Shown: one piece after another, positions 1 through 64,000 of the stretch | Position numbering within the stretch: the first letter of the stretch is position 1 | Layout: each line of letters opens with the position of its first letter | Assembly (NCBI RefSeq): GCF_988242995.1 | Contig: NZ_OZ547043.1 | Direction: 5' to 3' (one strand) | DNA: 64,000 bases | The notes under the pieces: model-generated | What the model was told of the DNA's origin: nothing | The model's input: the letters and a program-made list of their open reading frames with translations, nothing else | Database searches by the model: none | Program-made: the position numbers and the translations under genes

Positions 1-790
<790 letters not shown>

Positions 791-1765
791 TTAATGGATG
801 CCGCCAATGCGACTTAAGCGCACACCTGTCGGCCATTCGCCTTCTTGCTTATCGAAGCTCATCCAGATAGCCGTTGCCCGACCGACCAGATTCGCTTCCG
901 GCACAAAGCCCCAGTAACGGCTGTCCGCGCTGTTGTCGCGGTTGTCACCCATCATGAAGTATTGTCCCGGCGGAACAATCCAGGTTGCCAGTTGTTGCCC
1001 TGGCTGCTGGTAATACATCCCCACCTGGTCCTGCGCAATCGGCACTGTCAGAATGCGGTGCGTCACATCACCCAGTGTCTCTTTACGCTCGGAAAGACGA
1101 ATTCCATTTTCTTTGGTTTCGTTTTTCGGCACTTCAAAGAATCCGCTGGTCGCTTCCCCACCATTACGGCGTGAGAAGGTCTGAACGAAATCACTCGGTT
1201 CCACGTTTGAGTAGGTGACCGGCAGCGCGTTTTCACATGCCTGGCCGGAACTGCATCCCGGTTGAATCGTCAGCTCTTTTGAGACCGGATCATAAGTGAC
1301 TTTATCGCCCGGTAAACCCACCGCGCGCTTGATGTAATCAAGCTTTGGATCTTCCGGATATTTAAAGACCACGATATCGCCGCGTTTCGGATGACCGGTT
1401 TCGATCAGCGTTTTCTGGTAGATAGGATCTTTAATGCCATAAGCAAACTTCTCTACCAGAATAAAATCACCGATTAACAGAGTCGGCATCATCGAACCTG
1501 ACGGGATCTGGAACGGTTCATAAATAAACGAACGCACAATCAATACGATAGCCAGCACCGGAAAAACAGAAGCACCAGTTTCCAGCCAGCCAGGCTTCGG
1601 CGCAACCTTTTTCAGTGTTGCTTTATCCAGTGAGTCACCGGCAGCCGCCTGCGCCGCTGCCTGATGTTCCCGCCGTTTAGGTGCGAAAAAGAATTTATCC
1701 ACGCACCATAAAATGCCCGTCACTAGTGTGGCAATCACCAGAATCAGGGCAAACATATTCGCCAT
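791..1765 (-). CDS. lepB: Signal peptidase I
   Basis: 324-aa ORF; length and synteny downstream of lepA match leader peptidase. Confidence 0.92.
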   Translation of the reverse strand: MANMFALILVIATLVTGILWCVDKFFFAPKRREHQAAAQAAAGDSLDKATLKKVAPKPGWLETGASVFPVLAIVLIVRSFIYEPFQIPSGSMMPTLLIGDFILVEKFAYGIKDPIYQKTLIETGHPKRGDIVVFKYPEDPKLDYIKRAVGLPGDKVTYDPVSKELTIQPGCSSGQACENALPVTYSNVEPSDFVQTFSRRNGGEATSGFFEVPKNETKENGIRLSERKETLGDVTHRILTVPIAQDQVGMYYQQPGQQLATWIVPPGQYFMMGDNRDNSADSRYWGFVPEANLVGRATAIWMSFDKQEGEWPTGVRLSRIGGIH

Positions 1766-1780
1766 GCCAACTCCTAAGGG

Positions 1781-3580
<1,800 letters not shown>

Positions 3581-3777
3581 AAAGTATGATTATTGTGCCT
3601 TAATGCCCGGTTAACCAGGCTTTTAGAAGTCGCTGTTCTGAGCTTAACGTCTGTATTAATAGAAACGCCGCATTCTACACTACAACATTGAGGCGAGGAA
3701 ATGTTCATACCGTATGGATTGTGGTATCTGGAAACGTCCTCGCATTTGTTATGCAAAATGCAACAAAGCCAGTGAAA

Positions 3778-4257
3778 TCACTGGCTCGCGTCTTCCGAAG
3801 ATGTTTCAAATCGCACAAGGCCAGGCGGCAATGCCACGCTTAAGATGATCGGTTGCCATTCAGACCGGGCAGCAAACTTTCGAGAGCAGCCACGTGCAAT
3901 CAGGAATCCACCAACGCCACCGAGAATCGCACCGCATAATGCTGCAATATCTGAAGCAAAGAGTAGCTGAAATAGTGAAGCGATGAGGAATAATCCCACC
4001 AGCGGCGACATATAAACCAGTAATGCGGAGCTAAGCAGGCTGCCTTCGGCGATTCCTAATTCTACTTTTTGCCCCGGCACTAACGGCTCATCACAGGGTA
4101 CGACAATGGTATGCGTGGTTTGCGGGCCAAGTTTATTCAACACGCGGCTACCGCAACCGGCACGTGAAGCGCAGCTGCTGCATGAGGCTTTAACATCACA
4201 ACTAACCAGCGCCTGCCCGTTTTCCCAGGAGACGACGGTAGCCCACTCTTTGATCAT
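3778..4257 (-). CDS. rseC: Sigma-E regulatory protein RseC
   Basis: 159-aa ORF at the end of the rpoE-rseABC operon; start overlaps rseB stop. Confidence 0.88.
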   Translation of the reverse strand: MIKEWATVVSWENGQALVSCDVKASCSSCASRAGCGSRVLNKLGPQTTHTIVVPCDEPLVPGQKVELGIAEGSLLSSALLVYMSPLVGLFLIASLFQLLFASDIAALCGAILGGVGGFLIARGCSRKFAARSEWQPIILSVALPPGLVRFETSSEDASQ

Positions 4258-5210
4258 TGCGCTGCCCCGAACTTAATATTCTCGGCAATGCGTTTCGCCG
4301 TTTGCGGCGGCAGTTCACCGACAATGGTGATTTCGGCGTTATCACGTACGCTTGTACTGACGGTTCTGCGCCCGGTGCGCAACATCTGATCGGTGCTCGA
4401 TGGCGTAGCGCGGTTAACGTTTACCGAGAAGCTGAATAATCCGTCGGAATAGAGACGTGATTCGATAGGCATGTTGTCCATCGTCGGTAGCGGACGTCGA
4501 CTACTGGAAACTTCGCTAAAACCCTGTGGCAACCAGGTTGGCGTCCAGCTGAATTTAGCTTTTTCACCTACAGGAACAGAAAGCAACGGCGGCAAATTTG
4601 CCTTCGCCAGCGTCTGCATACTGCTGCTGATATCCTGATTGACATTAAAAGCAATCACGCGAAATTGTTCCAGCGTTTCACCATCGCGATCAAGGAGATC
4701 AACCCGCATCGGTAATTTCGATTCGGTGTCCATCCACACGATGTAGCTGTAGCGTGTACCATCTCGGGCAACCACACGAATGACTTCGCAAAGACGATCA
4801 GCAATACGCGTGCGCCCGACGGAGATAAAGTCGTAGTAAGGAGAAAGGCGTTTGAAATCGGTATAGATGAGCGATGGTAGAGAATCAACAATGTAATCGC
4901 CATTAAGCGTGAACGGTTCAAGTCCCGGTTCAAAATAGCTGATTTCATTGCCGCGCTGTACCACTTCCCGGCGCGGGCCATCCATTTGCAACAATTGTGC
5001 AAGAGGACGGTTATCGAGGCGTGCATGTCGATAACGCAGAGACTCAACACCCTGTTTATTGATGCTGATGAATGACAGCTCGTAATTCAGTGACTGACTG
5101 GCCAGGTTCATCTGCTGTAATAACGCCCCGGACGCGGGAGTGGCCGAGGCGTTAGCAGAGAATAACAGGCTACCTGTCACTAATGACATGGCAAACCAAA
5201 GTTGCTTCAT
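4254..5210 (-). CDS. rseB: Sigma-E regulatory protein RseB (periplasmic)
   Basis: 318-aa ORF with signal peptide, located between rseA and rseC. Confidence 0.9.
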   Translation of the reverse strand: MKQLWFAMSLVTGSLLFSANASATPASGALLQQMNLASQSLNYELSFISINKQGVESLRYRHARLDNRPLAQLLQMDGPRREVVQRGNEISYFEPGLEPFTLNGDYIVDSLPSLIYTDFKRLSPYYDFISVGRTRIADRLCEVIRVVARDGTRYSYIVWMDTESKLPMRVDLLDRDGETLEQFRVIAFNVNQDISSSMQTLAKANLPPLLSVPVGEKAKFSWTPTWLPQGFSEVSSSRRPLPTMDNMPIESRLYSDGLFSFSVNVNRATPSSTDQMLRTGRRTVSTSVRDNAEITIVGELPPQTAKRIAENIKFGAAQ

Positions 5211-5860
5211 TACTGCGATTGCGTTCCTAAAGTTTGAATTCCTGGCACCTGTACAGCGGCTTGCTGAGTTTGCGCCTGCTCAAACTGAAGCTGTTCAGAG
5301 TGGAGTCGGCGTTGCAGTTCGTAATCCTGCAACATTGCATTAATGCGACGACGCTGCTCCTGTACCTGCTGCTGTTGACCATTATTTGCGGTCGCTTCAG
5401 AAGGTACTCCCAGGCTAACCGGGCTGGCTTTACCCATCATCGGCAGTGTATTAAATACCGGCGTTTCGGGCTGCTGGGACGTTTCAGATTGTCCATTATA
5501 GTGCTGGACCCCAACGATAACTGCAAGCGATACGCATGCTGCTACGCCCATTTGGGTAAGCTGTGCCGCCCACGGACGTACTTTCTGCCAGAATGGCATT
5601 TTCTGCCATTGATGCGGCGCAGGCTGGGCTTCCGGGATCAATGTCGCCGGTTGACGTACTGGCTCTTCTTCAATGACGGCCATCACGCGTGAAGAGATAT
5701 CGAAATGGAGCACCTCGGGAGTATCACCCCGCATTGAGTCACGGATTAAGTGATAGCTTTCCCAGGTTTTCTGCATTTCTGGGTTATGAGCCAGTTCGTT
5801 AAGCAGCTCACTATCCAGCGTTTCGCCATCCATTAAAGCGGAAAGTTGTTCTTTCTGCAT
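5210..5860 (-). CDS. rseA: Anti-sigma-E factor RseA
   Basis: ORF track gives 228 aa; start moved to the internal Met (MQKEQLSALMDGE) for a 216-aa product as recalled for RseA. Confidence 0.88.
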   Translation of the reverse strand: MQKEQLSALMDGETLDSELLNELAHNPEMQKTWESYHLIRDSMRGDTPEVLHFDISSRVMAVIEEEPVRQPATLIPEAQPAPHQWQKMPFWQKVRPWAAQLTQMGVAACVSLAVIVGVQHYNGQSETSQQPETPVFNTLPMMGKASPVSLGVPSEATANNGQQQQVQEQRRRINAMLQDYELQRRLHSEQLQFEQAQTQQAAVQVPGIQTLGTQSQ

Positions 5861-5892
5861 GCCTAATACCCTTATCCAGTATCCCGCTATCG

Positions 5893-6468
5893 TCAACGCC
5901 TGATAAGCGGTTGAACTTTGTTATCAATAGCTTCCCTCGCTCGGAAGATACGTGAACGCACCGTACCTACCGGACAATCCATGATAGCGGCTATCTCTTC
6001 ATAGCTCAGGCCATCCAGCTCCCGCAAGGTTATTGCCATGCGTAAATCTTCCGGGAGGGACTCAATAGTTCGGAAAACTATCTGTCTCAGTTCTTCTGAC
6101 AACATTAAGTTCTCAGGGTTCGAAATTTCTTTCAACGCGCCGCCACTTTCGAAGTTTTCAGCTTCAATGGCATCCACATCACTGGAAGGTGGACGACGCC
6201 CCTGAGCAACCAGGTAATTTTTCGCTGTATTTACAGCAATCCGATACAGCCATGTATAAAAAGCGCTATCTCCCCGGAACGAATCCAGCGCACGATAGGC
6301 TTTAATAAAAGCTTCTTGTACCACATCGGGAACATCACCCGACGGCACATAGCGGGAAACCAGACTCGCCACTTTATGCTGATAGCGCACTACCAGTAAG
6401 TTAAAGGCTTTCTGATCTCCCTTCTGGACCCGTTCAACCAGGACCTGGTCCGTTAACTGCTCGCTCAT
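5893..6468 (-). CDS. rpoE: RNA polymerase sigma-E (sigma-24)
   Basis: ORF track gives 202 aa; start trimmed to MSEQLTDQVLVERVQKGD for 191 aa; ECF sigma region 2/4 sequence. Confidence 0.92.
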   Translation of the reverse strand: MSEQLTDQVLVERVQKGDQKAFNLLVVRYQHKVASLVSRYVPSGDVPDVVQEAFIKAYRALDSFRGDSAFYTWLYRIAVNTAKNYLVAQGRRPPSSDVDAIEAENFESGGALKEISNPENLMLSEELRQIVFRTIESLPEDLRMAITLRELDGLSYEEIAAIMDCPVGTVRSRIFRAREAIDNKVQPLIRR

Positions 6469-6540
6469 CCGAGGTAAAGTCTCCCCAAACCAAATTTCCA
6501 CGCGCTATCGAAACGCCACTCCATTAGCTGCAATTTGAGC

Positions 6541-6568
6541 AAGCAAAGGGTTAGAGTGTCTCGTTTTT
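6541..6568 (-). promoter_or_regulatory. Sigma-E-dependent promoter upstream of rpoE
   Basis: Minus strand reads GGAACTT-N16-TCTAA (window 6562-6568 and 6541-6545), matching the sigma-E consensus about 70 nt upstream of the rpoE start. Confidence 0.7.
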
Positions 6569-6866
6569 GTAAAGTTCCGTAACGCATCTGTTTTTGTTTG
6601 TCATGCTGTAGACGGATCATTATCTATCATTATAAGTCTACAGAATCTGAACATCGCATTATCTGTGTAGAAATGCCCATTTAACTGCCTGAAGAGTAAC
6701 CCAACGGCCTTTTTATTTCACCACCTAATCCTCCACCAGCCAGTAACTTCTCTTTTTCTCGCCGCCCTGCGTCAACGTGTTTAGCAACTGTAACAAATAT
6801 TAAAATAGCAGGTGTTTATCCGCACAACATGATGCTATGCTGACCAAACCATGTTTAGTAAATTAA

Positions 6867-9220
<2,354 letters not shown>

Positions 9221-9351
9221 GAAAATAAAACCTTGCAGGAAAAACGGCGATAGCACCGGGTGAGAACAATACCCGAGAAGCGATATCCATACAAACAGAT
9301 GAAGATTGCAGCCGTAACGTCTATAATCAGCGCCCCACACAGAGGTAGAAC

Positions 9352-10686
9352 ATGACTGTAACGACTTTTTCCGAACTTGAACTCGACGAAAGCCTGCTGG
9401 AAGCCCTCCAGGATAAAGGTTTCACTCGCCCGACCGCCATTCAGGCTGCCGCCATTCCGCCTGCGCTCGATGGCCGTGATGTACTCGGTTCTGCGCCGAC
9501 AGGCACCGGTAAAACGGCGGCGTATCTGCTGCCAGCGTTGCAGCACCTGCTCGATTTCCCACGTAAGAAATCCGGTCCGCCGCGTATTTTGATCCTCACC
9601 CCAACTCGCGAGCTGGCGATGCAGGTGGCCGATCATGCCCGCGAACTGGCGAAACATACGCATCTGGATATCGCCACCATCACCGGCGGCGTAGCCTATA
9701 TGAACCACGCGGAAGTGTTCAGCGAAAATCAGGACATCGTGGTCGCCACGACCGGACGTTTGCTGCAATACATAAAAGAAGAGAACTTCGATTGCCGCGC
9801 GGTTGAAACGCTGATCCTCGACGAAGCAGACCGTATGCTGGATATGGGCTTCGCTCAGGATATCGAACATATTGCTGGCGAAACGCGCTGGCGTAAACAG
9901 ACCCTGCTCTTTTCCGCAACGCTGGAAGGCGATGCGATTCAGGACTTTGCCGAGCGTCTGCTGGAAGATCCGGTGGAAGTTTCTGCGAATCCCTCCACCC
10001 GTGAGCGCAAAAAAATTCATCAGTGGTATTACCGCGCCGATGACCTGGAACATAAAACCGCGTTGCTGGTGCACCTGTTAAAACAGCCGGAAGCGACTCG
10101 CTCAATCGTATTTGTGCGTAAGCGTGAGCGTGTACATGAGCTGGCAAACTGGCTGCGCGAAGCGGGCATCAACAACTGCTATCTCGAAGGTGAGATGGTA
10201 CAGGGCAAGCGTAACGAAGCGATCAAGCGTTTGACCGAAGGTCGCGTAAACGTACTGGTTGCCACCGATGTTGCCGCGCGCGGTATCGACATTCCTGACG
10301 TCAGCCACGTCTTTAACTTCGATATGCCGCGCAGTGGCGATACTTATTTGCACCGTATCGGACGTACCGCGCGCGCCGGTCGTAAAGGCACCGCAATTTC
10401 GCTGGTAGAAGCCCATGACCATCTGCTGCTGGGCAAAGTTGGTCGCTATATTGAAGAGCCAATTAAAGCTCGTGTAATTGATGAGTTACGCCCGAAAACG
10501 CGTGCGCCAAGCGAGAAGCAAACCGGCAAGCCATCGAAGAAAGTACTGGCAAAACGCGCCGAGAAGAAAAAAGCTAAAGAGAAAGAGAAGCCGCGGGTGA
10601 AAAAACGCCATCGCGACACCAAAAATATTGGTAAGCGCCGTAAACCGAGCGGAACGGGCGTGCCACCGCAAACGACAGAAGAGTAA
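9352..10686 (+). CDS. srmB: DEAD-box ATP-dependent RNA helicase SrmB
   Basis: 444-aa ORF with Walker A (APTGTGKT), DEAD box (LDEADRM), SAT and HRIGRTAR motifs. Confidence 0.93.
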
Positions 10687-10725
10687 TCTCAATGCCGGGT
10701 TTAAGCCCGGCATTATTTTTATCCC
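10687..10725. terminator. Rho-independent terminator between srmB and yfiE (bidirectional)
   Basis: GC hairpin tgccgggtttaagcccggca followed by a T-run. Confidence 0.6.
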
Positions 10726-11600
10726 GGCAAAAAACACTCTTCAACACACTGAATAAAAGTGTGCATCGCCGGGCTAACCGCTTTTCCAGCATGGTGTGCG
10801 CACATGGCCGTAATGGTCTGCGACTGTTCGCCAAAAGGCAATTCGATTAATTCGCCACTCGCAAGTTCATTTGCCACTGTAAAGCGCGGCAGGTAACTGA
10901 CCCCGATATTTGCCGCGACACAACGCTTGATGCTTTCGATACTTATAAGCTCAATGGTGTTTTCCACCGTGATCCGCCGCTGGCGCAGCGTACTTTCAAA
11001 TAGCTGGCGAAAGACACATTGCGGTTCATTGATAATAAAACTACAGGCGTTATGTATTCCCGGCTCAGTAAAATCGACATCTTTAATTTGCGGTGAAGCC
11101 ACCAGCACCAATGATTGTTCACCCAACTCTCGTCGGTTCAGAGCATCATCATTCCCTACGCGATAAAAGACGCCGACATCAGCCTCATCATTCAGTAGCG
11201 CATCACGGATCACGTAACAGTTCAGAGACTGCAACGATAAACGCACTTTTGGTGCGCGTTGCCGAAAACGCTGCAACACCTGCGGCATTCGGTAAGAAAG
11301 CAACGTTTCGCCTGAAACAACGCGTAGTTCCCCGTCCGGATCCGACTCTTTTTTGGCAGCCTCACGAAGGGTATCCATCACTCTGGTGAGTTCATAAATG
11401 TGCGGCAGCAGCTTTTTTCCTTCGCGGGTAAGGCACATTCGTCGACCAATTTTCTCAAATAACTGGACTGAGAACTCCTGCTCAAGCTGCTGAATATGAA
11501 AAGTCACCGTCGATTGTGTGCAGCACAATTTTTGCGAAGCTCGCAAAAAGGAACCCTCTTCCACCACGGTTTTAAGCGTAATAAAACGGCGCAGATCCAT
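10719..11600 (-). CDS. yfiE: LysR-family transcriptional regulator YfiE
   Basis: ORF track gives 308 aa; start trimmed to MDLRRFITLKTVVEEGSF (about 293 aa), a typical LysR HTH N-terminus. Confidence 0.8.
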   Translation of the reverse strand: MDLRRFITLKTVVEEGSFLRASQKLCCTQSTVTFHIQQLEQEFSVQLFEKIGRRMCLTREGKKLLPHIYELTRVMDTLREAAKKESDPDGELRVVSGETLLSYRMPQVLQRFRQRAPKVRLSLQSLNCYVIRDALLNDEADVGVFYRVGNDDALNRRELGEQSLVLVASPQIKDVDFTEPGIHNACSFIINEPQCVFRQLFESTLRQRRITVENTIELISIESIKRCVAANIGVSYLPRFTVANELASGELIELPFGEQSQTITAMCAHHAGKAVSPAMHTFIQCVEECFLPG

Positions 11601-11702
11601 AACCCCAAACCTATCGAAAATATCGAATTTAGAATGTAAAAACATTCATTTTTTTAAATGTTCTGTGTCGGGTACTGTCTACCAAAACAGAGGAGATAAC
11701 AA

Positions 11703-12290
11703 GTGACACCGACCCTTTTAAGTGCTTTTTGGACTTACACCCTGATTACCGCCATGACGCCAGGACCGAACAATATTCTCGCCCTTAGCTCAGCTACAAC
11801 GCACGGATTTCGTCAAAGTACTCGCGTGCTGGCAGGGATGAGTCTGGGATTTTTAATCGTCATGTTGCTATGCGCGGGAATTTCGTTTTCACTGGCTGTT
11901 ATCGACCCGGCAGCAGTGCATCTGTTGAGTTGGGCGGGGGCGGCATATATTGTCTGGCTGGCGTGGAAAATCGCTACCAGTCCAACAAAGGAAGATGGGC
12001 TTCAGACAAAACCAATCAGTTTTTGGGCCAGCTTTGCTTTGCAGTTTGTGAACGTCAAAATCATTTTGTATGGCATTACAGCACTGTCGACGTTTGTCCT
12101 GCCGCAAACGCAGGCGCTAAGCTGGATAATTGGCGTCAGCGTTTTGCTGGCGATGATTGGGACGTTTGGCAATGTGTGCTGGGCGCTGGCGGGGCACCTG
12201 TTTCAGCGATTGTTTCGCCAGTATGGTCGCCAGTTAAATATCGTGCTCGCGCTGCTGCTGGTCTATTGCGCGGTACGCATTTTCTATTAA
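11703..12290 (+). CDS. eamB: Cysteine/O-acetylserine exporter EamB (YfiK), LysE/RhtB family
   Basis: 195-aa hydrophobic ORF with a non-ATG start as given by the ORF track; divergent from yfiE. Confidence 0.8.
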   Translation: MTPTLLSAFWTYTLITAMTPGPNNILALSSATTHGFRQSTRVLAGMSLGFLIVMLLCAGISFSLAVIDPAAVHLLSWAGAAYIVWLAWKIATSPTKEDGLQTKPISFWASFALQFVNVKIILYGITALSTFVLPQTQALSWIIGVSVLLAMIGTFGNVCWALAGHLFQRLFRQYGRQLNIVLALLLVYCAVRIFY

Positions 12291-12293
12291 TGA

Positions 12294-12335
12294 AAAAAGC
12301 GGAAGAGGTCGCCCTCTTCCGCTTAGTAACTTGCT
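12294..12335. terminator. Bidirectional rho-independent terminator between eamB and grcA
   Basis: Hairpin gcggaagaggtcgccctcttccgc flanked by A/T runs. Confidence 0.6.
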
Positions 12336-12344
12336 ACTTAAGCC

Positions 12345-12728
12345 TTACAGGCTTTCAGTAAAGGTACGAGCGATAACGTCGCGCTGCTGTTCCGGAGTCA
12401 GAGAGTTAAAGCGAACTGCATAACCGGATACACGGATGGTCAGCTGCGGATATTTTTCCGGATGCTTAACTGCATCTTCCAGAGTTTCACGACGCAGAAC
12501 GTTTACGTTCAGGTGTTGACCACCTTCAACGCGAACTTCTGGTTTCACTTCTACTGGAACTTCACGGTACTCAATGTCACCCAGTTTGCTTACTGCAACC
12601 ACTTCGTCTTCTGCAAAACCTGCTTTCGCAACGATGCAACGCGCTTCGCCTTTTTCGCTGTCCAGCAGCCAGAAAGAGTTCAGCAGATCGTCGTTAGCGG
12701 CTTTAGTAATCTGGATACCTGTAATCAT
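12345..12728 (-). CDS. grcA: Glycyl-radical autonomous cofactor GrcA (YfiD)
   Basis: ORF track gives 133 aa; start trimmed to [13 protein letters not shown] (127 aa); C-terminal glycyl-radical motif RVSGYAV. Confidence 0.9.
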
Positions 12729-12835
12729 GTGATGCCTCCCCGGCAAAATTATTTGATTTGTTCAGCCTGTCGCGGCCAATTGGTAAAACCATTGTTGCTT
12801 GAGTGTATATATACTCCTCAAACACCCTTGAATCT

Positions 12836-12849
12836 TTGATTTAAATCAA
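12836..12849. promoter_or_regulatory. FNR/CRP-type binding site upstream of grcA
   Basis: Perfect palindrome TTGAT-TTAA-ATCAA read directly in the sequence, about 110 bp upstream of the grcA start; matches the FNR consensus TTGAT-N4-ATCAA. Confidence 0.65.
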
Positions 12850-13032
12850 TAAAAACCATACATCAAGTATGGTCGCAAATGGATTTTATTGTTTTACATC
12901 AACTTATACAGGTGTGAAATTTTACCAATTTACATTTTTTTGCACTCGTTTAAGTCTAAATAATGAGCATGATTTTGTTCTGTAGAAAGAAGCAGTTAAG
13001 CTAGGCGGATTGAAGATTCGCGGGAGAGCGAG

Positions 13033-13722
13033 ATGGCAAACGAATTAACCTGGCATGACGTGCTGGCTGAAGAGAAGCAACAACCCTATTTTCTTAATAC
13101 CCTACAGACCGTCGCCAGCGAGCGGCAGTCCGGCGTCACTATCTATCCGCCACAAAAGGATGTCTTTAACGCGTTCCGCTTTACAGAGTTGGGTGACGTT
13201 AAAGTGGTGATTCTCGGCCAGGATCCTTATCACGGACCGGGACAGGCGCATGGTCTGGCATTTTCCGTTCGCCCCGGCATTGCGACACCGCCGTCACTGC
13301 TGAATATGTATAAAGAGCTGGAAAATACTATTCCCGGTTTCACCCGCCCTAATCATGGTTATCTTGAAAGCTGGGCGCGTCAGGGCGTTCTGCTACTCAA
13401 TACTGTGTTGACGGTTCGCGCAGGTCAGGCGCATTCCCACGCCAGTCTCGGCTGGGAGACCTTCACCGATAAAGTCATCAGCCTGATTAACCAGCACCGC
13501 GAAGGCGTGGTGTTTTTGTTGTGGGGCTCACATGCGCAAAAGAAAGGGGCGATTATTGATAAGCAACGCCATCACGTACTGAAAGCGCCGCATCCATCAC
13601 CGCTTTCTGCGCATCGTGGGTTCTTTGGCTGCAACCATTTTGTGCTGGCAAATCAGTGGCTGGAACAACGTGGCGAGAAACCGATTGACTGGATGCCAGT
13701 ATTACCGGCAGAGAGTGAGTAA
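13033..13722 (+). CDS. ung: Uracil-DNA glycosylase
   Basis: 229-aa ORF with conserved UDG motifs ([19 protein letters not shown]). Confidence 0.95.
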
Positions 13723-13769
13723 ATTTGCAGGAAAACGCCGGATGGCAGCGTTGCCACCCGGCTGATTTA

Positions 13770-14807
13770 TCAGGCTTTATTCTGACGCCACCATTCACCA
13801 AGCAAAACGCCAGTTGCGACAGAGATATTTAGCCCGGCAACGTTGCCAGTACCGTCAATCTTCACGCGCAGATCGTTTGGATCGCGTGCGGCATCCGGTA
13901 ACCCTTCATATTCCTGACCCAGCACCAGTACCATTTTCGCTGGCAGACTGGTTTTGAACAGCGGTTTACCCTGCTCGCTGGAAGTGGTCACTACGGTGTA
14001 ACCCGCCTGACGGAAATCATCCAGCACGTTAACAATGTTGTCGCCAGTAATCGGCTGAACGTGCTCTGCGCCGCCTTCTGCGGTACGGATAGCCGCACCC
14101 GACTCCAGCAGTGCCGCATCCTGCACCACAACGCCTTTCACGCCGAAGTGCGCACAGCTGCGCATCATGCCACCCAGGTTATGCGGGTTAGATTCGTTTT
14201 CCAGTGCCAGTACACAATCCTGCACGCCTGCCTGGCTTACCCACTGCTGCACGGTTGTACCGTTACGCTTTTTGATCAGGAAGCAAACGCCGCCGTGATG
14301 TTCCGTGCCTGACGCTTTTGTCAGTTCCGCTTCATCCACAACATGGTACGCTTTGCGGTTTGCTGCCATCCAGCGCAAGGCTTCTTTAAAACGCGGCGTT
14401 ACACTCTGGATAAACCAGGCGCGAACAATCGCTTCAGGACGGCTCTGGAACAGTGCCTGACAGGCATTTTCGCCGTAGACGCGGGTTTCTTCCGCACGCT
14501 GACGACGCAAAACTTCCGGATCAATAAAACTTTTACCACTGATGCCACCGTGATCGGCCTTTTCCGGCGTCTCATCACCCGGCGCGCGGGAAACTGTGCG
14601 CCACGGCGACTCTTCCCACTTGCGGTCACGGGGCTGACTCTGTTTGTCATCGCGGGCGGGGCGACGGCCACCGTCAGCACGAGATTTTCCTGGACGCCCG
14701 CCCCCTTTCCCGGTACGCGGGTTGTGGGTACGTTTATCAGAATCATCATCACTGCGGACATACATCACTTTGACCTTGCCGCTTTTACCTTTCATTTCAT
14801 CGTTCAT
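13770..14807 (-). CDS. yfiF: SpoU/TrmH-family RNA 2'-O-methyltransferase YfiF
   Basis: ORF track gives 370 aa; start trimmed to [13 protein letters not shown] (345 aa); basic low-complexity N-terminus plus SPOUT domain. Confidence 0.8.
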
Positions 14808-15013
14808 GCTTTTCTCCACCAGCGCTGCGCGAAGCGCGCAGATTACCCGAAGTGCGCGCGGTTCGCCATGATTTCGTACCAAAGCCTGCGACTATCATAC
14901 CTATTGAATAAAACAGATTGTTGTCTGGAACAATGTCCCCGATAATATGTAACATATTAGAAACATACCGGCGTCATTGCCGATAAGTCTCCTTACTCAT
15001 CCCGAGGTTAGTT

Positions 15014-15433
15014 ATGAATACCGTTTGTACCCATTGTCAGGCCATCAATCGCATTCCCGACGATCGGATCGAAGATGCGGCAAAATGCGGACGCTGCGGT
15101 CACGACTTGTTTGACGGAGAGGTGATTAATGCGACCGGTGAAACGCTCGACAAATTGCTGAAAGATGATCTACCTGTGGTGATCGACTTCTGGGCACCGT
15201 GGTGCGGCCCCTGCCGTAATTTCGCACCAATTTTTGAAGATGTCGCGCAAGAGCGTAGCGGTAAAGTGCGCTTTGTGAAAGTGAATACCGAAGCTGAACG
15301 TGAATTGAGCAGCCGCTTTGGTATTCGCAGTATTCCGACGATCATGATTTTCAAAAATGGTCAGGTTGTCGACATGCTTAATGGCGCAGTGCCGAAAGCG
15401 CCGTTCGATAGCTGGCTGAATGAATCTCTTTAA
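15014..15433 (+). CDS. trxC: Thioredoxin 2
   Basis: 139-aa ORF with N-terminal zinc-finger cysteines (CTHCQ...CGRCGH) and WCGPC active site. Confidence 0.93.
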
Positions 15434-15501
15434 TCTTACCGGGGCGCATCTTGTGCCCCGTTTTCTCCTCTGCGACAATGGCGTTTTTTCGACGCTCCCT
15501 T

Positions 15502-16200
15502 ATGACCGAAAACGCTGTTCTCCAGTTACGCGCCGAGCGTATTGCGCGTGCAACACGTCCTTTTCTTGCCCGCGGTAATCGCGTTCGTCGCTGCCAACGC
15601 TGTCTTTTGCCAGAGAAATTATGTCTCTGTTCGACAATTACCCCAGCACAAGCAAAAAGTCGCTTCTGTTTGCTGATGTTCGACACCGAGCCAATGAAGC
15701 CCAGTAATACCGGGCGTCTGATTGCTGATATTTTGCCTGATACCGTTGCGTTTCAATGGTCGCGTACCGAACCCTCGCAAGATTTGCTGGATCTGGTGCA
15801 AAACCCGGACTATCAGCCAATGGTGGTCTTTCCCGCTTCGTATGCTGATGAGCAACGGGAAGTGATCTTCACACCACCTGCCGGTAAGCCTCCGCTATTT
15901 ATCATGCTCGATGGTACCTGGCCAGAAGCTCGCAAGATGTTTCGTAAAAGTCCGTATCTGGATAATCTTCCCGTCATTTCCGTCGATCTTTCTCGGCTTT
16001 CTGCCTATCGCCTGCGTGAAGCCCAGGCTGAAGGCCAATATTGTACTGCCGAGGTAGCCATCGCACTGTTAGATATGGCCGGCGATACCAGGGCGGCGAC
16101 AGGGTTAGGCGAGCATTTTACCCGCTTTAAAACACGCTATCTGGCAGGAAAAACGCAACATCTGGGTAGCATCACAGCAGAACAGTTAGAAAGCGTTTAA
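15502..16200 (+). CDS. tapT: DTW-domain tRNA acp3U47 aminocarboxypropyltransferase (YfiP/TapT)
   Basis: ORF track gives 249 aa; start trimmed to MTENAVLQLRAER (232 aa); DTW motif (LDGTWPEA). Confidence 0.78.
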   Translation: MTENAVLQLRAERIARATRPFLARGNRVRRCQRCLLPEKLCLCSTITPAQAKSRFCLLMFDTEPMKPSNTGRLIADILPDTVAFQWSRTEPSQDLLDLVQNPDYQPMVVFPASYADEQREVIFTPPAGKPPLFIMLDGTWPEARKMFRKSPYLDNLPVISVDLSRLSAYRLREAQAEGQYCTAEVAIALLDMAGDTRAATGLGEHFTRFKTRYLAGKTQHLGSITAEQLESV

Positions 16201-16231
16201 AATCATTCGGTCACTTCTGCGGGAGACCGGT

Positions 16232-18892
16232 ATGAGTCAGCGAGGACTGGAAGCACTACTGCGACCAAAATCGATTGCGGTAATTGGCGCATCGATGAAA
16301 CCCAATCGCGCAGGTTACCTGATGATGCGTAACCTGCTGGCGGGAGGCTTTAACGGACCGGTACTCCCGGTGACGCCAGCCTGGAAAGCGGTGTTGGGTG
16401 TGTTGGCCTGGCCGGATATTGCCAGCTTGCCCTTTACACCCGACCTTGCGGTTTTATGTACCAATGCCAGCCGTAATCTTGCTCTTCTGGAAGAGCTCGG
16501 CGAGAAAGGCTGTAAAACCTGCATTATTCTTTCCGCCCCGGCATCGCAACACGAAGATCTCCGCGCCTGCGCCCTGCGCCATAACATGCGCCTGCTAGGA
16601 CCAAACAGTCTGGGTTTACTGGCTCCCTGGCAAGGTCTAAATGCCAGCTTTTCACCTGTGCCGATTAAACGCGGCAAGCTGGCGTTTATTTCGCAATCGG
16701 CTGCCGTCTCCAATACCATCCTCGACTGGGCGCAACAGCGTGAGATGGGCTTTTCCTACTTTATTGCGCTCGGCGACAGCCTGGATATCGACGTTGATGA
16801 ATTGCTCGACTATCTGGCGCGCGACAGTAAAACCAGCGCCATCCTGCTCTATCTCGAACAGTTAAGCGACGCGCGACGCTTTGTTTCGGCGGCCCGTAGT
16901 GCCTCGCGCAATAAACCGATTCTGGTGATTAAAAGCGGACGTAGCCCGGCGGCTCAACGTCTGTTGAACACCACGGCAGGAATGGATCCAGCGTGGGATG
17001 CGGCTATTCAGCGTGCCGGTTTGTTGCGGGTACAGGACACCCACGAGCTGTTTTCGGCGGTGGAAACCCTTAGCCATATGCGCCCGCTGCGTGGCGACCG
17101 GTTGATGATTATCAGCAACGGTGCTGCGCCTGCCGCGCTGGCGCTGGATGCCTTATGGTCACGCAATGGCAAGCTGGCAACGCTAAGCGAAGAAACCTGC
17201 CAGAAACTGCGCGATGCACTGCCAGGACATGTGGCAATCTCTAACCCTCTCGATCTGCGCGATGACGCCAGCAGCGAGCATTATGTCAAAACGCTGGACA
17301 TTCTGCTCCACAGCCAGGATTTTGATGCGCTGATGGTTATTCATTCGCCCAGCGCCGCTGCTCCCGCAACAGAAAGCGCGCAAGTATTAATTGAAGCGGT
17401 AAAGCATCATCCCCGCAGCAAGTATGTTTCTCTGCTGACGAACTGGTGTGGCGAACATTCCTCGCAAGAGGCACGACGATTATTCAGCGAAGCCGGGCTG
17501 CCGACCTACCGTACCCCGGAAGGAACCATCACTGCTTTTATGCATATGGTGGAGTACCGGCGTAATCAGAAGCAACTACGCGAAACGCCGGCGTTGCCCA
17601 GCAATCTGACCTCCAATACTGCAGAAGCGCATCTTCTGTTGCAACAGGCGATTGCCGAAGGGGCTACGTCGCTCGATACCCATGAAGTTCAGCCCATCCT
17701 GCAAGCGTATGGCATGAACACGCTCCCCACCTGGATTGCCAGCGATAGCACCGAAGCGGTGCATATTGCCGAACAGATTGGTTATCCGGTGGCGCTGAAA
17801 TTGCGTTCGCCGGATATTCCACATAAATCGGAAGTTCAGGGCGTCATGCTCTACCTGCGTACAGCTAATGAAGTCCAGCAAGCGGCAAACGCTATTTTCG
17901 ATCGCGTAAAAATGGCCTGGCCGCAGGCGCGGATCCACGGCCTGTTGGTGCAAAGTATGGCTAACCGTGCTGGCGCTCAGGAGTTGCGGGTTGTGGTTGA
18001 GCACGATCCGGTTTTCGGGCCGTTGATCATGCTGGGCGAAGGCGGTGTGGAGTGGCGTCCTGAAGATCAAGCCGTCGTCGCACTACCGCCGCTAAACATG
18101 AACCTGGCCCGCTATCTGGTTATTCAGGGGATCAAAAGTAAAAAGATTCGTGCGCGCAGTGCGCTACGCCCATTGGATGTTGCAGGCTTGAGCCAGCTTC
18201 TGGTGCAGGTTTCCAACTTGATTGTCGATTGCCCGGAAATTCAACGTCTGGACATTCATCCTTTGCTGGCTTCTGGCAGTGAATTTACCGCGCTGGATGT
18301 CACGCTGGATATCGCGCCGTTTGAAGGCGATAACGAGAGCCGGCTGGCAGTGCGCCCTTATCCGCATCAGCTGGAAGAATGGGTAGAATTGAAAAACGGT
18401 GAACGCTGCTTGTTCCGCCCGATTTTGCCAGAAGATGAGCCACAACTTCAGCAGTTCATTTCGCGAGTCACCAAAGAAGATCTTTATTACCGCTACTTTA
18501 GCGAGATCAACGAATTTACCCATGAAGATTTAGCCAACATGACGCAGATCGACTACGATCGGGAAATGGCGTTTGTAGCAGTACGACGTATTGAACAAAC
18601 GGAAGAGATCCTCGGCGTCACGCGTGCGATCTCCGACCCTGATAACATCGATGCCGAATTTGCCGTGCTGGTTCGCTCGGATCTCAAAGGGTTAGGCTTA
18701 GGTCGACGCTTAATGGAAAAGTTGATTACCTATACGCGAGATCACGGACTGCAACGTCTGAATGGTATTACGATGCCAAACAATCGTGGCATGGTGGCGC
18801 TGGCCCGCAAGCTCGGGTTTAACGTTGATATCCAGCTCGAAGAGGGGATCGTTGGGCTTACGCTAAATCTTGCCCAGCGCGAGGAATCATGA
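16232..18892 (+). CDS. patZ: Protein lysine acetyltransferase PatZ (YfiQ/Pka)
   Basis: 886-aa ORF with CoA-binding/ATP-grasp N-terminal region and C-terminal GNAT domain. Confidence 0.88.
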   Translation: MSQRGLEALLRPKSIAVIGASMKPNRAGYLMMRNLLAGGFNGPVLPVTPAWKAVLGVLAWPDIASLPFTPDLAVLCTNASRNLALLEELGEKGCKTCIILSAPASQHEDLRACALRHNMRLLGPNSLGLLAPWQGLNASFSPVPIKRGKLAFISQSAAVSNTILDWAQQREMGFSYFIALGDSLDIDVDELLDYLARDSKTSAILLYLEQLSDARRFVSAARSASRNKPILVIKSGRSPAAQRLLNTTAGMDPAWDAAIQRAGLLRVQDTHELFSAVETLSHMRPLRGDRLMIISNGAAPAALALDALWSRNGKLATLSEETCQKLRDALPGHVAISNPLDLRDDASSEHYVKTLDILLHSQDFDALMVIHSPSAAAPATESAQVLIEAVKHHPRSKYVSLLTNWCGEHSSQEARRLFSEAGLPTYRTPEGTITAFMHMVEYRRNQKQLRETPALPSNLTSNTAEAHLLLQQAIAEGATSLDTHEVQPILQAYGMNTLPTWIASDSTEAVHIAEQIGYPVALKLRSPDIPHKSEVQGVMLYLRTANEVQQAANAIFDRVKMAWPQARIHGLLVQSMANRAGAQELRVVVEHDPVFGPLIMLGEGGVEWRPEDQAVVALPPLNMNLARYLVIQGIKSKKIRARSALRPLDVAGLSQLLVQVSNLIVDCPEIQRLDIHPLLASGSEFTALDVTLDIAPFEGDNESRLAVRPYPHQLEEWVELKNGERCLFRPILPEDEPQLQQFISRVTKEDLYYRYFSEINEFTHEDLANMTQIDYDREMAFVAVRRIEQTEEILGVTRAISDPDNIDAEFAVLVRSDLKGLGLGRRLMEKLITYTRDHGLQRLNGITMPNNRGMVALARKLGFNVDIQLEEGIVGLTLNLAQREES

Positions 18893-19005
18893 GTAAGGTA
18901 CTGGAAATGTTGACCACTTAATCGGGACTGGTGTTATTATTGCCCGCTTATGTCGTCTGCATTGCACAGAGGACCCTTCAATGAACAGAGAAGAAATGCA
19001 CTGTG

Positions 19006-20361
19006 ATGTTGTCAAAATTTAAGCGTAATAAACATCAACAACACCTTGCCCAACTACCCAAGATTTCTCAATCAGTTGATGATGTCGATTTCTTTTACGC
19101 TCCCGCCGACTTCCGGGAGACGCTGCTGGAAAAAATAGCCAGCGCGAAGCAGCGCATTTGCATTGTCGCCCTGTATCTCGAACAGGATGACGGTGGCAAA
19201 GGCATTCTGAACGCGTTGTATGAGGCTAAAAGGCAGCGTCCGGAACTGGATGTGCGGGTGCTGGTCGACTGGCATCGTGCACAACGTGGACGCATTGGCG
19301 CTGCGGCATCTAACACTAACGCTGACTGGTACTGCCGCATGGCGCAGGAAAATCCGGGCGTAGATGTTCCGGTTTATGGCGTGCCAATCAATACCCGTGA
19401 AGCCCTTGGTGTTCTGCACTTTAAAGGCTTTATCATCGACGATAGCGTACTTTATAGCGGTGCCAGCCTGAACGATGTTTACCTGCATCAGCACGATAAA
19501 TATCGCTACGACCGTTATCATCTGATCCGTAACCGTAAGATGTCAGACATTATGTTTGAATGGGTTACACAGAATATTATGAATGGCCGCGGCGTTAATC
19601 GTCTGGATGATGTTAATCGGCCAAAAAGCCCGGAAATCAAGAACGATATTCGTCTGTTCCGCCAGGAGCTGCGTGATGCCGCTTATCATTTCCAGGGCGA
19701 TGCCGACAACGATCAGCTTTCCGTAACGCCGCTAGTGGGGCTGGGGAAATCGAGTCTGTTGAACAAGACCATTTTCCATCTTATGCCTTGTGCCGAGCAG
19801 AAACTAACCATCTGTACGCCATACTTCAACCTGCCAGCAATCCTTGTGCGCAATATTATCCAGTTGCTGCGCGAAGGGAAAAAGGTCGAAATTATTGTTG
19901 GTGATAAAACCGCGAACGACTTCTACATTCCGGAAGATGAACCTTTCAAGATAATTGGCGCATTGCCTTATCTCTATGAGATCAATCTGCGTCGTTTCCT
20001 GAGCCGTTTGCAGTATTACGTCAATATTGACCAGCTAGTGGTTCGGTTATGGAAAGATGACGACAACACCTATCACCTGAAAGGGATGTGGGTTGATGAT
20101 AAGTGGATGTTGATCACCGGTAATAACCTGAACCCGCGCGCCTGGCGTCTGGATCTGGAAAACGCCATTTTGATCCACGATCCACAACTGGAGCTTGCGC
20201 CGCAGCGAGAGAAAGAACTGGAGCTGATCCGCGAGCATACCACCATCGTTAAGCACTATCGCGATCTGCAAAGTATTGCCGATTATCCGGTGAAGGTTCG
20301 TAAACTCATCCGCCGTTTGCGCCGTATCCGCATCGACCGATTAATTAGCCGCATCCTGTAA
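19006..20361 (+). CDS. pssA: Phosphatidylserine synthase
   Basis: 451-aa product starting MLSKFKRNKHQQ; two HxK-type PLD-like motifs (HFKGF, HLKGM). Confidence 0.9.
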   Translation: MLSKFKRNKHQQHLAQLPKISQSVDDVDFFYAPADFRETLLEKIASAKQRICIVALYLEQDDGGKGILNALYEAKRQRPELDVRVLVDWHRAQRGRIGAAASNTNADWYCRMAQENPGVDVPVYGVPINTREALGVLHFKGFIIDDSVLYSGASLNDVYLHQHDKYRYDRYHLIRNRKMSDIMFEWVTQNIMNGRGVNRLDDVNRPKSPEIKNDIRLFRQELRDAAYHFQGDADNDQLSVTPLVGLGKSSLLNKTIFHLMPCAEQKLTICTPYFNLPAILVRNIIQLLREGKKVEIIVGDKTANDFYIPEDEPFKIIGALPYLYEINLRRFLSRLQYYVNIDQLVVRLWKDDDNTYHLKGMWVDDKWMLITGNNLNPRAWRLDLENAILIHDPQLELAPQREKELELIREHTTIVKHYRDLQSIADYPVKVRKLIRRLRRIRIDRLISRIL

Positions 20362-20406
20362 TCACAACCCCGTCCTGTACGGGGTTTGTTTTTTGGAGGC
20401 CACGTT

Positions 20407-20730
20407 TTGCGTATTCTTTTTGTCTGCTCGCTATTGTTACTTTCTGGATGCAGCCATATGGCTAACGATAGCTGGAGCGGGCAGGATAAAGCTCAACACT
20501 TTATCGCCTCGGCGATGCTTTCCGCCGCCGGAAATGAATATGCACAGCATCAGGGGATGAGTCGCGATCGCAGTGCCACTTTCGGGCTGATGTTCTCTGT
20601 TGGGCTGGGCGCGTCAAAAGAACTTTGGGATAGCCGCCCCGAGGGGAGCGGCTGGAGCTGGAAAGATTTTACCTGGGATGTCGCCGGTGCAACTACTGGC
20701 TATACCGTCTGGCAGTTGGCGCATAATTAA
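20407..20730 (+). CDS. yfiM: Lipoprotein YfiM
   Basis: ORF track gives 114 aa; probable TTG start giving [15 protein letters not shown] with a lipobox, after a GGAGG RBS. Confidence 0.7.
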
Positions 20731-22025
20731 AGGCGCATCCCCTTCCCTTTGCGATGTAGCATCAAAGAAACCAGAAACGCCACCACGGCCATCAAGGTCA
20801 CATACCAGAAGAAGGCTGTTTCCATTCCTATTGATTTCAGCGACAACGCTACATACTCTGCTGAGCCACCAAATATAGCATTGGCGACCGCATATGACAG
20901 ACCAACGCCTAATGCGCGAACCTGTGCCGGGAACATCTCAGCCTTCAGTATTCCACTGATTGAAGTATAAAAACTCACTATCAGCAGGGCGCACATCACC
21001 AGACCAAAAGCGGCATAAGGCGAAGAAACGTTCTGCAATGCTGAGAGAATAGGAACGGTAAAAATGGTTGCCAGCGAACCGAAACATAACATTGAGGTAC
21101 GACGACCAATCTTATCCGACAGCGCGCCAATAAGTGGTTGAATAAGCATGAATACAAACAATGCGGCAGTCATAATGCCACTCGCCACGTTGGCATGCAT
21201 TCCCGCAGTATTTACCAGATACTTCTGCATATAAGTGGTGAAGGTATAGAAACAAAGGGAGCCCGCAGCGGTAAAACCGAGAACCATGATGAATGCACGG
21301 CGATTGCGCCATAATCCTTTCAGAGATCCAGCTTCTTTTAAAGCGCGTGTTTCTTGTTGTGAAGTTTCATCTAACTGACGACGTAACCACAACGCCACAA
21401 CAGCTAACACAGCTCCTAACGCGAAAGGAATACGCCATCCCCACTCTCTGAGTGCAGCGTCTTCCATGGTGTGTTGTAAAACCACGACAACCAGTAGAGC
21501 TAGCAATTGCCCGCCGATCAACGTCACATACTGAAATGATGCGTAAAAACCTTTGCGCCCTTCAACGGCAACTTCACTCATATAGGTGGCGCTGGTGCCA
21601 TATTCTCCGCCAACGGATAATCCCTGGAATAAACGAGCAAGAAGCAATAATGCCGGAGCCCAGGTACCGATTGTTTCGTAGCCTGGCAAACAGGCGATAA
21701 CCAGTGAGCCGAAACACATCATACACACCGATAATAGCATCGATTTTTTGCGACCATGTTTATCGGCTATGCGGCCAAATAGCCAACCGCCTATTGGGCG
21801 CATCAGAAATCCCGCAGCAAAAACACCTGCTGTTTGCAGTAGTTGAGTCGTCGTGTTCCCGGAAGGGAAGAAGATGTGGGCGAAGTAGAGTGAACAGAAC
21901 GAATAGACATAGAAATCGAACCACTCGACCAGATTACCTGAAGAGGCCCCCACAATTGCCCAAATGCGGCGACGAGTATCACTACTTGTCAGTTTGCTGT
22001 CTGCCGTTACAGTACTTTCAGCCAT
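20727..22025 (-). CDS. kgtP: Alpha-ketoglutarate:proton symporter (MFS)
   Basis: ORF track gives 466 aa; start trimmed to [15 protein letters not shown] (432 aa); 12-TM major facilitator. Confidence 0.9.
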
Positions 22026-22295
22026 GCCATTATGTCTCCTGCCGTAATCCGATGCTTTTGTCGGTCGCTGTTGTTTATTTTTTTTGGTAAAGAAAATGTT
22101 ATACATTTGTTGCGTATCATTATGCAACCTTAACCATGAATTTAGTTAGCAGGAAAATGGTTATTGAGGAGCTTAAGGATAAATTTCTGGTAAGGAGGAT
22201 GTATGGAAGTGGGCAATTTGGGGAAACCGTATCCGTTGCTGAATCTGGCGTATGTGGGGGGATAATGCGGATATCTACACTCGCCGCAACTCTTC

Positions 22296-22331
22296 GTAGG
22301 TCGGGTAAGACGCGCCAGCGTCGCATCCGGC
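22296..22331. repeat. REP (repetitive extragenic palindromic) element
   Basis: gtaggtcgggtaagacgcgccagcgtcgcatccggc resembles the E. coli REP consensus (GCCGGATGCGGCG...). Confidence 0.6.
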
Positions 22332-22350
22332 ATTTATTCCGCACCAGCGC

Positions 22351-22557
22351 AAAAAGGCCATCCGTCAGGATGGCCTTCTGCTTAATTTGATGCCTGGCAG
22401 TTTATGGCGGGCGTCCTGCCCGCCACCCTCCGGGCCGTTGCTTCGCAACGTTCAAATCCGCTCCCGGCGGATTTGTCCTGGTTGGGAGAGTGTTCACCGA
22501 CAAACAACAGATAAAACAAAAGGCCCAGTCTTCCGACTGAGCCTTTTGCTTTATTTG
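22351..22557 (-). terminator. rrn operon tandem terminators (T1/T2-like) 3' of the 5S gene
   Basis: Two GC hairpins with T-runs on the minus strand (about 22351-22380 and 22516-22548) and a short 5S-like remnant, matching the rrnB T1-T2 architecture as recalled. Confidence 0.75.
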
Positions 22558-22677
22558 ATGCCTGGCAGTTCCCTACTCTCGCATGGGGAGACCCCACACT
22601 ACCATCGGCGCTACGGCGTTTCACTTCTGAGTTCGGCATGGGGTCAGGTGGGACCACCGCGCTAAGGCCGCCAGGCA
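22558..22677 (-). rRNA. rrfG: 5S ribosomal RNA
   Basis: 120 nt; reverse complement matches the E. coli 5S sequence (TGCCTGGCGGCC...CTGCCAGGCAT). Confidence 0.97.
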
Positions 22678-22770
22678 AATTCTGTTTTATTAACCCGCTT
22701 GTCGCCGGTTAATTTAATCTGTATCAGGCTGAAAATCTTCTCTCATCCGCCAAAACATCTTCGGCGTTGT

Positions 22771-25675
<2,905 letters not shown>

Positions 25676-25868
25676 TCACAACCCGAAGATGTTTCTTTCG
25701 ATTCATCATCGTGTTGCGAAAATTTGAGAGACTCACGAACAACTTTCGTTGTTCAGTGTTTCAATTTTCAGCTTGATCCAGATTTTTAAAGAGCAAATAT
25801 CTCAAACATCACCCGAAGATGAGTTTTGAGATATTAAGGCAGGTGACTTTCACTCACAAACCAGCAAG

Positions 25869-25944
25869 TGGCGTCCCCTAGGGGATTCGAACCCCTGTTA
25901 CCGCCGTGAAAGGGCGGTGTCCTGGGCCTCTAGACGAAGGGGAC
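25869..25944 (-). tRNA. gltW: tRNA-Glu (UUC) in the 16S-23S spacer
   Basis: 76 nt; reverse complement is GTCCCCTTCGTCTAGAGGCCCAGGACACCGCCCTTTCACGGCGGTAACAGGGGTTCGAATCCCCTAGGGGACGCCA. Confidence 0.96.
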
Positions 25945-26038
25945 GTGTCAGTCTGCTTCGCAAGACGCCTTGCTTTTCACTTTCTATCAGACAATCTGTG
26001 TGAGCACTTCAAAGAACGCTTCTTTAAGGTAAGGAGGT

Positions 26039-27571
<1,533 letters not shown>

Positions 27572-27752
27572 AAAAGTTTGATGCTCAAAGAATTAAACTT
27601 CGTAATGAATTACGTGTTCACTCTTGAGACTTGGTATTCATTTTTCGTCTTGCGACGTTAAGAATCCGTATCTTCGAGTGCCCACACAGATTGTCTGATA
27701 AATTGTTAAAGAGCAGTGCCGCTTCGCTTTTTCTCAGCGGCGCGGGGTGTGC

Positions 27753-27899
27753 ATAATACGCTTTCCCGCTACAGAGTCAAGCATTTTTTTTGCTTTTCTC
27801 TGTTGAGATTCTCAGGAGAACCCCGCTGACCCGGCGGCGTGTTTGCCGTTGTTCCGTGTCAGTGGTGGCGCATTATAGGGAGTTATTCCGGCCTGACAA
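27753..27899 (-). promoter_or_regulatory. rrn P1 and P2 promoters
   Basis: Minus strand: P1 TTGTCA (27894-27899) with TATAAT (27873-27878); P2 TTGACT (27775-27780) with TATTAT (27753-27758). A/T-rich UP region lies upstream toward clpB. Confidence 0.85.
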
Positions 27900-28013
27900 G
27901 CAAAAAATATAAAAACTTTATCGTTCGCTCATTTTTCAGGCAAAACATCTTAAGCATAGTCTTTTCCGTCTAATTTATAGACAAAAACGAGCCCCGAAGG
28001 GCTCGTTTTATCA

Positions 28014-30587
28014 TTACTGGACGGCGACAATCCGGTCTTCATTAACTTCCAGGCGAATAACTTTACCCGGAACCAATTCACCAGACAGTATTTGCTGTGC
28101 CAGCGGGTTTTCGATCTGCTGCTGGATAGCACGTTTCAGAGGACGTGCACCATAGACCGGATCGTAACCGTTCTCGCTCAGCAGTTTCAGCGCCTCGTCA
28201 GAAATGTGGATTTCATAACCACGTTCTTCCAGACGTTTGTACAGACGTTTCAACTGAATCTGCGCAATCGACGCAATGTGCTGTTCACCCAGCGGATGGA
28301 AGACCACCACTTCATCGATACGGTTAATGAATTCCGGACGGAAGTTATGGCTTACCACACCGAGCACCAGCTCTTTCATGTGCGCATAATCCAGTTCACC
28401 GAAGCGTTCCTGAATCAAATCGGAACCGAGGTTAGAGGTCATAATGACAACCGTATTACGGAAGTCGACCGTTCTCCCCTGCCCGTCAGTCAGACGCCCA
28501 TCATCCAGTACCTGCAACAGAATGTTGAAGACATCCGGATGCGCTTTTTCCACTTCATCCAGCAGGATGACGGAATACGGACGACGACGCACCGCTTCGG
28601 TCAGGTAGCCACCTTCTTCATAACCGACATATCCCGGAGGCGCACCAACCAGACGAGACACCGAGTGTTTCTCCATAAACTCGGACATATCGATACGGAC
28701 CATCGCCTCGTCGCTATCAAACATAAAGTTCGCCAGCGCCTTACAAAGCTCAGTTTTCCCCACACCCGTTGGGCCGAGGAACAGGAATGAACCAATCGGG
28801 CGATTTGGATCCGCCAGCCCCGCACGGCTACGACGAATAGCGTTAGATACCGCATCAACCGCTTCGTTCTGACCAATAACGCGATGGTGCAGCTCTTGCT
28901 CCATACGCAGCAGTTTTTCGCGCTCGCTTTCCATCATGCGAGAAACCGGAATCCCCGTCCAACGCGCCAGCACTTCAGCAATTTCGGCATCGGTCACTTT
29001 ATTACGCAACAGACGCATAGTTTTGCCTTCGAGCTGCGTTGCGGCTTCCAGTTGCTTTTCCAGTTCCGGGATTTTGCCGTATTGCAGTTCAGACATCCGC
29101 GCCAGGTCACCCACACGGCGAGCCTGTTCAATAGCGATTTTCGCCTGTTCCAGTTCCGCTTTAATGGTCTGTGTACCAGAAAGCGATGCTTTCTCTGCTT
29201 TCCACTCTTCTTCTAACTCGGAGTACTGACGTTCTTTGTCGCTCAGTTCTTCGTTGAGCATATCCAGGCGTTTTTTACTGGCTTCATCAGACTCTTTCAT
29301 TAACGCCTGTTGTTCCAGTTTAAGCTGGATGATACGACGATCGAGTCGGTCGAGTTCTTCTGGTTTTGAGTCGATCTGCATACGAATGCTGGATGCTGCT
29401 TCATCGATCAGGTCGATGGCTTTATCCGGCAGCTGACGGTCAGCAATGTAGCGATGAGACAACGTCGCCGCTGCAACAATTGCCGGGTCAGTAATTTGCA
29501 CATGGTGGTGCAATTCGTAACGTTCTTTCAGGCCACGCAGAATCGCAATGGTATCTTCAACAGAAGGCTCGGCAACAAACACTTTCTGGAAACGACGTTC
29601 CAGCGCAGCATCTTTTTCGATGTACTGGCGATATTCGTCAAGCGTCGTGGCACCTACGCAGTGCAATTCACCACGCGCCAGCGCCGGTTTCAGCATGTTT
29701 CCGGCGTCCATTGCGCCATCGGCTTTACCCGCGCCGACCATGGTATGTAATTCGTCGATAAACAGGATGACGTTGCCTTCCTGTTTGGCAAGATCGTTAA
29801 GCACGCCTTTTAAACGTTCTTCAAACTCACCGCGATATTTCGCCCCAGCCACCAGCGCGCCCATATCCAGCGCCAGTACGCGGCGGCCTTTCAACCCTTC
29901 CGGCACTTCGCCGTTGATAATACGCTGCGCCAGACCTTCAACGATGGCAGTTTTACCGACGCCGGGTTCACCAATCAGTACTGGGTTATTTTTAGTACGA
30001 CGTTGCAGCACCTGAATGGTACGGCGAATTTCTTCATCACGACCAATCACCGGATCGAGTTTGCCCTGTTCGGCTCGTTCGGTAAGGTCGATGGTATATT
30101 TTTTCAAAGCCTGACGTTGGTCTTCAGCACCTTGATCGTTCACGCTTTCACCTCCACGCATTTGTTCAATCGCTTGAGTAATGTTGGCGGTGGTCGCCCC
30201 TGCTGCTTTCAGGATGTCGGCCAGCGTGCCGCGAGACTCAAGTGCCGCCAGAACGAACAGTTCTGACGAGATAAAGTTATCACCACGTTTTTGCGCCAGC
30301 TTGTCGCAAAGATTAAGAACGCGCACCAGATCCTGTGATGGCTGGACATCACCACCAGTACCTTCAACCTGCGGTAAACGATTTAATGCCTGATTGATAT
30401 CTGTGCGCAACTGGCCAGCATTTATGCCAGCGGATGTTAATAAAGGACTAACCGAACCCCCTTCCTGATTCAGCAGGGCGCTCATTAAATGAAGTGGTTC
30501 GATGAATTGGTTGTCGTGCCCGAGTGCAAGTGATTGGGCATCGGCAAGAGCAAGCTGGAATTTATTAGTAAGACGATCCAGACGCAT
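28014..30587 (-). CDS. clpB: Chaperone ClpB (Hsp100 disaggregase)
   Basis: ORF track gives 861 aa; start trimmed to [11 protein letters not shown] (857 aa); two AAA+ modules each with Walker A ([16 protein letters not shown]). Confidence 0.95.
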
Positions 30588-30625
30588 AACTCCTCCCATA
30601 ACGGATCAAAGTTGCTACTGGAGAT

Positions 30626-30654
30626 TAAATGAGGTCATCCCTCAATTATTCAAG
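30626..30654 (-). promoter_or_regulatory. Sigma-32 heat-shock promoter of clpB
   Basis: Minus strand reads CTTGAA-N14-CCTCATTTA, matching the sigma-32 consensus (CTTGAAA / CCCCATnT). Confidence 0.7.
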
Positions 30655-30716
30655 GTTATTGACCAGATTAATGTGAAAAGAAAATCACGCGTACCGGATC
30701 GTCTTGATTCTTTAGG

Positions 30717-31448
30717 TTATATCAGCCAAATGAAACTTGCCATACGACCGGTGGTCTTGTCGCGACGATAAGAGAAGAAAGTCTCATTTTCCGTATATGT
30801 ACAACGGTCGCCGCCGAAAATTTGTTCAACACCAACGCTCGCCAGACGCTGCCGGGCAAGCTGATAAATGTCCACCAGATACTTATCACCATGCTGAATG
30901 AAAGCTGTACTCGCTTCGGCGTCTACTGCCATAAACGCCTCGCGAACCTCCGCCCCCACTTCAAACGCGCGTGGACCAATTGCCGGCCCTAACCAGGCGA
31001 GAATATTTTCTGGATTATCAGCAAAACAGGAAACTGTCTCTTCCAACACGCCTGCGCACAGTCCACGCCAGCCAGCATGAGCGGCGGCGACTTCCGTTCC
31101 CGCTCGATTGCAAAACAGCACAGGGAGGCAGTCGGCAGTCATCACTGCGCAAACCGTGCCGGGCGTATTGCTATAAGAGGCATCTGCTCGTTTTGAGGCA
31201 TAAGGTTCGCCAGTAAGCTTAAGCACATCTTTGCCGTGTACCTGCTCAAGCCAGACCGGTTTAGAAGGCAAATTGCCCGCAGCAAAAAGTCGCTTGCGAT
31301 TCTCCTCAACGTGAACCGGGTTATCGCCACAATGAGCACCGAGGTTGAGCGAGTCATACGGGGGCAAGCTCACGCCGCCGATACGAGTAGAGCTACAGGC
31401 CGCAACACCTTTTGGCAGCGGCCACTGCGGGACAATCAGCTTACTCAT
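30717..31448 (-). CDS. pgeF: Purine nucleoside phosphorylase / peptidoglycan editing factor YfiH (PgeF)
   Basis: 243-aa ORF (DUF152 family); synteny downstream of rluD. Confidence 0.85.
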   Translation of the reverse strand: MSKLIVPQWPLPKGVAACSSTRIGGVSLPPYDSLNLGAHCGDNPVHVEENRKRLFAAGNLPSKPVWLEQVHGKDVLKLTGEPYASKRADASYSNTPGTVCAVMTADCLPVLFCNRAGTEVAAAHAGWRGLCAGVLEETVSCFADNPENILAWLGPAIGPRAFEVGAEVREAFMAVDAEASTAFIQHGDKYLVDIYQLARQRLASVGVEQIFGGDRCTYTENETFFSYRRDKTTGRMASFIWLI

Positions 31449-32425
31449 AACCAGTCCACTTCATCCTTATGCTCTTCGAAATCGGCGCGCATCACCTCAA
31501 TCAGCTCCACCATATCTTGTGGAATAGGCGCATGCCATTCCATTTCGATGCCGGAGATCGGGTGATAAAGACGCAGCATGGTTGCATGAAGCGCCTGGCG
31601 GTCAAACTTACGCAGCGTGGAGATAAACGCTTCCGAAGCACCTTTTGGAGGACGCGGACGGCCACCATAAATCGGATCGCCCACCAGCGGATGAGTGATA
31701 TGGGCCATATGCACGCGGATCTGGTGCGTACGTCCAGTTTCCAGACGCAACCGCAGACGCGTGTGCACACGGAAGTGTTCCATGATGCGATAGTGAGTCA
31801 CCGCTGGTTTGCCCATCGGATGCACCGCCATGTGAGTACGTTTGGTCGGGTGGCGACTGATTGGCTCATCCACCGTACCGCCAGCGGTCATATGACCAAT
31901 TGCGACAGCTTCATACTCACGAGTAATTTCACGCCGTTGCAAAGATTCGACTAAACGCGTCTGAGCCGGAACGGTTTTTGCCACAACCATCAGGCCAGTG
32001 GTGTCTTTATCCAGACGATGGACGATGCCCGCACGCGGTACATCGGCAATGGGCGGATAGTAATGAAGCAACGCATTCAGTACCGTGCCATCCGGGTTAC
32101 CCGCGCCAGGATGTACCACCAGGTCGCGTGGTTTATTAATGACGATGATATCTTCATCTTCATAGACGATATCCAGCGGGATATCCTGCGGTTCAAAACG
32201 CGCTTCTTCTTCAATCTCAGCGTTGATGGCCACCTGCTCGCCACCCAATACTTTTTCTTTCGGCTTATCACAAACTTTGCCGTTAACCAGCACGCGCTGG
32301 TCGAGGATCCATTCTTTTATCCGCGAACGTGAATAATCCGGGAACATTTCGGCCAAAGCCTGATCTAAGCGTTGACCGAGTTGGTTTTCGGACACCGTTG
32401 CAGTGAGCTGTACTCGTTGTGCCAT
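31445..32425 (-). CDS. rluD: 23S rRNA pseudouridine synthase RluD
   Basis: 326-aa ORF with S4 domain and RluA-family catalytic motif (HRLDKDTTG). Confidence 0.92.
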   Translation of the reverse strand: MAQRVQLTATVSENQLGQRLDQALAEMFPDYSRSRIKEWILDQRVLVNGKVCDKPKEKVLGGEQVAINAEIEEEARFEPQDIPLDIVYEDEDIIVINKPRDLVVHPGAGNPDGTVLNALLHYYPPIADVPRAGIVHRLDKDTTGLMVVAKTVPAQTRLVESLQRREITREYEAVAIGHMTAGGTVDEPISRHPTKRTHMAVHPMGKPAVTHYRIMEHFRVHTRLRLRLETGRTHQIRVHMAHITHPLVGDPIYGGRPRPPKGASEAFISTLRKFDRQALHATMLRLYHPISGIEMEWHAPIPQDMVELIEVMRADFEEHKDEVDWL

Positions 32426-32559
32426 ATATACTGCTTCTTCGTTTATCGTTGGGGTTTTACGGCTTTGCCGTTTAATATAGTGTGCTATTGTAGCTGGTCT
32501 TAACCGGGAGCAGGAACAGAGAATCTCCCGTATTACATTTTGAGGAAAGTCAAAACGTC

Positions 32560-33297
32560 ATGACGCGCATGAAATATCTGGTGGCAGCCGCCACACTAAG
32601 CCTGTTTTTGGCGGGTTGCTCGGGGTCAAAGGAAGAAGTACCTGATAACCCGCCAAATGAAATTTACGCGACTGCACAACAAAAGCTGCAGGACGGTAAC
32701 TGGAGACAGGCAATAACGCAACTGGAAGCGTTAGATAATCGCTATCCGTTTGGTCCGTATTCGCAGCAGGTGCAGCTGGATCTCATCTACGCCTACTATA
32801 AAAACGCCGATTTGCCGTTAGCACAGGCTGCCATCGATCGTTTTATTCGCCTTAACCCGACCCATCCGAATATCGATTATGTCATGTACATGCGTGGCCT
32901 GACCAATATGGCGCTCGATGACAGTGCACTGCAAGGGTTCTTTGGCGTCGATCGTAGCGATCGCGATCCTCAACATGCACGAGCTGCGTTTAGTGACTTT
33001 TCCAAACTGGTGCGCGGCTATCCGAACAGTCAGTACACCACCGATGCCACCAAACGTCTGGTATTCCTGAAAGATCGTCTGGCGAAATATGAATACTCCG
33101 TTGCCGAGTACTATACAGAACGTGGTGCATGGGTTGCCGTCGTTAACCGCGTAGAAGGCATGTTGCGCGACTACCCGGATACCCAGGCTACGCGTGATGC
33201 GCTGCCGCTGATGGAAAATGCATACCGTCAGATGCAGATGAATGCGCAAGCTGAAAAAGTAGCGAAAATCATCGCTGCAAACAGCAGCAATACATAA
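32560..33297 (+). CDS. bamD: Outer-membrane assembly lipoprotein BamD (YfiO)
   Basis: 245-aa ORF with lipobox (LAGCSG) and TPR-like repeats; divergent from rluD. Confidence 0.92.
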
Positions 33298-33513
33298 CAA
33301 AAACCTGAAACACAAAACGGCAGCCCTTGAGCTGCCGTTTTTTTATTCTGTTAGTTGTGAAACTGAAGCGATTTAGTCACTATCGATCTCATCAAATATG
33401 GCTCGCTTTGAGATATTCCTCAAGTAAAAAAACACCTCTTCCTGCGATTTCTCACAAAAAAGATTCGTTGACAAAAAGTGACAAAATTATGAGATTTCCA
33501 TCACACATTTTGA

Positions 33514-33909
<396 letters not shown>

Positions 33910-34012
33910 TCCTTTATATTGAGTGTATCGCCAACGCGCCTTCGGGCGCGTTTTTTGTTGACAGCGTGAAAACAGTACGGGTACTGTACTGAAGTCACTT
34001 AAGGAAACAAAC

Positions 34013-34060
34013 ATGAAACACACACCGTTTTTCTTCGCATTCTTTTTTACCTTCCCCTGA
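34013..34060 (+). CDS. pheL: pheA leader peptide
   Basis: 15-codon ORF MKHTPFFFAFFFTFP with 7 Phe codons, immediately upstream of the attenuator. Confidence 0.92.
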   Translation: MKHTPFFFAFFFTFP

Positions 34061-34106
34061 ATGGGAGGCGTTTCGTCGTGTGAAACAGAATGCGAAGACG
34101 AACAAT

Positions 34107-34138
34107 AAGGCCTCCCAAATCGGGGGGCCTTTTTTATT
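34107..34138 (+). terminator. pheA transcription attenuator (rho-independent terminator)
   Basis: Hairpin aaggcctcccaaatcggggggcctt followed by TTTTTATT between pheL and pheA. Confidence 0.85.
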
Positions 34139-34158
34139 GATAACAATAAGGCAACACT

Positions 34159-35319
34159 ATGACATCGGAAAATCCATTACTGGCGCTGCGAGAGAAAATC
34201 AGCGCGCTGGATGAAAAATTATTAGCATTACTGGCAGAGCGGCGCGAACTGGCCGTCGAGGTGGGAAAAGCCAAACTGCTCTCGCATCGCCAGGTACGTG
34301 ATATTGATCGTGAACGCGATTTACTGGAAAGATTAATTACGCTCGGTAAAGCGCACCATCTGGACGCCCATTACATTACTCGCCTGTTCCAGCTCATTAT
34401 TGAAGATTCCGTATTAACTCAGCAGGCGTTGCTCCAGCAACATCTCAATAAAATTAATCCGCACTCAGCACGCATCGCTTTTCTCGGCCCCAAAGGTTCT
34501 TATTCCCATCTTGCGGCGCGCCAGTATGCTGCCCGTCACTTTGAGCAATTCATTGAAAGTGGCTGCGCCAAATTTGCCGATATTTTTAATCAGGTGGAAA
34601 CCGGCCAGGCCGACTATGCCGTCGTACCGATTGAAAATACCAGCTCCGGTGCCATAAATGACGTTTATGATCTGCTGCAACATACCAGTTTGTCGATTGT
34701 TGGCGAGATGACGTTAACTATCGACCATTGTTTGTTGGTCTCCGGCACTACTGATTTATCCACAATCAATACGGTCTACAGCCATCCGCAGCCATTCCAG
34801 CAATGCAGCAAATTCCTTAATCGTTATCCGCACTGGAAGATTGAATATACCGAAAGTACGTCTGCGGCAATGGAAAAGGTTGCACAGGCAAAATCACCGC
34901 ATATTGCTGCGTTGGGAAGCGAAGCTGGCGGCACTTTGTACGGTTTGCAGGTACTGGAGCGTATTGAAGCGAATCAGCGACAAAACTTCACCCGATTTGT
35001 GGTGTTGGCACGTAAAGCCATTAACGTTTCTGACCAGGTTCCGGCGAAAACGACGTTGTTAATGGCGACCGGACAACAAGCTGGTGCGCTGGTTGAAGCA
35101 TTGCTGGTACTGCGCAACCACAATCTGATTATGACCCGTCTGGAATCACGCCCGATTCACGGTAATCCGTGGGAAGAGATGTTTTATCTGGATATTCAGG
35201 CCAATCTGGAATCCACAGAAATGCAAAAGGCGTTAAAAGAGTTAGGGGAAATCACCCGTTCAATGAAGGTATTGGGCTGTTACCCAAGCGAGAATGTAGT
35301 GCCTGTTGATCCAACCTGA
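34159..35319 (+). CDS. pheA: Chorismate mutase / prephenate dehydratase (P-protein)
   Basis: 386-aa ORF; N-terminal chorismate mutase, central PDT domain, C-terminal ACT domain. Confidence 0.95.
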
Positions 35320-35362
35320 ATGAAAAGGTGCCGGATGATGTGAATCACCCGGCACTGGATTA

Positions 35363-36484
35363 TTACTGGCGACTGTCATTCGCCTGACGCAATAACACGC
35401 GGCTTTCACTCTGAAAACGCTGTGCGTAATCGCCGAACCAGTGCTCCACCTTGCGGAAACTGTCAATAAACGCCTGCTTATCGCCCTGCTCCAGCAACTC
35501 AATCGCCTCGCCGAAACGCTTATAGTAACGTTTGATTAACGCCAGATTACGCTCTGACGACATAATAATGTCGGCATACAGTTGCGGATCTTGGGCAAAC
35601 AGTCGCCCAACCATCGCCAGCTCAAGGCGGTAAATCGGCGAAGAAAGTGCCAGAAGTTGCTCAAGCTGAACATTTTCTTCTGCCAGGTGCAGCCCATAAG
35701 CAAAAGTAGCAAAGTGGCGCAGAGCCTGAATAAACGCCATATTCTGATCGTGCTCGACGGCGCTAATACGATGCAGCCGAGCGCCCCAGACCTGAATTTG
35801 CTCCAGAAACCATTGGTATGCTTCCGGCTTACGTCCATCACACCAGACCACAACTTGCTTTGCCAGGCTACCGCTGTCCGGGCCGAACATCGGGTGTAAC
35901 CCCAGCACCGGACCATCATGCGCCGCCAGCATGGCCTGTAATGGTCCATTTTTCACCGATGCCAGATCGACCAGAATACAATCTTTCGGTAAAGGCGGTA
36001 ATTTGCCAATAACTTGTTCAGTAACGTGGATGGGCACACTAACAATCACCATTCCGGCATCGGCAACAATATCAGCCGCTCGATCCCAGTCATGTTGCTC
36101 CAGAATCCGCACCTGATAACCCGAGAGTGTCAGCATCTTCTCGAACAGACGTCCCATCTGACCGCCACCACCGACGATAACCACCGGGCGCAGTGACGGA
36201 CAAAGCGTTTTAAATCCTTTGTCGTTTTCACTGGAGTAAGATTCACGCATCACCCGACGCAAAACATCCTCAATCAGATCTGGCGGTACACCCAGAGCTT
36301 CCGCCTCTGCACGACGCGAGGCCAACATAGATGCCTCGCGCTCCGGAACATAAATAGGCAGTCCAAAGCGGCTTTTCACCTCGCCCACTTCAGCAACCAG
36401 TTCCAGACGCTTCGCTAATAAATTCAGCAGCGCTTTATCGACTTCATCAATTTGATCGCGTAATGCGGTCAACTCAGCAACCAT
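35363..36484 (-). CDS. tyrA: Chorismate mutase / prephenate dehydrogenase (T-protein)
   Basis: 373-aa ORF; convergent with pheA and downstream of aroF on the minus strand. Confidence 0.95.
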
Positions 36485-36494
36485 AATAAACCTC

Positions 36495-37565
36495 TTAAGC
36501 CACGCGCGCCGTCAGCTGCCCGTTGAGATCATGATGGATCTCACGCAGTAAGGCATCGGTCATTTCCCAGCTAATGCAGGCATCGGTTACAGACACGCCG
36601 TATTTCATTTCGCTACGCGGCTGTTCGGAAGACTGATTACCTTCGTGGATATTACTTTCAATCATCAGACCAATAATGGAGCGATTACCATCTTTGATCT
36701 GAGCAACCACGGACTCTGCCACCGCAGGCTGACGGCGATAATCTTTATTGGAATTACCGTGGCTGCAATCTACCATCAGAGACGGGCGCAGTCCCGCCTG
36801 TTCCATCTCTTTTTCACATTGCGCAACATCCGCAGGGCTATAGTTCGGCGCTTTACCACCGCGCAGGATCACATGCCCGTCCGGATTCCCCTGAGTTTGT
36901 AGCAACGCCACCTGCCCTGCCTGGTTAATGCCAACAAAACGGTGCGGCTGGGCGGCGGCGCGCATAGCGTTAATTGCTGTTGCCAGACTGCCGTCGGTGC
37001 CGTTTTTAAAACCAACCGGCATGGAAAGCCCGGAGGCCATTTCACGGTGAGTTTGCGATTCCGTTGTACGAGCACCAATTGCTGACCAGCTAAACAGATC
37101 GCCCAGGTATTGCGGGCTATTTGGATCTAACGCTTCCGTCGCCAGTGGCAGTCCCATATTCACCAGCTCAAGCAGCAATTTACGCGCGATCTGCAGCCCG
37201 GCTTCTACATCAAAAGAGCCATCCATATGGGGATCGTTAATCAACCCTTTCCAACCGACAGTGGTACGGGGTTTTTCAAAATAGACGCGCATTACCAGAT
37301 AGAGGCTATCGCTGACCTCTGCGGCAAGGGCTTTAAATCGACGAGCATATTCCAGAGCAGTTTCCGGATCATGAATGGAACAAGGACCACATACTACCAA
37401 CAGACGAGGATCGCGCCCGGCGATAATATCTGAAATGGTTTTACGCGAGTCAGCAATCTGGGCTTCTTGTTGCAGGCTTAATGGAAAAGCGGCCTTCAGT
37501 TGTTCCGGAGTCATTAAAACTTGTTCGTCGGTAATATGTACGTTATTCAGCGCGTCTTTTTGCAT
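36495..37565 (-). CDS. aroF: DAHP synthase, tyrosine-sensitive
   Basis: ORF track gives 379 aa; start trimmed to [15 protein letters not shown] (356 aa). Confidence 0.92.
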
Positions 37566-37646
37566 GATGGCGATCCTGTTTATGCTCGTTTGCGATAGTT
37601 GATCCTCAGCGAGGATGACGTAACGATAACACATAAAGTAAAGTTT

Positions 37647-37739
37647 TCAATCCATATTTCGTACATTTCTCTTTACACAAGCAATTTATTCGCGCTTTTA
37701 ACCCTTGTTTATGTATAAATAAATTTACACCGCCTTTGA
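37647..37739. promoter_or_regulatory. TyrR boxes in the aroF-tyrA promoter region
   Basis: TGTATA-N6-TTTACA (37722-37739) and GTACAT-N6-TTACAC (about 37647-37664) approximate the TyrR box TGTAAA-N6-TTTACA. Confidence 0.6.
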
Positions 37740-37774
37740 AAACAATCCGCTATGCTTTGAAAAAGGAGAAAGAA

Positions 37775-38140
37775 ATGATGAAAAAGTTTATCGCCCCCTT
37801 GTTGGCTTTACTGGTTAGCGGATGTCAGATTGATCCTTATACTCACGCGCCAACCTTGACCAGCACCGACTGGTATGATGTTGGTATGGAAGATGCGATA
37901 TCGGGCAACGCCATAAAAGATGACGATGCATTTAGCGATTCACAGGCGGATCGCGGTCTATACCTTAAAGGATATGCCGAAGGACAAAAGAAAACTTGCC
38001 AGACCGATTTTACTTATGCCCGAGGACTTTCCGGTAAAAGCTTTCCTGCCAGCTGCAACAATGTTGAAAATGCCAGCCAACTGCATGAAGTATGGCAAAA
38101 AGGGGCTGATGAAAATGCCAGCACAATACGATTAAATTAA
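37775..38140 (+). CDS. yfiL: Lipoprotein YfiL
   Basis: ORF track gives 134 aa; start trimmed to MMKKFIAPLLALLVSGCQ (121 aa) with lipobox. Confidence 0.75.
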   Translation: MMKKFIAPLLALLVSGCQIDPYTHAPTLTSTDWYDVGMEDAISGNAIKDDDAFSDSQADRGLYLKGYAEGQKKTCQTDFTYARGLSGKSFPASCNNVENASQLHEVWQKGADENASTIRLN

Positions 38141-38289
38141 TTAACCCCCCACAAATAAATTAAACATGAGATTCTACTCATTGTGTTTTATTTCTCACAT
38201 TGATGACGACCGCATGAAAGAATGATATTTTAATGAGCATTCTGAAAAAATATCGATGCATTTCGAGCGAAGATGGTGAGGATCCCTGA

Positions 38290-38808
38290 ATGCGTTTTTC
38301 TCACCGACTGTTCTTACTGCTGATTCTCCTGCTGACGGGAGCACCAATACTCGCTCAGGAACCTTCTGACGTTGCGAAAAACGTGCGTATGATGGTTTCC
38401 GGTATTGTCAGTTACACCCGCTGGCCTGCGCTATCAGGGCCACCAAAGTTATGTATCTTTTCATCTTCACATTTTAGTAACGCCCTACAAGAGAATGGTA
38501 CGACATCTTTGCCTTATCTGCCTGTCATCATTCACACTCAACAAGAGGCGATGATTTCAGGCTGCAATGGTTTTTATTTTGGCAACGAGTCACCGACATT
38601 CCAGATGGAATTAACCGAACAATATCCGTCAAAGGCGTTATTATTAATTGCCGAACAAAATACCGAGTGCATTATTGGTAGCGCCTTTTGTCTGATCATC
38701 CACAATAATGACGTCAGATTTGCCGTAAACCTGGATGCCTTATCGCGTAGCGGTGTAAAGGTCAACCCAGATGTCTTGATGCTCGCACGGAAGAAAAATG
38801 ATGGATAA
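38290..38808 (+). CDS. yfiR: Periplasmic repressor YfiR of diguanylate cyclase DgcN
   Basis: 172-aa ORF with signal peptide; first gene of the yfiR-dgcN-yfiB cluster. Confidence 0.85.
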
Positions 38809-40024
38809 CGATAATTCTCTTAATAAGCGCCCCACGTTTAAAAGAGCATTACGCAACATCAGTATGACCAGCATATTTATCACTATGATGCTGATCTGGT
38901 TGCTGCTTTCCGTGACCTCGGTGCTGACCCTGAAACAGTACGCGCAAAAAAACCTGGCACTGACAGCAGCAACAATGACTTACAGTCTGGAAGCAGCGGT
39001 CGTTTTTGCCGATGGCTCTGCAGCAACTGAAACACTGGCAGCGCTGGGGCAGCAAGGCCAATTTTCAACTGCAGAAGTGCGTGATAAGCAGCAAAATATT
39101 CTGGCATCCTGGCATTACACCCGTAAGGATCCAGGCGATACTTTCAGTAATTTCATAAGCCACTGGCTCTTCCCTGCCCCCATCGTTCAGCCGATTCGTC
39201 ACAATGGTGAAACCATTGGCGAAGTTCGCTTAACCGCTCGCGACAGTTCAATCAGCCATTTCATCTGGTTTTCGCTCGCTGTCCTGACCGCCTGCATTCT
39301 GCTGGCATCAGGCATCGCAATTACCCTCACCCGCCATTTGCACAATGGTCTGGTTGAAGCGTTAAAAAACATCACCGATGTCGTACATGATGTGCGTTCC
39401 AACCGCAATTTTTCCCGACGAGTTTCGGAAGAACGTATCGCAGAGTTTCACCGCTTCGCTCTCGACTTCAACAGTCTGCTGGATGAAATGGAAGAGTGGC
39501 AGCTTCGTTTACAGGCCAAAAATGCGCAGCTTCTGCGTACCGCGCTACATGACCCATTAACCGGGCTGGCTAACCGCGCAGCGTTTCGTAGCGGTATCAA
39601 TACGTTGATGAACAATTCCGATGCCCGAAAAACGTCGGCGTTACTATTTCTTGATGGCGATAATTTCAAATATATCAATGATACCTGGGGTCATGCGACG
39701 GGCGATCGTGTCTTGATTGAGGTAGCAAAACGGTTAGCTGAATTTGGCGGGCTGCGACATAAAGCATACCGCCTGGGCGGCGATGAATTCGCGATGGTGC
39801 TCTATGATGTACAGTCGGAATCTGAAGTGCAGCAGATATGCTCAGCACTGACACAAATCTTTAATCTCCCGTTTGATCTTCATAATGGCCATCAGACCAC
39901 CATGACATTAAGCATTGGTTACGCGATGACCATTGAGCACGCCTCTGCGGAAAAATTACAAGAGCTTGCCGATCACAATATGTATCAGGCCAAACACCAG
40001 CGTGCCGAAAAGCTGGTGAGATAA
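38798..40024 (+). CDS. dgcN: Diguanylate cyclase DgcN (YfiN)
   Basis: 408-aa ORF with two TM segments, HAMP region and GGDEF active site (RLGGDEF). Confidence 0.9.
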
Positions 40025-40039
40025 CAAGGATATATCGAT

Positions 40040-40522
40040 ATGATAAAGCACCTGGTAGCACCCCTGATTTTCACCTCACTAATACTGACTGGCTGCCAGT
40101 CCCCTCAGGGAAAGTTTACTCCTGAGCAAGTCGCCGCTATGCAATCTTATGGATTTACTGAATCCGCCGGCGACTGGTCGCTGGGCTTATCAGATGCCAT
40201 TCTGTTCGCAAAAAATGACTACAAATTGCTCCCGGAAAGCCAGCAACAGATCCAAACCATGGCAGCCAAATTGGCCTCGACAGGGCTAACACATGCCCGT
40301 ATGGATGGACACACCGATAACTATGGTGAAGACAGTTACAACGAAGGCTTATCATTGAAACGGGCGAATGTCGTGGCCGATGCATGGGCTATTGGTGGAC
40401 AAATTCCACGCAGCAATCTCACCACACAGGGTTTAGGAAAAAAATATCCCATAGCCAGTAACAAGACCGCCCAGGGCCGCGCCGAGAACCGCCGCGTCGC
40501 AGTGGTGATTACAACCCCTTAA
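40040..40522 (+). CDS. yfiB: OmpA-family outer-membrane lipoprotein YfiB
   Basis: 160-aa ORF with lipobox (LTGCQ) and OmpA-like peptidoglycan-binding C-terminus. Confidence 0.88.
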   Translation: MIKHLVAPLIFTSLILTGCQSPQGKFTPEQVAAMQSYGFTESAGDWSLGLSDAILFAKNDYKLLPESQQQIQTMAAKLASTGLTHARMDGHTDNYGEDSYNEGLSLKRANVVADAWAIGGQIPRSNLTTQGLGKKYPIASNKTAQGRAENRRVAVVITTP

Positions 40523-40540
40523 AACACGAGCAAACAGATA

Positions 40541-40575
40541 AAAAAGGGCCAGCCAATTGGCCAGCCCTTCTTAAC
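40541..40575. terminator. Bidirectional terminator between yfiB and rplS
   Basis: Hairpin aaaagggccagccaattggccagccctt with flanking A/T runs. Confidence 0.6.
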
Positions 40576-40597
40576 AGGATGTCGCTTAAGCGAAACC

Positions 40598-40948
<351 letters not shown>

Positions 40949-40986
40949 TTAATCTCTTATCCTGGGTAAACTGATATCTCGGGGGC

Positions 40987-41754
40987 TTACGCCATCCCAT
41001 CATGTTTATGTTGCTGTTGTGCGTGTTCCGTTTTGAACTCCGCCAGCAACCTTGCTTGCTCTTCAGTCAGAGCCAGGTTTTCCAGAAGTTCAGGTCTTCT
41101 AAGCCAGGTACGGCCCAGCGACTGTTTCAAACGCCAGCGACGTATCTCGGCATGGTTGCCCGACAGTAACACTGGCGGAACTTCCATCCCTTCTAACACC
41201 TCAGGCCGCGTATAGTGCGGGCAATCCAGCAATCCTTCAGCAAAGGAATCTTCCGTTGCTGAGGCTTCATGTCCCAGTACTCCCGGAATAAACCGGGAAA
41301 CGGAGTCAATCAGCGTCATTGCTGGTAACTCACCACCACTGAGAACGTAATCGCCGATTGACCATTCTTCGTCAATTTCGGTTTGGATCACGCGCTCATC
41401 TATACCTTCGTAGCGACCGCACACCAGAATCAATTTTTGATTCGTTGCCAGTTCGCTGACGCCCGCTTGATCAAGCTTGCGTCCCTGTGGTGACAGATAA
41501 ATCACCTTTGCGCCTTCACCCGCCGCGGCTTTTGCTGCATGAATGGCGTCCCGCAAGGGTTGCACCATCATTAACATCCCCGGTCCGCCGCCGTAAGGAC
41601 GATCGTCCACGGTACGGTGCCGGTCATGCGTGAAGTCGCGAGGACTCCAGCTCTGGATGCTCAGCAGGCCATTTTTAACTGCCCGGCCAGTTACCCCGTA
41701 ATCGGTAATTGCGCGGAACATTTCAGGAAACAGGCTAATTATGCCAATCCACAT
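40987..41754 (-). CDS. trmD: tRNA (guanine37-N1)-methyltransferase
   Basis: 255-aa ORF; SPOUT-fold TrmD. Confidence 0.95.
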
Positions 41755-41784
41755 AGCGCCGTCTTTTACCGTTTATCCGGTGGT

Positions 41785-42333
41785 TTAAAAACCAGGATCC
41801 CAATCTACTTCGATTGAACGAGTAGTGAGATCGACTTTCTTGATAACCTGCCCATCGAGGAACGGTACGAGACGTTCCTTGATACCAAACGCATCTTTCA
41901 GGTTTGCCTTAATGACGAGAACATCATTAGATCCGGTTTCCATCATATCGACGACTTTACCGAGATCGTAGCCTTCAGTGGTTACTACCTGGCAGCCCAT
42001 CAGGTCTTTCCAGTAGTAGTCACCCTCTTCAAGCTGAGGCAGCTGCGATGAATCCACGACAATTTCACAATTCGTCAGCAGGTTCGCCGCATCACGATCG
42101 TCAACGCCTTTCAGCTTGATGATCATGTCCTGATTGTGGTGCTTCCAGCTTTCCAGCTGGACTTGCTGCCACTGACCCGCCTTCTGGATAAACCAGGGCT
42201 GATAGTCAAAAATGCTTTCGGCGTCTTCGGTGGAAGAAAACACTCTGAGCCACCCACGAATACCGTAAGACGAACCCATTTTTCCCAAAACGATGGGATC
42301 AACAGGTGCTTGCGCGGTGAGTTGTTTGCTCAT
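41785..42333 (-). CDS. rimM: 16S rRNA processing protein RimM
   Basis: ORF track gives 185 aa; start trimmed to [20 protein letters not shown] (182 aa). Confidence 0.9.
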
Positions 42334-42351
42334 CATGACCACCGTGACAGA

Positions 42352-42678
<327 letters not shown>

Positions 42679-42848
42679 TTACTCATTTTTGCGGAAATTG
42701 CAATCAGCAGTTGCTAACTCTGCTGTAAAAGGCCGTCGGCGGTGCAGCCAGTTTGGTGCCGGAGTGCGCGCAGTCACCGGAGCGTACACGCAGTACGTGA
42801 GGATGACGAGCACACCCCGGTGCCAAAATGGCAAACAAGCCAGGCCGA

Positions 42849-44210
42849 TTAGCGACCAGGAAATCCCGGCGGCATCATACCCTTCATGCTTCTCATCATC
42901 TTCGCCATTCCGCCCTTCTTCATTTTCTTCATCATGCGCTGCATGTCGTCGAACTGTTTCAGAAGACGGTTAACGTCCTGTACCTGCATCCCGCAACCGG
43001 CGGCGATACGACGCTTACGTGAACCTTTGATGATTTCTGGCTTAGCGCGCTCTTTCATCGTCATTGAGTTGATGATGGCTTCCATACGCACCAGCACTTT
43101 ATCGTCCATCTGCGACTTGACGTTATCCGGGATCTGCCCCATGCCCGGCAGCTTGCCCATCAGGCTAGCCATGCCGCCCATATTTTTCATCTGGCGCAGC
43201 TGCTCAAGAAAGTCGTTGAGATCGAAGCCGTCGCCTTTTTTCAGCTTGCTGGCTAATTTCTCTGCCTGCGCGCGGTCAACTTTGCTTTCGATATCTTCGA
43301 TCAGTGACAGTACGTCGCCCATGCCGAGAATACGCGACGCGATGCGGTCAGGATGGAACGGCTCCAGCGCCTCAGTTTTCTCGCCAACACCGAGGAACTT
43401 GATCGGTTTGCCAGTGATGTGACGAATAGAGAGCGCCGCACCGCCGCGGGCATCGCCGTCCACTTTGGTCAACACTACGCCGGTAAGCGGTAACGCTTCA
43501 TTGAATGCTTTTGCCGTATTGGCCGCATCCTGACCGGTCATGGCGTCAACCACAAACAGGGTTTCAACCGGATTAATCGACGCATGGACTTGTTTGATCT
43601 CATCCATCATCGCTTCGTCAACGTGCAGACGACCAGCGGTATCCACCAGCAGCACGTCGTAGAATTTCAGTTTGGCTTCTTTCAGCGCCGCGTTAACGAT
43701 ATCTACCGGCTTCTGACCAACATCAGAAGGGAAGAAATCAACGCCCACCTGCTCTGCCAGCGTCTCAAGCTGTTTGATTGCCGCCGGGCGATAAACGTCG
43801 GCGGAAACCACCAGCACTTTCTTCTTGTGCTTCTCGCGCAGGAACTTACCGAGTTTACCAACGCTGGTTGTTTTACCGGCACCTTGCAGGCCCGCCATCA
43901 GCACGACCGCAGGCGGTTGCGCAGCCAGGTTCAGGGTCTGGTTCTCTTCGCCCATCGCCGCAACCAGTTCGTTACGGACGATTTTGACGAACTCCTGCCC
44001 CGGCGTCAGGCTCTTATTAACTTCATGACCAACCGCTTTCTCTTTTACGCGATTGATAAACTCACGCACTACCGGCAGAGCGACATCCGCCTCCAGCAGC
44101 GCCATGCGCACTTCGCGCAGCGTATCTTTTACGTTGTCTTCAGTGAGGCGTCCACGGCCACTGATATTGCGCAGCGTGCGCGACAAACGATCGGTTAAAT
44201 TATCAAACAT
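42849..44210 (-). CDS. ffh: Signal recognition particle protein Ffh
   Basis: 453-aa ORF with NG-domain GTPase motifs (GLQGAGKTT, DTAGR) and Met-rich C-terminal M domain. Confidence 0.95.
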   Translation of the reverse strand: MFDNLTDRLSRTLRNISGRGRLTEDNVKDTLREVRMALLEADVALPVVREFINRVKEKAVGHEVNKSLTPGQEFVKIVRNELVAAMGEENQTLNLAAQPPAVVLMAGLQGAGKTTSVGKLGKFLREKHKKKVLVVSADVYRPAAIKQLETLAEQVGVDFFPSDVGQKPVDIVNAALKEAKLKFYDVLLVDTAGRLHVDEAMMDEIKQVHASINPVETLFVVDAMTGQDAANTAKAFNEALPLTGVVLTKVDGDARGGAALSIRHITGKPIKFLGVGEKTEALEPFHPDRIASRILGMGDVLSLIEDIESKVDRAQAEKLASKLKKGDGFDLNDFLEQLRQMKNMGGMASLMGKLPGMGQIPDNVKSQMDDKVLVRMEAIINSMTMKERAKPEIIKGSRKRRIAAGCGMQVQDVNRLLKQFDDMQRMMKKMKKGGMAKMMRSMKGMMPPGFPGR

Positions 44211-44376
44211 TGTCTCTCGCCTGGGGTGGAAACGGTTGGCCGCAATCGCGACACATCATCAGTATTTTGCCGCAGTATAACATGAAGGCGTCTTTGTTGT
44301 TATGCAACGGTTGGAGCAGCGTTCACCTGACGCTATACTGCTTCTCTTTCTTATTGCTCAAACTGTCGACATCACT

Positions 44377-45168
44377 ATGCCCGTTTTTGCTCTGCTCGCG
44401 CTTGTCGCCTACTCCGTCAGTCTTGCGCTGATTGTTCCCGGTCTGCTGCAAAAAAACGGCGGCTGGCGGCGCATGGCTATTATTTCTGCGGTCATTGCGC
44501 TGGTCTGCCACGCAATCGCTCTGGAAGCCCGCATCCTGCCCGACGGTGATAGCGGACAAAACCTCAGCCTGCTGAACGTTGGTTCATTGGTCAGTTTGAT
44601 GATCTGTACGGTAATGACCATTGTGGCTTCTCGCAATCGTGGCTGGTTGCTGCTACCCATTGTCTATGCCTTTGCGCTTATCAACCTGGCGCTGGCGACC
44701 TTCATGCCCAATGAATACATCACTCATCTGGAAGCAACGCCTGGGATGCTGGTGCACATTGGCTTATCGCTCTTTTCCTATGCCACGCTGATTATCGCCG
44801 CCCTGTACGCGCTGCAACTGGCGTGGATTGATTACCAACTGAAGAACAAGAAGCTGGCGTTTAACCAGGAAATGCCGCCATTAATGAGTATCGAGCGTAA
44901 AATGTTCCACATCACGCAGATTGGCGTGGTGCTGCTAACGCTCACGCTTTGCACTGGCCTGTTCTACATGCACAACTTATTTAGCATGGAAAATATCGAC
45001 AAGGCCGTGCTCTCTATCGTGGCGTGGTTTGTCTATATTGTGCTGCTGTGGGGACATTATCATGAAGGATGGCGTGGACGTCGCGTCGTCTGGTTTAACG
45101 TTGCGGGTGCAGTCATTCTGACACTGGCCTACTTCGGCAGCCGAATTGTCCAGCAGTTAATCAGCTAA
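44377..45168 (+). CDS. ypjD: Inner-membrane protein YpjD (cytochrome c assembly protein family)
   Basis: ORF track gives 288 aa; probable start at MPVFALLALVAYS (about 263 aa); polytopic membrane protein divergent from ffh. Confidence 0.75.
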   Translation: MPVFALLALVAYSVSLALIVPGLLQKNGGWRRMAIISAVIALVCHAIALEARILPDGDSGQNLSLLNVGSLVSLMICTVMTIVASRNRGWLLLPIVYAFALINLALATFMPNEYITHLEATPGMLVHIGLSLFSYATLIIAALYALQLAWIDYQLKNKKLAFNQEMPPLMSIERKMFHITQIGVVLLTLTLCTGLFYMHNLFSMENIDKAVLSIVAWFVYIVLLWGHYHEGWRGRRVVWFNVAGAVILTLAYFGSRIVQQLIS

Positions 45169-45212
45169 ACCCAGAAAAGGAGTTTCCCCTGGAACACATT
45201 TCTACTACTACG

Positions 45213-46475
45213 TTGATCATTATTCTGATCATCATGGTGGTCATTTCAGCCTATTTTTCCGGGTCCGAAACCGGAATGATGACCCTCAACCGCTATCGTC
45301 TGCGACATATGGCGAAACAGGGTAATCGCTCGGCCAAGCGCGTCGAAAAATTGCTGCGTAAGCCAGACCGCCTGATAAGCCTGGTATTAATCGGCAATAA
45401 CCTGGTCAATATTCTTGCCTCCGCGCTCGGCACTATTGTTGGGATGCGTTTGTACGGCGATGCGGGCGTGGCAATTGCGACTGGTGTGCTGACTTTTGTC
45501 GTACTGGTTTTTGCTGAGGTATTGCCGAAAACCATTGCCGCGCTGTACCCGGAAAAAGTCGCTTATCCGAGTAGTTTTCTGCTGGCTCCGCTGCAAATTT
45601 TGATGATGCCGCTGGTCTGGTTGCTGAATGCTATCACCCGTATGCTGATGCGCATGATGGGTATCAAAACCGATATCGTGGTTAGCGGCTCTTTGAGCAA
45701 AGAAGAGTTGCGCACTATCGTGCATGAGTCGCGCTCACAAATTTCCCGTCGCAATCAGGATATGCTGCTGTCTGTGCTCGATCTGGAAAAGATGACCGTT
45801 GATGACATCATGGTGCCGCGCAGTGAAATTATCGGTATTGATATCAACGATGACTGGAAATCGATTCTGCGCCAACTATCCCACTCACCTCACGGGCGCA
45901 TCGTGCTCTACCGTGATTCGCTGGACGACGCCATCAGTATGCTGCGAGTACGTGAAGCCTGGCGGTTGATGTCGGAGAAAAAAGAGTTCACCAAAGAAAC
46001 CATGCTGCGCGCCGCGGACGAGATCTATTTTGTCCCGGAAGGTACGCCCCTCAGCACGCAGTTGGTGAAGTTTCAGCGCAACAAAAAGAAAGTCGGCCTG
46101 GTCGTCAACGAATATGGAGACATTCAGGGGCTGGTGACGGTTGAAGATATTCTGGAAGAGATAGTTGGTGATTTCACCACGTCGATGTCGCCAACACTTG
46201 CCGAAGAAGTCACTCCGCAAAACGACGGTTCGGTGATTATTGATGGCACTGCCAACGTGCGGGAAATCAACAAAGCCTTTAACTGGCATCTACCGGAAGA
46301 TGATGCCCGCACGGTTAATGGCGTCATTCTTGAGGCACTGGAAGAGATCCCTGTCGCAGGCACCCGCGTGCGTATTGGCGAGTACGATATTGATATTCTC
46401 GACGTACAGGACAATATGATTAAGCAGGTAAAAGTTTTTCCTGTGAAACCGCTGCGCGAGAGTGTGGCGGAGTAA
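45213..46475 (+). CDS. yfjD: CNNM/CorB-type membrane protein YfjD (DUF21, CBS pair, CorC-HlyC domain)
   Basis: 420-aa ORF with N-terminal TM domain then CBS-pair region; exact start uncertain. Confidence 0.8.
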   Translation: MIIILIIMVVISAYFSGSETGMMTLNRYRLRHMAKQGNRSAKRVEKLLRKPDRLISLVLIGNNLVNILASALGTIVGMRLYGDAGVAIATGVLTFVVLVFAEVLPKTIAALYPEKVAYPSSFLLAPLQILMMPLVWLLNAITRMLMRMMGIKTDIVVSGSLSKEELRTIVHESRSQISRRNQDMLLSVLDLEKMTVDDIMVPRSEIIGIDINDDWKSILRQLSHSPHGRIVLYRDSLDDAISMLRVREAWRLMSEKKEFTKETMLRAADEIYFVPEGTPLSTQLVKFQRNKKKVGLVVNEYGDIQGLVTVEDILEEIVGDFTTSMSPTLAEEVTPQNDGSVIIDGTANVREINKAFNWHLPEDDARTVNGVILEALEEIPVAGTRVRIGEYDIDILDVQDNMIKQVKVFPVKPLRESVAE

Positions 46476-46529
46476 CGAAAACGGCCCTGCATTCGCATGC
46501 AGGGCCGTGAATTATTACGAAAACAGAAA

Positions 46530-47156
<627 letters not shown>

Positions 47157-47168
47157 CTAACTTCGCTT

Positions 47169-47196
47169 ATTATGGGGATCAGTTTCAGGGTTTCAA
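47169..47196 (-). promoter_or_regulatory. Sigma-32 heat-shock promoter of grpE
   Basis: Minus strand reads CCCTTGAAA-N13-CCCCATAAT, a near-perfect sigma-32 consensus. Confidence 0.8.
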
Positions 47197-47245
47197 GGGA
47201 AGCACTCACATTGTCATCAATCTTCGCAACAAGGACCTCGGAAAA

Positions 47246-48124
47246 ATGAATAATCATTTCAAGTGTATTGGCATTGTGGGACACCCACGGCACCCCACTG
47301 CACTGACAACACATGAAATGCTCTACCGCTGGCTGTGCACAAAAGGTTACGAGGTCATCGTTGAGCAACAAATCGCTCACGAACTGCAACTGAAGAATGT
47401 GAAAACTGGCACGCTCGCGGAGATTGGGCAACAGGCTGATCTCGCGGTTGTCGTTGGCGGCGACGGTAATATGCTGGGCGCGGCGCGCACGCTCGCCCGT
47501 TACGATATTAAAGTTATTGGAATCAACCGTGGCAACCTGGGTTTCCTGACCGACCTTGATCCCGATAACGCCCAGCAACAGTTAGCCGATGTGCTGGAAG
47601 GCCACTACATCAGCGAAAAACGTTTTTTGCTGGAAGCGCAAGTCTGTCAGCAAGATTGCCAGAAACGCATCAGCACGGCGATTAACGAAGTGGTACTTCA
47701 CCCTGGCAAAGTGGCGCATATGATTGAGTTCGAAGTGTATATCGACGAGATCTTTGCGTTTTCTCAGCGTTCTGATGGCCTGATTATTTCGACGCCAACA
47801 GGTTCCACCGCTTATTCCCTCTCAGCGGGAGGTCCGATTCTGACACCGTCTCTGGATGCGATTACCCTGGTGCCCATGTTCCCGCATACGTTGTCAGCAC
47901 GACCACTGGTTATAAACAGCAGCAGCACGATCCGTCTGCGTTTTTCGCATCGCCGTAACGACCTGGAAATCAGTTGCGACAGCCAGATAGCACTACCTAT
48001 TCAGGAAGGTGAAGATGTCTTGATTCGTCGCTGTGATTACCATCTGAATCTAATTCATCCGAAAGATTACAGTTATTTCAATACATTAAGCACCAAACTC
48101 GGCTGGTCAAAAAAATTATTCTAA
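47246..48124 (+). CDS. nadK: NAD kinase
   Basis: 292-aa ORF with GGDGN motif ([14 protein letters not shown]). Confidence 0.93.
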
Positions 48125-48143
48125 TTTTACGCCAGCCTCTTTA

Positions 48144-48199
48144 CTGTATATAAAACCAGTTTATACTGTACACAATAACAGTAATGGTTTTTCATACAG
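48144..48199. promoter_or_regulatory. Tandem LexA (SOS) boxes in the recN promoter
   Basis: CTGTATATAAAACCAG (48144-48159), CTGTACACAATAACAG (48166-48181) and a weaker third site ending ACAG at 48199; consensus CTGT-N8-ACAG. Confidence 0.85.
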
Positions 48200-48209
48200 G
48201 AAAACAACT

Positions 48210-49871
48210 ATGTTGGCACAACTGACCATCAGCAACTTTGCTATCGTTCGTGAGCTTGAGATTGATTTTCATAGCGGCATGACCGTAATAACTGGCGAGA
48301 CCGGCGCGGGTAAATCTATTGCAATAGATGCCCTCGGCCTTTGTCTCGGTGGTCGCGCTGAAGCCGACATGGTGCGTACCGGCGCTGCTCGTGCCGACCT
48401 GTGCGCCCGTTTTTCACTGAAAGATACGCCAGCGGCTCTGCGCTGGCTGGAAGAAAACCAACTGGAAGATGGCCGTGAATGTCTGCTTCGTCGCGTAATC
48501 AGCAGCGATGGTCGCTCACGAGGTTTTATCAACGGTACAGCTGTTCCTCTGTCACAACTGCGCGAACTAGGTCAGTTGCTGATTCAGATCCATGGTCAGC
48601 ATGCTCATCAGTTACTTACCAAACCCGAGCACCAAAAATTCCTTCTTGATGGCTATGCCAATGAAACCTCTCTGCTCCAGGAAATGACCGCACGTTATCA
48701 GTTGTGGCATCAAAGCTGCCGTGACCTCGCGCATCATCAACAGTTAAGTCAGGAACGTGCTGCCCGTGCGGAATTGCTGCAATACCAATTAAAAGAACTT
48801 AACGAATTTAATCCGCAGCCCGGAGAGTTTGAGCAAATCGACGAAGAGTACAAACGTCTGGCGAATAGCGGCCAATTACTGACCACCAGCCAGAATGCAT
48901 TGGCATTAATGGCCGATGGTGAAGACGCAAACCTGCAAAGTCAGCTTTACACGGCTAAACAACTGGTGAGCGAATTGATTGGCATGGACAGCAAACTGTC
49001 CGGCGTACTTGATATGCTGGAAGAAGCTACCATCCAGATTGCTGAAGCCAGCGATGAACTGCGCCACTACTGCGATCGTCTGGATCTCGATCCCAACCGA
49101 CTGTTTGAACTTGAACAGCGCATCTCAAAACAGATTTCGCTGGCACGTAAACATCACGTCAGCCCTGAGGCATTGCCACAGTATTACCAGTCGCTACTGG
49201 AAGAACAGCAGCAACTGGACGATCAGGCCGACTCACAAGAAACGCTCGCGCTGGCGGTAACGAAACATCATCAGCAGGCACTGGAAACCGCGCACGCATT
49301 ACACCAGCAACGCCAGCACTATGCAGAAGAACTTGCACAGCTGATCACCGACAGTATGCATGCACTCTCTATGCCGCATGGGCAGTTTACGATTGATGTT
49401 AAATTTGACGAGCATCACCTGGGCGCTGACGGCGCTGATCGTATTGAGTTTCGGGTAACCACCAACCCAGGTCAGCCAATGCAGCCTATTGCCAAAGTTG
49501 CATCCGGTGGTGAATTGTCCCGCATCGCATTGGCAATTCAGGTCATCACGGCGCGTAAAATGGAAACCCCGGCACTGATTTTTGATGAAGTGGATGTAGG
49601 GATTAGCGGTCCAACAGCGGCAGTTGTCGGCAAACTGCTGCGTCAACTTGGCGAATCAACTCAGGTGATGTGTGTTACCCACCTGCCACAAGTCGCGGGA
49701 TGTGGTCATCAACACTATTTTGTCAGCAAAGAAACCGATGGTGCGATGACAGAAACGCATATGCAATCCCTGGATAAAAAAGCGCGGTTACAAGAGCTGG
49801 CGCGCCTGCTTGGTGGCAGTGAAGTCACACGTAACACACTGGCGAATGCGAAAGAACTACTTGCGGCGTAA
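48210..49871 (+). CDS. recN: DNA repair protein RecN (SMC-like ATPase)
   Basis: 553-aa ORF with Walker A (GETGAGKS), long coiled coil, C-terminal Walker B/signature region. Confidence 0.95.
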
Positions 49872-50019
49872 ACTTTTTTCCTGCTTCACGGTCAGAGTAA
49901 ACAGCAAAACGCCGTAAGACCGGAAAGCAAAAGGTTTTAAAGTGATGAAAGGTCTATTATCATCGGCATATTACAGATGAGCCACGTACTGCTCGGGCCC
50001 GAAAAGGAATCAAATCACT

Positions 50020-50361
50020 ATGCGCTGTAAAACGCTGACTGCTGCAGCAGCAGTACTATTGATGTTGACCGCAGGCTGTTCCACTCTGGAGCGAGTGGTT
50101 TACCGTCCTGACATCAACCAGGGGAACTATCTGACCGCTAACGACGTATCCAAAATACGTGTTGGCATGACGCAACAACAAGTTGCGTACGCATTGGGTA
50201 CACCGCTGATGTCCGATCCATTTGGTACGAATACCTGGTTCTATGTCTTCCGCCAGCAACCAGGTCATGAAGGTGTAACGCAGCAAACGCTGACGCTGAC
50301 CTTTAACAGTAGCGGAGTGTTGACCAACATTGATAATAAACCTGCGCTGAGTGGTAACTAA
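50020..50361 (+). CDS. bamE: Outer-membrane assembly lipoprotein BamE (SmpA)
   Basis: 113-aa ORF with lipobox (LTAGCS). Confidence 0.92.
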
Positions 50362-50421
50362 TCATAAAGTTGCCCTCAAAGACGTTAAAAAGGTGCTCAA
50401 TGAGCACCTTTTTTCTGTCTG

Positions 50422-50712
50422 TTATTTATTCGCTGATTTTTCTGCTCGTTGCCTGCGCAGCTCTTTCGGATCGGCAATGAGAGGACGATAAATCTCCACC
50501 CGATCGCCATCATGCACAATATCGCTGAGTTTTGCCGGACGGCTGTAAATGCCGACTTTGTTTTTAGTTAAATCGATATCGGTACGCAATTCCAGCAAGC
50601 CACTGGCACGAATAGCTTCTTCAACCGTCGCACCCTCCTGCAGCGTCACGCGCTGCAGGTACTGCTTCTCAGGTAGCGCATAAGCCACCTCAACGGCAAT
50701 TTTACCTGGCAC
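50422..50712 (-). CDS. ratB: UPF0125 protein RatB (YfjF), antitoxin-like partner of RatA
   Basis: ORF track gives 124 aa; probable GTG start giving (M)[16 protein letters not shown] (96 aa); 5' end overlaps ratA 3' end by 11 nt. Confidence 0.7.
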
Positions 50713-51178
50713 TGTAAACCTCTTTCGCACGAACCGTAAAAGCCTGGACCATATTAGCCGCCAGCTCTTTAAACACGCGACCAAAGGCGAGTTCAATCAA
50801 CTTATTGGTAAACTCAAAGTCGAGATGAAACTCGATACGACACGCCTCCTGGCTCAGCGGCGTAAACTTCCATCCACCGATCAATTTCTTGAACGGCCCA
50901 TCCACCAGATTCATAAGAATACTTTGGTTACTGGTCAACTGGTTGCGGGTAGTAAACGTTTTGCTGATCCCAGCCTTAGAGACATCTACCGCTGCAGTCA
51001 TCTGCCCAGGAGTGGACTCCAGAATCCGACTTCCGGTACAACCCGGCAAAAACTGAGGATAAGACTGAACGTCATTCACTAACTGATACATTTGCTCCGC
51101 GCTGTAGGGTACCAGTGCGGTCCGGCTAATCTGAGGCATAACAATTTCCATCAACAAAAATCCAACAAATAATATCAT
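50702..51178 (-). CDS. ratA: Ribosome association toxin RatA (YfjG), SRPBCC family
   Basis: 158-aa ORF; divergent from smpB. Confidence 0.85.
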
Positions 51179-51309
51179 TTATCCTGCTGTAAAAAAAACG
51201 CTATCCCGGCGCTGGGTAACATCGGGTTCATGCTAAGATAGAGCCTTGTCCCCCGCAGGATTGATATGGGGTGTTTTCGATTTCAGATTACCGATGATTC
51301 ACGACGCTT

Positions 51310-51792
51310 ATGACGAAGAAAAAAGCACATAAACCTGGTTCAGCGACCATCGCGCTTAACAAGCGCGCCCGGCACGAATACTTTATCGAAGAAGAGTTCG
51401 AAGCGGGACTTGCCCTGCAAGGCTGGGAGGTTAAATCCCTGCGCGCAGGAAAAGCCAATATCAGCGACAGCTACGTCCTTCTACGTGATGGAGAAGCATT
51501 TCTGTTTGGCGCTAACATCACGCCAATGGCTGTGGCCTCCACGCATGTGGTGTGCGATCCTACCCGTACCCGCAAGTTACTTCTCAACCAGCGCGAACTG
51601 GACTCATTGTACGGTCGCGTCAATCGAGAAGGCTATACCGTAGTGGCGCTCTCCCTGTACTGGAAAAATGCCTGGTGCAAAGTGAAAATCGGCGTCGCCA
51701 AAGGTAAGAAACAGCACGATAAACGTTCAGATATCAAAGAACGCGAATGGCAGGTGGATAAAGCGCGTATCATGAAAAACGCCCACCGTTAA
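51310..51792 (+). CDS. smpB: SsrA-binding protein SmpB
   Basis: 160-aa ORF directly upstream of the tmRNA gene. Confidence 0.95.
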
Positions 51793-52006
51793 ACCTGCAC
51801 TGCAATTATTGACCCGCTCCTCACCGCGCCTCCCTCTCCGGCGGCGCGAATGCACATCTTATTGGCTATCACATCCGACACAAATGTTGCCATCCCATTG
51901 CTTAATCGAATAAAAATCAGGCTACATGGGTGCTAAATCTTTAACGATAACGCCATTGAGGCTGGTCATGGCACTCATGAATCTGGTATACTTACCGTTA
52001 CACATT

Positions 52007-52369
52007 GGGGCTGATTCTGGATTCGACGGGATTTGCGAAACCCAAGGTGCATGCCGAGGGGCGGTTGGCCTCGTAAAAAGCCGCAAAAAATAGTCGCAAA
52101 CGACGAAAACTACGCTTTAGCAGCTTAATAACCTGCTTAGAGCCCTCTCTCCCTAGCCTCCGCTCTTAGGACGGGGATCAAGAGAGGTCAAACCCAAAAG
52201 AGATCGCGTGGAAGCCCTGCCTGGGGTTGAAGCGTTAAAACTTAATCAGGCTAGTTTGTTAGTGGCGTGTCCGTCCGCAGCTGGCAAGCGAATGTAAAGA
52301 CTGACTAAGCATGTAGTACCGAGGATGTAGGAATTTCGGACGCGGGTTCAACTCCCGCCAGCTCCACCA
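52007..52369 (+). ncRNA. ssrA: tmRNA (SsrA / 10Sa RNA)
   Basis: 363 nt from GGGGCTGATTCTGGATTCGACGGG to ...CCCGCCAGCTCCACCA; contains the tag reading frame region; tRNA-like 3' end. Confidence 0.96.
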
Positions 52370-52483
52370 CTTGCTCTTCCGGATACGTCCGGAGAAATCC
52401 TGAAAGCCCGCATGGCGCAAGCCCTGTGGGCTTTTTTGTGTCTACCGTTGTCCGAGGATATCCAGCTGAGTCCAGTGATTATT

Positions 52484-52531
52484 GGTATACGTTTAGGTAT
52501 ACGGTAAGATGTATACCTAAATGCGTATACC
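52484..52531. promoter_or_regulatory. Repeat cluster at the int 5' end (GTATAC-containing repeats with an 11-bp inverted repeat); candidate Int arm-type sites or int operator
   Basis: TTTAGGTATAC-N8-GTATACCTAAA perfect inverted repeat (about 52492-52521) abutting the ATG at 52521, plus two more GGTATAC/CGTATACC copies. Confidence 0.45.
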
Positions 52532-53753
52532 AATTCATGAAGGAACGGCCAAAGTGGCAAGAACGACACGTCCCCTGACCAACACTGAAGTTCTGCGCGC
52601 TAAAGCGTTAGAAAAGGATCTAACGTTGCATGATGGCGATGGCCTTTTTCTGCTCGTTAAAACGAACGGTAAGAAATTATGGCGTTTCCGCTACCAAAAG
52701 CCAGTAACAAAACAGCGGACCATGATTAGTTTAGGAACCTTCCCTGCACTATCCTTGGCTGAAATCAGAAATGTGCGAGCTAAGTATCTTTCCTTGTTAG
52801 CCAAGGGGATCGATCCACAAACACACAATGAACAAGTCACACAACAACAACAAATTGCAGTAGAAAGTATTTTTTCAAACGTTGCTAAAAATTGGTTTGC
52901 CATTAAACGCAATAGCGTTACACCTGATTATGCAAAGGATATATGGCGATCCTTAGAGAAGGACATTTTCCCTGCTATCGGAGAGATTCCTGTTCAGGAA
53001 ATAAAAGCACGTATATTAATTGAAGCCCTAGAACCAATTAAGGCCCGCGGTGCACTCGAGACTGTTCGTCGTTTGGTGCAACGTATTAACGAAATTATGA
53101 TCTACGCTGTCAATACCGGATTAATTGAGGCTAATCCTGCGTCAGGTATTGGCATGGCTTTTGATAAACCCAAAAAGCAAAATTTGCCAACGCTGCGGCC
53201 AGAAGAATTACCTAAACTGATGCATTCTCTAGTAATGTCAAACCTGTCTATTCCTACTCGTTGTCTGATCGAATGGCAACTACTGACACTCGTTCGCCCT
53301 TCAGAAGCCTCTGGCGCCCGCTGGGATGAGATCGATTTAGAATCCAAACTTTGGAGAATTCCTGCTGAAAGGATGAAAGCAAAGCGCGAACATATAGTTC
53401 CTTTATCATCTCAAGCTTTAATTATTCTTGAAGTAATGAAACCCATAAGTGCTCATCGTGAACATATATTTCCTAGCAGGAATAACCCTCAAGAACCGAT
53501 GAATAGCCAAACAGCAAATGCAGCATTAAAACGCATAGGGTACGGAGGAAAGTTAGTTGCACATGGACTCCGTTCTATTGCCAGCACTGCATTAAATGAA
53601 GCCGAATTTAATTCTGACATTATTGAATCAGCTCTTGCACATGTTGATAAAAATGAGGTGAGAAGAGCATATAACCGCTCCACTTATCTTGATAAACGTA
53701 AAGAGATGATGGCTTGGTGGGGAAATTTTATATATAAAAATAATTCATTATAA
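52521..53753 (+). CDS. int: Tyrosine recombinase (phage integrase, P4/CP4-57 family)
   Basis: 410-aa ORF with C-terminal catalytic region (HGLRSIAST...LAHVD...RRAYNRSTYLDKR); real start may be the downstream GTG (about 52551, reading VARTTRPLT). Confidence 0.88.
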   Translation: MRIPIHEGTAKVARTTRPLTNTEVLRAKALEKDLTLHDGDGLFLLVKTNGKKLWRFRYQKPVTKQRTMISLGTFPALSLAEIRNVRAKYLSLLAKGIDPQTHNEQVTQQQQIAVESIFSNVAKNWFAIKRNSVTPDYAKDIWRSLEKDIFPAIGEIPVQEIKARILIEALEPIKARGALETVRRLVQRINEIMIYAVNTGLIEANPASGIGMAFDKPKKQNLPTLRPEELPKLMHSLVMSNLSIPTRCLIEWQLLTLVRPSEASGARWDEIDLESKLWRIPAERMKAKREHIVPLSSQALIILEVMKPISAHREHIFPSRNNPQEPMNSQTANAALKRIGYGGKLVAHGLRSIASTALNEAEFNSDIIESALAHVDKNEVRRAYNRSTYLDKRKEMMAWWGNFIYKNNSL

Positions 53754-53764
53754 AAGGTATTACA

Positions 53765-54799
53765 ATGAATATTGATTCTATAAAACTTCATTTACAAAAT
53801 TTTTTCACAAATAATCCAACTGTTCTTATCGGTTCTGGCCTCTCTCTCGGTGAGGGGATTCCAGGTATGAAAACATTGGGAGAACATCTTAATACAACTA
53901 TCCCCAAATTAGTAAGCGGGGATCTTATAAGAGAATGGGGTATCATAAGTTCCAAACTAAATAATGGTATGGGACTTGAAGATGCCATGGCATTTCTTAA
54001 AGATGAAAGTGAACTTATCCCATTAATTATTCAGCACACCGCAGATCTTATTTTAAAGCATGAAAATACTGTAATATGCTCTGTAATCAATGGAGAAAAA
54101 AATCTAGCATTTACATCTTTATTGAATCACTTAACTTTTAATCAAAATGAATTGATAATTATAACTCCAAACTATGATAGACTAATTGAAATAGCATGTG
54201 AAATTGCTGGTCTAGAAATTTCAACAGGATTTATCAATAGTTATCATTGTATAAATAATCCTGAAGTTGAGTTAGATAAATTCAAAATCACCCACTCTAT
54301 CAAAACCACACGAGGTAAATCTACAGTTCAAATTAGAACTAAAAAACACGTTAAAATATTTAAACCTCATGGTAGTCTTGATTGGTTCAAGGCTGACGAT
54401 AAAATTATCAGGACCAGCTTTCAAAATAAACATAAAAGATTAATTATTACACCAGGTACAAGTAAATTCAGAGCTGGATATCAGCAGCCTTTTGATTGGC
54501 ATAGAGAAAAAGCAAACCATTATATCAAAAGAGCAAAATCACTATTAATTATTGGCTATGGGTTTAATGATGAGCAGTTAGAAGTACATTTGAAATCAAA
54601 AATACGTGAAAAAATACCTGTTTTATTAATGACATATGAATTGACATCAAACGCTCAAAAAATATGTGATGATAATCCTTCTATAACATATGTTATTGCA
54701 GAAGGAAACAATTCCATCGTTTGTATCGATGGCATTAAATATAAAATCGAAAAGAATATTTGGTCTTTAAATGAGTTTGTTAAAGAGGTACTTAAATAA
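53765..54799 (+). CDS. SIR2-like NAD+-binding protein (predicted NADase effector); cargo gene 1
   Basis: 344-aa ORF. Gly-rich NAD-binding loop VLIGSGLSLGEG, TPNYD motif (catalytic Asn codon 54170-54172), KPHGS motif (His codon 54367-54369) and second Rossmann motif IIGYGFND. Low GC; stop overlaps next gene's start (TAATG). Confidence 0.8.
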   Translation: MNIDSIKLHLQNFFTNNPTVLIGSGLSLGEGIPGMKTLGEHLNTTIPKLVSGDLIREWGIISSKLNNGMGLEDAMAFLKDESELIPLIIQHTADLILKHENTVICSVINGEKNLAFTSLLNHLTFNQNELIIITPNYDRLIEIACEIAGLEISTGFINSYHCINNPEVELDKFKITHSIKTTRGKSTVQIRTKKHVKIFKPHGSLDWFKADDKIIRTSFQNKHKRLIITPGTSKFRAGYQQPFDWHREKANHYIKRAKSLLIIGYGFNDEQLEVHLKSKIREKIPVLLMTYELTSNAQKICDDNPSITYVIAEGNNSIVCIDGIKYKIEKNIWSLNEFVKEVLK

Positions 54800-56583
54800 T
54801 GGAATATTACGTCATTAACACTGATGAAACATGCTTTATCGGACGAATCGCAAATGTTGATACCGATCGTGCTATTATCATTTCAGAGTCTCCAGAGATC
54901 ATACAAGAACTAACCGTTTTTGACTTGGTTGCTATTGAAGGCAATACCCCCACAGAGTTTCTTGTTGGTATCATTGAAAAAGTAAAACGCTCTATTGGAG
55001 AAATACAAACTATTGATACTGAAGAAAATATTGAAGATGACAGTGAAAAAGATTTCGATAATATCTTCCAAACTTATTCTATCGATCATGATATTCTTCA
55101 AGTAGCTCTTATCGGCACTTTCTGGGAGGTTTACGGGGATAGAAGGAAAATTTTTAAAAGAGGAGCACAATATTTTCCAAAAGTTGAAAAACAAGCATTT
55201 CTTATAAAAAAAGACAGTCTTGAGAAATTAATGTCGGCAGTCGACAATGATACTCCTGATGAGCTAAAACTCATACTAGGCAACTATGGAAATACCAATT
55301 CACGAGCAGTTGCAAATGGGGATAAATTATTTCAGAGACATGCTGCCCTATTGGGGAGTACTGGTTCAGGTAAAAGTTGGACAGTTGCGTCATTACTAGA
55401 ACAAGCCTCAAAATTAAAATACAACAATATTGTACTTTATGATCTTCATGGTGAATACAAAACTTTATCTGATACACATAATAAATCGAACCGCCCGAGC
55501 ATAGCCGATTATTTTAAAATTGCAAGCCCAGGAAATATCGACGATGTAAATAGTATTTATGTACCTCATTGGTTATTAAACAAAGAAGAAATGCTATCAC
55601 TGTTGTTAGATAGAAGCGATAGCAATGCACCTAATCAGGCAGCAAGATTTAGCTACCACGTGAGAGAGCTAAAAAAAGAATACATCACACACAACAGATT
55701 AATACACTTAGAAGATTGTTTGACTGTTGATGCTCCAATACCCTACTCTATCGAGGATCTTATTAGCAGACTGCACGATGATGATCAAGGTATGAAAAAA
55801 GGTACTAATAATAAAGAAATAAAAGGTGATTGGAATGGAAAACTAACAAGATTCATAAGCAGGTTAAGAACAAAAGTAGACGACAAGAGGAACTGTTTTC
55901 TATTCTCAAATAAACCAGAACACAACCAATATGATTGGTTGGAGAAATACGCTTGTAAAATTTTAAAATCAGATAGCACAGATCATGGCATTAAAATAAT
56001 TGATTTTTCTGAAGTTCCTTCAGATATTATGCCTATTGTTATTGGTGTATTGACCAGATTTTTATACAACGTCCAATTTTGGAGATGTGAGACCGAACGA
56101 ACCCCTATAGCATTCGTTTGTGACGAAGCTCATATTTATTTACCCGCTAAGGATACCACTGAGGCTGAAACAAAAATATCCTTATCAATATTCGAGAAAA
56201 TTGCTAAAGAAGGCAGAAAGTACGGAGTATCTTTATTAGTCGTCAGCCAAAGACCTTCTGATGTTAGCAGAACAATACTAAGTCAATGTAATAACATAAT
56301 TTCTCTCAGACTAAGTAATTATAGAGATCAACAGGTAGTTAGTCGGTTAATGCCTGATTCATTGAGTTCATTAACATCCATACTACCAATTCTTGATACT
56401 GGGGAAGCAATAGTTCTTGGCGACTCTGTTCTATTACCAGCTAGAATAAAATTGAATCCACCAACACTCAAGCCCGATAGCGCAACCAGAGCTTTTTGGA
56501 ATGAGTGGGGGGCAATTGAAGCAAAAGAAATCTCTATAGCAAATGCTGTTGAATCACTCAGGAGACAATCTCGTAATCGCTAA
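54799..56583 (+). CDS. HerA/FtsK-type ATPase; cargo gene 2
   Basis: 594-aa ORF. Walker A GSTGSGKS (Lys codon 55372-55374), Walker B FVCDEAH (56122-56133), and KEGRKYGVSLLVVSQRP arginine-finger region typical of HerA. Translationally coupled to the SIR2-like gene. Confidence 0.8.
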   Translation: MEYYVINTDETCFIGRIANVDTDRAIIISESPEIIQELTVFDLVAIEGNTPTEFLVGIIEKVKRSIGEIQTIDTEENIEDDSEKDFDNIFQTYSIDHDILQVALIGTFWEVYGDRRKIFKRGAQYFPKVEKQAFLIKKDSLEKLMSAVDNDTPDELKLILGNYGNTNSRAVANGDKLFQRHAALLGSTGSGKSWTVASLLEQASKLKYNNIVLYDLHGEYKTLSDTHNKSNRPSIADYFKIASPGNIDDVNSIYVPHWLLNKEEMLSLLLDRSDSNAPNQAARFSYHVRELKKEYITHNRLIHLEDCLTVDAPIPYSIEDLISRLHDDDQGMKKGTNNKEIKGDWNGKLTRFISRLRTKVDDKRNCFLFSNKPEHNQYDWLEKYACKILKSDSTDHGIKIIDFSEVPSDIMPIVIGVLTRFLYNVQFWRCETERTPIAFVCDEAHIYLPAKDTTEAETKISLSIFEKIAKEGRKYGVSLLVVSQRPSDVSRTILSQCNNIISLRLSNYRDQQVVSRLMPDSLSSLTSILPILDTGEAIVLGDSVLLPARIKLNPPTLKPDSATRAFWNEWGAIEAKEISIANAVESLRRQSRNR

Positions 56584-56608
56584 TAAAAATATTATCTAGC
56601 AACGCGCA

Positions 56609-56627
56609 GTGCTTTCCCCGCCTCGCC
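56609..56627 (-). other. P2/P4-type cos site (19-nt cohesive end sequence)
   Basis: Window reads GTGCTTTCCCCGCCTCGCC, the exact reverse complement of the P2/P4 cohesive end GGCGAGGCGGGGAAAGCAC as recalled; flanked by GC-rich dyads. Confidence 0.8.
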
Positions 56628-56791
56628 CGCCCGCTTTGCGGGGCGGTTTCAGTGCAGTTGCACTGACACGCTCAGGCCGCGCCGGGAATGGCGCGGTCTG
56701 CAGAAAATGAGGCAGGAAAACGCATGCAAAGCCATGCACCTTATCGATGCATGGCTTTTTTCAGTAAAAACGGGCGGATTTTCGGGGAATT

Positions 56792-57364
56792 TTACACAGA
56801 CTGATGTGATGCCAGTTGCGCACTTTTACGCGAAAAAATCATGTTCTGCGCAGGAGTGAATTTTTCACGGCTGTCATCCACCGAAGCCGCGTCAGGCCTG
56901 AATCCGATGGTCGTTAAAATGTCGCTATCCTGTGCGGAATAATTAATTTTTTCACCCTTCGCAAGCCAGGACTGGAGGGCTTCACGCAGGGCATCTGTGG
57001 CACGCTGTATGGCACAGTTTCGGGCAATGGCCGTCAGCTCACTGTAGCCCATCAGCTCCGGTGCCAGTGCCGCCGCCAGTGCTGTGCCGTGCTGCTGCAT
57101 AAAATCATTCAGCCGGTCGCGGATGCTGATGTGCTGAACGGCTTCATGCGAACGAATATAACGACCGGCGGCCTGATTCACCTGCCATTTTCTGACTTCG
57201 ATAATATTGCGTAATTCGTCCAGGCGACTGACGTTTCTGCCTTCTCCTGACAGAAGCCGCAGGTATTCCTGTTCGGCCGCTGCCAGCTCATTTTTGCGTT
57301 GCAGCCATGCTGCTTTGTTATTCTGACAGGTGTCAAAGGCCTGCTGTAAGGCTGTGCTTTCCAT
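56792..57364 (-). CDS. psu: P4 Psu-like protein (polarity suppression / capsid decoration)
   Basis: 190-aa ORF, the same length as P4 Psu, in the conserved psu-delta-sid order next to cos. Confidence 0.75.
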   Translation of the reverse strand: MESTALQQAFDTCQNNKAAWLQRKNELAAAEQEYLRLLSGEGRNVSRLDELRNIIEVRKWQVNQAAGRYIRSHEAVQHISIRDRLNDFMQQHGTALAAALAPELMGYSELTAIARNCAIQRATDALREALQSWLAKGEKINYSAQDSDILTTIGFRPDAASVDDSREKFTPAQNMIFSRKSAQLASHQSV

Positions 57365-57437
57365 CGTTATCTCTTTCTCATCATGCTGAAGAATAAAAAT
57401 ACGGTGTGCGGCGACGGCCGGTGTTAACCGGCAGCCC

Positions 57438-57938
57438 TCATTCCAGACGCAGCGAATATGATTGTGTTTTTAACCGTACTGGCGGCAGTTCCTGTTTTTC
57501 ATGCAGGCGTTCTGCCAGTTCGTCCGGCGTGACCGGGCGGACAATGAAACGGTTGATGGTCTGAAGCGTTTTAAACACCAGACCACAGCCCGGATCCGTG
57601 CACACATAAAAACGCTCGGTGACTTCCTGAGACAGACGCCGCGATGTTCTTGACAGTGCAAGGCCTTTACATCTCCGACAACAATATCCGGTAACAAGCA
57701 TTCTTTTCGGCCGTTTCATACTGCCGGAGGCTGACGTCAGTGAATCGCGGTATCTCTGTTTGCCTGAAATGTATTCCATTCCTGAATCTTTACAGTCAGA
57801 GAAAAAGCTTTCACTCGCTTCAAATGTCGCAGAGCAATAAATATTCCGGCACTGTGCAATCATTATCTTGGTGCCATCGTCCATGAAATGTGCGCGACGG
57901 GTGTGAGCAACATGTCCACACGACGGGCAGTAAATCAT
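57438..57938 (-). CDS. delta: P4 Delta-like late-gene activator (tandem Ogr-type zinc fingers)
   Basis: 166-aa ORF with two C-x2-C...C-x4-C zinc-finger units (MIYCPSCGHVAH...CRNIYC and YCCRRCKG...CTDPGC). Confidence 0.85.
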   Translation of the reverse strand: MIYCPSCGHVAHTRRAHFMDDGTKIMIAQCRNIYCSATFEASESFFSDCKDSGMEYISGKQRYRDSLTSASGSMKRPKRMLVTGYCCRRCKGLALSRTSRRLSQEVTERFYVCTDPGCGLVFKTLQTINRFIVRPVTPDELAERLHEKQELPPVRLKTQSYSLRLE

Positions 57939-58669
57939 GACAGCAGCCCTCTGGCCTTAAGCTCTGCTCCCTGCTGGTCTATTTTGTCCTGCCACACCTT
58001 GCGCTGTGCCGGTGTGCCTGCCACCTCATAATCCATGTGCGGGAGTGTTGCCGCTGACAGTCCGGCCAGCCGGAGAACCGGCTCGCCGGTGAGGCTGATT
58101 TGCATCTGTTTTATTTTCTGTTCCAGCGATGATTTCACCTGCTGCATGACAGCCTTTTCCGGCGCGACGTAGCCCTGATGGCCGGTGGTGTTGGCGAGCG
58201 GATTTTCCTGTACCAGGATGCTCAGATGCATTGCCCGGACAAGCGCCTCACAGGTTTCATTCAGGGCGTGTTCCAGCTCATGCTCTGCATACAGACTCAG
58301 CAGGTGATGATGTGCCTTCCGGTAGGCGGTGGCCGTGCTGTCACACGCCCCTTTCAGGCGTTCACATTCAAAATTCAGCACCACGGCCAGATTGTCATAT
58401 TCCTGTACCAGCTCCCGGCGTGCCACGCGCTCAATGTGGCGCTGTTTCAGCTCATCGCTCAGGACACCACCGGCTGCACGAAAGGCCGTGCGCCAGTCGT
58501 CAGCGTCGTTTCCGTCGGCCTGCGTCAGCGCATTTTTTTCCTGCTCTGCCCGTTCAATGGCCGTGATGGTCTCATCCATCAGGCGGGCGTTCTCAAGATG
58601 AGCGGCTCTGGCCTTTTCCAGTTGTGCCAGCGCGGGTTGCAGATATTCAGGGATGGTGTTGTCAGACAT
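57935..58669 (-). CDS. sid: P4 Sid-like external scaffold (capsid size determination) protein
   Basis: ORF track gives 266 aa; start trimmed to MSDNTIPEYLQPALAQLEK (244 aa, the P4 Sid length) with RBS; coiled-coil-rich. Confidence 0.75.
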   Translation of the reverse strand: MSDNTIPEYLQPALAQLEKARAAHLENARLMDETITAIERAEQEKNALTQADGNDADDWRTAFRAAGGVLSDELKQRHIERVARRELVQEYDNLAVVLNFECERLKGACDSTATAYRKAHHHLLSLYAEHELEHALNETCEALVRAMHLSILVQENPLANTTGHQGYVAPEKAVMQQVKSSLEQKIKQMQISLTGEPVLRLAGLSAATLPHMDYEVAGTPAQRKVWQDKIDQQGAELKARGLLS

Positions 58670-58703
58670 TTTCCGGCTCCTCGTCACTTCAGGTTGAGAA
58701 AAT

Positions 58704-58759
58704 TGTGACGTACACCGGACAACAACACGACGCATTGCAGATGTGCCAGCCCTGACACA
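58704..58759. promoter_or_regulatory. Two TGT-N12-ACA dyads; candidate Delta/Ogr activator sites for the divergent late promoters (Psid / PLL)
   Basis: TGTgacgtacaccggACA (58704-58721) and TGTgccagccctgacACA (58742-58759) match the P2/P4 late-promoter activator element TGT-N12-ACA. Confidence 0.55.
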
Positions 58760-58838
58760 GGAGACTCATCCTCAGACCGGCAAGCCAGGAAAAGGTCGCA
58801 GGAAAAACCGGCTTACTGTTTGTTTTTTTATATTTTAC

Positions 58839-58942
58839 TGTTCACCTCTGTTCACCTTAAGAAAAAAGATAAGTAATACAGTAAGTTAAAGGATGAACAA
58901 TCGCAGTAATGACTGTTCACCGTCTGTTCACCACTGTTCACC
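58839..58942. repeat. Candidate P4-type replication origin (ori) iteron cluster
   Basis: Five direct copies of TGTTCACC (58839, 58849, 58914, 58925, 58935) plus a degenerate inverted copy; about 4.8 kb from the crr repeats, as in P4. Confidence 0.7.
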
Positions 58943-59221
58943 CGCTCATGGACTTTTTGTGCTGTTTACTACTGTTTGTTTTTATTAATTCGCCGGGAAT
59001 GAATAAGAAGAAACGATTTGTATTTCACTATAAAAATTACGAATTGCTTTAAGTGGCTTTAAATGACTTTAAGTGGAGATGAACAAAAAATACACAAGCA
59101 TTGTAAGGCTGCCGGAACAAATCCCCCCTGTTGCGTCTGCCGAAAATATTCACAAAATAAAGCGCTACCCGAAGCCGGACGGACTTATCCGGTGCTGTAT
59201 GGACATTAACGAGGTAGCCCG

Positions 59222-59488
59222 ATGCAATCTGTTTTTTCTTCCCCGTCTCCCGCCCCAGTGACGCCACTGATGCCGCTGCCGGACATCACGCAGGAGCGTT
59301 TTTTACGTCTGCCGGAAGTGATGCACCTGTGCGGCCTGTCACGCTCGACCATCTATGAACTTATCCGTAAGGGGGAATTTCCGCCGCAGGTGAGTCTTGG
59401 CGGTAAAAATGTGGCCTGGCTGCACTCTGAAGTCACCGCATGGATGGCCGGGCGCATTGCCGGACGCAAACGGGGGTACGACGCATGA
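59222..59488 (+). CDS. vis: AlpA/Vis-family helix-turn-helix regulator
   Basis: 88-aa ORF with AlpA-type HTH ([27 protein letters not shown]), the length of P4 Vis. Confidence 0.75.
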
Positions 59489-60084
59489 TGATGCCCGCTC
59501 TGCAAAAAGTCCCTTTTTCTGGCTTGCCTTTTTCCGGCATTTGCGGATATAGTTTTTCCGCTGCCGCAAAATCGGCAGCCGGGCGTGGAAACCCGAGTAT
59601 GTTATCGGCGACATATGACGCGCCATGCGTCTTTTTTTGTGTCGCAATCAACGCCACAGAGCGCCAGATTATGGTGTGGTGTGTGGTCAGTCGAGCAAAT
59701 GGCACTCCGTGCATTCTGCCCGCGTCCGCTCATTATACCGCAGAGTCAATGGTAGCTCAGGCGGGGCAGCCTCCGCGCTGGCCGGTTTCCGATAACGCCG
59801 GTATTTCCACCCCCGTCTGGGCTATCGCCATCGAGCGTGGAAACTCCGGCGATAGCGTCATTTACGCTGTTATCGGAGGTTGCCTTATGGCTACGACCCT
59901 TATCCCCTCACACCCTGAATTTGTCTTTGTGTTTGCGGCTGTCCGTCGCGCAGACCGTCATCCCCGTATCTGTATGCTTCGCACCGTCGCCGGTGATGAA
60001 CGCAGCGCCCGCCGTTCCCTTGTCCGTGACTATGTGCTCTCCCTTGCTGCCCGTCTGCCGGTGGTGGAGGTGTCCCGTGCGTAA
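59485..60084 (+). CDS. Hypothetical protein, P4 orf199-like (coding status uncertain)
   Basis: 214-aa ORF trimmed to an internal Met to give 199 aa; Ala/Pro-rich and GC-rich, so it could instead overlie the RNA-based immunity locus. Confidence 0.35.
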
Positions 60085-60364
60085 TAAAAAAGCCCCTCAG
60101 ACCGTCTCAGCACGTCATGACGCCCGTGAACACCTCAGCATTGAGGCTTACCATAAGCTCAACCGCGCCAGCGCCGTATCCCAGTTTGTTGGGGGTGATT
60201 TGATTCACCGTGAACTCTCCGGCCTGCATCAGCTCTACATTCCGCATATTTTCAGCTACCTGAATGAAGATATTGATTTTGTGCTGAATGAGCTGAAAGC
60301 CAAAGGCCTGTGCCGCGATTTTCTCGCCCAGCAGAAAGACCGGGGAGACAGGACGCATGTTTGA
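60077..60364 (+). CDS. Hypothetical protein, P4 epsilon-like (possible helper-prophage derepressor)
   Basis: About 95 codons from a putative GTG start within ORF 59837-60364 ([25 protein letters not shown]...); size and position match P4 epsilon. Assignment is by analogy only. Confidence 0.4.
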
Positions 60365-60812
60365 TTTTCCCCAGCCCGGTGAGATTTACCGTTCTGCCGG
60401 TTTTCCCGATGTGGCCGTGGTCGGCATTCTGGAAGACGGTATTCCGTGGGAAATGCCGTACCGCTGCCCGGACATTGTCTGGAACCCGTACCGCCGTAAA
60501 TTCAGTATCCTTGTGCGTATCCTCGCTGACGGGCGCACCACAGACATCCCGCTGGGGCGTTTTCTGCGGGAATTTACCTGTGACCGTCCTGACCTGTTTA
60601 AACGCAGCCCCGTAAACCGGCATGCGGTACTGAAAGAAATGGCCGGAGACCCGGAATTACAGAAATGGCGGGAGAAATATCTGGATATTTACCCGCAGGA
60701 CCCTGTTCCGGTCAGCCGGGCGGCACCGGTGGCGCGGGAATGGCGGGAAATTCCCCGCACGGAGCCTGACCCGGAAACCACCCCGGATAACAGTTACCGC
60801 AATTATCTGTAA
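60357..60812 (+). CDS. Hypothetical protein, P4 orf151-like
   Basis: 151-aa ORF whose start overlaps the previous ORF's stop; position upstream of alpha as in P4. Confidence 0.6.
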   Translation: MFDFPQPGEIYRSAGFPDVAVVGILEDGIPWEMPYRCPDIVWNPYRRKFSILVRILADGRTTDIPLGRFLREFTCDRPDLFKRSPVNRHAVLKEMAGDPELQKWREKYLDIYPQDPVPVSRAAPVAREWREIPRTEPDPETTPDNSYRNYL

Positions 60813-60947
60813 TTAAAAAACGACACCCGAAAAATTAAATGTGCGTATTCGCGCAGGGATACGCACGTCTTCAGGAGACGCAGATATGCCTTATCAGTTA
60901 ATGCAACCGGCACGGAATGCAGTCATCTGTCACAGGGAGGAAAACAA

Positions 60948-61268
60948 ATGAAAACACCCTTACCGCCCGTCTTACGCGCTGCCCTTTACCGTCGCGCTGT
61001 CGCCTGTGCCTGGCTGACCGTGTGCGAACGTCAGCACCGCTACCCGCATCTCACCCTTGAGTCACTGGAGGCGGCCATCGCCGCTGAGCTGGAAGGCTTT
61101 TATCTGCGCCAGCACGGTGAGGAAAAAGGGCGTCAGATAGCCTGTGCCCTGCTGGAAGATTTAATGGAATCCGGCCCCCTGAAGGCCGCGCCGTCGCTGT
61201 CCTTTCTCGGGCTGGTTGTGATGGATGAACTCTGTGCCCGTCACATAAAAGCGCCGGTACTGCACTGA
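60948..61268 (+). CDS. Hypothetical protein, P4 orf106-like
   Basis: 106-aa ORF directly upstream of the alpha gene. Confidence 0.55.
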
Positions 61269-61282
61269 AGGAGAACAACACC

Positions 61283-63616
61283 ATGAAAATGAACGTAACC
61301 GCCACCGTCAGCCATGCGCTCGGCCACTGGCCGCGTATTCTCCCGGCGCTGGGGATTCAGGTGCTGAAGAACCATCATCAGCCCTGTCCGGTCTGTGGCG
61401 GGAGTGACCGCTTCCGTTTTGATGACAGGGAGGGGCGCGGCACCTGGTACTGCAATCAGTGTGGTGCCGGTGACGGCCTGAAACTGGTTGAAAAGGTGTT
61501 TGGTGTCTCCCCGTCCGACGCGGCCGCAAAGGTGGCTGCCGTGACCGGCAGTCTGCCCCCGGCTGACCCGGCAGTGACGGCTGCCGCCGTTGCTGAAACA
61601 GACGCTGCCCGGAAGAACGCCGCCGCACTGGTACAAACCCTGATGGCAAAAACCCGTCCCGGAACCGGTAACGCCTACCTGACCCGCAAGGGCTTTCCCG
61701 GCCGGGAATGCCGGATGCTGACCGGCACACACAGAGCCGGTGGCGTGAGCTGGCGCGCCGGTGACCTTGTGGTGCCACTGTATGACGACAGCGGCGAACT
61801 GGTTAACCTTCAGTTAATCAGTGCTGACGGCCGTAAGCGCACCCTGAAAGGCGGACAGGTCAGGGGCACCTGTCACACCCTTGAAGGACAGAATCAGGCC
61901 GGAAAACGTCTGTGGATAGCGGAGGGATACGCGACCGCACTTACCGTGCATCACCTGACCGGTGAAACGGTGATGGTGGCGCTTTCTTCCGTGAATCTCC
62001 TTTCTCTGGCCAGCCTTGCCCGGCAGAAGCATCCGGCCTGTCAGATTGTCCTTGCTGCTGACCGTGACCTCAGCGGTGACGGCCAGAAAAAAGCCGCCGC
62101 AGCCGCAGATGCGTGTGAAGGTGTTGTTGCCCTGCCGCCGGTCTTCGGTGACTGGAATGATGCCTTCACGCAGTACGGCGGGGAAGCCACCCGTAAGGCC
62201 ATTTATGATGCCATCCGGCCACCGGCTGAAAGCCCGTTCGACACCATGAGCGAAGCGGAGTTTTCCGCCATGAGTACCAGCGAAAAGGCCATGCGTATCT
62301 ATGAGCATTACGGCGAGGCGCTCGCGGTCGATGCCAACGGCCAGCTTCTGTCCCGCTATGAAAATGGTGTCTGGAAGGTGCTGCCGCCACAGGACTTTGC
62401 CCGGGATGTGGCCGGGCTGTTTCAGCGTCTGCGAGCGCCGTTCTCCTCCGGGAAGGTGGCCTCCGTGGTGGACACCCTGAAGCTGATTATTCCGCAGCAG
62501 GAAGCCCCCTCCCGCCGCCTGATTGGCTTTCGTAACGGCGTGCTCGACACGCAGAACGGCACGTTCCACCCGCACAGTCCGTCACACTGGATGCGCACCC
62601 TGTGCGATGTGGATTTCACCCCGCCGGTGGACGGTGAAACGCTGGAAACCCACGCCCCCGCCTTCTGGCGCTGGCTTGACCGTGCCGCCGGTGGCCGTGC
62701 GGAAAAACGCGACGTGATTCTGGCTGCACTGTTTATGGTGCTGGCAAACCGCTACGACTGGCAGCTCTTTCTGGAGGTGACCGGTCCCGGCGGCAGCGGC
62801 AAAAGTATCATGGCCGAAATCGCCACCCTGCTGGCCGGGGAGGATAACGCCACGTCGGCCACCATCGAGACGCTGGAATCCCCGCGTGAACGTGCCGCGT
62901 TAACTGGCTTCTCACTGATACGCCTGCCGGATCAGGAAAAATGGAGCGGCGACGGTGCCGGACTCAAGGCCATCACCGGCGGCGATGCGGTGTCCGTTGA
63001 CCCGAAATACCGGGATGCGTACTCCACGCACATCCCGGCGGTGATTCTGGCCGTGAACAATAACCCGATGCGCTTCACCGACCGCAGCGGCGGCGTGTCA
63101 CGCCGGCGGGTGATTATTCACTTCCCGGAACAGATAGCCCCGCAGGAGCGCGACCCGCAGCTTAAGGACAAAATCACCCGCGAGCTGGCGGTCATCGTGC
63201 GTCACCTGATGCAGAAGTTCAGCGACCCGATGCTCGCCCGGTCACTGCTTCAGTCCCAGCAGAACTCAGACGAGGCACTGAACATCAAACGGGATGCCGA
63301 CCCGACGTTTGATTTTATCGGCTATCTGGAAACCCTGCCGCAGACCAGCGGCATGTATATGGGGAACGCCAGTATCATCCCGCGTAATTACCGTAAATAC
63401 CTCTATCACGCCTATCTGGCCTACATGGAGGCAAACGGCTACCGGAATGTACTCAGTCTGAAAATGTTCGGACTGGGGCTGCCGGTGATGCTGAAAGAAT
63501 ACGGGCTGAATTACGAGAAGCGCCATACCAAACAGGGGATACAGACCAACCTGACGCTGAAAGAAGAAAGCTACGGCGACTGGCTGCCAAAATGTGACGA
63601 CCCTGCAACAGCCTGA
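61283..63616 (+). CDS. alpha: P4 alpha-type replication protein (zinc-finger primase - TOPRIM - helicase - ori-binding)
   Basis: 777-aa ORF (P4 alpha length). N-terminal zinc finger CPVCGGSDRFRF...WYCNQCG, TOPRIM-like acidic patch (AADRD), helicase Walker A (TGPGGSGKS). Confidence 0.88.
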   Translation: MKMNVTATVSHALGHWPRILPALGIQVLKNHHQPCPVCGGSDRFRFDDREGRGTWYCNQCGAGDGLKLVEKVFGVSPSDAAAKVAAVTGSLPPADPAVTAAAVAETDAARKNAAALVQTLMAKTRPGTGNAYLTRKGFPGRECRMLTGTHRAGGVSWRAGDLVVPLYDDSGELVNLQLISADGRKRTLKGGQVRGTCHTLEGQNQAGKRLWIAEGYATALTVHHLTGETVMVALSSVNLLSLASLARQKHPACQIVLAADRDLSGDGQKKAAAAADACEGVVALPPVFGDWNDAFTQYGGEATRKAIYDAIRPPAESPFDTMSEAEFSAMSTSEKAMRIYEHYGEALAVDANGQLLSRYENGVWKVLPPQDFARDVAGLFQRLRAPFSSGKVASVVDTLKLIIPQQEAPSRRLIGFRNGVLDTQNGTFHPHSPSHWMRTLCDVDFTPPVDGETLETHAPAFWRWLDRAAGGRAEKRDVILAALFMVLANRYDWQLFLEVTGPGGSGKSIMAEIATLLAGEDNATSATIETLESPRERAALTGFSLIRLPDQEKWSGDGAGLKAITGGDAVSVDPKYRDAYSTHIPAVILAVNNNPMRFTDRSGGVSRRRVIIHFPEQIAPQERDPQLKDKITRELAVIVRHLMQKFSDPMLARSLLQSQQNSDEALNIKRDADPTFDFIGYLETLPQTSGMYMGNASIIPRNYRKYLYHAYLAYMEANGYRNVLSLKMFGLGLPVMLKEYGLNYEKRHTKQGIQTNLTLKEESYGDWLPKCDDPATA

Positions 63617-63649
63617 CCCACCTGACCGGCATCTGCCGGTCTTTTTTTA

Positions 63650-63975
63650 TCCCTGAATCCCCCGAAGGTGAACAATCCAGTGTTCACCCTTCACCGTATA
63701 TTCACCCGTTATCACACTGAAATTAAAAGAGAAAAACGAAAGGTGAACAGTGTGAACAATCAAATCAAAAAAAACTTTTTTTCTTCCTGTGTGATTTTCA
63801 GCACGGGAAATTAATCCCCTGCACAAGTCACACCGGCAGAATGCCGGAGGTGAAGAATCGAATGTTCACCCTTCACCCATTATTCACCACCTATCACTCT
63901 GAAATAAAAGGAGAAAACAGAAAGGTGAACAGTGTGAACAGTTCTTTCGAAAAAAAATTTTTTTCCTGTACGATA
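63650..63975. repeat. crr-like cis replication region: two direct repeats of about 130 bp, period about 185 bp, each carrying TGTTCACC/GGTGAACA iterons
   Basis: Repeat 1 (about 63660-63790) and repeat 2 (about 63845-63970) align nearly base for base (ggtgaacaatccagtgttcaccc... versus ggtgaagaatcgaatgttcaccc...); located just 3' of alpha. Confidence 0.75.
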
Positions 63976-64000
63976 TAGCATCAATCCAAGTAAAAATGCG

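Follow-up and report, generated by a model that had tools for sequence, protein, structure and literature searches.

A perfect FNR-type palindrome in the grcA-ung spacer of an Escherichia coli 64-kb window and its identification with the published FNR I site of the yfiD promoter

The perfect palindrome at positions 12836-12849 of the sequence described here is almost certainly the activator site already published as FNR I of the E. coli yfiD/grcA promoter, a high-affinity class II site bound by FNR. FNR I, its partner box FNR II, the transcription start point and the co-regulators of this promoter are already known; they were characterised in 1998-2002, confirmed genome-wide in 2006-2020 and used as an engineering part in 2023. 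All positions refer to the window, i.e. the whole stretch of 64,000 nucleotides that was analysed. The features of the region are as follows, with promoter positions numbered from the grcA transcript start.

12345-12728, minus strand: grcA (yfiD), coding for the autonomous glycyl-radical cofactor of 127 aa (annotated in an identical RefSeq genome)
12735-12739, minus strand: Shine-Dalgarno sequence GGAGG, 6 nt before the grcA ATG (read from the sequence)
12778-12794, no strand assigned: PdhR operator AATTGGTaaaACCAtTg, +9 to +25, pyruvate-relieved repression (Anzai 2020)
12781-12812, plus strand: predicted three-repeat ArcA site, -10 to +22, under an ArcA ChIP peak; weak PWM match of 10.5 bits (Park 2013 supplement)
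12802, minus strand: grcA transcript start (+1) from the literature, following the -10/+22 numbering of Park 2013
12808-12813, minus strand: putative -10 hexamer TATATA of grcA, -11 to -6, proposed from the TATA(t/a)(a/g) block found at a fixed distance from FNR I
12836-12849, no strand assigned: FNR I, perfect palindrome TTGATTTAAATCAA, centre at -40.5, class II activator site
12889-12902, no strand assigned: FNR II, TTGTTTTACATCAA on the plus strand and TTGATGTAAAACAA on the grcA strand, one mismatch, centre at -93.5, down-regulating
13033-13722, plus strand: ung coding sequence (RefSeq annotation of an identical genome)

Locus and sequence context

According to the annotation of a RefSeq genome that is 100% identical, positions 12729-13032 are exactly the 304-bp spacer between grcA and ung. 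GrcA is a small protein whose 127 residues include a Pfam Gly_radical domain (PF01228, E=3.8e-19, residues 17-108). The sequence at 12836-12849, examined by pattern search, agrees with the FNR consensus TTGAT-N4-ATCAA at 10 of 10 consensus positions. Measured from the A of the grcA ATG (12728), its centre (12842.5) is 114.5 bp and its near edge 108 bp upstream. The original prediction had placed an exact consensus palindrome at this position, about 110 bp from the grcA start; the pattern search confirmed the position and the match, and the distance was a fair estimate.

Several E. coli chromosomes matched an 801-bp query of the locus at 100% identity, and the locus was found at 95% identity or more in 5,425 of 5,426 complete E. 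coli genomes. A 42-nt megablast of the box matched 2,590 of the 5,426 genomes, a count that is uninformative for the 14-mer, as SNPs at 12832 and 12859 probably break the required 28-base word. Over the spacer, the window is collinear with the K-12 MG1655 sequence, without indels. Six single-base differences separate the two (12859, which is -57, and 12908, 12910, 12961, 13022 and 13038). Both FNR boxes, the PdhR box and the -10 element are identical in the window and in K-12, as are the flanks from -56 to the ATG. Published K-12 coordinates were converted by subtracting 2,701,743 from the U00096.2 coordinate, a relation fixed by matching both box strings to K-12 and to the window.

FNR I and the promoter core

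The occupancy of FNR I in K-12 is well documented. Myers et al. 2013 placed yfiD in Category 1 (directly FNR-activated), with a site at -40.5. Their supplement lists TTGATTTAAATCAA as FNR-bound at 2,714,579 with a PWM score of 17.25, a coordinate that converts exactly to window position 12836. The FNR ChIP-seq peak of the same study, at 2,714,605, converts to about 12862, between the two FNR boxes. The supplement also describes yfiD as 'Activated' with an expression value of 0.11, which is read here as the ratio of fnr mutant to wild type. Independently, Grainger et al. 2006 reported an FNR ChIP-chip target at yfiD/ung. Boecker et al. 2023 rebuilt the yfiD promoter from Green 1998 and Marshall 2001, and their oligonucleotides include 'yfiD-P1', a 78-bp fragment that keeps the palindrome as its only FNR box. 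This fragment, which spans -60 to +18 when numbered from +1 at 12802, was a strong anaerobic promoter with some basal expression in air.

The start point was taken from the ArcA site given by Park et al. 2013 at 2,714,524-2,714,555 (TGGTAAAACCATTGTTGCTTGAGTGTATATAT), at -10/+22 of yfiD. This string is found at 12781-12812 of the window and sets +1 at 12802 on the minus strand; with this origin, the centres of the FNR boxes come to exactly -40.5 and -93.5. The same two positions stand in the title of Green et al. 1998 and in the use made of that paper. The sigma-70 ChIP peak at 2,714,546 (Myers 2013 supplement) converts to about 12803. At the implied +1 the minus strand carries a T, an uncommon base for transcription to start on, and the true start may be offset from 12802 by 1-2 nt. 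The site would then be centred at -41.5 or -42.5, still a class II arrangement, for which centres near -41.5 (from -39.5 to -42.5) are the rule. A literature search for an independent paper on the grcA start site found none.

At the grcA promoter FNR I stands where a -35 hexamer would otherwise be, and no such hexamer is present. A strict sigma-70 scan of 12250-13100 found no promoter, as is expected for a class II FNR promoter of this kind; TATATA fails the T that the scan demands at position 6. An Rfam scan of the spacer and leader returned nothing credible, only matches far below threshold, one of them to a plant miRNA model that scored 25.6 bits where the cut-off was 100 bits.

FNR II and the micro-aerobic maximum

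A mismatch-tolerant search located FNR II 53 bp (five helical turns) upstream of FNR I, centre to centre. This box had been overlooked in the original prediction. The Myers 2013 supplement lists TTGTTTTACATCAA as FNR-bound at 2,714,632, which converts exactly to window position 12889, and its PWM score of 13.87 marks it as weaker than FNR I in the same table. In the construct 'yfiD-m' of Boecker 2023, TTGATGTAAAACAA is changed to TTTATGTAAAAAAA, i.e. FNR II is mutated. The anaerobic output of both yfiD-P1 and yfiD-m was much above that of the wild-type 129-bp promoter, and the wild-type promoter was more active under micro-aerobic than under fully anaerobic conditions (Boecker 2023). Suppression of yfiD through FNR II is stated directly in a review. 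Trotter et al. 2011 list yfiD under the control of ArcA (+), FNR (+/-) and PdhR (-), and treat its induction as a marker of micro-aerobiosis. With two FNR boxes, one of them damping, FNR is a dual regulator at grcA, and expression peaks under micro-aerobic conditions and not under strict anaerobiosis.

At sites identical in sequence to those of the window, the published K-12 experiments have thus established FNR binding in vivo, FNR-dependent expression of yfiD, the positions -40.5 and -93.5 and the effect of removing FNR II. The proposal that the palindrome is an FNR-type site for grcA is supported by the listing of the same 14-mer as FNR-bound, and comparison of the site with the mapped grcA promoter revealed no inconsistency. 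The accompanying proposal of anaerobic induction is supported as well, direct activation by FNR being borne out (Myers 2013); the picture was incomplete in a single point, since the second box dampens the promoter and micro-aerobic activity exceeds that under full anaerobiosis.

Within the 39-bp spacer that separates the two boxes, a stretch of the minus strand at 12854-12874 was flagged as terminator-like; its halves ACCATAC and GTATGGT form an inverted repeat, with TTTTTA after it. Within this repeat the window differs from K-12 by an A/G change that keeps the pairing (T-A versus T-G), and a CCAC...GTGG repeat occupies the same position in many Enterobacteriaceae. Folding of 49 sequences gave the hairpin a weak mean z-score, about -1.2 for either strand, and Klebsiella/Cedecea-like and more distant loci among them have lost it. 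The inverted repeat may be due to chance. It is improbable that the repeat and the T-run form an undescribed functional element shaping how FNR II dampens FNR I, be it the site of an extra factor or a terminator insulating against read-through on the grcA strand.

PdhR and ArcA operators

The PdhR box and the predicted ArcA site overlap just downstream of the grcA start, and both have already been published. Anzai et al. 2020 reported a gSELEX peak in the grcA/ung spacer with a PdhR box of 12/14 at 2,714,529; the coordinate converts to 12786, the centre of 12778-12794. In the anchored alignment of 42 Enterobacteriaceae sequences this box is nearly invariant. Wyborn 2002 is the paper cited for repression of yfiD by PdhR. 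A positive effect of ArcA on yfiD has been reported, in which ArcA counters the repression exerted by FNR; Park 2013 names disruption of FNR binding as the presumed route.

Conservation across species

The comparison set consisted of 80 grcA loci from other species, drawn from the Enterobacteriaceae, other Enterobacterales and the Pasteurellaceae. A box with at most one mismatch was present within 250 bp upstream of grcA in 77 of the 80 loci, and a perfect box in 46. The density of boxes upstream of grcA was 6.6 per kb, compared with 0.038 per kb elsewhere in these loci, which is a 176-fold enrichment. The median distance from the proximal box to the grcA ATG was 117 bp. A pair of boxes exactly 53 bp apart was found in 43 of the 80 loci (47 when spacings of 52-54 bp are counted), and the 53-bp spacing occurs also in Dickeya, Pectobacterium, Brenneria and Erwinia.

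When 42 Enterobacteriaceae sequences were aligned without gaps on the proximal box, FNR II, the T-run abutting FNR I, FNR I itself, the block TATA(t/a)(a/g) at a fixed distance from it and the PdhR box were all conserved. Of the 39 Enterobacteriaceae loci with an FNR II box, 36 retain its non-consensus AACAA half, a pattern that fits selection for a deliberately weaker upstream box. The conserved imperfection of FNR II, together with the conserved 53-bp spacing, argues that micro-aerobic tuning is probably selected and no peculiarity of K-12.

Several Pasteurellaceae loci (six) carry their two FNR-like boxes upstream of grcA at a spacing of 42-44 bp in place of 53 bp, and the stronger one is distal. 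This arrangement suggests a tandem architecture unlike the enterobacterial one.

Alternative interpretations

The palindrome is the sole exact match to TTGAT-N4-ATCAA in the 64-kb window, where 0.13 matches are expected, and 13 of 100 dinucleotide-preserving shuffles of the window yielded at least one. By sequence alone, an exact FNR consensus is therefore about 8-fold rarer than one per window and only mildly improbable, and it stands against a background of 54 loose matches with up to two mismatches. These counts speak for the reading of an AT-rich palindrome that arose by chance, the spacer being AT-rich too, and that has no regulatory role; the context must carry the argument. That context consists of a position at -40.5 from the literature start, a partner box with one mismatch at a fixed 53 bp, the 176-fold enrichment and a position conserved in 77 of 80 species, which lift the palindrome far above chance. 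The published in vivo FNR binding and FNR-dependent expression contradict the idea directly, and the probability that the palindrome is a chance occurrence is negligible. A second reading would assign the palindrome to CRP. The inverted repeats of the two regulators are related, the CRP consensus being TGTGA-N6-TCACA and that of FNR TTGAT-N4-ATCAA. The box reads aTTGA...TCAAa, however, where CRP needs tGTGA...TCACa, so that it lacks the G/C pair distinguishing CRP sites. Both FNR ChIP and FNR-dependent expression are documented here, and use by CRP in place of FNR is hardly conceivable.

A third reading concerns the target gene, as the spacer is common to grcA and ung and the ChIP tables name the peak 'yfiD/ung'. 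The divergent arrangement of the two genes recurs in 75 of the 80 loci (ung was detected by tblastn in the flank of 78), and with such conservation synteny alone cannot separate the two genes as the target of FNR. Distances do separate them: from the ung ATG it is 190 bp upstream to the centre of the palindrome, which stands exactly at -40.5 from the grcA start, and over the 75 loci the distance of the box varies with an SD of 15 bp to grcA, compared with an SD of 57 bp (range 112-600) to ung. Furthermore, b2580 (ung) is absent from those supplementary files of Myers 2013 that are in text form, where yfiD appears as FNR-activated, and the response to oxygen is obtained with promoter fragments that point toward grcA (Boecker 2023). 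That the boxes serve ung, either instead of grcA or together with it, is very unlikely, and identification with FNR I of the grcA promoter is strongly preferred.

Other observations in the window

FNR-like matches with at most two mismatches numbered 54 in the window, compared with 34.6 +/- 6 expected, and no shuffle reached this count. Some 15 of these fall together at 53.6-56.4 kb. An interpretation of the excess as FNR biology was rejected; it is attributed to the base composition of an AT-rich island at 53-56.5 kb.

The AT-rich insert at 53765-56583 (context 52521-57364), with 31-35% GC, carries genes for a protein of 344 aa with a SIR2 domain and for an ATPase of the HerA type, 594 aa long. 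The two proteins strongly match the PADLOC models SIR2 and HerA, with E=1e-124 and 9e-210, respectively, and their genes are flanked by a tyrosine integrase on one side and a Psu gene of P4 type on the other. From these matches and neighbours, the pair appears to be an anti-phage system of the SIR2-HerA kind, placed in a P4-like satellite hotspot. Only 1 of the 5,426 complete E. coli genomes contains the 4 kb in full.

For the yfiF-trxC spacer, published tables give an FNR ChIP peak (yfiF/trxC) at 2,716,583 in U00096.2 and a strong ArcA site (trxC/yfiF) of 18.9 bits at 2,716,706, the latter from Park 2013. These convert to about 14840 and about 14963 in the window. FNR boxes with at most one mismatch are absent there, and the nearest match with two mismatches, at 14733-14746, is about 100 bp away from the FNR peak.

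Proposed regulation of grcA

The following sequence of events is proposed. When oxygen is scarce, a [4Fe-4S] FNR dimer binds FNR I at -40.5, where it replaces the -35 hexamer and recruits RNA polymerase to the putative TATATA -10 element (class II activation), and transcription begins at about 12802 on the minus strand. The weaker FNR II at -93.5 would be filled only when active FNR is abundant, and activation is then reduced. The micro-aerobic maximum would in this scheme arise from graded occupancy, set by the unequal affinities of FNR I and FNR II. Output of grcA is highest under micro-aerobic conditions, when oxygen-damaged pyruvate formate-lyase needs the spare glycyl-radical domain of GrcA. 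PdhR, bound at +9 to +25, represses until pyruvate accumulates, and ArcA counteracts the effect of FNR II.

Comparison with known systems

The palindrome serves as a positive control, in that an experimentally validated site was found at base-pair accuracy from the sequence alone, without tools. The conservation of the imperfect FNR II and of the 53-bp spacing in Enterobacteriaceae and several other Enterobacterales genera is a modest addition.

FNR I of K-12 yfiD at -40.5, attributed to Green, Baldwin and Richardson 1998 and Marshall et al. 2001, is the same element, with an identical 14-mer, the same position relative to grcA and FNR II 53 bp upstream. The differences from the K-12 yfiD promoter are strain-level SNPs only, outside all known sites. 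The class II promoters of narG, dmsA and nirB, with the site at -41.5, likewise carry the FNR box over the -35 region, have no -35 hexamer and are activated anaerobically. In grcA the centre is one base closer, at -40.5, as at pflB, pykA and nikA (Myers 2013 table), and the second FNR box, at -93.5, represses and does not co-activate.

The focA-pflB region, which encodes the enzyme rescued by GrcA, shares with grcA an FNR site at -40.5, co-regulation by ArcA and the physiology of pyruvate formate-lyase. It is a different locus, and GrcA consists of the C-terminal glycyl-radical domain only; a search for reports of down-regulation by an upstream FNR box at focA-pflB found none. In the tandem CRP promoter CC(-122.5)CC(-61.5) (Lee and Busby 2012), as at yfiD, an upstream dimer of the CRP/FNR family lowers the activity of the proximal dimer. 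The two cases differ in their spacings and in the class of the proximal site, and the alpha C-terminal domain is stated to be uninvolved at yfiD.

Follow-up and report, generated by a model that had tools for sequence, protein, structure and literature searches.

Organisation of the ratA–ratB locus

The analysed stretch of DNA (64,000 nucleotides of contig NZ_OZ547043.1, in the following referred to as the window) carries the E. coli ratA–yfjF(ratB) operon on its minus strand at 50422-51178, between bamE and smpB/ssrA. The coding sequence of yfjF/ratB extends over 50422-50712 (minus strand) and comprises 291 nt, i.e. 96 codons plus the stop codon TAA at 50424-50422. Upstream of it, ratA (pasT), counted from its Met14 codon, encodes a START/Coq10-like lipid-binding protein of 145 aa (50702-51139, minus strand) and ends with a TAA at 50704-50702. 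Both genes overlap by the 11 nt of 50702-50712 (GTGCCAGGTAA, minus strand). The neighbouring genes are located on the plus strand: bamE (50020-50361) is convergent to ratB, while smpB (51310-51792) is divergent from ratA and followed by ssrA, the gene of tmRNA (52007-52369). Between the convergent bamE and ratB, a GC-rich hairpin flanked by A/T runs was found at 50387-50413, comprising a 12-bp stem with a T-tail on the plus strand and followed by TTTTTAACG on the minus strand. This element is likely a bidirectional intrinsic terminator shared by both genes.

A 1.9-kb query matched 5,425 of 5,426 complete E. coli genomes, with 99.6% identity for the top match, beneath which smpB, ratA, yfjF and bamE are annotated. 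In K-12 MG1655, yfjF (b2618) comprises 291 nt with an 11-nt overlap with ratA at coordinates equivalent to those of the window, and a PGAP record 99.6% identical to the window likewise contains the GTG-start gene and the 11-nt overlap. The 41-nt ratA/ratB junction showed 100% identity in at least 4,239 of the 5,426 complete genomes. The earlier note on this DNA had proposed a 96-aa RatB starting at a GTG at 50712 and overlapping the 3' end of ratA by 11 nt. Both statements hold true: sequence, K-12 and PGAP annotation and conservation agree on the 96-aa product, and the overlap can be read directly from the sequence and is identical in both annotations. The GTG start and the overlap are thus correct but ordinary, and already known from reference annotations and the literature.

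In the housekeeping region at 50000-51900, no more than 154 of the 5,426 complete E. coli genomes share at least 99% identity with the window, while the others reach 95-99%; the top matches are Hong Kong soil and environmental strains. Judging by this distribution, the window belongs to one of the rarer E. coli lineages. Directly downstream of ssrA, a P4-like satellite or island covers 52521-63616, with genes for an integrase (52521-53753), Psu (56792-57364, minus strand) and a primase-helicase (61283-63616) as well as a SIR2-HerA anti-phage defence pair (53765-54799 and 54799-56583; PADLOC E=1e-124 and 9e-210).

The coordinate 51178, which the earlier note had adopted as the end of the region, corresponds to the K-12-style start of ratA (158 aa) and is a mis-annotation, as PGAP, NCBIfam, ribosome profiling and mutagenesis all give 51139. 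In PGAP, ratA comprises 438 nt and 145 aa, i.e. a Met14 start. RatA matched Pfam PF03364 (Polyketide_cyc) with E=1.3e-38 and 132.5 bits over profile positions 1-126 of 126, and hence contains the full-length START-type domain of the START/Coq10 family, and position 1 of the NCBIfam model NF007999 (304.8 bits) falls on residue 14. In the TetRP ribosome profiling data the gene is listed as yfjG with a 'new site' 39 nt downstream (MPQISR...), and M1S/M14I mutagenesis places the start at Met14 (PMC11988751). The same 2025 IJMS paper reported that the native promoter yields the Met14 form only, that the -10 box lies inside the annotated ratA ORF with the 5' end of the mRNA downstream of this box and of Met1, and that -10 mutations abolish the ratA mRNA (PMC11988751). 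All loci compared here have retained the ATG at 51139, and in many other Enterobacterales genera the frame upstream of Met14 is closed by stop codons within 4-12 codons. Altogether, Met14 at 51139 is the true start of ratA and the annotated ATG at 51178 an over-extension; the 13 additional codons (51140-51178, minus strand) are non-coding and represent promoter and 5' leader.

An extended -10 element, TGaTATTAT, is located within this stretch at 51169-51177 (minus strand), its TG being the TG of the annotated ratA ATG (51178-51176), and the motif TGnTATTAT (or TACTAT) is kept across most Enterobacterales loci. Transcription of ratAB would accordingly proceed from an extended -10 sigma-70 promoter at 51177-51169 that overlaps the mis-annotated ATG. 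In the smpB-ratA intergenic region upstream of the -10 element, a short hairpin with a T8 run was observed (GCGTTTTTTTT, 51191-51213, minus strand); the T-run is conserved across Enterobacteriaceae and is situated in the -35 region of the promoter of ratA.

The start codon of ratB

The GTG start codon of ratB (50710-50712, minus strand) is embedded in the ratA codons AGT-GCC. Its Shine-Dalgarno (SD) sequence AAGAGGT at 50718-50724 (minus strand) lies within the ratA codons Lys-Glu-Val, with a spacer of 6 nt between GAGG and the GTG. For the duplex with the anti-SD an energy of -6.5 kcal/mol was calculated at this start, compared to -3.2 kcal/mol for the GTG at 50730, -3.8 kcal/mol for the GTG at 50688, -2.2 kcal/mol for the TTG at 50796 and -0.9 kcal/mol for a TTG at codon -24.

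The position of the GTG agrees with the length of the encoded protein family. RatB matched Pfam PF03658 (Ub-RnfH) with E=5.7e-35 and 119.9 bits (cut-off 23.7) over profile positions 1-83 of 83, and NCBIfam NF002490 with E=2.1e-45 and 153 bits (cut-off 75) over positions 3-95 of 96; these full-length matches identify it as a member of the RnfH family. The alignments to both profiles start at residues 32-33 of the 124-aa ORF that is open in this frame, which corresponds to residues 4-5 counted from the GTG, and only the GTG-start RatB has the form typical for the family, a protein of about 90-100 aa starting with the domain. Compared to the GTG, the N-termini of 140 homologues (representatives of 50%-identity clusters) showed a median offset of +2 aa, and 86% were located within +/-6 aa; long N-terminal extensions were rare and mutually unrelated. 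Matches to structures in the PDB were obtained for HI0395 of Haemophilus influenzae (2hj1, E=1.1e-28) and for A. vinelandii RnfH (8ahx_H, E=2.6e-13), with alignments starting at RatB residues 4 and 7, respectively, and thus near the GTG-defined N-terminus.

In published work, pasI was cloned with its 'original SC (GTG)', i.e. the GTG was treated as the native start (Fino et al., PMC7424257), and RatB was undetectable with N- or C-terminal tags (bioRxiv 10.64898/2026.05.04.722385). A search covering the TRAINSPOTTER and TetRP supplementary data revealed no experiment that maps the N-terminus of RatB or its initiating ribosome directly. The TRAINSPOTTER N-terminomics supplements hold no entry for yfjF, ratB, ratA or b2618, and the TetRP supplementary text files, which list yfjG, do not contain yfjF, which only means that it is unreported there.

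The 124-aa ORF, which the earlier note had described as ATG-initiated, extends the ratB frame by 28 codons (50713-50796, minus strand) into the 3' part of ratA. It starts with a TTG at 50796-50794 directly after an in-frame TGA at 50799-50797, and a direct reading of the sequence revealed no ATG in the ratB frame from 50796 to 50712. Since the ORF begins with a TTG, the refutation that had been suggested for the short RatB, translation from an upstream ATG at 50796, was ill-posed. The TTG falls on the ratA codons for Ile-Glu (ATT-GAA), and Siccibacter has a TCG at this point and hence no start codon.

For a comparative analysis, 80 loci from GTDB species genomes were used, with 41 Enterobacterales loci showing the GTG arrangement. 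The start in other species was taken as the candidate with the best SD beside the homology start, which is our own heuristic. In the 41 GTG-type loci, an in-frame stop codon occurs 11 to 56 codons upstream of the ratB start, and in 18 of the 41 species it lies within the 28-codon extension. Twelve of the 41 species possess no upstream start codon whatever, and in none of the 41 does an upstream candidate match the SD quality of the ratB GTG. From -84 to -13 of the ratB start, the entropies of the three ratA codon positions were 0.38/0.25/1.33, and therefore the second codon position is the most variable one when this stretch is read in the ratB frame. Downstream of the ratB start, the wobble pattern shifts to the ratB frame (0.97/1.07/1.65). 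The 124-aa ORF consequently arises when the 3' end of ratA is read in the wrong frame as far back as the next stop codon, and the extension is non-coding in the ratB frame. The suspicion of an over-extension expressed in the earlier note was thus justified, both by the stop codons in 18 of 41 species and by the upstream variation following the ratA frame only.

That a start codon is found close to the 3' end of the preceding gene carries no significance by itself; what counts is its conservation. The GTG is invariant in 42 Enterobacterales sequences. Over 40 Enterobacterales, only 7 of 131 ratA wobble positions were near-invariant. Five of these belong to Met or Trp codons, which have no synonymous alternatives, and are uninformative. 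This leaves two frozen sites: at -8 the G of GAG, which is part of the SD core GAGG, and at +1 the T of the GTG. The wobble G of the SD was kept in 38 of 40 species. At +1, the ratA codon is AGT, CGT or GGT (Ser, Arg or Gly), and the T never changes. Both sites directly show that the SD and the start codon of ratB are under selection, the T staying fixed although the amino acid of RatA varies. According to our own arithmetic, the chance that both frozen sites among 126 degenerate positions would be exactly these two is about 1 in 7,875. Such an analysis of frozen wobble sites represents a clean and reusable validation of overlapping start sites from comparative data alone.

The remaining start sites in this frame have to be weighed against these results. 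That the 124-aa ORF from the TTG at 50796 encodes the actual RatB, or a longer form made in addition to it, can practically be dismissed. No stop codon interrupts this ORF in the window, and products of about 125 aa (P0012, P0013, P0023) are reported by some automated gene callers, but its TTG has a weak SD and lies on ratA codons, its 28 extra codons vary at codon position 2 and are interrupted by stops, and family profiles as well as most homologues start at the GTG. Use of a different in-frame GTG, either at 50730 (codon -6, 102 aa) or at 50688 (codon +8, 88 aa), is highly improbable. A GTG at +8 is frequent in other species because it codes for the conserved Val of a V-E-V motif; however, both SDs are weak, the +8 GTG adjoins a GAGG without spacer, and a start at this point would drop the first beta-strand residues aligned in 2hj1 and 8ahx_H, while the -6 GTG is found in a minority of species only. 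Homology, ribosome-binding signals, comparative genomics and frozen synonymous sites agree and strongly support the GTG at 50712 as the true start of ratB. Altogether, it is very probable that the locus is a bicistronic ratA-yfjF(ratB) operon, ordinary and already annotated, with RatA produced from Met14 and a 96-aa RatB from the GTG at 50712. The practical use of this result is an annotation check: the short RatB is confirmed, and the long-ORF calls of about 125 aa in some databases are over-extensions.

The ratA/ratB overlap and possible translational coupling

The start codon of ratB lies over the stop region of ratA and its SD (50724-50718) inside the upstream gene, as is characteristic for translationally coupled overlapping gene pairs. 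The overlap is also conserved in evolution: with the starts in other species assigned by the heuristic, 68 of 72 adjacent ratA-ratB pairs overlap, by 8 nt in 38 loci, 11 nt in 20, 4 nt in 5, 17 nt in 3 and 20 nt in 2 loci. Overlaps were seen across Enterobacterales, Alteromonadales, Aeromonas and beta-proteobacteria. Among the other pairs, one has a 70-nt gap and three are probably non-overlapping, with no start candidate near the homology start. Counted by locus, ratB starts with GTG in 53, with ATG in 24 and with TTG in one case. At four loci (L047 from Acerihabitans, L065, L066 and L075), ratA and ratB are adjacent and apparently non-overlapping, with gaps of about 14 to 146 nt, and three of these four show no obvious start codon beside the homology start. 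In nine Pasteurellaceae loci (L051, L052, L054, L056, L057, L061, L062, L068 and L072), ratB has an ATG start and ratA is absent within 2 kb on either side, so that RatB is not always tied to RatA.

Since the overlap is conserved, translational coupling of ratB to ratA is plausible as far as it can be deduced from the sequences. The assertion of the earlier note that the overlap implies coupling goes too far, as an overlap alone is not sufficient, the SD and GTG are predicted to be accessible and a conserved masking structure was not found. In the minimum free energy fold of 50660-50790, the SD is base-paired to a CCUUU located upstream of it; however, this fold is no better than that of shuffled sequences (z = -0.57), and RNAalifold returned no consensus structure for 42 Enterobacterales junctions. 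The stretch from SD to GTG is predicted to be slightly more accessible than its surroundings (0.48 vs 0.39 unpaired). An obligate, structure-gated coupling was rejected as unsupported on the basis of these three results.

A consensus scan of the minus strand revealed no internal ratB promoter inside ratA. In a recent preprint, which also noted the ratA-ratB overlap, deletion of ratA lowered RatB by a log2FC of -6.75 (bioRxiv 10.64898/2026.05.04.722385). As inferred from the standard Keio design, a deletion of this type from the annotated ratA start would remove the -10 box. Because of this probable loss, the decrease of RatB cannot separate transcriptional from translational dependence. According to the proteomics data that Fino et al. 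quote, a cell contains about 30 molecules of RatA and about 50 of RatB (PMC7424257).

With the stop codon of ratA located 8 nt downstream of the ratB start, a ribosome that completes ratA would terminate on top of the ratB initiation region. This probably helps ratB to start, both through reinitiation at close range and because the site is prevented from folding. Since its SD is good and accessible, ratB is probably capable of autonomous initiation as well. The likely mechanism would thus be a facilitation, in which terminating ribosomes are delivered onto an already competent site.

Three other interpretations of the overlap were considered. RatB might be translated entirely independently from its own SD and GTG, with the overlap reflecting gene packing without any coupling function. 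The fairly strong SD, the predicted accessibility, the missing masking structure and the Pasteurellaceae loci, which imply that RatB can be expressed without an upstream ratA, are in line with this, but the overlap is retained in nearly all pairs although its length shifts, and RatB falls strongly, if in a confounded experiment, when ratA is deleted. We regard independent translation as a real possibility that falls short of an even chance. It is very unlikely, by comparison, that ratAB is a type II toxin-antitoxin module in which the overlap couples antitoxin to toxin synthesis. Database names keep 'type II toxin-antitoxin system toxin RatA', and older work, summarised in PMC11988751 and bioRxiv 10.64898/2026.05.04.722385, described full-length RatA/PasT as toxic and a rescue by PasI in liquid culture. 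However, toxicity comes only from the non-physiological Met1 form of RatA (PMC11988751), which the native promoter does not produce, and Fino et al. saw no growth inhibition (PMC7424257). Zhang & Inouye found neither a RatA-RatB complex nor neutralisation on plates by co-expressed ratB (both summarised in bioRxiv 10.64898/2026.05.04.722385). Furthermore, ratB deletions are viable, ratA alone complements the phenotypes, and RatA is widespread without RatB (PMC7424257), just as RatB occurs without RatA in Pasteurellaceae. The gene order is atypical as well, since in type II modules the antitoxin gene lies upstream and here ratA precedes ratB. The defining properties of such modules, growth inhibition by the toxin and its neutralisation by binding of the antitoxin, were reported to be lacking (PMC7424257, PMC11988751, bioRxiv 10.64898/2026.05.04.722385), and on this published evidence the toxin-antitoxin system was rejected. 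PasT/RatA was instead described as a non-toxic Coq10 homologue (Fino et al. 2020, PMC7424257) and as a ubiquinone shuttle (bioRxiv 10.64898/2026.05.04.722385). According to the published work from 2020 to 2026, RatA is a Coq10-like START-domain ubiquinone-binding protein and no toxin. The description of a 'toxin-like RatA and its partner' in the earlier note is therefore obsolete, the toxicity being an artefact of the Met1 start (PMC7424257, PMC11988751, bioRxiv 10.64898/2026.05.04.722385). The wrong K-12-style start of ratA gave rise to ten years of publications on a "RatA toxin" and is still carried along in product names.

The third interpretation concerns the role of RatB. Being retained in beta- and gamma-proteobacteria alike and under selection, as indicated by the frozen sites, the overlap could serve the co-production of RatA and RatB in a fixed ratio, with RatB acting as an adaptor on an RnfB/RsxB-like iron-sulfur protein or a respiratory complex. 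This speculation is based on the RnfH-RnfB contacts in A. vinelandii, on the bacterial two-hybrid interaction of a RatB/RnfH-like protein from Legionella with an RnfB-like one, and on the ubiquinone role of RatA. If true, it would tie the function of RatA to the membrane electron-transfer machinery. A RatA-RatB complex was not detected in published work, and such a role is rather improbable. An RnfH subunit of the Rnf/Rsx complex would be expected to be encoded together with rnfABCDGE; the neighbours here, ratA, bamE, smpB and ssrA, include no rnf/rsx gene. Facilitation by terminating ribosomes at a competent ratB start remains the preferred reading of the overlap.

Comparison of ratAB with known systems

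The RnfH family shows a ubiquitin-like beta-grasp fold according to the Pfam family description and Iyer et al. 2006, who also noted the conserved neighbourhood of RnfH with a START-domain protein, SmpA and SmpB. Deletion of yfjF lowered the readthrough of UGA and UAG, and an N-terminally His-tagged ASKA yfjF clone failed to complement (PMC10570021), which fits the reported intolerance of RatB towards tags. Like RatB, A. vinelandii RnfH (8AHX chain H) and HI0395 (2HJ1) are small cofactor-less proteins of the RnfH family. In contrast to RatB, whose gene adjoins ratA, bamE and smpB, A. vinelandii RnfH is encoded in the rnf operon and is a structural, cytoplasmic subunit of Rnf1 contacting RnfB and RnfC.

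With type II modules, ratAB shares two small, adjacent, overlapping genes that were historically named toxin and antitoxin. Unlike in these modules, the putative toxin is located upstream, its toxicity results from a wrong start codon, a neutralising complex is not known and the 'antitoxin' is dispensable. The pasI/pasT pair of UPEC CFT073 is more closely related: the published primers carry GAGGTCTACAGTGCCAGGTAA (PMC7424257), which shows that SD and GTG are retained, and a T>C change at a wobble site (Fino et al., PMC7424257).

The closest system is K-12 yfjF/ratB (b2618) and ratA (b2619), with the same synteny (recN-bamE / yfjF-ratA / smpB-ssrA), the GTG start, the 11-nt overlap and a 111-nt ratA/ratB junction identical to that of the window. 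The only difference between both RatB proteins is a single residue, I65 in the window compared to S65 in K-12. Classical translationally coupled overlapping gene pairs include trpE-trpD and trpB-trpA. As in ratAB, the start codon of the second gene overlaps with the stop region of the first, whose coding sequence also harbours the SD. The ratA/ratB overlap differs in comprising 11 nt instead of the common 1 or 4 nt, and its coupling is putative.

Follow-up and report, generated by a model that had tools for sequence, protein, structure and literature searches.

Organization and Limits of the Element

The window analyzed here (the whole stretch of DNA, 64,000 nt in length) includes the E. coli tmRNA gene ssrA (52007..52369, + strand; ARAGORN; Rfam RF00023, 295.8 bits), and an element of 11,756 bp is inserted there, a size within 1.2% of that of P4 (11,624 bp). 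Directly after ssrA, it carries in prophage order an integrase gene, cargo genes, cos, psu-delta-sid, ori iterons, vis, small ORFs, a gene encoding an alpha primase-helicase and crr, so that every feature listed in the original prediction is present at its predicted place. P4-like satellites are defined in SatelliteFinder by seven core components (PMC10085698). All seven are found here, at full length and in prophage order, which makes the element a “Type A” satellite under this definition.

The left limit is set by the attL core, i.e., the last 15 nt of ssrA (52355-52369, CCGCCAGCTCCACCA). Just after the regenerated 3′ end of ssrA, the element supplies a terminator-like hairpin with a T-run (52403..52440, + strand; read from the sequence) that is kept in the sister satellites L002, L004, L005 and L006, and the homology with K-12 stops at position 52440. 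It is followed by putative arm-type integrase sites (52481..52534) consisting of a direct repeat (ATTGGTATACGTTTAGGTATACG) and an inverted copy, with a spacing that resembles that of the attP arm repeats of P4. The direct repeat is also found on the attR side (positions 16215-16237 of L002 and 20264-20286 of L012).

At the other extremity, the homology with P4 ends at position 63963. The attR-side arm region, which is not related to P4, starts at this point (63964..64000), and the element extends 125 nt beyond the window. The right end was therefore read from the public contig L012, which matches the window over 20,236 nt with 0 mismatches. In this contig, the direct repeat of the ssrA 3′ end that had been predicted beyond crr is present as a perfect 15-nt attR core (CCGCCAGCTCCACCA; L012 20347-20361, equivalent to window positions 64111-64125). 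It sits 111-125 nt past position 64000 and is the only listed feature located outside the window. The host flank that follows attR in L012 is the one seen at empty sites, and the predicted empty site is present uninterrupted, in one piece, in 709 of the 5426 complete E. coli genomes.

The first gene encodes a tyrosine integrase of 399 aa (52554..53753, + strand; PHROG phrog_1, 1.7e-67). The longest ORF starts from an ATG at 52521 and encodes 410 aa; homologues are annotated from the GTG at 52554, the start retained here. The identical gene of L012 is recorded with the Pfam domains Arm-DNA-bind_3 and Phage_integrase. This integrase is 59.9% identical to IntA of CP4-57 from K-12 and 36.3% identical to P4 Int, and integrases of this type adjoin ssrA in 409 of 5426 complete genomes.

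A P4 Backbone from cos to crr

Positions 56628-63963 align in a single piece of 7.3 kb with positions 11624-4291 of P4 (X51522), with 98.0% DNA identity, which is far above chance. Psu, Delta, Sid, Vis, epsilon, ORF151, ORF106 and alpha all have the length of their P4 counterparts and are 98-100% identical to them. The original prediction was to be abandoned if Psu, Delta, Sid and alpha proved dissimilar from the P4 proteins; their identities of 98-100% uphold it, and the sizes that it gave (190, 166, 244 and 777 aa, respectively) are all exact. Its label “P4-like” holds for the satellite architecture but understates the relationship: the backbone is that of P4 itself, at 98% DNA identity, with an exchanged int/att module.

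The backbone begins with the cos packaging site (56603..56674). Its 19-nt cohesive end (56609-56627, GTGCTTTCCCCGCCTCGCC) corresponds exactly to P4 positions 1-19 in reverse complement and is joined to P4 sequence running downward from position 11624. The P2-type cos site expected in a P4-like satellite is thus present in the form of the exact P4 cohesive end, and the cos region is 86-92% identical to those of P2-family phages. Then, psu, delta and sid are contiguous on the minus strand (56792-58669) and each is 98% identical to P4: psu (56792..57364; 190 aa, 187/190 identical to P4 Psu; phrog_6366, 2e-100), delta, encoding the transactivator of helper late genes (57438..57938; 166 aa, 163/166 identical to P4 Delta; phrog_603), and sid, encoding the capsid size-determining scaffold (57935..58669; 244 aa, 239/244 identical to P4 Sid; phrog_6165, 5.5e-115). 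For sid, the mechanically called ORF has 266 aa and the start used in P4 gives 244 aa.

The ori iteron cluster (58839..58942) contains five exact copies of TGTTCACC, at 58839, 58849, 58914, 58925 and 58935. It coincides with the type-1 repeats of P4 (9310-9413), whose “ori” annotation maps to approximately 58443-59166. All the genes located downstream are on the + strand. The first one, vis or ORF88 (59222..59488; 86/88 identical to P4 ORF88; PHROG excisionase families), encodes an excisionase-regulator of the AlpA family. The P4 immunity RNA region, including both the targets and the CI RNA (59547..59832, + strand), is delineated by Rfam matches above the gathering score, namely c4-a1b1 (59547-59599), isrK (59560-59637) and C4 (59745-59832). 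It lies within an “Icd-like” or Phage_ASH ORF of 199 aa (59485..60084) that covers the old P4 “cI 137 aa” frame (121/138 identical); this gene call and its Pfam assignment were taken from the identical contig L012 (15721-16320). Next come the genes encoding epsilon, which derepresses the helper prophage (60077..60364; 95 aa, 94/95 identical to P4; Pfam “Derepression” in L012), ORF151 (60357..60812; 150/151), ORF106 (60948..61268; 106/106) and the alpha primase-helicase (61283..63616; 777 aa, 771/777 identical to P4 alpha; phrog_2249, 3.8e-241). The alpA-type vis, epsilon and alpha genes therefore follow each other in the order required of a P4-like satellite. Finally, crr (63662..63963, corresponding to P4 4291-4590) consists of two 120-bp direct repeats (63662-63781 and 63844-63963) that are about 82% alike and carry ori-type iterons.

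The location in ssrA could also evoke a generic integrative island of the CP4-57 kind, bearing a superficial resemblance to P4. The element and CP4-57 indeed share attB, including the 15-nt core that overlaps the 3′ end of ssrA, and are flanked on the right, after attR, by the same host sequence (ATCATGATTGG...); the integrase is 60% identical to IntA. However, besides ssrA and a weak similarity between the int genes (67% DNA identity), nothing aligns with CP4-57, whereas 7.3 kb encompassing psu, delta, sid, cos, ori, alpha and crr are 98% identical to P4. This alignment already refutes the CP4-57-kind reading, to which we give practically no credence. With CP4-57, for which a comparison had been proposed, the element shares attB and 60% of the integrase sequence; the two are otherwise unrelated.

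A Variable Cargo Slot Occupied by a SIR2/HerA Operon

A slot of variable content (53744..56602) separates the 3′ end of int from cos. Its exact edges are given by the comparison with three sister satellites, which lose homology with the element at 53687-53743 and regain it at 56589-56603. The backbones of L004, L005 and L006 are 98% identical to the window, and their slots have different contents: (i) another SIR2/HerA pair in L004, (ii) a DUF2326 “ABC-three component” set in L005, and (iii) a gene encoding a NACHT protein in L006. The two proteins of the L004 pair are 25% and 24% identical (aa) to those of the element.

In the window, this interval of 2.85 kb, from the end of the int stop codon at 53753 to the beginning of cos at 56603, is filled by two genes, both on the + strand. 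The first one encodes a SIR2-family protein of 344 aa (53765..54799) that matches the PADLOC SIR2 model PDLC04082 over its full length (1e-124) and Pfam SIR2_2 (9.6e-11). The second one encodes a HerA-type ATPase of 594 aa (54799..56583) that matches the PADLOC HerA model PDLC04105 (9e-210) and Pfam DUF87 (1.2e-29). The two genes share 1 nt (54799), at the SIR2 stop codon, and the pair has the organization of a SIR2-HerA system, with adjacent SIR2-domain and HerA/DUF87 genes in one operon. The GC content of the cargo is 0.30-0.37 (approximately 0.30-0.36 for the SIR2 gene) compared to about 0.5-0.64 for the backbone. This cargo allele is rare in complete RefSeq genomes of E. coli (1 out of 5426); the exact cargo proteins are encoded by 140-276 public contigs.

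SIR2-HerA complexes have been solved, for example 8j4u and 8yhx. The SIR2-HerA system, or “Nezha”, is an anti-phage system reportedly described by Gao et al. in 2020. According to the literature, it acts by NAD+ depletion. The SIR2 protein of the element has distant matches with solved SIR2 chains (E values of 1e-10 and 1e-5). The best solved matches of HerA are 9c1m (1.4e-67), 8xau, 8ziq and 8wiv; chain M of 8j4u, the structure whose SIR2-domain chain also matches the SIR2 protein of the element, ranks lower (2e-33).

An anti-phage activity of this cargo is probable from its family membership. Alternatively, the pair could be something other than a host-protecting abortive infection system, acting against the helper or rival satellites or having a role in DNA processing. 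The short SIR2 protein (344 aa), remote from characterized SIR2-HerA proteins, the low identity (~25%) with the other pair found in the same slot, and the difference between the best solved relatives of HerA and the structure matched by SIR2 would be compatible with such a role. However, the full-length matches to the PADLOC SIR2 and HerA models of the SIR2-HerA system, a gene order and an overlap identical to those of the defense system, and a slot documented as a home of antiviral systems make this very unlikely. It is also rather doubtful, although conceivable, that this short SIR2 and its HerA form a functionally distinct and uncharacterized branch of SIR2-HerA systems, whose trigger or effector chemistry might differ and which might spare the P2-family helper. 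This reading is based on the identity of about 25% with the other SIR2/HerA pair of the P4 slot and on the remote similarity to solved complexes.

The location of this cargo, adjoining cos between int and psu, is that of the psu-int hotspot described by Rousset et al. 2022 (PMC9122126), who named SIR2+HerA among its systems and listed WP_021516369 in psu-int loci in their Table S1A. The HerA protein of the element is identical to WP_021516369 over 594/594 residues. The original statement that satellites of this family carry variable antiviral cargo at this place agrees both with the differences between sister slots and with this previous description. The arrangement, down to the HerA protein itself, had been published before, and the observation, though correct, is ordinary. 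Since the int-psu defense hotspot was known, with SIR2+HerA as a listed occupant, and the HerA protein was already tabulated there, the element carries little weight as a discovery. Its value is rather that of a clean and fully delimited example, in which the P4 backbone is retained at 98% identity and the int/att module and the cargo have been exchanged.

Putative Mobility and Proposed Life Cycle

Overall, we estimate at about 90% the probability that the whole element is a P4-type phage satellite, apparently intact, inserted at the ssrA 3′ end by an IntA-like integrase and carrying a SIR2/HerA operon in its int-cos/psu hotspot. Its intact parts suggest that it could be mobilized by a P2-type helper and packaged in a helper-dependent manner. 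Furthermore, the comparison with strain EC21GDE043 shows a divergence of 0.42% for the left half of the element versus 3.4% for the adjacent chromosome, the switch occurring at the ssrA end. This contrast is counted in favor of a probable recent transfer.

Decay is observed in related elements: L010 and L013 encode a truncated Delta of 81 aa, the sid gene of the sister satellite L006 carries a frameshift, and L002, L005 and L006 have shortened attR cores. No helper prophage was found in the 64-kb window, the first 52 kb of which are syntenic with the lepB-ssrA region of K-12. It should also be emphasized that Vis is that of P4 (98%), whereas the integrase shares only 36% identity with P4 Int; that the two proteins cooperate at the ssrA att site is thus an assumption. 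The decay seen in sisters, a Vis/Int pairing that is heterologous relative to P4 and the absence of a helper from the window could be explained if the element were a defective and immobilized remnant, having lost excision, replication and packaging and persisting only as a chromosomal defense island. However, in the present copy, all core genes are full length and 98-100% identical to those of functional P4, cos is exact and both att cores are perfect. Moreover, the presence of this integrase type next to ssrA in hundreds of genomes (see above) and a left half much more alike between strains than their chromosomes argue against immobilization, and we consider a remnant improbable.

If the element is an intact satellite, as we favor, its cycle would be as follows. 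According to established P4 biology, the CI RNA would keep the prophage silent. In the presence of a P2-family helper, epsilon would derepress the helper and Delta would switch on its late genes; Sid would direct the formation of small capsids, which Psu would decorate. Alpha would drive replication from ori and crr, excision between the two 15-nt cores would be carried out by Int and Vis, and the helper terminase would package the element from cos. In the lysogen, as suggested by its family, the SIR2/HerA complex would deplete NAD+ upon infection and abort phage growth, and the satellite would thereby earn its keep, its host being protected from other phages. Because its att sites are perfect and its empty site is verified, the element would be a convenient natural construct for studying the putative SIR2/HerA defense of a satellite and how compatible this defense is with a P2-type helper.

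Comparison with Known Systems

The closest known element is P4 (X51522/NC_001609), which has the same gene order and protein lengths from psu to crr and the same DNA, at 98% identity, from cos to crr. They differ by their int/attP module, the attP core of P4 being located at 4078-4097 whereas the element targets the ssrA 3′ end, and by their cargo: the interval between cos and int, which contains gop, beta and cII in P4, is occupied by SIR2/HerA in the element, as had been predicted. CP4-57, a cryptic prophage of K-12, has the integration site in common with the element and encodes an AlpA-family excisionase that is 36% identical to Vis. However, it is an island of 22 kb without psu, delta, sid, cos, alpha or crr; beyond int and alpA, its gene content is absent from the element, and only int aligns.

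Compared to the psu-int hotspots reported by Rousset et al. 2022, the element shows no difference in kind. Its cargo has the gene order of the SIR2-HerA (“Nezha”) system, SIR2 and then the HerA ATPase, but its SIR2 protein has 344 aa compared to 415-428 aa in the characterized ones, and its HerA protein is nearer to other solved HerA chains than to the HerA of 8j4u.

Backbone of the satellite

The element integrated at the 3′ end of the tmRNA gene ssrA is a complete "Type A" P4-like satellite under the definition based on seven components, namely Int, Psu, Delta, Sid, an AlpA-type regulator, Ash/epsilon and alpha (PMC10085698). The original prediction of a satellite anatomy at this locus is borne out by the P4 parts that were found: positions 56628-63963 correspond to positions 11624 to 4291 of P4 (X51522) in a single alignment with 98.0% DNA identity. 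Psu (187/190 residues identical to P4), Delta (163/166), Sid (239/244), ORF88 (Vis; 86/88), epsilon (94/95), ORF151 (150/151), ORF106 (106/106) and alpha (771/777) all keep their P4 lengths. The cos junction is intact, with a 19-nt cohesive end at 56609-56627, beyond which the left end of P4 survives for only about 25 nt. Five exact TGTTCACC iterons are found at the position of the P4 ori, and both 120-bp repeats of crr are present. The P4 immunity RNA of the C4 family (59745-59832) and its targets c4-a1b1 and isrK were matched above the Rfam gathering thresholds. Compared to P4 as well as to EC21GDE043 (the complete RefSeq genome closest to the window), the element diverges most in the region of ori, vis and the CI RNA (58819-60318), which governs immunity (91.8-96.6% identity versus >99% in the remaining left half); this pattern suggests recombination or diversifying change of the immunity module.

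Integrase and left junction

The left junction follows the 3′ end of ssrA at 52369 (ARAGORN and Rfam). A terminator-like hairpin supplied by the element lies directly 3′ of this end; next come the repeat pair ATTGGTATACGTTTAGGTATACG and the tyrosine integrase gene (ORF 52521-53753, PHROG). The longest integrase ORF begins at an ATG (52521) within the putative arm-site repeats; annotated RefSeq homologues use instead the GTG at 52554 (399 aa), with GAAGGAAC just upstream, and the 410-aa form is used in some metagenome gene calls. The integrase is only 36% identical to P4 Int, compared to 60% for IntA of CP4-57, the K-12 island located at ssrA. Close homologues of HerA and of the integrase (HJH02267.1 and HJH02265.1, in the 90%-identity clusters of the window's proteins) are filed under a MAG labelled as the Gram-positive Aerococcus urinaeequi; they are most likely due to contamination by E. 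coli DNA or to misbinning.

Right junction and size of the element

The search for attR within the window was negative because the window ends 111 nt before this site. EC21GDE043 was first used to locate it: in this genome and in K-12, the element or island terminates in a pseudo-ssrA 3′ end, after which ATCATGATTGG is read. A synthetic "empty site" query, in which ssrA was joined directly to the right-hand host flank, gave a single unbroken 99.9% match in 709 of the 5426 complete E. coli genomes. The exact SIR2 protein led to another contig (GCA_026780745.1) that matches positions 43765-64000 of the window at 20,236/20,236 positions and extends about 800 nt past its end. There, attR reads TTCAAACTCCGCCAGCTCCACCA then ATCATGATTGAACGG, and the 15 nt of its core, CCGCCAGCTCCACCA (window-equivalent 64111-64125), repeat the ssrA end perfectly. 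The direct repeat expected beyond crr is thus present in a contig identical to the window. The positions of attL and attR, the latter taken from this contig, give a length of 11,756 bp for the element, compared to 11,624 bp for P4. A putative arm-type repeat is found on both sides of the element with a P4-like spacing.

Relatives often have a damaged copy of the ssrA 3′ end at attR. K-12 (23473-23486 of the comparison contig) and three other contigs (L009, L010 and L011, about 20340-20360) lack one T; the copy is 5 nt short in EC21GDE043 (16293-16308) and in the sister satellite L006 (about 12660-12674), and the sister satellite L005 carries another variant (about 13645-13661). E. coli WB61 (L008, 1550-1575) has an empty ssrA site, ...CCCGCCAGCCAATCATGATTGG, with a tmRNA annotated as 359 nt; this site is exactly the left part of attL joined to the right part of a 5-nt-short attR. 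It represents either a scar left by natural excision or a deletion that existed beforehand, and the acceptor stem of the tmRNA is probably inactivated by it. The short core of EC21GDE043 and the WB61 "scar" had suggested that excision leaves a truncated tmRNA gene. This was dropped for the element of the window because the 100% identical contig has a perfect attR, and the observation of short attR copies holds for relatives only.

Prevalence, transfer and neighbours

The attL junction with this type of integrase was found in 409 of the 5426 complete E. coli genomes, and the crr-attR-flank junction in 234. Divergence from EC21GDE043 is 3.4% in the chromosome on the left side of ssrA and 0.42% in the element from attL to sid, the shift occurring at the ssrA end; it is 2.8% in the right half of the element. 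This divergence pattern indicates recent horizontal transfer and mosaic recombination.

Over its first 52 kb, the window shows synteny to the lepB...smpB-ssrA region of K-12 (97-98% identity); the rrnG operon and its tRNA-Glu (25869-25944) are part of this stretch. Three small breaks of synteny were detected (10691-10715, 22265-22541 and 25944-25965). About 150 bp are extra in K-12 near srmB/yfiE, the interval from kgtP/yfiS to rrfG is about 275 bp in the window versus about 65 bp in K-12, and the 16S-tRNA spacer is shorter than in K-12.

No helper prophage was found within the window. In a near-identical strain (L009, GCA_044201435.1), the same satellite (0 differences over 11,676 nt) comes after a P2-family prophage (1-8605) with GpA, a CI repressor, an integrase and a 309-aa ORF; the matches of this prophage include Felsduovirus and Klebsiella P2-like phages. 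Since the prophage precedes the satellite and terminates at a 45-nt fragment of the ssrA 3′ end, the tmRNA gene of this strain has a helper-type phage and the satellite in tandem. In other tandem arrays at ssrA, the satellite comes before a CP4-57-like island (left end; L010, about 20020-20130) or before another integrase gene (L016, 20349-21035). Some sisters are decaying: L010 and L013 (13616-13861) encode a Delta truncated to 81 aa, and sid is frameshifted in L006 (6483-7216).

Predicted life cycle

By analogy with the established biology of P4, immunity would be ensured by the CI RNA, epsilon would derepress the helper, Delta would activate late genes, and Sid and Psu would hijack the capsid. 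Alpha would replicate the element from ori and crr, Int with Vis would excise it, and a P2-family terminase would package it from cos. This scheme has weak points: the window contains no helper prophage, and for excision a P4-type Vis would have to cooperate with a non-P4 integrase.

Cargo and comparison with known systems

The SIR2 gene (53765-54799; full-length match to the PADLOC SIR2 model, 1e-124; Pfam SIR2_2) and the HerA gene (54799-56583; full-length match to the PADLOC HerA model, 9e-210; Pfam DUF87) overlap, and their GC content (0.30-0.37) is lower than that of the rest of the element (about 0.5-0.64). HerA is identical to that of EC21GDE043 (594/594, WP_021516369). The exact cargo DNA was found by megablast in only one of the 5426 complete E. 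coli genomes; an exact-protein look-up found the exact cargo proteins in E. coli, Shigella and E. marmotae, with 140-276 public contigs carrying them.

Three other P4-type satellites integrated in ssrA have backbones about 98% identical to that of the window. Their homology stops at 53687-53743, in the last int codons, and resumes at 56589-56603, just before cos. Their slots carry a different SIR2/HerA pair (L004; 25% and 24% protein identity), a DUF2326 "ABC-three component" set (L005) or a NACHT protein (L006).

As anticipated, comparison with the P4 annotation places SIR2/HerA in the interval where P4 carries gop-beta-cII. This arrangement is already known: Rousset et al. 2022 described exactly this hotspot of P4-like satellites, between psu and int and adjacent to cos, with SIR2 + HerA among the known systems that it holds, and list WP_021516369 in their Table S1A as "SIR2_2 + DUF87". 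From the SIR2-HerA family (Gao 2020, as cited in Rousset et al. 2022), the cargo would deplete NAD+ and thereby cause abortive infection, although the SIR2 protein of the window is only remotely similar to those of the solved SIR2-HerA complexes.

What the first reader, a model, noticed from the sequence alone, without database searches (positions are those of the whole stretch)
52484..52531. Perfect 11-bp inverted repeat and GTATAC-core repeats overlapping the integrase start
TTTAGGTATAC-N8-GTATACCTAAA with two further GTATAC-core copies lies at or around the int ATG. Such a structure could be an operator for int autoregulation or arm-type Int binding sites of attL. It also casts doubt on which start codon int uses (ATG 52521 versus GTG about 52551).
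Basis: seen in the sequence. Interest (0 to 1): 0.35.

Follow-up and report, generated by a model that had tools for sequence, protein, structure and literature searches.

The report
Integrase arm-binding sites of P4-like satellite
The palindrome is the cluster of integrase "arm" binding sites of a P4-like satellite prophage inserted at the tmRNA gene, and the integrase promoter sits inside it; this is a well-known arrangement, seen here with a new recognition sequence.

Summary
The repeat is real and larger than reported. Two nested perfect 11-bp inverted repeats give four sites (ATTGGTATACG, TTTAGGTATAC, and their two inverted copies) at 52481-52534, about 110 bp after the tmRNA 3' end.

The element is essentially phage satellite P4 (alpha 99% and Vis 98% identical) with a swapped int-attP module (Int 36% identical, inserted at ssrA instead of leuX). 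The GenBank record of P4 annotates "attP arm sequence repeats" in the same layout, with a different motif (GGGGGCAT). K-12 CP4-57 intA has the same layout with a third motif (TAGGCCCA).

A second 12-bp-phased direct pair lies on the other arm, always 84 bp from the core, in 26 related loci. In relatives carrying GGTACAC, all four int-proximal sites change together, and distal pairs assigned to that lineage carry the same change. The motif follows Int, not Vis.

A conserved promoter-like signal is embedded in the cluster: TTGGTA, 17 bp, TAnnAT.

The ATG at 52521 is not conserved (3 of 60 sequences). The start is GTG 52554, which is GTG, ATG or TTG in all relatives and is the start chosen by PGAP.

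Best reading: Int arm-type sites of attL that also act as the operator for int autorepression. This is a new member of a known kind and of low interest. Binding and repression have not been tested.

The parts
52357..52369 (+). attL core region: the 3' end of ssrA (GCCAGCTCCACCA), shared with attR cores of related elements
   Evidence: tmRNA at 52007-52369. Most E. coli genomes match the query only up to about 52372. attR in L007 reads TTCAAACTCCGCCAGCTCCACCA.
52377..52402 (+). Three TCC boxes at exact 10-bp phasing (TCC at 52378, 52388, 52398). Candidate Vis (excisionase) box next to the core. Not part of the reported repeat.
   Evidence: Sequence and the repeat finder I2. P4 has the same phased boxes at the same place. 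Excisionase sites are typically direct repeats one helical turn apart (PMC7498355).
52403..52440 (+). Terminator hairpin plus T-run carried by the element's arm. It replaces the ssrA terminator.
   Evidence: (I3). Conserved in relatives and homologous in CP4-57.
52450..52476 (+). Second set of three TCC boxes at 10-bp phasing (TCC at 52451, 52461, 52471). Candidate Vis box next to the arm sites.
   Evidence: These columns are 97-100% conserved in 60 unique relatives. Present in P4 and CP4-57.
52481..52491 (+). Arm-type site 1 (ATTGGTATACG). Contains the predicted -35 hexamer TTGGTA at 52482-52487.
52492..52502 (+). Arm-type site 2 (TTTAGGTATAC), 12 bp after site 1
52505..52510 (+). Predicted -10 hexamer of the int promoter (TAAGAT) in the 8-bp spacer between sites 2 and 3. 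The transcription start is predicted near 52517.
   Evidence: This is the only + strand pair of hexamers with at least 8 of 12 matches in 52400-52560. In 59 relatives the hexamer is TAGGAT, TAAGAT, TATAAT, TAGAAT, TAAAAT or TATACT, with T1, A2 and T6 invariant and a fixed 17-bp spacer.
52511..52521 (-). Arm-type site 3 (inverted, GTATACCTAAA as read on the + strand). It is the least conserved of the four. Its last A starts the non-conserved ATG at 52521.
52524..52534 (-). Arm-type site 4 (inverted, CGTATACCAAT as read on the + strand)
   Evidence: 98-100% conserved
52541..52545 (+). Shine-Dalgarno sequence AAGGA, 8 nt before the start codon
   Evidence: Columns 88-98% conserved
52554..53753 (+). 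int: P4-family tyrosine integrase, 399 aa, starting at GTG 52554. It has an N-terminal arm-DNA-binding domain.
   Evidence: Pfam PF13356, PF22022 and PF00589. PGAP start in five E. coli genomes. The start column is G 38, A 21, T 1. 36% identical to P4 Int.

Best explanation
The four 11-bp GGTATAC sites are the int-proximal arm-type binding sites of the attachment site of a P4-like satellite prophage integrated at the 3' end of ssrA.

Proposed mechanism (inferred): the N-terminal arm-binding domain of the element's integrase binds these sites together with a phased pair of the same motif on the other arm. That pair lies next to alpha/crr, about 27 bp beyond the window end. The catalytic domain binds the core in the tmRNA 3' end, so that the recombination complexes for integration and excision can assemble.

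The int promoter is embedded in the cluster, with its -35 in site 1, its -10 between sites 2 and 3, and its start in site 3. The same Int occupancy should therefore shut off int transcription. This negative autoregulation is reported for P4 Pint and for KplE1 intS.

Shown here: the anatomy, the two-arm distribution, the fixed spacing, the conservation, the co-variation with the Int lineage, and the start codon. Inferred: binding by Int, the promoter, and the repression.
For: 1. The element is P4 with a swapped int-att module. Alpha is 99% and Vis 98% identical to P4, Int only 36%. The gene order is int, hotspot, psu, delta, sid, vis, alpha.

2. P4 record X51522 annotates 12-bp 'attP arm sequence repeat's: two direct, 53 bp, core, 112 bp, two direct, then one inverted copy that overlaps the annotated int ATG. 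The geometry here matches: a 12-bp-phased distal pair 84 bp from CCAGC and about 110 bp from the core to site 1.

3. The same motif occurs as ATTGGTATACG ATTAGGTATAC between alpha and the attR core in three E. coli genomes and in 23 IMG/VR loci. It is always on the + strand and always at offset 84, across 20 distinct spacers that are 74% A+T and as little as 45% identical.

4. In 60 unique relatives, sites 1, 2 and 4 are 88-100% conserved (most columns 97-100%; the low columns are the motif-variant positions), while the spacers vary.

5. The motif follows Int, not Vis. P4 (Vis 98%, Int 36%) has GGGGGCAT. Loci with Vis at 54-59% and Int at 83-85% keep GGTATAC. CP4-57 IntA (49% identical) has TAGGCCCA in the same layout. 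The Int lineage at 77-80% identity has GGTACAC at all four proximal sites; distal pairs assigned to that lineage (L086, and the upstream element in L056) also carry it, although no single locus shows both arms.

6. Int carries the Pfam Arm-DNA-bind_3 domain, E = 1.4e-21.

7. TTGGTA, 17 bp, TAnnAT is invariant in 59 of 59 relatives, with -10 variants that include the consensus TATAAT.

8. Literature: P4 Int represses its own promoter, Vis also represses it, and the region holds an IHF site (PMC7286903). Arm-site-mediated autorepression is shown for intS and predicted for integrase genes that follow a tRNA gene (PMC2951348).
Against: - There is no binding or expression data for this element.
- The sigma-70 scan at its default threshold (9 of 12) found no promoter. 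The proposed one matches only 8 of 12.
- Site 3 is degenerate in many relatives, so the perfect inner palindrome itself is not under strong selection.
- Co-variation of motif and Int is confounded by shared ancestry of the whole int-att module.
- The distal pair of this particular genome lies outside the window and was seen only in a nearly identical genome.
Confidence: 0.82

Rival explanations
1. The sites are an operator or recombination sites for the excisionase Vis, or for another element-encoded repressor, rather than for Int.
For: Vis represses Pint and binds attP DNA in P4 (PMC7286903, PMC2603039). The cluster sits on the predicted promoter.
Against: Vis is 98% identical to P4 Vis, yet the motif is completely different from P4's. 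Relatives whose Vis is only 54-59% identical keep GGTATAC. Excisionase sites are typically direct repeats at about 10-bp phasing (PMC7498355); here the spacing is 12 to 14 bp and the orientation is mixed. A better Vis candidate exists nearby: six TCC boxes at 10-bp phasing, shared with P4 and CP4-57.
Confidence: 0.07
2. The palindrome works as a nucleic-acid structure. It could be an RNA hairpin in ssrA read-through or int leader transcripts that blocks transcription, translation or stability, or a DNA cruciform.
For: As RNA it folds to -30.1 kcal/mol, z = -6.98. Symmetric T-to-C / A-to-G changes keep pairing in 5 sequences. In P4, short 5' int transcripts and RNA binding by Vis are reported (Piazzolla 2006, from memory; RNA binding by Vis is also stated in PMC2603039).
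Against: The same substitution also appears in distal direct pairs assigned to the GGTACAC lineage, which cannot form a hairpin. The inner stem is often broken in relatives, for example 16 of 40 unpaired at one pair. P4 and CP4-57 have only one inverted copy, with 15 to 17-bp spacers. There is no T-run after the stem, and an upstream terminator already ends ssrA. The predicted transcription start lies inside the palindrome, so the int mRNA would hold only its right half. There is no Rfam match.
Confidence: 0.06
3. A chance or neutral repeat with no function.
For: None beyond the low complexity of the A+T-rich motif.
Against: The cluster expectation is about 4e-7. The sites are conserved in 60 unique relatives while the spacers vary. 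A second copy pair sits at a fixed offset on the other arm.
Confidence: 0.01

Closest known systems
attP arm sequence repeats and Pint of satellite phage P4 (Pierson & Kahn 1987; GenBank X51522; Piazzolla et al. 2006)
   Same: - The rest of the element is the same (alpha 99%, Vis 98%, psu 98%).
- There is a 12-bp tandem direct pair on each arm.
- The distances to the core are nearly the same (53 and 112 bp in P4, against about 55-60 and about 110 bp here).
- An inverted copy lies just before int and contains a spurious or alternative upstream ATG.
- Phased TCC boxes lie between the core and the sites.
   Different: - The motif is GGTATAC instead of GGGGGCAT.
- Int is only 36% identical.
- Integration is at ssrA instead of leuX.
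- There are two inverted copies rather than one.
- The spacer before the inverted copies is 8 bp rather than 15, so the -35 falls in site 1 rather than site 2.
attL / intA region of cryptic prophage CP4-57 of E. coli K-12 (also at ssrA)
   Same: - Same integration site.
- Homologous replacement terminator and TCC boxes.
- TTAGGCCCATTG ATAGGCCCAACG at 12-bp phasing, then 17 bp, then the inverted CGTTGGGCCTAA just before intA.
- A promoter-like TTGATA-17-TATTGT overlaps the sites.
- IntA starts MARKTKPLT, like MARTTRPLT here.
   Different: - A different motif.
- Int about 49% identical (phi467 intA).
- One inverted copy.
- A different element type, not a complete P4 satellite.
attL-embedded intS promoter of KplE1 (Panis et al. 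2010, PMC2951348) and lambda-type arm sites
   Same: The integrase gene follows the tRNA-type gene in the same orientation, the promoter lies inside attL, and the arm-type and excisionase sites overlap the -35 and -10. Negative autoregulation has been shown experimentally.
   Different: An unrelated integrase subfamily and motif. The sites there are direct P' repeats, not a nested palindrome.

Membership tests
Arm-type binding sites of a heterobivalent tyrosine integrase (lambda/P4 paradigm) | The integrase has a separate N-terminal arm-DNA-binding domain | tested here: met
   PF13356 Arm-DNA-bind_3, residues 8-93, E = 1.4e-21
Arm-type binding sites of a heterobivalent tyrosine integrase (lambda/P4 paradigm) | A repeated motif, different from the core, is present on both sides of the core in attP (that is, in both attL and attR) | tested here: met
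   Four sites in attL. A phased pair lies before the attR core in L005, L007, L008 and 23 IMG/VR loci. An intact attP-like junction is seen in L048. The attR copy of this genome lies just outside the window.
Arm-type binding sites of a heterobivalent tyrosine integrase (lambda/P4 paradigm) | Fixed distance and phasing of the sites relative to the core, despite divergent intervening DNA | tested here: met
   The distal offset is 84 bp in 26 of 26 loci, over spacers as little as 45% identical. The proximal offset is 126 bp in 47 loci or 136 bp in 11 loci, one helical turn apart.
Arm-type binding sites of a heterobivalent tyrosine integrase (lambda/P4 paradigm) | The motif changes with the integrase lineage, not with other element proteins | tested here: met
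   Caveat: int and att are inherited as one module, so this is correlation.
Arm-type binding sites of a heterobivalent tyrosine integrase (lambda/P4 paradigm) | Direct, sequence-specific binding by the Int N-terminal domain | not testable with these tools
   Needs EMSA or footprinting
P4 attP arm repeats (X51522 annotation) | The same layout in a P4 genome: tandem 12-bp pairs on both arms and an inverted copy at the int start | tested here: met
P4 attP arm repeats (X51522 annotation) | Same recognition sequence and integrase as P4 | tested here: not met
   GGTATAC against GGGGGCAT; Int 36% identical. This is a different specificity class of the same architecture.
Autoregulated integrase promoter inside attL (P4 Pint, KplE1 PintS) | Promoter hexamers overlapped by the Int sites | tested here: inconclusive
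   The default scan found none. The relaxed scan gives a single candidate, TTGGTA-17-TAAGAT, whose T1, A2, T6 and spacer length are invariant in 59 relatives. The transcription start is not mapped.
Autoregulated integrase promoter inside attL (P4 Pint, KplE1 PintS) | Int lowers transcription from the promoter | not testable with these tools
   Reported for P4 and intS only
Excisionase (RDF/Vis) binding boxes | Direct repeats spaced one helical turn apart, conserved together with the RDF | tested here: not met
   The GGTATAC sites are spaced 12 to 14 bp apart, have mixed orientation, and do not track Vis. The neighbouring TCC boxes do fit this description.
Intrinsic terminator or structured RNA element | A G+C-rich stem followed by a T-run, or a match to a known RNA family | tested here: not met
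   The terminator scan does not report it. Only sub-threshold microRNA-like hits appear in Rfam.

The most novel reading that the evidence does not exclude
The doubled inverted copies, which make a perfect four-site nested palindrome wrapped around the promoter, may not be needed for recombination. They could instead be a dedicated, tighter autorepression lock: an Int tetramer or a DNA loop over the -35, -10 and +1 positions, or a hairpin in read-through RNA. That would distinguish this ssrA lineage from P4 and CP4-57, which have a single inverted copy. The number of inverted copies varies in relatives (site 3 is often degenerate, and L087 has three copies), so autorepression strength might be evolutionarily tuned.
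Probability: 0.12. Interest if true: 0.4.

Novelty: new member of a known kind. Interest (0 to 1): 0.2.

Why it matters
The result mainly helps annotation.
- It fixes the int start at GTG 52554 rather than the longest ORF.
- It defines attL, and by extension attP, of a common int-att module at ssrA. An attL/int region of this type (at least 80% of a 261-bp query) was found in 388 of 5426 complete E. coli genomes; the elements examined were P4-like satellites that ferry defence systems, here SIR2 and HerA.
- It gives a natural series of arm-site specificities (GGGGGCAT, TAGGCCCA, GGTATAC, GGTACAC) on a constant scaffold. This series could be used to map how the PF13356 arm-binding domain reads DNA, or to design orthogonal integration modules.

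It does not reveal a new mechanism.

Tried and rejected
- **attR in the window.** I searched the window for a second copy of the ssrA 3' end and for more GGTATAC sites. None were found, because the element's right end lies about 27 bp beyond base 64000.
- **Promoter scan.** The default sigma-70 scan found no promoter. I replaced it with a relaxed scan plus conservation.
- **IMG/VR scan.** The repeat succeeded.
- **Primary papers.** The P4 papers of Piazzolla 2006 and Cali 2004 are not in the held library, so their content is cited through open papers that cite them or marked as recalled.
- **Hairpin covariation.** The test cannot separate a hairpin from symmetric protein sites. It was decided instead by the distal direct pair and by the degenerate site 3.
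- **Specificity residues.** Nineteen residues segregate in the Int N-terminal domain between the GTATAC and GTACAC lineages. This is too confounded by phylogeny to name specificity residues.
- **IHF sites.** They were inspected only by eye and no claim is made.
- **Not used.** The genome-contig scan, the metagenome scan and structure prediction were not needed.

Full report
**What is there.** The window carries smpB and then ssrA (tmRNA, 52007-52369). After ssrA comes an ORF for a tyrosine integrase, and then SIR2-like and HerA-like genes.

Between ssrA and int the reported repeat is present. TTTAGGTATAC (52492-52502) and GTATACCTAAA (52511-52521) form a perfect 11-bp inverted repeat with an 8-bp spacer. 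The two "further copies" form a second perfect 11-bp inverted repeat, ATTGGTATACG (52481-52491) and CGTATACCAAT (52524-52534). The feature is therefore four 11-bp sites: two direct at 12-bp spacing, then two inverted.

Four of the six GGTATAC heptamers in the 64-kb window lie within 48 bp. No Markov simulation gave more than two in 60 bp, and the analytic expectation is about 4e-7.

**What the element is.** A nearly identical E. coli genome (L005, NZ_CP099721) shows the gene order ssrA, int, SIR2, HerA, psu, delta, sid, vis, icd-like, alpha, followed by host genes.

Against phage satellite P4 (X51522), alpha is 99%, Vis 98% and psu 98% identical, but Int is only 36% identical. This is therefore P4 with a swapped int-att module that targets ssrA instead of leuX. 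It carries a SIR2/HerA pair in the known P4 defence hotspot between int and psu (literature: PMC9122126). Exchange of integrases among P4-like satellites is documented (PMC8628076).

**Comparison with P4 itself.** The P4 record annotates 12-bp "attP arm sequence repeat"s. Read in the int direction, they are: two direct copies (4174-4151), 53 bp, the core (4097-4078), 112 bp, two direct copies (CATTGGGGGCAT AATTGGGGGCAT, 3965-3942), 15 bp, and one inverted copy (ATGTGCCCCCAA, 3926-3915). The inverted copy contains the annotated long int ATG. A second ATG right after it gives MKLNARQ.

The layout here matches in several respects:
- tandem sites at 12-bp phasing
- about 110 bp from the core
- an inverted copy that happens to carry an upstream ATG
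- a second phased pair on the other arm

Only the motif differs, GGTATAC against GGGGGCAT.

**The other arm.** In L005, ATTGGTATACG ATTAGGTATAC lies between alpha/crr and a degenerate copy of the ssrA 3' end, which is the attR core. The window ends about 27 bp before this point, which explains why the window alone shows no second cluster.

Two further E. coli satellites with different cargo (L007, L008) have the same pair.

An IMG/VR scan with Int returned 80 loci with Int 77-85% identical. Almost all loci with enough flanking sequence also encode P4-type alpha, Vis or Psu homologues. In 26 loci the distal pair is present, always on the + strand and always 84 bp from CCAGC. This holds although the intervening 65 bp exist in 20 versions that are 74% A+T and as little as 45% identical.

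The proximal cluster lies 126 bp (47 loci) or 136 bp (11 loci) from the core, one helical turn apart. L048 contains an uninterrupted junction of distal pair, core and proximal cluster, which is the attP arrangement.

**Conservation and co-variation.** In 60 unique upstream regions, sites 1, 2 and 4 are 88-100% conserved (most columns 97-100%; the low columns are the positions where motif variants differ), while the spacers vary freely. Site 3 is the least conserved.

A lineage with Int at 77-80% identity has GGTACAC instead of GGTATAC at all four proximal sites. The distal pairs assigned to this lineage, in L086 and in the upstream element of L056, carry GGTACAC too. No single locus shows both arms of this lineage. 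In L086 the assignment rests on its Int identity of 77%.

The motif tracks Int and not Vis:
- P4 has Vis 98% and Int 36% identical, and a different motif.
- Loci with Vis at 54-59% and Int at 83-85% identity keep the same motif.
- K-12 CP4-57, also at ssrA, has TTAGGCCCATTG ATAGGCCCAACG, then 17 bp, then the inverted CGTTGGGCCTAA just before intA. That is a third motif in the same layout.

Int carries the Pfam arm-DNA-binding domain PF13356. Together these results meet every in-silico criterion for arm-type Int sites. Direct binding remains untested.

**Promoter and autoregulation.** The default promoter scan found nothing. A relaxed scan gives a single + strand candidate in 52400-52560: TTGGTA (52482-52487, inside site 1), 17 bp, TAAGAT (52505-52510, in the spacer between sites 2 and 3).

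In 59 relatives the -35 and the 17-bp spacing are invariant. The -10 reads TAGGAT, TAAGAT, TATAAT, TAGAAT, TAAAAT or TATACT. T1, A2 and T6 never change, although the two middle positions vary. That is the signature of a -10 element. The transcription start would fall near 52517, inside site 3.

Int bound to the sites would occlude the promoter. Open papers state that P4 Int represses its own promoter, that Vis also represses it, and that the region holds an IHF site (PMC7286903). Arm-site-dependent autorepression is shown for KplE1 intS and predicted generally for integrase genes that follow a tRNA gene (PMC2951348). This step is inference for the present element.

**Start codon.**
- The T of the ATG at 52521 is present in only 3 of 60 relatives. 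The others have AAG, ACG, AGG or a deletion.
- The column at 52554 is G in 38, A in 21 and T in 1, so it is always a start codon. It is followed by the invariant TGGC and preceded by a conserved AAGGA.
- PGAP uses this start in five genomes.
- The arm-binding domain begins at residue 8.
- IntA of K-12 starts at the homologous codon.

The real start is therefore GTG 52554. The 410-aa ORF from 52521 is an accident of this lineage. The P4 record has the same ambiguity.

**Rivals.**
- *A Vis operator* is unlikely, because the motif does not follow Vis and lacks the 10-bp direct-repeat pattern typical of excisionase sites (PMC7498355). Six TCC boxes at exact 10-bp phasing (52377-52402 and 52450-52476) do fit that pattern. 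They are conserved in the relatives and present in P4 and CP4-57. I recall that Cali et al. 2004 reported two Vis boxes between the core and int, but I could not read that paper.
- *A structural RNA or DNA hairpin* is energetically possible (-30.1 kcal/mol). Several observations argue against it. The concerted substitution also affects distal direct pairs. The inner stem is often broken in relatives. P4 and CP4-57 have only one inverted copy. There is no T-run and no Rfam match.
- *Chance* is excluded.

**Verdict.** The feature belongs to a kind described for P4 in 1987. What is new is the recognition sequence, the second inverted copy, and the comparative proof of site positions, the promoter and the start codon for this common ssrA-type module. 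An attL/int region of this type (at least 80% of a 261-bp query) occurs in 388 of 5426 complete E. coli genomes. This is a new member of a known kind and of low interest.

Noticed in passing
window 52377-52402 and 52450-52476: Two sets of three TCC boxes (RTCCRG) at exact 10-bp phasing flank the terminator hairpin between the core and the arm sites. They are 97-100% conserved in 60 relatives and present at the same places in P4 and CP4-57. They are candidate binding boxes for Vis/AlpA excisionase.
   Followed up: partly
window 52403-52440: The element's arm carries a terminator hairpin and T-run right after the tmRNA 3' end. It is homologous to the one in K-12 CP4-57, so the inserted element supplies the ssrA terminator.
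   Followed up: partly
window 53765-56583: A SIR2-like gene (344 aa) and a HerA/DUF87 ATPase gene (594 aa) sit in the P4 hotspot between int and psu. Other ssrA-type satellites carry a restriction endonuclease or hypothetical genes at this position instead (L007, L008).
   Followed up: partly
L005 31766-31790 (about 64100 in window coordinates, outside the window): The attR core of the nearly identical genome lacks 6 bp (TCCACC) compared with L007, and also differs from the ssrA 3' end. The prophage may no longer be able to excise precisely.
   Followed up: no
L046 19892-20168; L056 9711-9990: These are tandem arrays of two satellites at ssrA with different arm-site types (GGTATAC next to GGTACAC). 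Across the junction, the arm type changes between the two elements.
   Followed up: partly
L087 199-270: One relative has three inverted copies (GTGTACCAAAAAC repeated) instead of two. Another relative has lost one direct copy. The number of sites around the promoter is evolutionarily variable.
   Followed up: no
window 63660-63960 (L005 31320-31620): Two copies of a repeat of roughly 120-180 bp, rich in GGTGAACA/TGTTCACC octamers, lie after alpha. These correspond to the P4 crr region with alpha-binding type 1 repeats.
   Followed up: no
window 51985-51991: A single GGTATAC lies 16 bp upstream of the mature tmRNA 5' end in host DNA. It is probably chance: the shuffle-based expectation is 3.2 and a base-composition estimate is 7.4 such heptamers per window.
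   Followed up: no
L006 (P4 X51522) 3915-3926: The GenBank record of P4 starts int at an ATG that lies inside the inverted arm repeat. A second ATG 12 nt downstream aligns with the N-termini of the other integrases. This is the same annotation ambiguity as in the window.
   Followed up: partly

What the first reader, a model, noticed from the sequence alone, without database searches (positions are those of the whole stretch)
53700..53800. Cargo operon begins only 11 bp after the integrase stop
The int stop (53753) and the SIR2-like start (53765) are separated by 11 bp, so the cargo promoter must lie inside the int 3' coding region or the operon is read through from int. The int 3' end becomes markedly AT-rich just before the stop (aaattttatatataaaaataattcattataaaagg), which may reflect a promoter and RBS brought in with the cassette. 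This marks a likely cassette boundary.
Basis: inference. Interest (0 to 1): 0.35.

Follow-up and report, generated by a model that had tools for sequence, protein, structure and literature searches.

The report
Integrase edge of P4 defence hotspot
The tight, AT-rich junction is the integrase-side edge of the already known defence-gene hotspot of P4-like phage satellites, here carrying a known SIR2-HerA system that is probably transcribed together with the integrase gene rather than from its own promoter.

Summary
The int stop (53751-53753) and the SIR2 ATG (53765) are 11 nt apart, and 53724-53764 is 9.8% GC, the lowest 41-nt stretch in int or cargo.

The element is a P4-like satellite integrated at E. 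coli ssrA. Its gene order is int, SIR2, HerA, cos, psu, delta, sid and so on to alpha. This int-psu/cos interval is the published P4 defence hotspot, and SIR2+HerA is a listed occupant.

I compared 89 related loci carrying many different cargos:
- **Boundary.** Conserved int ends at the ...MxWWG codon (53721-53723), and the GC change point falls at 53723. The last 9 int codons and the stop belong to the variable block, 53724-56602. Identity to P4 (98%) resumes at 56603, just before cos.
- **Crossovers.** Exchange breakpoints lie 0-240 nt inside the int 3' end, as expected for homologous recombination rather than a fixed cassette site.
- **Promoter.** No sigma-70-like site at the junction exceeds chance, and co-directional elements are no more promoter-like there than convergent ones.
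- **Terminators.** 32 of 39 convergent cargos have a GC hairpin at the int stop. None of the 37 co-directional ones has a credible terminator.

I infer that SIR2-HerA is read through from the int promoter. This was not measured. The feature is ordinary and already known, with some new detail on its fine structure.

The parts
52007..52369 (+). ssrA (tmRNA). Its 3' end is the integration site (attL side) of the satellite.
   Evidence: ARAGORN tmRNA with tag ANDENYALAA. The same smpB-ssrA-int order occurs in E. coli RefSeq genomes.
52419..52443 (+). Element-borne hairpin plus T-run directly after ssrA. It would insulate int from ssrA transcription.
   Evidence: Terminator-like site AAGCCCTGTGGGCTT followed by TTTTTGTG; sequence read.
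52472..52535 (+). Candidate int promoter region. It holds TTGGTA-17-TAAGAT (52482-52510) and four GGTATAC/GTATACC repeats that span the int start and are probably Int arm-type sites.
   Evidence: Highest-scoring + strand sigma-70-like site of 52370-53775, score 8.5, which is not above the shuffle maxima. Repeats read directly. That they act as binding sites is an inference from P4 Pint autoregulation (Piazzolla 2006, as cited in PMC2951348).
52521..53723 (+). Conserved body of the tyrosine integrase (arm-binding, central and catalytic domains), ending at the ...MMAWWG codon.
   Evidence: Pfam Arm-DNA-bind_3, Phage_int_M and Phage_integrase. Eighty-nine related loci show 75-85% aa identity, with matches ending at residues 401-410. 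Per-column conservation.
53724..53753 (+). Variable int C-terminal tail (NFIYKNNSL) plus stop. It is the first 30 nt of the variable, low-GC block.
   Evidence: Column identity falls to 0.30-0.54 at +0..+14 and to about 0.3 beyond. The GC change point is at 53723. Tails differ with the cargo and are shared when the cargo is shared.
53754..53764 (+). 11-nt spacer with the ribosome binding site AAGG (53754-53757) directly after the int stop. It contains no terminator.
   Evidence: Sequence. The RNA fold of 53700-53800 is not structured, z=-0.55. No + strand terminator-like site is found here. AAGG/AAAGG is conserved in six lineages.
53765..54799 (+). SIR2-family gene of a SIR2-HerA anti-phage system.
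   Evidence: Pfam SIR2_2 4e-11. PADLOC SIR2 PDLC04082 1e-124, full length.
54799..56583 (+). HerA-family ATPase gene. Its start overlaps the SIR2 stop (TAATG).
   Evidence: Pfam DUF87/HerA 4e-30. PADLOC HerA PDLC04105 9e-210. Overlap read.
56584..56602 (.). Last 19 nt of the variable block. Identity to P4 begins at 56603.
   Evidence: blastn of the window against P4 NC_001609: 56603-63963 is 97.9% identical to P4 from coordinate 25, across cos, to 4291.
56609..56627 (-). cos cohesive-end sequence (GGCGAGGCGGGGAAAGCAC on the minus strand). It marks the right limit of the hotspot.
   Evidence: Exact match found. It lies across the ends of the P4 genome. Rousset 2022 describes the hotspot as directly adjacent to cos.
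56730..56761 (.). 9-bp GC-rich hairpin (AGCCATGCA...TGCATGGCT) followed by T6 on the + strand. It lies just downstream of the psu 3' end, inside a structured block that also holds other hairpins. It is the first hairpin with a T6 run downstream of int on the + strand, and probably serves as a bidirectional terminator.
   Evidence: Sequence. The fold of 56584-56780 gives z=-5.0 and includes this hairpin. The tool scan missed it because its loop is 9 nt (criteria). Its function is inferred.
56792..57364 (-). psu, the first conserved backbone gene on the far side of the hotspot.
   Evidence: Pfam Psu 7e-89. 98% identical to P4.

Best explanation
Position 53724 is the integrase-proximal edge of the int-cos/psu defence hotspot of a P4-like satellite integrated at ssrA.

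**The boundary.** Functional constraint on Int ends at the WWG codon (53721-53723). Everything from 53724 to 56602 is exchangeable cargo DNA of low GC. This block holds the last nine int codons, the int stop, the ribosome binding site, SIR2 and HerA.

**Exchange.** Cargo blocks are swapped between satellites by homologous recombination. One crossover lies somewhere in the conserved int 3' end and the other on the cos/psu side. Each block therefore brings its own int tail and stop codon.

**Expression (inferred).** In this element the SIR2-HerA pair is built as a 3' extension of the int transcription unit:
- it has the same strand as int;
- there is no terminator or stable structure at the junction;
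- the ribosome binding site starts directly after the int stop;
- the SIR2 and HerA genes overlap (TAATG);
- the first hairpin with a T6 run on the + strand lies beyond cos, at about 56730-56761.

The most likely expression route is read-through from the int promoter just upstream of int. By analogy with P4 this promoter is Int-repressed, which would give low steady expression in the lysogen. The extreme AT-richness at the junction is best read as unconstrained tail sequence plus an unstructured translation-initiation region, not as a promoter. The exact 11-nt gap is incidental.
For: **Identity of the element.** The order smpB-ssrA-int-SIR2-HerA-psu-delta-sid...alpha is shown. The backbone 56603-63963 is 97.9% identical to P4 across cos. 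The cargo matches PADLOC SIR2 at 1e-124 and HerA at 9e-210. The hotspot, and SIR2+HerA as an occupant of it, are published (PMC9122126).

**Boundary.**
- In 76 non-redundant relatives, mean pairwise column identity is about 0.7 up to 53723. It is 0.34-0.54 for the next five codons and about 0.3 (chance) beyond.
- The GC change point is at 53723.
- AT content rises from 59% to 74% at this point across the whole family.

**Exchange by homologous recombination.**
- Pairs that share a cargo but have divergent int bodies show the near-identical block reaching 0, about 90, about 180 and about 240 nt into int (L018/L026, L003/L014, L023/L033, L029/L050).
- L041/L048 carry different cargo. Their int is 97% identical until about -150, 77% up to the anchor and about 30% after it.

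**Read-through.**
- Convergent first cargo genes have a GC hairpin at or overlapping the int stop in 32 of 39 cases.
- Only 6 of 37 co-directional elements score a hairpin. All six use the TGGTGGGG codons themselves and none has a T-run. Fisher p=1e-8; mean fold energy -25.8 versus -16.2 kcal/mol.
- About half of the co-directional cargos start within roughly 55 nt of the WWG codon, and several overlap the int tail.
- The window junction is unstructured, z=-0.55.
- No junction promoter exceeds chance, and there is no enrichment in the co-directional class.
- All SIR2 homologues at 60% identity or more (Pantoea cypripedii and five metagenomic lineages) sit 11-24 nt after an int of this type. 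A 55% homologue outside a satellite has a 620-nt upstream region.
- Three SIR2-HerA lineages that share only about 23% identity all sit co-directionally, 7-12 nt after int.
Against: - No transcript data exist. Read-through is inferred from anatomy alone.
- P4 Pint is negatively autoregulated. A defence operon that depends only on it might therefore be weakly expressed.
- Weak or non-canonical promoters cannot be excluded by consensus scans in AT-rich DNA. One example is TTGGTG-19-AATAAT at 53714-53744.
- In published work, hotspot systems next to int were active from fragments carrying only about 95 nt of the int 3' end. Those systems had 55-140-nt intergenic regions, and one of them was inactive from its native sequence.
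- The 76 loci are phylogenetically related, so the Fisher p-value overstates independence.
- My hairpin detector and first-ORF calls are simple heuristics.
Confidence: 0.6

Rival explanations
1. SIR2-HerA has its own promoter. It is embedded in the last roughly 100 nt of int coding sequence and/or the AT-rich tail. The -35 element would lie in conserved int (for example TTGGTG from the WW codons), and the -10 element would be supplied by the cassette.
For: - The tail is 90% AT.
- Weak candidates exist: TTGGTG-19-AATAAT and TTTATA-16-TATAAA.
- Rousset et al. obtained activity from 'native promoter' clones that began about 95 nt inside int for a co-directional system.
- Defence genes are usually expressed independently of the lysogeny state of the element.
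Against: - The candidates score 4-5 bits, against a mean of 9.6 for the best site in shuffles.
- None passes the tool threshold on the + strand.
- Junction scores do not differ between co-directional and convergent elements (p=0.71).
- The putative -10 is not conserved in six lineages of the same cassette: TATAAA, TACAAC, TATAAC and TATAAG, all lacking the key final T.
- A -10 at 53749 would place the transcription start inside or after the ribosome binding site.
Confidence: 0.3
2. There is no cassette boundary. The int C-terminal tail is simply an unconstrained, fast-drifting peptide, and its AT-richness reflects mutational bias.
For: - The tail length varies (5-25 codons) even within one cassette lineage, through small indels.
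- A weak xFVxK motif persists for about 5 codons after WWG, so the protein does continue a little past the anchor.
Against: - Tails are near-identical whenever the cargo is shared, even where the int body is only 84-90% identical (L003/L014, L023/L033, L029/L050).
- Tails are unalignable when the cargo differs, even where int is 93-97% identical (L041/L048).
- The step in GC at 53723 continues through 2.9 kb of cargo.
- In many convergent elements the tail codons form the terminator hairpin belonging to the cargo.
Confidence: 0.07
3. The junction is a site-specific cassette insertion point, like an integron attI/attC, with a promoter inside the integrase gene driving captured cassettes.
For: - It resembles an integron superficially.
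- The limit of homology is sharp, at one codon.
Against: - Cargo occurs in both orientations in similar numbers (37 versus 39).
- Crossover points are scattered over 240 nt of int.
- Int is a P4/CP4-57-type arm-binding phage integrase that targets ssrA.
- The other edge of the block is the conserved cos/psu backbone rather than a repeat.
- There is one cargo block per element, not an array.
Confidence: 0.02

Closest known systems
Defence hotspot between int and psu/cos of P4-like satellites (Rousset et al. 2022, PMC9122126; Moura de Sousa et al. 2026 preprint 10.64898/2026.02.27.708500)
   Same: The gene order is the same (int, variable cargo, cos, psu-delta-sid). The backbone is 98% identical to P4. 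SIR2+HerA is explicitly listed among the known systems found in this hotspot. Rapid swapping of cargo between otherwise similar elements is described.
   Different: Term searches of these papers found no mention of where the int-side limit of homology lies, of breakpoints, of cargo orientation or of terminators. The terms 'breakpoint', 'terminator' and 'orientation' each gave 0 hits in the 2026 preprint. Here the limit is mapped to the WWG codon, so the int tail is cargo-encoded, and a link between orientation and terminators is seen.
Phage P4 itself: the int-cII-beta-gop region (NC_001609)
   Same: In P4 the first gene after int (cII) is also co-directional with int. It is followed by an annotated terminator and then by the convergent beta and gop genes. 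The block lies between int and cos.
   Different: - The P4 int is a different lineage; no nucleotide similarity was detected over int (its leuX integration site is from general knowledge, not tested here).
- The int-cII gap in P4 is 66 nt rather than 11 nt.
- The cargo is gop-beta-cII rather than SIR2-HerA.
SIR2-HerA anti-phage system (Gao et al. 2020; also called Nezha; named here from my own knowledge and)
   Same: It is a two-gene operon, with a SIR2-family protein followed by a HerA-family ATPase and overlapping genes. Both proteins give full-length high-scoring matches to the PADLOC SIR2 and HerA models.
   Different: Nothing in the cargo departs from the family as far as tested. Activity (NAD+ depletion, defence phenotype) was not tested here. 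The cargo is not the subject of the finding.
Phage 'morons' (autonomous accessory gene modules with their own promoter and terminator)
   Same: It is an accessory, low-GC, non-essential gene block inserted between conserved genes of a mobile element.
   Different: Classical morons carry their own promoter and terminator. This block shows neither at the int side. It appears to borrow the int transcript upstream and a backbone terminator downstream.

Membership tests
P4-like satellite | Core genes psu, delta, sid, alpA/vis-like, epsilon/cI region and alpha primase, plus an integrase, in P4 order | tested here: met
   Pfam hits to Psu, Ogr_Delta and the primase domains, in the expected gene order. 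97.9% nucleotide identity to P4 over 7.36 kb.
P4-like satellite | P2/P4-type cos site adjacent to psu | tested here: met
   Exact GGCGAGGCGGGGAAAGCAC at 56609-56627 on the minus strand.
P4-like satellite | Integration at a tRNA/tmRNA gene, flanked by attL and attR | tested here: inconclusive
   int lies 152 nt after ssrA, the same site as in many E. coli genomes. attR lies beyond the window end (64000), so the direct repeat was not checked.
P4 int-psu defence hotspot occupant | Variable gene block located between int and cos/psu, differing between related elements | tested here: met
   Eighty-nine related loci carry dozens of unrelated cargos at the same place. The variable block is 239-3854 nt long where cos was found, and 2885 nt in the window.
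SIR2-HerA defence system | Adjacent SIR2-family and HerA-family genes in one operon | tested here: met
   PADLOC SIR2 1e-124 and HerA 9e-210, both full length. The genes overlap by 1 nt.
SIR2-HerA defence system | Anti-phage activity / NADase activity | not testable with these tools
   This requires an experiment.
Integron-like cassette system | Site-specific cassette recombination sites (attI/attC), with a fixed junction and a uniform cassette orientation | tested here: not met
   Both orientations occur (37 versus 39). Crossovers are spread over 0-240 nt of int. The right edge is backbone homology.
Autonomous moron | Own promoter upstream and own terminator downstream of the accessory genes | tested here: not met
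   No promoter-like site above chance at the junction. No terminator lies between HerA and cos; the first hairpin with a T6 run is in the backbone at 56730-56761. This rests on consensus and structure prediction only.

The most novel reading that the evidence does not exclude
In P4-like satellites the hotspot's left edge would be the last essential codon of Int. Every incoming cargo block would then have to supply the Int C-terminal tail and stop codon, plus one of two things: a bidirectional terminator if it is convergent, or a ribosome binding site and start codon fused onto the int transcript if it is co-directional.

Co-directional defence operons such as this SIR2-HerA would thus be wired into the Int-autoregulated int promoter. 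That would couple the defence dose to the integration state of the satellite. Very different SIR2-HerA lineages would have converged on this arrangement because it gives low, safe expression of a toxic NADase within the tight P4 packaging limit.
Probability: 0.4. Interest if true: 0.4.

Novelty: already known. Interest (0 to 1): 0.22.

Why it matters
The direct value is in annotation and engineering. The limits of the exchangeable block are 53724-56602. Anyone cloning such systems 'with their native promoter' from co-directional positions may leave the real promoter (Pint) behind. That could explain inactive clones.

If read-through is confirmed, defence expression in a sizeable fraction of P4-like satellites would be tied to integrase regulation. 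In this sample about half the elements have co-directional cargo. This would be a modest but testable addition to how hotspots are organised. It does not change the current understanding of hotspots or of SIR2-HerA.

Tried and rejected
- **Close relatives with other cargo.** Megablast and blastn of the junction and of the cargo against 5,426 complete E. coli genomes found only one genome with the same int plus cargo (EC21GDE043). There were no other close copies. The breakpoint for this particular cassette could therefore not be mapped from near-identical ints. I used 75-85% relatives from IMG/VR and RefSeq instead.
- **Promoter prediction.** The tool consensus scan and my own approximate sigma-70 weight-matrix scan, whose frequencies were entered from memory, gave nothing above chance at the junction. 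I treat this as weak negative evidence only.
- **Phylogenetic footprinting.** Alignment of the junction in six lineages of the same cassette showed a conserved ribosome binding site and start. It showed no conservation beyond that of the neighbouring coding sequence.
- **The 11-nt gap as a special feature.** Rejected: relatives have gaps of 12-24 nt.
- **Integron-like reading.** Rejected; see the membership test.
- **Classical P4 transcription data.** Ghisotti et al. 1990 (PMC249035) is not held in the library. Whether P4 cII is co-transcribed with int remains unknown to me.
- **Antisense promoter.** A minus-strand promoter-like match at 53754-53725 was judged a chance hit in AT-rich DNA and was not pursued.
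Full report
**What is there**

The window around the finding is the E. coli smpB-ssrA locus: smpB at 51310-51792 and the tmRNA gene at 52007-52369. A P4-like satellite follows:

| Feature | Coordinates | Strand |
|---|---|---|
| int | 52521-53753 | + |
| SIR2_2-domain gene | 53765-54799 | + |
| HerA/DUF87 ATPase gene | 54799-56583 | + |
| psu | 56792-57364 | - |
| delta | 57438-57938 | - |
| sid | 57935-58735 | - |
| alpha primase | 61283-63616 | + |

The stretch 56603-63963 is 97.9% identical to phage P4 itself, running from P4 coordinate 25 across cos through psu...alpha to the crr region. The cos sequence lies at 56609-56627. The two cargo proteins match the PADLOC SIR2 and HerA models over their full length, at 1e-124 and 9e-210.

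**Check of the observation**

The int stop TAA is at 53751-53753 and the SIR2 ATG at 53765, so the spacer is 11 nt. The interval 53724-53764 has 4 G/C in 41 nt (9.8% GC). The int body has 42% GC and the cargo 30-36%. No other 41-nt window in either is as poor in G/C. A likelihood change-point for GC falls at 53723.

The SIR2 start is well supported by profile alignment from residue 1. It is also supported by a conserved ATG behind a conserved AAGG-type ribosome binding site in six homologous lineages.

**Is it a cassette boundary?**

Only one of 5,426 complete E. coli genomes (EC21GDE043) has the same int and cargo. However, 425 genomes have a full-length int of the same family at 75-80% nucleotide identity, and IMG/VR supplied 80 further loci.

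In these loci the space between int and psu holds many unrelated gene sets on either strand. Examples are a P-loop NTPase, DUF2326, HEPN+DUF262, ABC-three-component proteins, DUF4435+ATPase and other SIR2-HerA pairs.

I anchored all loci on the invariant ...MxWWG motif. In the window the G codon is 53721-53723.
- Mean pairwise column identity in 76 non-redundant sequences is about 0.7 through the int body.
- It is 0.34-0.54 over the next five codons, a weak xFVxK motif.
- It is about 0.3, the chance level, from about 53739 onward.
- AT content rises from 59% to 74% at the same point across the whole family.

The int tail after WWG is 5-25 codons long and differs with the cargo. So the last nine int codons, the stop and the spacer belong to the variable block, 53724-56602.

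**Where do the exchanges happen?**

I looked at pairs of elements that share a cargo but have divergent int bodies. In these pairs the near-identical segment extends into int by different distances:

| Pair | Reach into int |
|---|---|
| L018/L026 | 0 nt |
| L003/L014 | about 90 nt |
| L023/L033 | about 180 nt |
| L029/L050 | about 240 nt |

L041 and L048 carry different cargo. Their int is 97% identical until about -150, 77% from there to the anchor, and unrelated beyond it.

This is the signature of homologous recombination within the conserved int 3' end. The partner crossover would lie on the conserved cos/psu side. It is not the signature of a fixed site-specific junction. Position 53723/53724 is the limit of homology, where constraint on Int ends, rather than the crossover point itself.

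**How is the cargo expressed?**

Only 41 nt separate the conserved int sequence from the SIR2 ATG (36-48 nt in the five related lineages). That is too short for a promoter plus a leader with a ribosome binding site. Four lines of evidence favour read-through.

1. *No convincing promoter.*
   - The tool scan lists no + strand site near the junction.
   - In my weight-matrix scan the best junction candidates score 5.0 and 4.4. The best site in shuffled sequence averages 9.6.
   - The top-scoring + strand site of the whole int region is TTGGTA-17-TAAGAT at 52482-52510, just upstream of int. It sits among four GGTATAC/GTATACC repeats that look like Int arm sites.
2. *No class difference.* Junction promoter scores are the same in co-directional elements (5.42) and convergent elements (5.59), p=0.71.
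3. *An orientation-dependent terminator.*
   - 32 of 39 elements whose first cargo gene converges on int have a GC-rich hairpin at or overlapping the int stop. In several of these the hairpin is encoded by the tail codons themselves.
   - Only 6 of 37 co-directional elements score a hairpin. All six are weak stems built from the TGGTGGGG codons, with no T-run.
   - Fisher p=1e-8, and mean fold energy is -25.8 versus -16.2 kcal/mol.
   - The window junction is unstructured, z=-0.55.
   - The first + strand hairpin followed by a T6 run is at 56730-56761, in the backbone beyond cos.
4. *Operon-like packing.* The ribosome binding site AAGG starts directly after the int stop. The SIR2 stop and HerA start overlap as TAATG. 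About half of the co-directional cargos in the family start within roughly 55 nt of the WWG codon, and some overlap the int tail.

P4 int transcription is reported to be negatively regulated by Int and Vis (Piazzolla 2006, as cited in PMC2951348). Read-through would therefore give low, regulated expression. All of this is inference from anatomy. No transcript data were available.

**The specific cassette**

All SIR2 homologues with 60% identity or more lie directly after an int of this type, with gaps of 11-24 nt. These are Pantoea cypripedii CP024768 and five metagenomic lineages. A 55% homologue lies elsewhere, with a 620-nt upstream region.

In three of these lineages int ends at a TAG aligned with an out-of-frame TAA in the window. 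A 1-nt length difference just before that triplet moves the window's stop 12 nt downstream. The figure of 11 nt is therefore incidental.

Two other SIR2-HerA lineages share only about 23% identity with the window's SIR2. They occupy the same position and orientation, 7-12 nt after int.

**Comparison with what is known**

The int-psu hotspot adjacent to cos, its rapid cargo turnover and SIR2+HerA as an occupant are all published (PMC9122126; 2026 preprint). P4 itself has a co-directional gene (cII) 66 nt after int, then an annotated terminator and convergent genes.

Term searches of these papers found no mention of three details:
- the int tail lies inside the variable block;
- crossovers are scattered within the int 3' end;
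- terminators depend on cargo orientation.

Rousset et al. cloned int-proximal systems with about 95 nt of the int 3' end as the 'native promoter'. Those systems had 55-140-nt intergenic regions, and one was inactive until driven by Ptet.

**Verdict**

The idea of a cassette-borne promoter is not supported, and read-through from int is favoured but unproven. The feature belongs to a well-described system, so interest is low. It offers a modest, testable point about how co-directional hotspot cargo is expressed.

Noticed in passing
window 52472-52535: Four copies of GGTATAC/GTATACC (two direct, two inverted) bracket the candidate int promoter and the int start codon. They are probably Int arm-type binding sites that overlap the promoter, as described for P4 Pint autoregulation.
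   Followed up: partly
window 52370-53753 versus 56603-63963: The satellite is a mosaic. The backbone from cos to crr is 98% identical to P4 at 55.5% GC. The int module (42% GC) shows no nucleotide similarity to the P4 int and targets ssrA. The int/att module has therefore been swapped as well as the cargo.
   Followed up: partly
L007 6235-9107; L029 6240-9160; L036; L061; L072: Two further SIR2-HerA lineages (SIR2 of 371 and 385 aa) share only about 23% identity with the window's SIR2. They occupy the same slot, on the same strand, 7-12 nt after the int stop. This suggests repeated capture in one preferred arrangement, or very old residency.
   Followed up: partly
L003 about 7200-7235, L012, L013, L066 and others (int stop regions): In elements with convergent cargo, the last int codons themselves form the stem of a hairpin that looks like a bidirectional terminator. 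In L003, for example, the stem is AGGTTTGTTT and AAACAAACCT around a 4-nt ATAA loop. In strain N17 the int stop codon abuts the stop of the convergent gene with 0 nt between them.
   Followed up: partly
L093, L094, L095 (metagenomic contigs): The int upstream of a 76%-identical SIR2-HerA pair is broken into two or three ORFs, while SIR2 and HerA remain intact. This looks like a decaying satellite that retains its defence genes.
   Followed up: no
L004 and L087 (E. coli GPEC1035, RM10740): An int of the same family (80-83% aa identity), with a P4-like satellite, lies directly after another prophage's integrase (yfdP/yfdQ/yfdR region) rather than next to ssrA. This indicates a second integration site or tandem insertion.
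   Followed up: no
window 52419-52443: A hairpin plus T-run lies 50 nt after the ssrA 3' end, inside the satellite. The element seems to supply a replacement terminator for ssrA, which would also shield int from ssrA transcription.
   Followed up: no

What the first reader, a model, noticed from the sequence alone, without database searches (positions are those of the whole stretch)
53765..56583. Two-gene SIR2-like / HerA-like ATPase operon carried as cargo: candidate anti-phage defense system
Two translationally coupled ORFs (TAATG overlap at 54797-54801) sit between the satellite integrase and its cos site. The first (344 aa) has the hallmarks of a SIR2 NAD+-binding/NADase fold: Gly-rich loop LIGSGLS, TPNYD with the catalytic Asn, KPHGS with the catalytic His, and IIGYGFND. 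The second (594 aa) is a HerA/FtsK-type ATPase: Walker A GSTGSGKS, Walker B FVCDEAH, arginine-finger region KEGRKYGVSLLVVSQRP. Neither gene belongs to the K-12 core, and GC content is far lower than the flanking DNA. A SIR2 effector with a HerA ATPase would be expected to act by NAD+ depletion (abortive infection). The pairing resembles the published SIR2-HerA class; whether this is a divergent member or something new needs a search.
Basis: partly seen in the sequence, partly recalled or inferred. Interest (0 to 1): 0.9.

Follow-up and report, generated by a model that had tools for sequence, protein, structure and literature searches.

The report
Known SIR2-HerA defence pair in P4 satellite
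The two genes are a real but already catalogued SIR2-HerA ("Nezha") anti-phage system, sitting in the known defence-gene slot of a P4-like phage satellite inserted next to the E. coli tmRNA gene, so the finding is correct but ordinary.

Summary
Two overlapping ORFs (53765-54799, 344 aa; 54799-56583, 594 aa) carry all the quoted motifs and have 34% GC against 51-55% in the flanks. They lie between a P4-type integrase and an exact P2/P4 cos 19-mer.

ORF1 matches PADLOC SIR2 models over its full length (1e-124). Its AlphaFold model has, as its 38 best PDB neighbours, only SIR2 subunits of solved SIR2-HerA complexes. N136 and H202 align with the catalytic N226 and H287 of S. aureus Sir2. ORF2 matches PADLOC HerA (9e-210) and solved defence HerAs (1e-67).

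Six diverged homologue pairs from other phyla keep the same SIR2-then-HerA arrangement on mobile elements or in defence islands.

The HerA is identical to WP_021516369. That accession is listed as "SIR2_2 + DUF87" P4-hotspot cargo in Rousset et al. 2022, which names SIR2+HerA as a known system of that hotspot.

This subclade is divergent. It falls below the NCBIfam equivalog cut-offs, its HerA is closest to DUF4297-partnered HerAs and lacks the C-terminal arm, and I found no experimental test of it. It is rare: 1 of 5426 complete E. coli genomes.

The likely mechanism, inferred from relatives, is HerA-activated NAD+ depletion. Interest is low.

The parts
52007..52369 (+). ssrA (tmRNA), the chromosomal landmark next to which the satellite is inserted
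   Evidence: ARAGORN reports a tmRNA with tag ANDENYALAA. Rfam tmRNA scores 295.8 bits. RefSeq annotates it in the near-identical locus L001.
52481..52503 (+). Candidate att core (ATTGGTATACG.TTAGGTATACG). The second copy lies just past the window end.
   Evidence: In L001 the two 11-mers recur about 11.5 kb downstream, equivalent to window position ~64032. This is tentative.
52521..53753 (+). P4-type tyrosine integrase (RefSeq starts it at 52554)
   Evidence: NCBIfam PRK09692 integrase domain, 2.6e-179, above its cut-off. Annotated in L001.
53765..54799 (+). SIR2-family NADase effector (344 aa), with predicted catalytic residues N136, D138 and H202
   Evidence: PADLOC SIR2 PDLC04082, 1e-124, residues 1-343. 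Pfam SIR2_2, 9.6e-11. The AF2 model has pLDDT 87.8, and its top 38 PDB neighbours are all SIR2 subunits of SIR2-HerA complexes. N136 and H202 align to SaSir2 N226 and H287. They are invariant in 31 homologues.
54799..56583 (+). HerA-type ATPase/helicase (594 aa), with Walker A K192 and Walker B D442/E443. It is identical to WP_021516369.1.
   Evidence: PADLOC HerA PDLC04105, 9.3e-210. Pfam DUF87, 1.2e-29. PDB 9c1m HerA, 1.4e-67. The Foldseek top hits are defence HerAs aligned over their full length. There are 0 differences from the L001 protein.
56609..56627 (-). cos cohesive-end 19-mer of P2/P4 type
   Evidence: Exact match to GGCGAGGCGGGGAAAGCAC, with 0.03 matches expected by chance. The identity of the 19-mer comes from memory.
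56792..57364 (-). psu (polarity suppression / capsid decoration protein)
   Evidence: RefSeq 'phage polarity suppression protein' at the equivalent position in L001.
57438..57938 (-). delta (Ogr/Delta zinc-finger activator)
   Evidence: RefSeq 'ogr/Delta-like zinc finger family protein'. NCBIfam PRK09678, 7.7e-23, below its cut-off.
57935..58735 (-). sid-like capsid size determination gene. RefSeq calls it 'glycoprotein 3' and uses a shorter start.
   Evidence: Position and annotation in L001. The assignment to sid rests on its place in the P4 gene order and is an inference.
59547..59832 (+). P4-type immunity region: a1b1 targets, isrK and C4 antisense RNA
   Evidence: Rfam c4-a1b1 51.5 bits, isrK 74.7 bits and C4 70.4 bits, all above their gathering scores.
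61283..63616 (+). alpha-like primase-helicase of the satellite
   Evidence: ORF of 777 aa. RefSeq 'primase-helicase zinc-binding domain-containing protein' in L001.
63662..63965 (+). Two ~122-nt direct repeats rich in TGTTCACC/GGTGAACA octamers, resembling the P4 crr
   Evidence: the repeat finder family D1: 82% identity, start-to-start spacing 182. The sequence was read. The link to the P4 crr comes from memory.

Best explanation
The two genes form a SIR2-HerA (Nezha / Gao_Her_SIR type) anti-phage defence system. It is carried in the variable defence hotspot, between int and cos, of a P4-like phage satellite integrated beside ssrA in E. coli.

The following mechanism is inferred from characterised relatives and was not shown here. 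The two proteins are made from one transcript with coupled translation. SIR2 forms a double-ring oligomer that is auto-inhibited on its own. A HerA hexamer docks its N-terminal beta-barrels into the SIR2 ring. In the complex, the SIR2 NADase (N136/D138/H202) and the HerA ATPase/helicase (K192, D442/E443) become active. On phage infection, cellular NAD+ is hydrolysed to ADPR and nicotinamide. Phage replication stalls and the infected cell stops growing (abortive infection). DNA unwinding and nicking may contribute.

The satellite benefits because it protects its host, and so itself, from phages that compete with its helper. The signal that links infection to activation is not known for any SIR2-HerA system.
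For: Shown here:
- Both proteins give full-length PADLOC defence-model matches (SIR2 1e-124, HerA 9.3e-210).
- The family profile A1 finds, as its three best PDB hits, the SIR2 subunits of the three solved SIR2-HerA systems (S. aureus 1.2e-18, E. coli 2e-13, Paenibacillus 1.8e-7).
- The AF2 model (pLDDT 87.8, pTM 0.86) has only SIR2-HerA SIR2 chains among its 38 best Foldseek hits. KomC, ThsA and DSR2 follow.
- N136 and H202 align with the catalytic N226 and H287 of SaSir2. N136, D138 and H202 are invariant across 31 homologues of 36-75% identity.
- HerA matches solved defence HerAs (1.4e-67 to 2.3e-33), with Walker A and Walker B conserved. Its model aligns over its full length to them.
- The SIR2-then-HerA pairing is conserved in 6 of 6 diverged homologues examined: Vibrio, Paeniclostridium, Sorangium, Nitrospirota, Manganitrophus and Serratia. 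These sit on a Tn7-like transposon, on plasmids, or next to a type I RM system.
- The context is a P4-like satellite: int, cos, psu, delta, sid, C4 RNA and primase.
- Related satellites at the same site carry different cargo in the same slot.

From the literature:
- SIR2+HerA is listed as a known system in the P4 hotspot, and the identical HerA accession appears in that paper's table.
- HerA-dependent NADase activation, the 12:6 or 14:6 complexes, and loss of defence in catalytic mutants are reported in PMC11514289, PMC11472057 and PMC11559045.
Against: - No experiment was done here, and I found no experimental test of this subclade.
- SIR2 shares only 14-19% identity with the solved SIR2 subunits.
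- Both proteins score far below the NCBIfam equivalog cut-offs: SIR2_antiphage 38 bits against 500, and HerA_antiphage_2 289 bits against 850.
- The HerA lacks the ~120-aa C-terminal arm of Paenibacillus HerA (594 aa against 696 aa). It is closest to HerAs that partner a DUF4297 nuclease rather than SIR2. Stoichiometry and regulation could therefore differ.
- T225 of SaSir2, a ribose-contacting residue, is P135 here.
- No promoter or terminator signal above chance was found. The gene starts 11 nt after the int stop codon, so expression is unverified.
Confidence: 0.85

Rival explanations
1. It is a SIR2-HerA defence system, but protection comes mainly from HerA-driven DNA unwinding, nuclease action on phage DNA, or ATP consumption. 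NAD+ depletion would be secondary.
For: SIR2-HerA complexes from Paenibacillus and E. coli show ATPase, helicase and ssDNA nuclease activities in vitro. This HerA is closest to the HerAs of the nuclease-based DUF4297-HerA systems.
Against: In tested systems, single NADase active-site mutations abolish defence, and a phage escapes by regenerating NAD+. The NADase triad is invariant in this subclade.
Confidence: 0.1
2. The pair serves the satellite's own life cycle or its conflict with its helper phage, for example by interfering with P2-like helpers or rival satellites, rather than giving general anti-phage defence.
For: It sits in the slot that canonical P4 uses for gop/beta/cII (from memory). 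Satellites do carry helper-directed functions. The system is rare and low in GC, so it was acquired recently.
Against: The same gene pair occurs on Tn7-like transposons, on plasmids and in chromosomal defence islands with no satellite present. Its function therefore does not depend on P4 biology. Rousset et al. treat the slot as a general defence hotspot.
Confidence: 0.04
3. It is a decayed or non-functional relic, or a housekeeping HerA with a DNA-repair role like HerA-NurA.
For: There is no promoter signal above chance. HerA also matches archaeal repair HerAs, though weakly (NF040937, 5.1e-33).
Against: Both ORFs are intact and all invariant family residues are retained. The HerA is 100% identical, and the SIR2 differs at 2 residues, from the copy in another strain. 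There is no NurA partner. The mobile and defence-island context argues against a housekeeping role.
Confidence: 0.01

Closest known systems
SIR2-HerA of Paenibacillus sp. 453MF (PDB 8w9l/8wld/8wiv; PMC11472057; the paper cites Garb et al. 2022 for SIR2-dependent NAD+ depletion)
   Same: It is a two-gene SIR2-then-HerA system. PsSIR2 chains are the top Foldseek hits for the SIR2 model (3.8e-13, TM 0.62-0.63). PsHerA matches at 4.7e-56 by sequence and 26-28% identity in the structural alignment. The N-x-D...H catalytic motif is shared (N163/D165/H212 in PsSIR2, N136/D138/H202 here). The HerA order of beta-barrel, RecA-like domain and inserted helical bundle fits the secondary structure of the model.
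   Different: SIR2 is only 14-15% identical, and only a profile search finds it (1.8e-7). HerA here is 594 aa against 696 aa and has no counterpart of the C-terminal arm domain (residues 576-696) that stabilises the split-spiral hexamer.
E. coli NCTC 11129 SIR2-HerA, 'Nezha' (Gao et al. 2020; PDB 8j4u, 8su9 and related entries)
   Same: It has the same architecture and host species and the same family of SIR2 fold (Foldseek 7.8e-13, TM up to 0.66). The profile match is 2e-13.
   Different: SIR2 there is 415 aa against 344 aa here. The single-sequence match is only 1.1e-5 and partial. HerA is 18-19% identical in the structural alignment and 2.3e-33 by sequence, more distant than the DUF4297-type HerAs.
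S. aureus Sir2-HerA (PDB 8yhx; PMC11514289)
   Same: It gives the best sequence match for SIR2 (1.1e-10 single sequence, 1.2e-18 profile). Catalytic N226 and H287 align to N136 and H202.
   Different: SaSir2 is 428 aa. HerA matches at only 1.8e-24. T225 of SaSir2 is P135 here.
DUF4297-HerA defence systems (PDB 9c1m, 8xau, 8ziq)
   Same: Their HerA subunits are the closest solved relatives of ORF2 by sequence (1.4e-67, 3.1e-58, 1.3e-56) and by fold (1.0e-35). They are of similar length (571-617 aa). NCBIfam HerA_antiphage_2 and PADLOC PDLC02188 also outscore the other anti-phage HerA models (NF042943, PDLC02185), but those outputs do not say which partner each model belongs to.
   Different: The effector partner there is a Cap4-like DUF4297 nuclease. 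Here it is a SIR2 NADase.
P4 satellite defence hotspot (Rousset et al. 2022, PMC9122126)
   Same: The slot between int and cos/psu is the same. The same HerA accession, WP_021516369, is listed with SIR2_2 + DUF87. SIR2+HerA is named as a known system found there. The tmRNA locus is a known integration hotspot for P4-like satellites.
   Different: Nothing material differs. The SIR2 here differs by 2 residues from WP_021516368. I found no sign in the searched parts of the paper's supplement that this pair was among the 18 systems cloned and tested.

Membership tests
SIR2-HerA (Nezha / Gao_Her_SIR) anti-phage system | Two adjacent, co-oriented genes, SIR2 followed by HerA, forming one operon | tested here: met
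   ORF1 and ORF2 are on the + strand with a TAATG stop/start overlap. The same order was seen in 6 of 6 diverged homologues.
SIR2-HerA (Nezha / Gao_Her_SIR) anti-phage system | The effector has the SIR2 (PF13289-type) fold of the HerA-associated clade | tested here: met
   Pfam SIR2_2, 9.6e-11. PADLOC SIR2, 1e-124. The AF2 model's top 38 PDB hits are all SIR2 chains of SIR2-HerA complexes. The three best profile hits are the same three systems.
SIR2-HerA (Nezha / Gao_Her_SIR) anti-phage system | Catalytic Asn and His of the NADase site (SaSir2 N226/H287; PsSIR2 N163/D165/H212) | tested here: met
   N136 and H202 align to N226 and H287. N136, D138 and H202 are invariant in 31 homologues.
SIR2-HerA (Nezha / Gao_Her_SIR) anti-phage system | The partner is a HerA-type ATPase: N-terminal beta-barrel, a RecA-like core with Walker A and B, and an inserted helical bundle | tested here: met
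   DUF87, 1.2e-29. Solved defence HerAs match at 1.4e-67. GSTGSGKS and CDEAH are invariant. The AF2 model (pLDDT 69, moderate) has a beta-rich N-terminus and helices across 262-388, and it aligns over its full length to the HerAs of the defence complexes.
SIR2-HerA (Nezha / Gao_Her_SIR) anti-phage system | Passes curated family thresholds | tested here: inconclusive
   The PADLOC models match over the full length with very strong E-values. The NCBIfam equivalogs SIR2_antiphage (38 bits against a cut-off of 500), HerA_antiphage (185 against 800) and HerA_antiphage_2 (289 against 850) are not reached. The pair is therefore a member of the broad family but not an equivalog of those narrower NCBIfam families.
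SIR2-HerA (Nezha / Gao_Her_SIR) anti-phage system | SIR2 12- or 14-mer with a HerA hexamer in a supramolecular complex; HerA-dependent activation of the NADase | not testable with these tools
   Known for the Sa, Ec and Ps systems. No multimer prediction or biochemistry was available here.
SIR2-HerA (Nezha / Gao_Her_SIR) anti-phage system | Protects against phage, with NAD+ depletion on infection | not testable with these tools
   This needs an experiment. It has been shown for relatives.
P4-like satellite defence hotspot cargo | Located between the P4-type integrase and cos/psu of an element with delta, sid, C4 RNA immunity and an alpha primase, where related elements carry variable cargo | tested here: met
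   establish the element. The same slot holds an ABC-three-component system in strain 5132 and an unrelated SIR2-HerA pair in strain P15-385. The literature agrees.
DUF4297-HerA defence system | The HerA partner is a DUF4297 (Cap4-like) nuclease | tested here: not met
   The partner is a SIR2 protein. Only the HerA subunit resembles this family.
HerA-NurA DNA end-resection machinery | An adjacent NurA nuclease (with Mre11/Rad50), in a housekeeping context | tested here: not met
   There is no NurA gene. The neighbours are an integrase and cos. Repair HerA models score far below the defence HerA models.

The most novel reading that the evidence does not exclude
This pair may represent a mechanistically distinct, experimentally untouched subclade of SIR2-HerA. 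It combines a compact ~345-aa SIR2 with an arm-less ~590-aa HerA whose nearest solved relatives partner the DUF4297 nuclease. On this reading, one HerA 'chassis' has exchanged effectors (SIR2 for DUF4297), and the complex could differ from the solved 12:6 and 14:6 assemblies in stoichiometry, auto-inhibition or phage trigger.
Probability: 0.2. Interest if true: 0.4.

Novelty: already known. Interest (0 to 1): 0.2.

Why it matters
It matters little beyond annotation. The result confirms that sequence reading alone recovered a genuine defence system and its mobile carrier. It also adds one example of the known rule that P4-like satellites swap defence cargo at a fixed slot.

Some modest value remains. 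This subclade is widespread: about 2000 proteins at E <= 1e-5, across many phyla. It is rare in E. coli (1 of 5426 complete genomes). I found no experimental test of it. Its HerA links the SIR2-type and DUF4297-type systems, so it would be a reasonable choice for studying how HerA chassis exchange effectors and what signal activates them. That signal is still open for the whole family.

Tried and rejected
- Promoter and terminator scan of 52300-56900: 18 promoter-like sites against 15.5 expected, 5 terminator-like sites against 2.9 expected, and none placed convincingly. This says nothing about expression.
- tblastn of SIR2 against 50,697 phage records: no match. The pair is not known from sequenced phage genomes in that collection.
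- Full-text search for WP_021516368 and WP_021516369 found nothing in main texts. The HerA accession was found only in the supplement of Rousset et al..
- The 2026 preprint on P2/P4 hotspots does not mention HerA, SIR2 or Nezha in its main text.
- A search for attR inside the window found nothing. The likely repeat lies about 30 nt beyond the window end, judging from L001.
- I considered filing the system as DUF4297-HerA because of the HerA similarity. I rejected this because the partner is SIR2.
- I considered HerA-NurA repair and rejected it: there is no NurA, and the context is mobile.
- I considered that V. cholerae Nezha might be a tested close relative. Its active-site numbering (N168/H227) gives a different spacing from N136/H202, and I could not obtain its sequence, so this is unresolved.
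- The single-sequence PDB search did not find PsSIR2. A profile search and a fold search were needed.
Full report
**Observation**

The region contains two + strand ORFs, 53765-54799 (344 aa) and 54799-56583 (594 aa). The first stop and the second start share a base: TAATG at 54797-54801, preceded by an AGAGG Shine-Dalgarno-like sequence. GC is 33.8% across the pair, 41% in the integrase, and 51-55% in the flanks.

**Context**

- Upstream lie smpB and the tmRNA gene at 52007-52369.
- Next comes a P4-type tyrosine integrase at 52521-53753 (NCBIfam PRK09692, 2.6e-179).
- Twenty-six bases after the HerA stop lies an exact copy of GGCGAGGCGGGGAAAGCAC at 56609-56627. I recalled this 19-mer as the P2/P4 cohesive end. 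Only 0.03 matches are expected by chance.
- After that come psu, delta and sid homologues on the minus strand. These are named in the RefSeq annotation of a 99.8% identical locus in E. coli EC21GDE043.
- The element continues with the P4-type immunity RNAs (C4, a1b1 targets, isrK) and a 777-aa primase-helicase.

The pair is therefore the cargo between int and cos of a P4-like satellite inserted beside ssrA.

**ORF1 is a SIR2 of the HerA-associated clade**

- PADLOC's SIR2 model PDLC04082 matches residues 1-343 at 1e-124. Pfam SIR2_2 matches at 9.6e-11.
- I built a 31-sequence alignment of homologues with 36-75% identity. It gave an AlphaFold model with mean pLDDT 87.8 and pTM 0.86.
- In a Foldseek search of the PDB, the first 38 hits are all SIR2 subunits of solved SIR2-HerA complexes: Paenibacillus 8wld/8w9l, E. 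coli 8sub/8j4u 'Nezha', and S. aureus 8yhx. E-values start at 3.8e-13, TM-scores are 0.47-0.66, and identity is 12-19%. Only after these come KomC, ThsA and DSR2.
- A profile search of PDB sequences returns the same three systems as the top three hits: 1.2e-18, 2e-13 and 1.8e-7.
- N136 and H202 align with N226 and H287 of SaSir2. Those are the residues reported as catalytic.
- N136, D138 and H202 correspond to the N-x-D...H set N163/D165/H212 of PsSIR2. They are invariant across the 31 homologues.

**ORF2 is a defence-type HerA**

- PADLOC HerA PDLC04105 matches at 9.3e-210 over residues 5-592. Pfam DUF87 matches at 1.2e-29.
- Among solved structures, the best sequence matches are the HerA subunits of three DUF4297-HerA systems: 9c1m at 1.4e-67, 8xau at 3.1e-58 and 8ziq at 1.3e-56.
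- Next are Paenibacillus SIR2-HerA HerA (8wiv, 4.7e-56), E. coli Nezha HerA (2.3e-33) and S. aureus HerA (1.8e-24).
- An AF2 model from a shallow 7-sequence alignment has only moderate confidence (pLDDT 69, pTM 0.71). It gives the same ranking with full-length alignments.
- Walker A (GSTGSGKS, K192) and Walker B (CDEAH, D442/E443) are invariant.
- The protein ends at residue 594. It has no counterpart of the C-terminal arm (residues 576-696) described for PsHerA.

**The pairing is conserved**

Diverged SIR2 homologues (30-51% identity) all have a ~580-590-aa DUF87 protein immediately downstream, often with overlapping stop and start codons:
- Vibrio parahaemolyticus, as cargo of a Tn7-like transposon.
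- Paeniclostridium sordellii.
- Sorangium.
- A Nitrospirota MAG, beside a type I RM system and a HEPN/NTase pair.
- A Manganitrophus plasmid.
- A Serratia plasmid.

That is 6 of 6. A Klebsiella plasmid also carries a HerA at 43% identity with a SIR2 gene upstream. The family is large, with 2015 proteins at E <= 1e-5.

**The slot behaves as a hotspot**

Related P4-like satellites at ssrA have integrases 78-80% identical to this one. In strain 5132 the same position holds an ABC-three-component system. In strain P15-385 it holds a different SIR2-HerA pair, of 371 and 590 aa. The SIR2 of that pair is barely alignable with this one (26% over 90 residues). The HerAs match only around the ATPase motifs.

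**What is already known**

- Rousset et al. 2022 (PMC9122126) describe this P4 hotspot and name 'SIR2 + HerA (Gao et al., 2020)' among the known systems found in it.
- Their supplementary table lists 'SIR2_2 + DUF87' with WP_021516369 at least three times.
- The window's HerA has 0 differences from WP_021516369.1. Its SIR2 differs at 2 residues from WP_021516368.1.
- Hochhauser et al. 2023 record the tmRNA locus as a defence-island hotspot used by P4-like satellites.

The system, its class and its carrier have therefore all been catalogued. I found no sign that this particular pair, or any close relative, has been tested experimentally.

**Mechanism (inferred)**

For the Sa, Ec and Ps systems, the following is reported. 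SIR2 alone is auto-inhibited. HerA inserts its N-terminal barrels into the SIR2 ring. The complex (12:6 or 14:6) gains NADase, ATPase, helicase and ssDNA nuclease activities. Catalytic mutants of either protein lose defence. In V. cholerae, Nezha blocks three phages, N168A or H227A abolishes this, and one phage escapes by regenerating NAD+.

The fold is conserved, the catalytic residues are invariant and the operon structure is kept. I therefore assign the same mechanism here with about 0.75 confidence for NAD+ depletion being the main effect. Confidence in the family assignment is about 0.9. I found no phage trigger reported in the papers I read.

**How this member differs**

- The SIR2 is compact: 344 aa against 381-428 aa for the solved SIR2 subunits.
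- It is roughly equally distant from all three solved SIR2 subunits.
- The HerA lacks the arm and is closest to DUF4297-partnered HerAs.
- Both proteins fall far below the NCBIfam equivalog cut-offs.
- The pair occurs in only 1 of 5426 complete E. coli genomes.

These points make it a divergent subclade within a known family, not a new kind of system.

**Verdict**

Novelty is 'already known' and interest is low (0.2). The most novel reading still open is that this subclade differs in assembly or trigger and reflects effector exchange on a shared HerA chassis. I give that a probability of about 0.2, with moderate interest if true.

Noticed in passing
window 63662-63965: Two ~122-nt direct repeats (82% identical, start-to-start spacing 182) lie just downstream of the satellite primase. 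They are dense in TGTTCACC/GGTGAACA octamers. From memory, this matches the P4 crr (cis replication region) with its alpha-protein iterons.
   Followed up: partly
window 59547-59832: Rfam finds the P4-type immunity RNA set (c4-a1b1 targets, isrK, C4 antisense RNA), all above gathering score. The satellite's immunity region therefore looks intact.
   Followed up: partly
L014 8236-11111 (E. coli P15-385): A related P4-like satellite at ssrA, with an integrase 80% identical, carries a second and deeply divergent SIR2 (371 aa) + HerA (590 aa) pair in the same slot. Two SIR2-HerA subtypes thus occupy one hotspot.
   Followed up: partly
L010 1-6761 (Klebsiella pneumoniae plasmid pZZ41-KPC): A homologous SIR2+HerA pair (HerA 43% identical) sits between DUF499 and hypothetical genes on one side and a DUF1156 gene on the other, all co-oriented. 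It may be part of a larger methylase-associated system. PADLOC's 'mad8' model also hit the window HerA at 3e-22.
   Followed up: no
L002/L003 1-8813 (Vibrio parahaemolyticus): The homologous SIR2-HerA pair (51% identical SIR2) lies directly beside TnsA/TniB/TniQ genes, so it is likely cargo of a Tn7-like transposon.
   Followed up: no
window 52370-52520 and L001 22333-22355: The candidate att core (ATTGGTATACG.TTAGGTATACG) lies downstream of the ssrA terminator rather than inside ssrA. The matching right-end copy falls about 30 nt beyond the window end.
   Followed up: partly
window 52521-53753: The integrase has intermediate GC (41%) and is as rare as the cargo: only one complete E. coli genome has it at >=99% identity, and the others are at 76-81%. 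Integrase and cargo may have arrived together as one module.
   Followed up: partly
window 22560-27571: A complete rRNA operon (5S, 23S, tRNA, 16S) lies on the minus strand. Other standard E. coli RNA elements are present elsewhere (rncO 464-678, AsrC 3462-4293, Phe leader 34012-34137, RyfD 30568-30706). This is ordinary chromosomal background.
   Followed up: no
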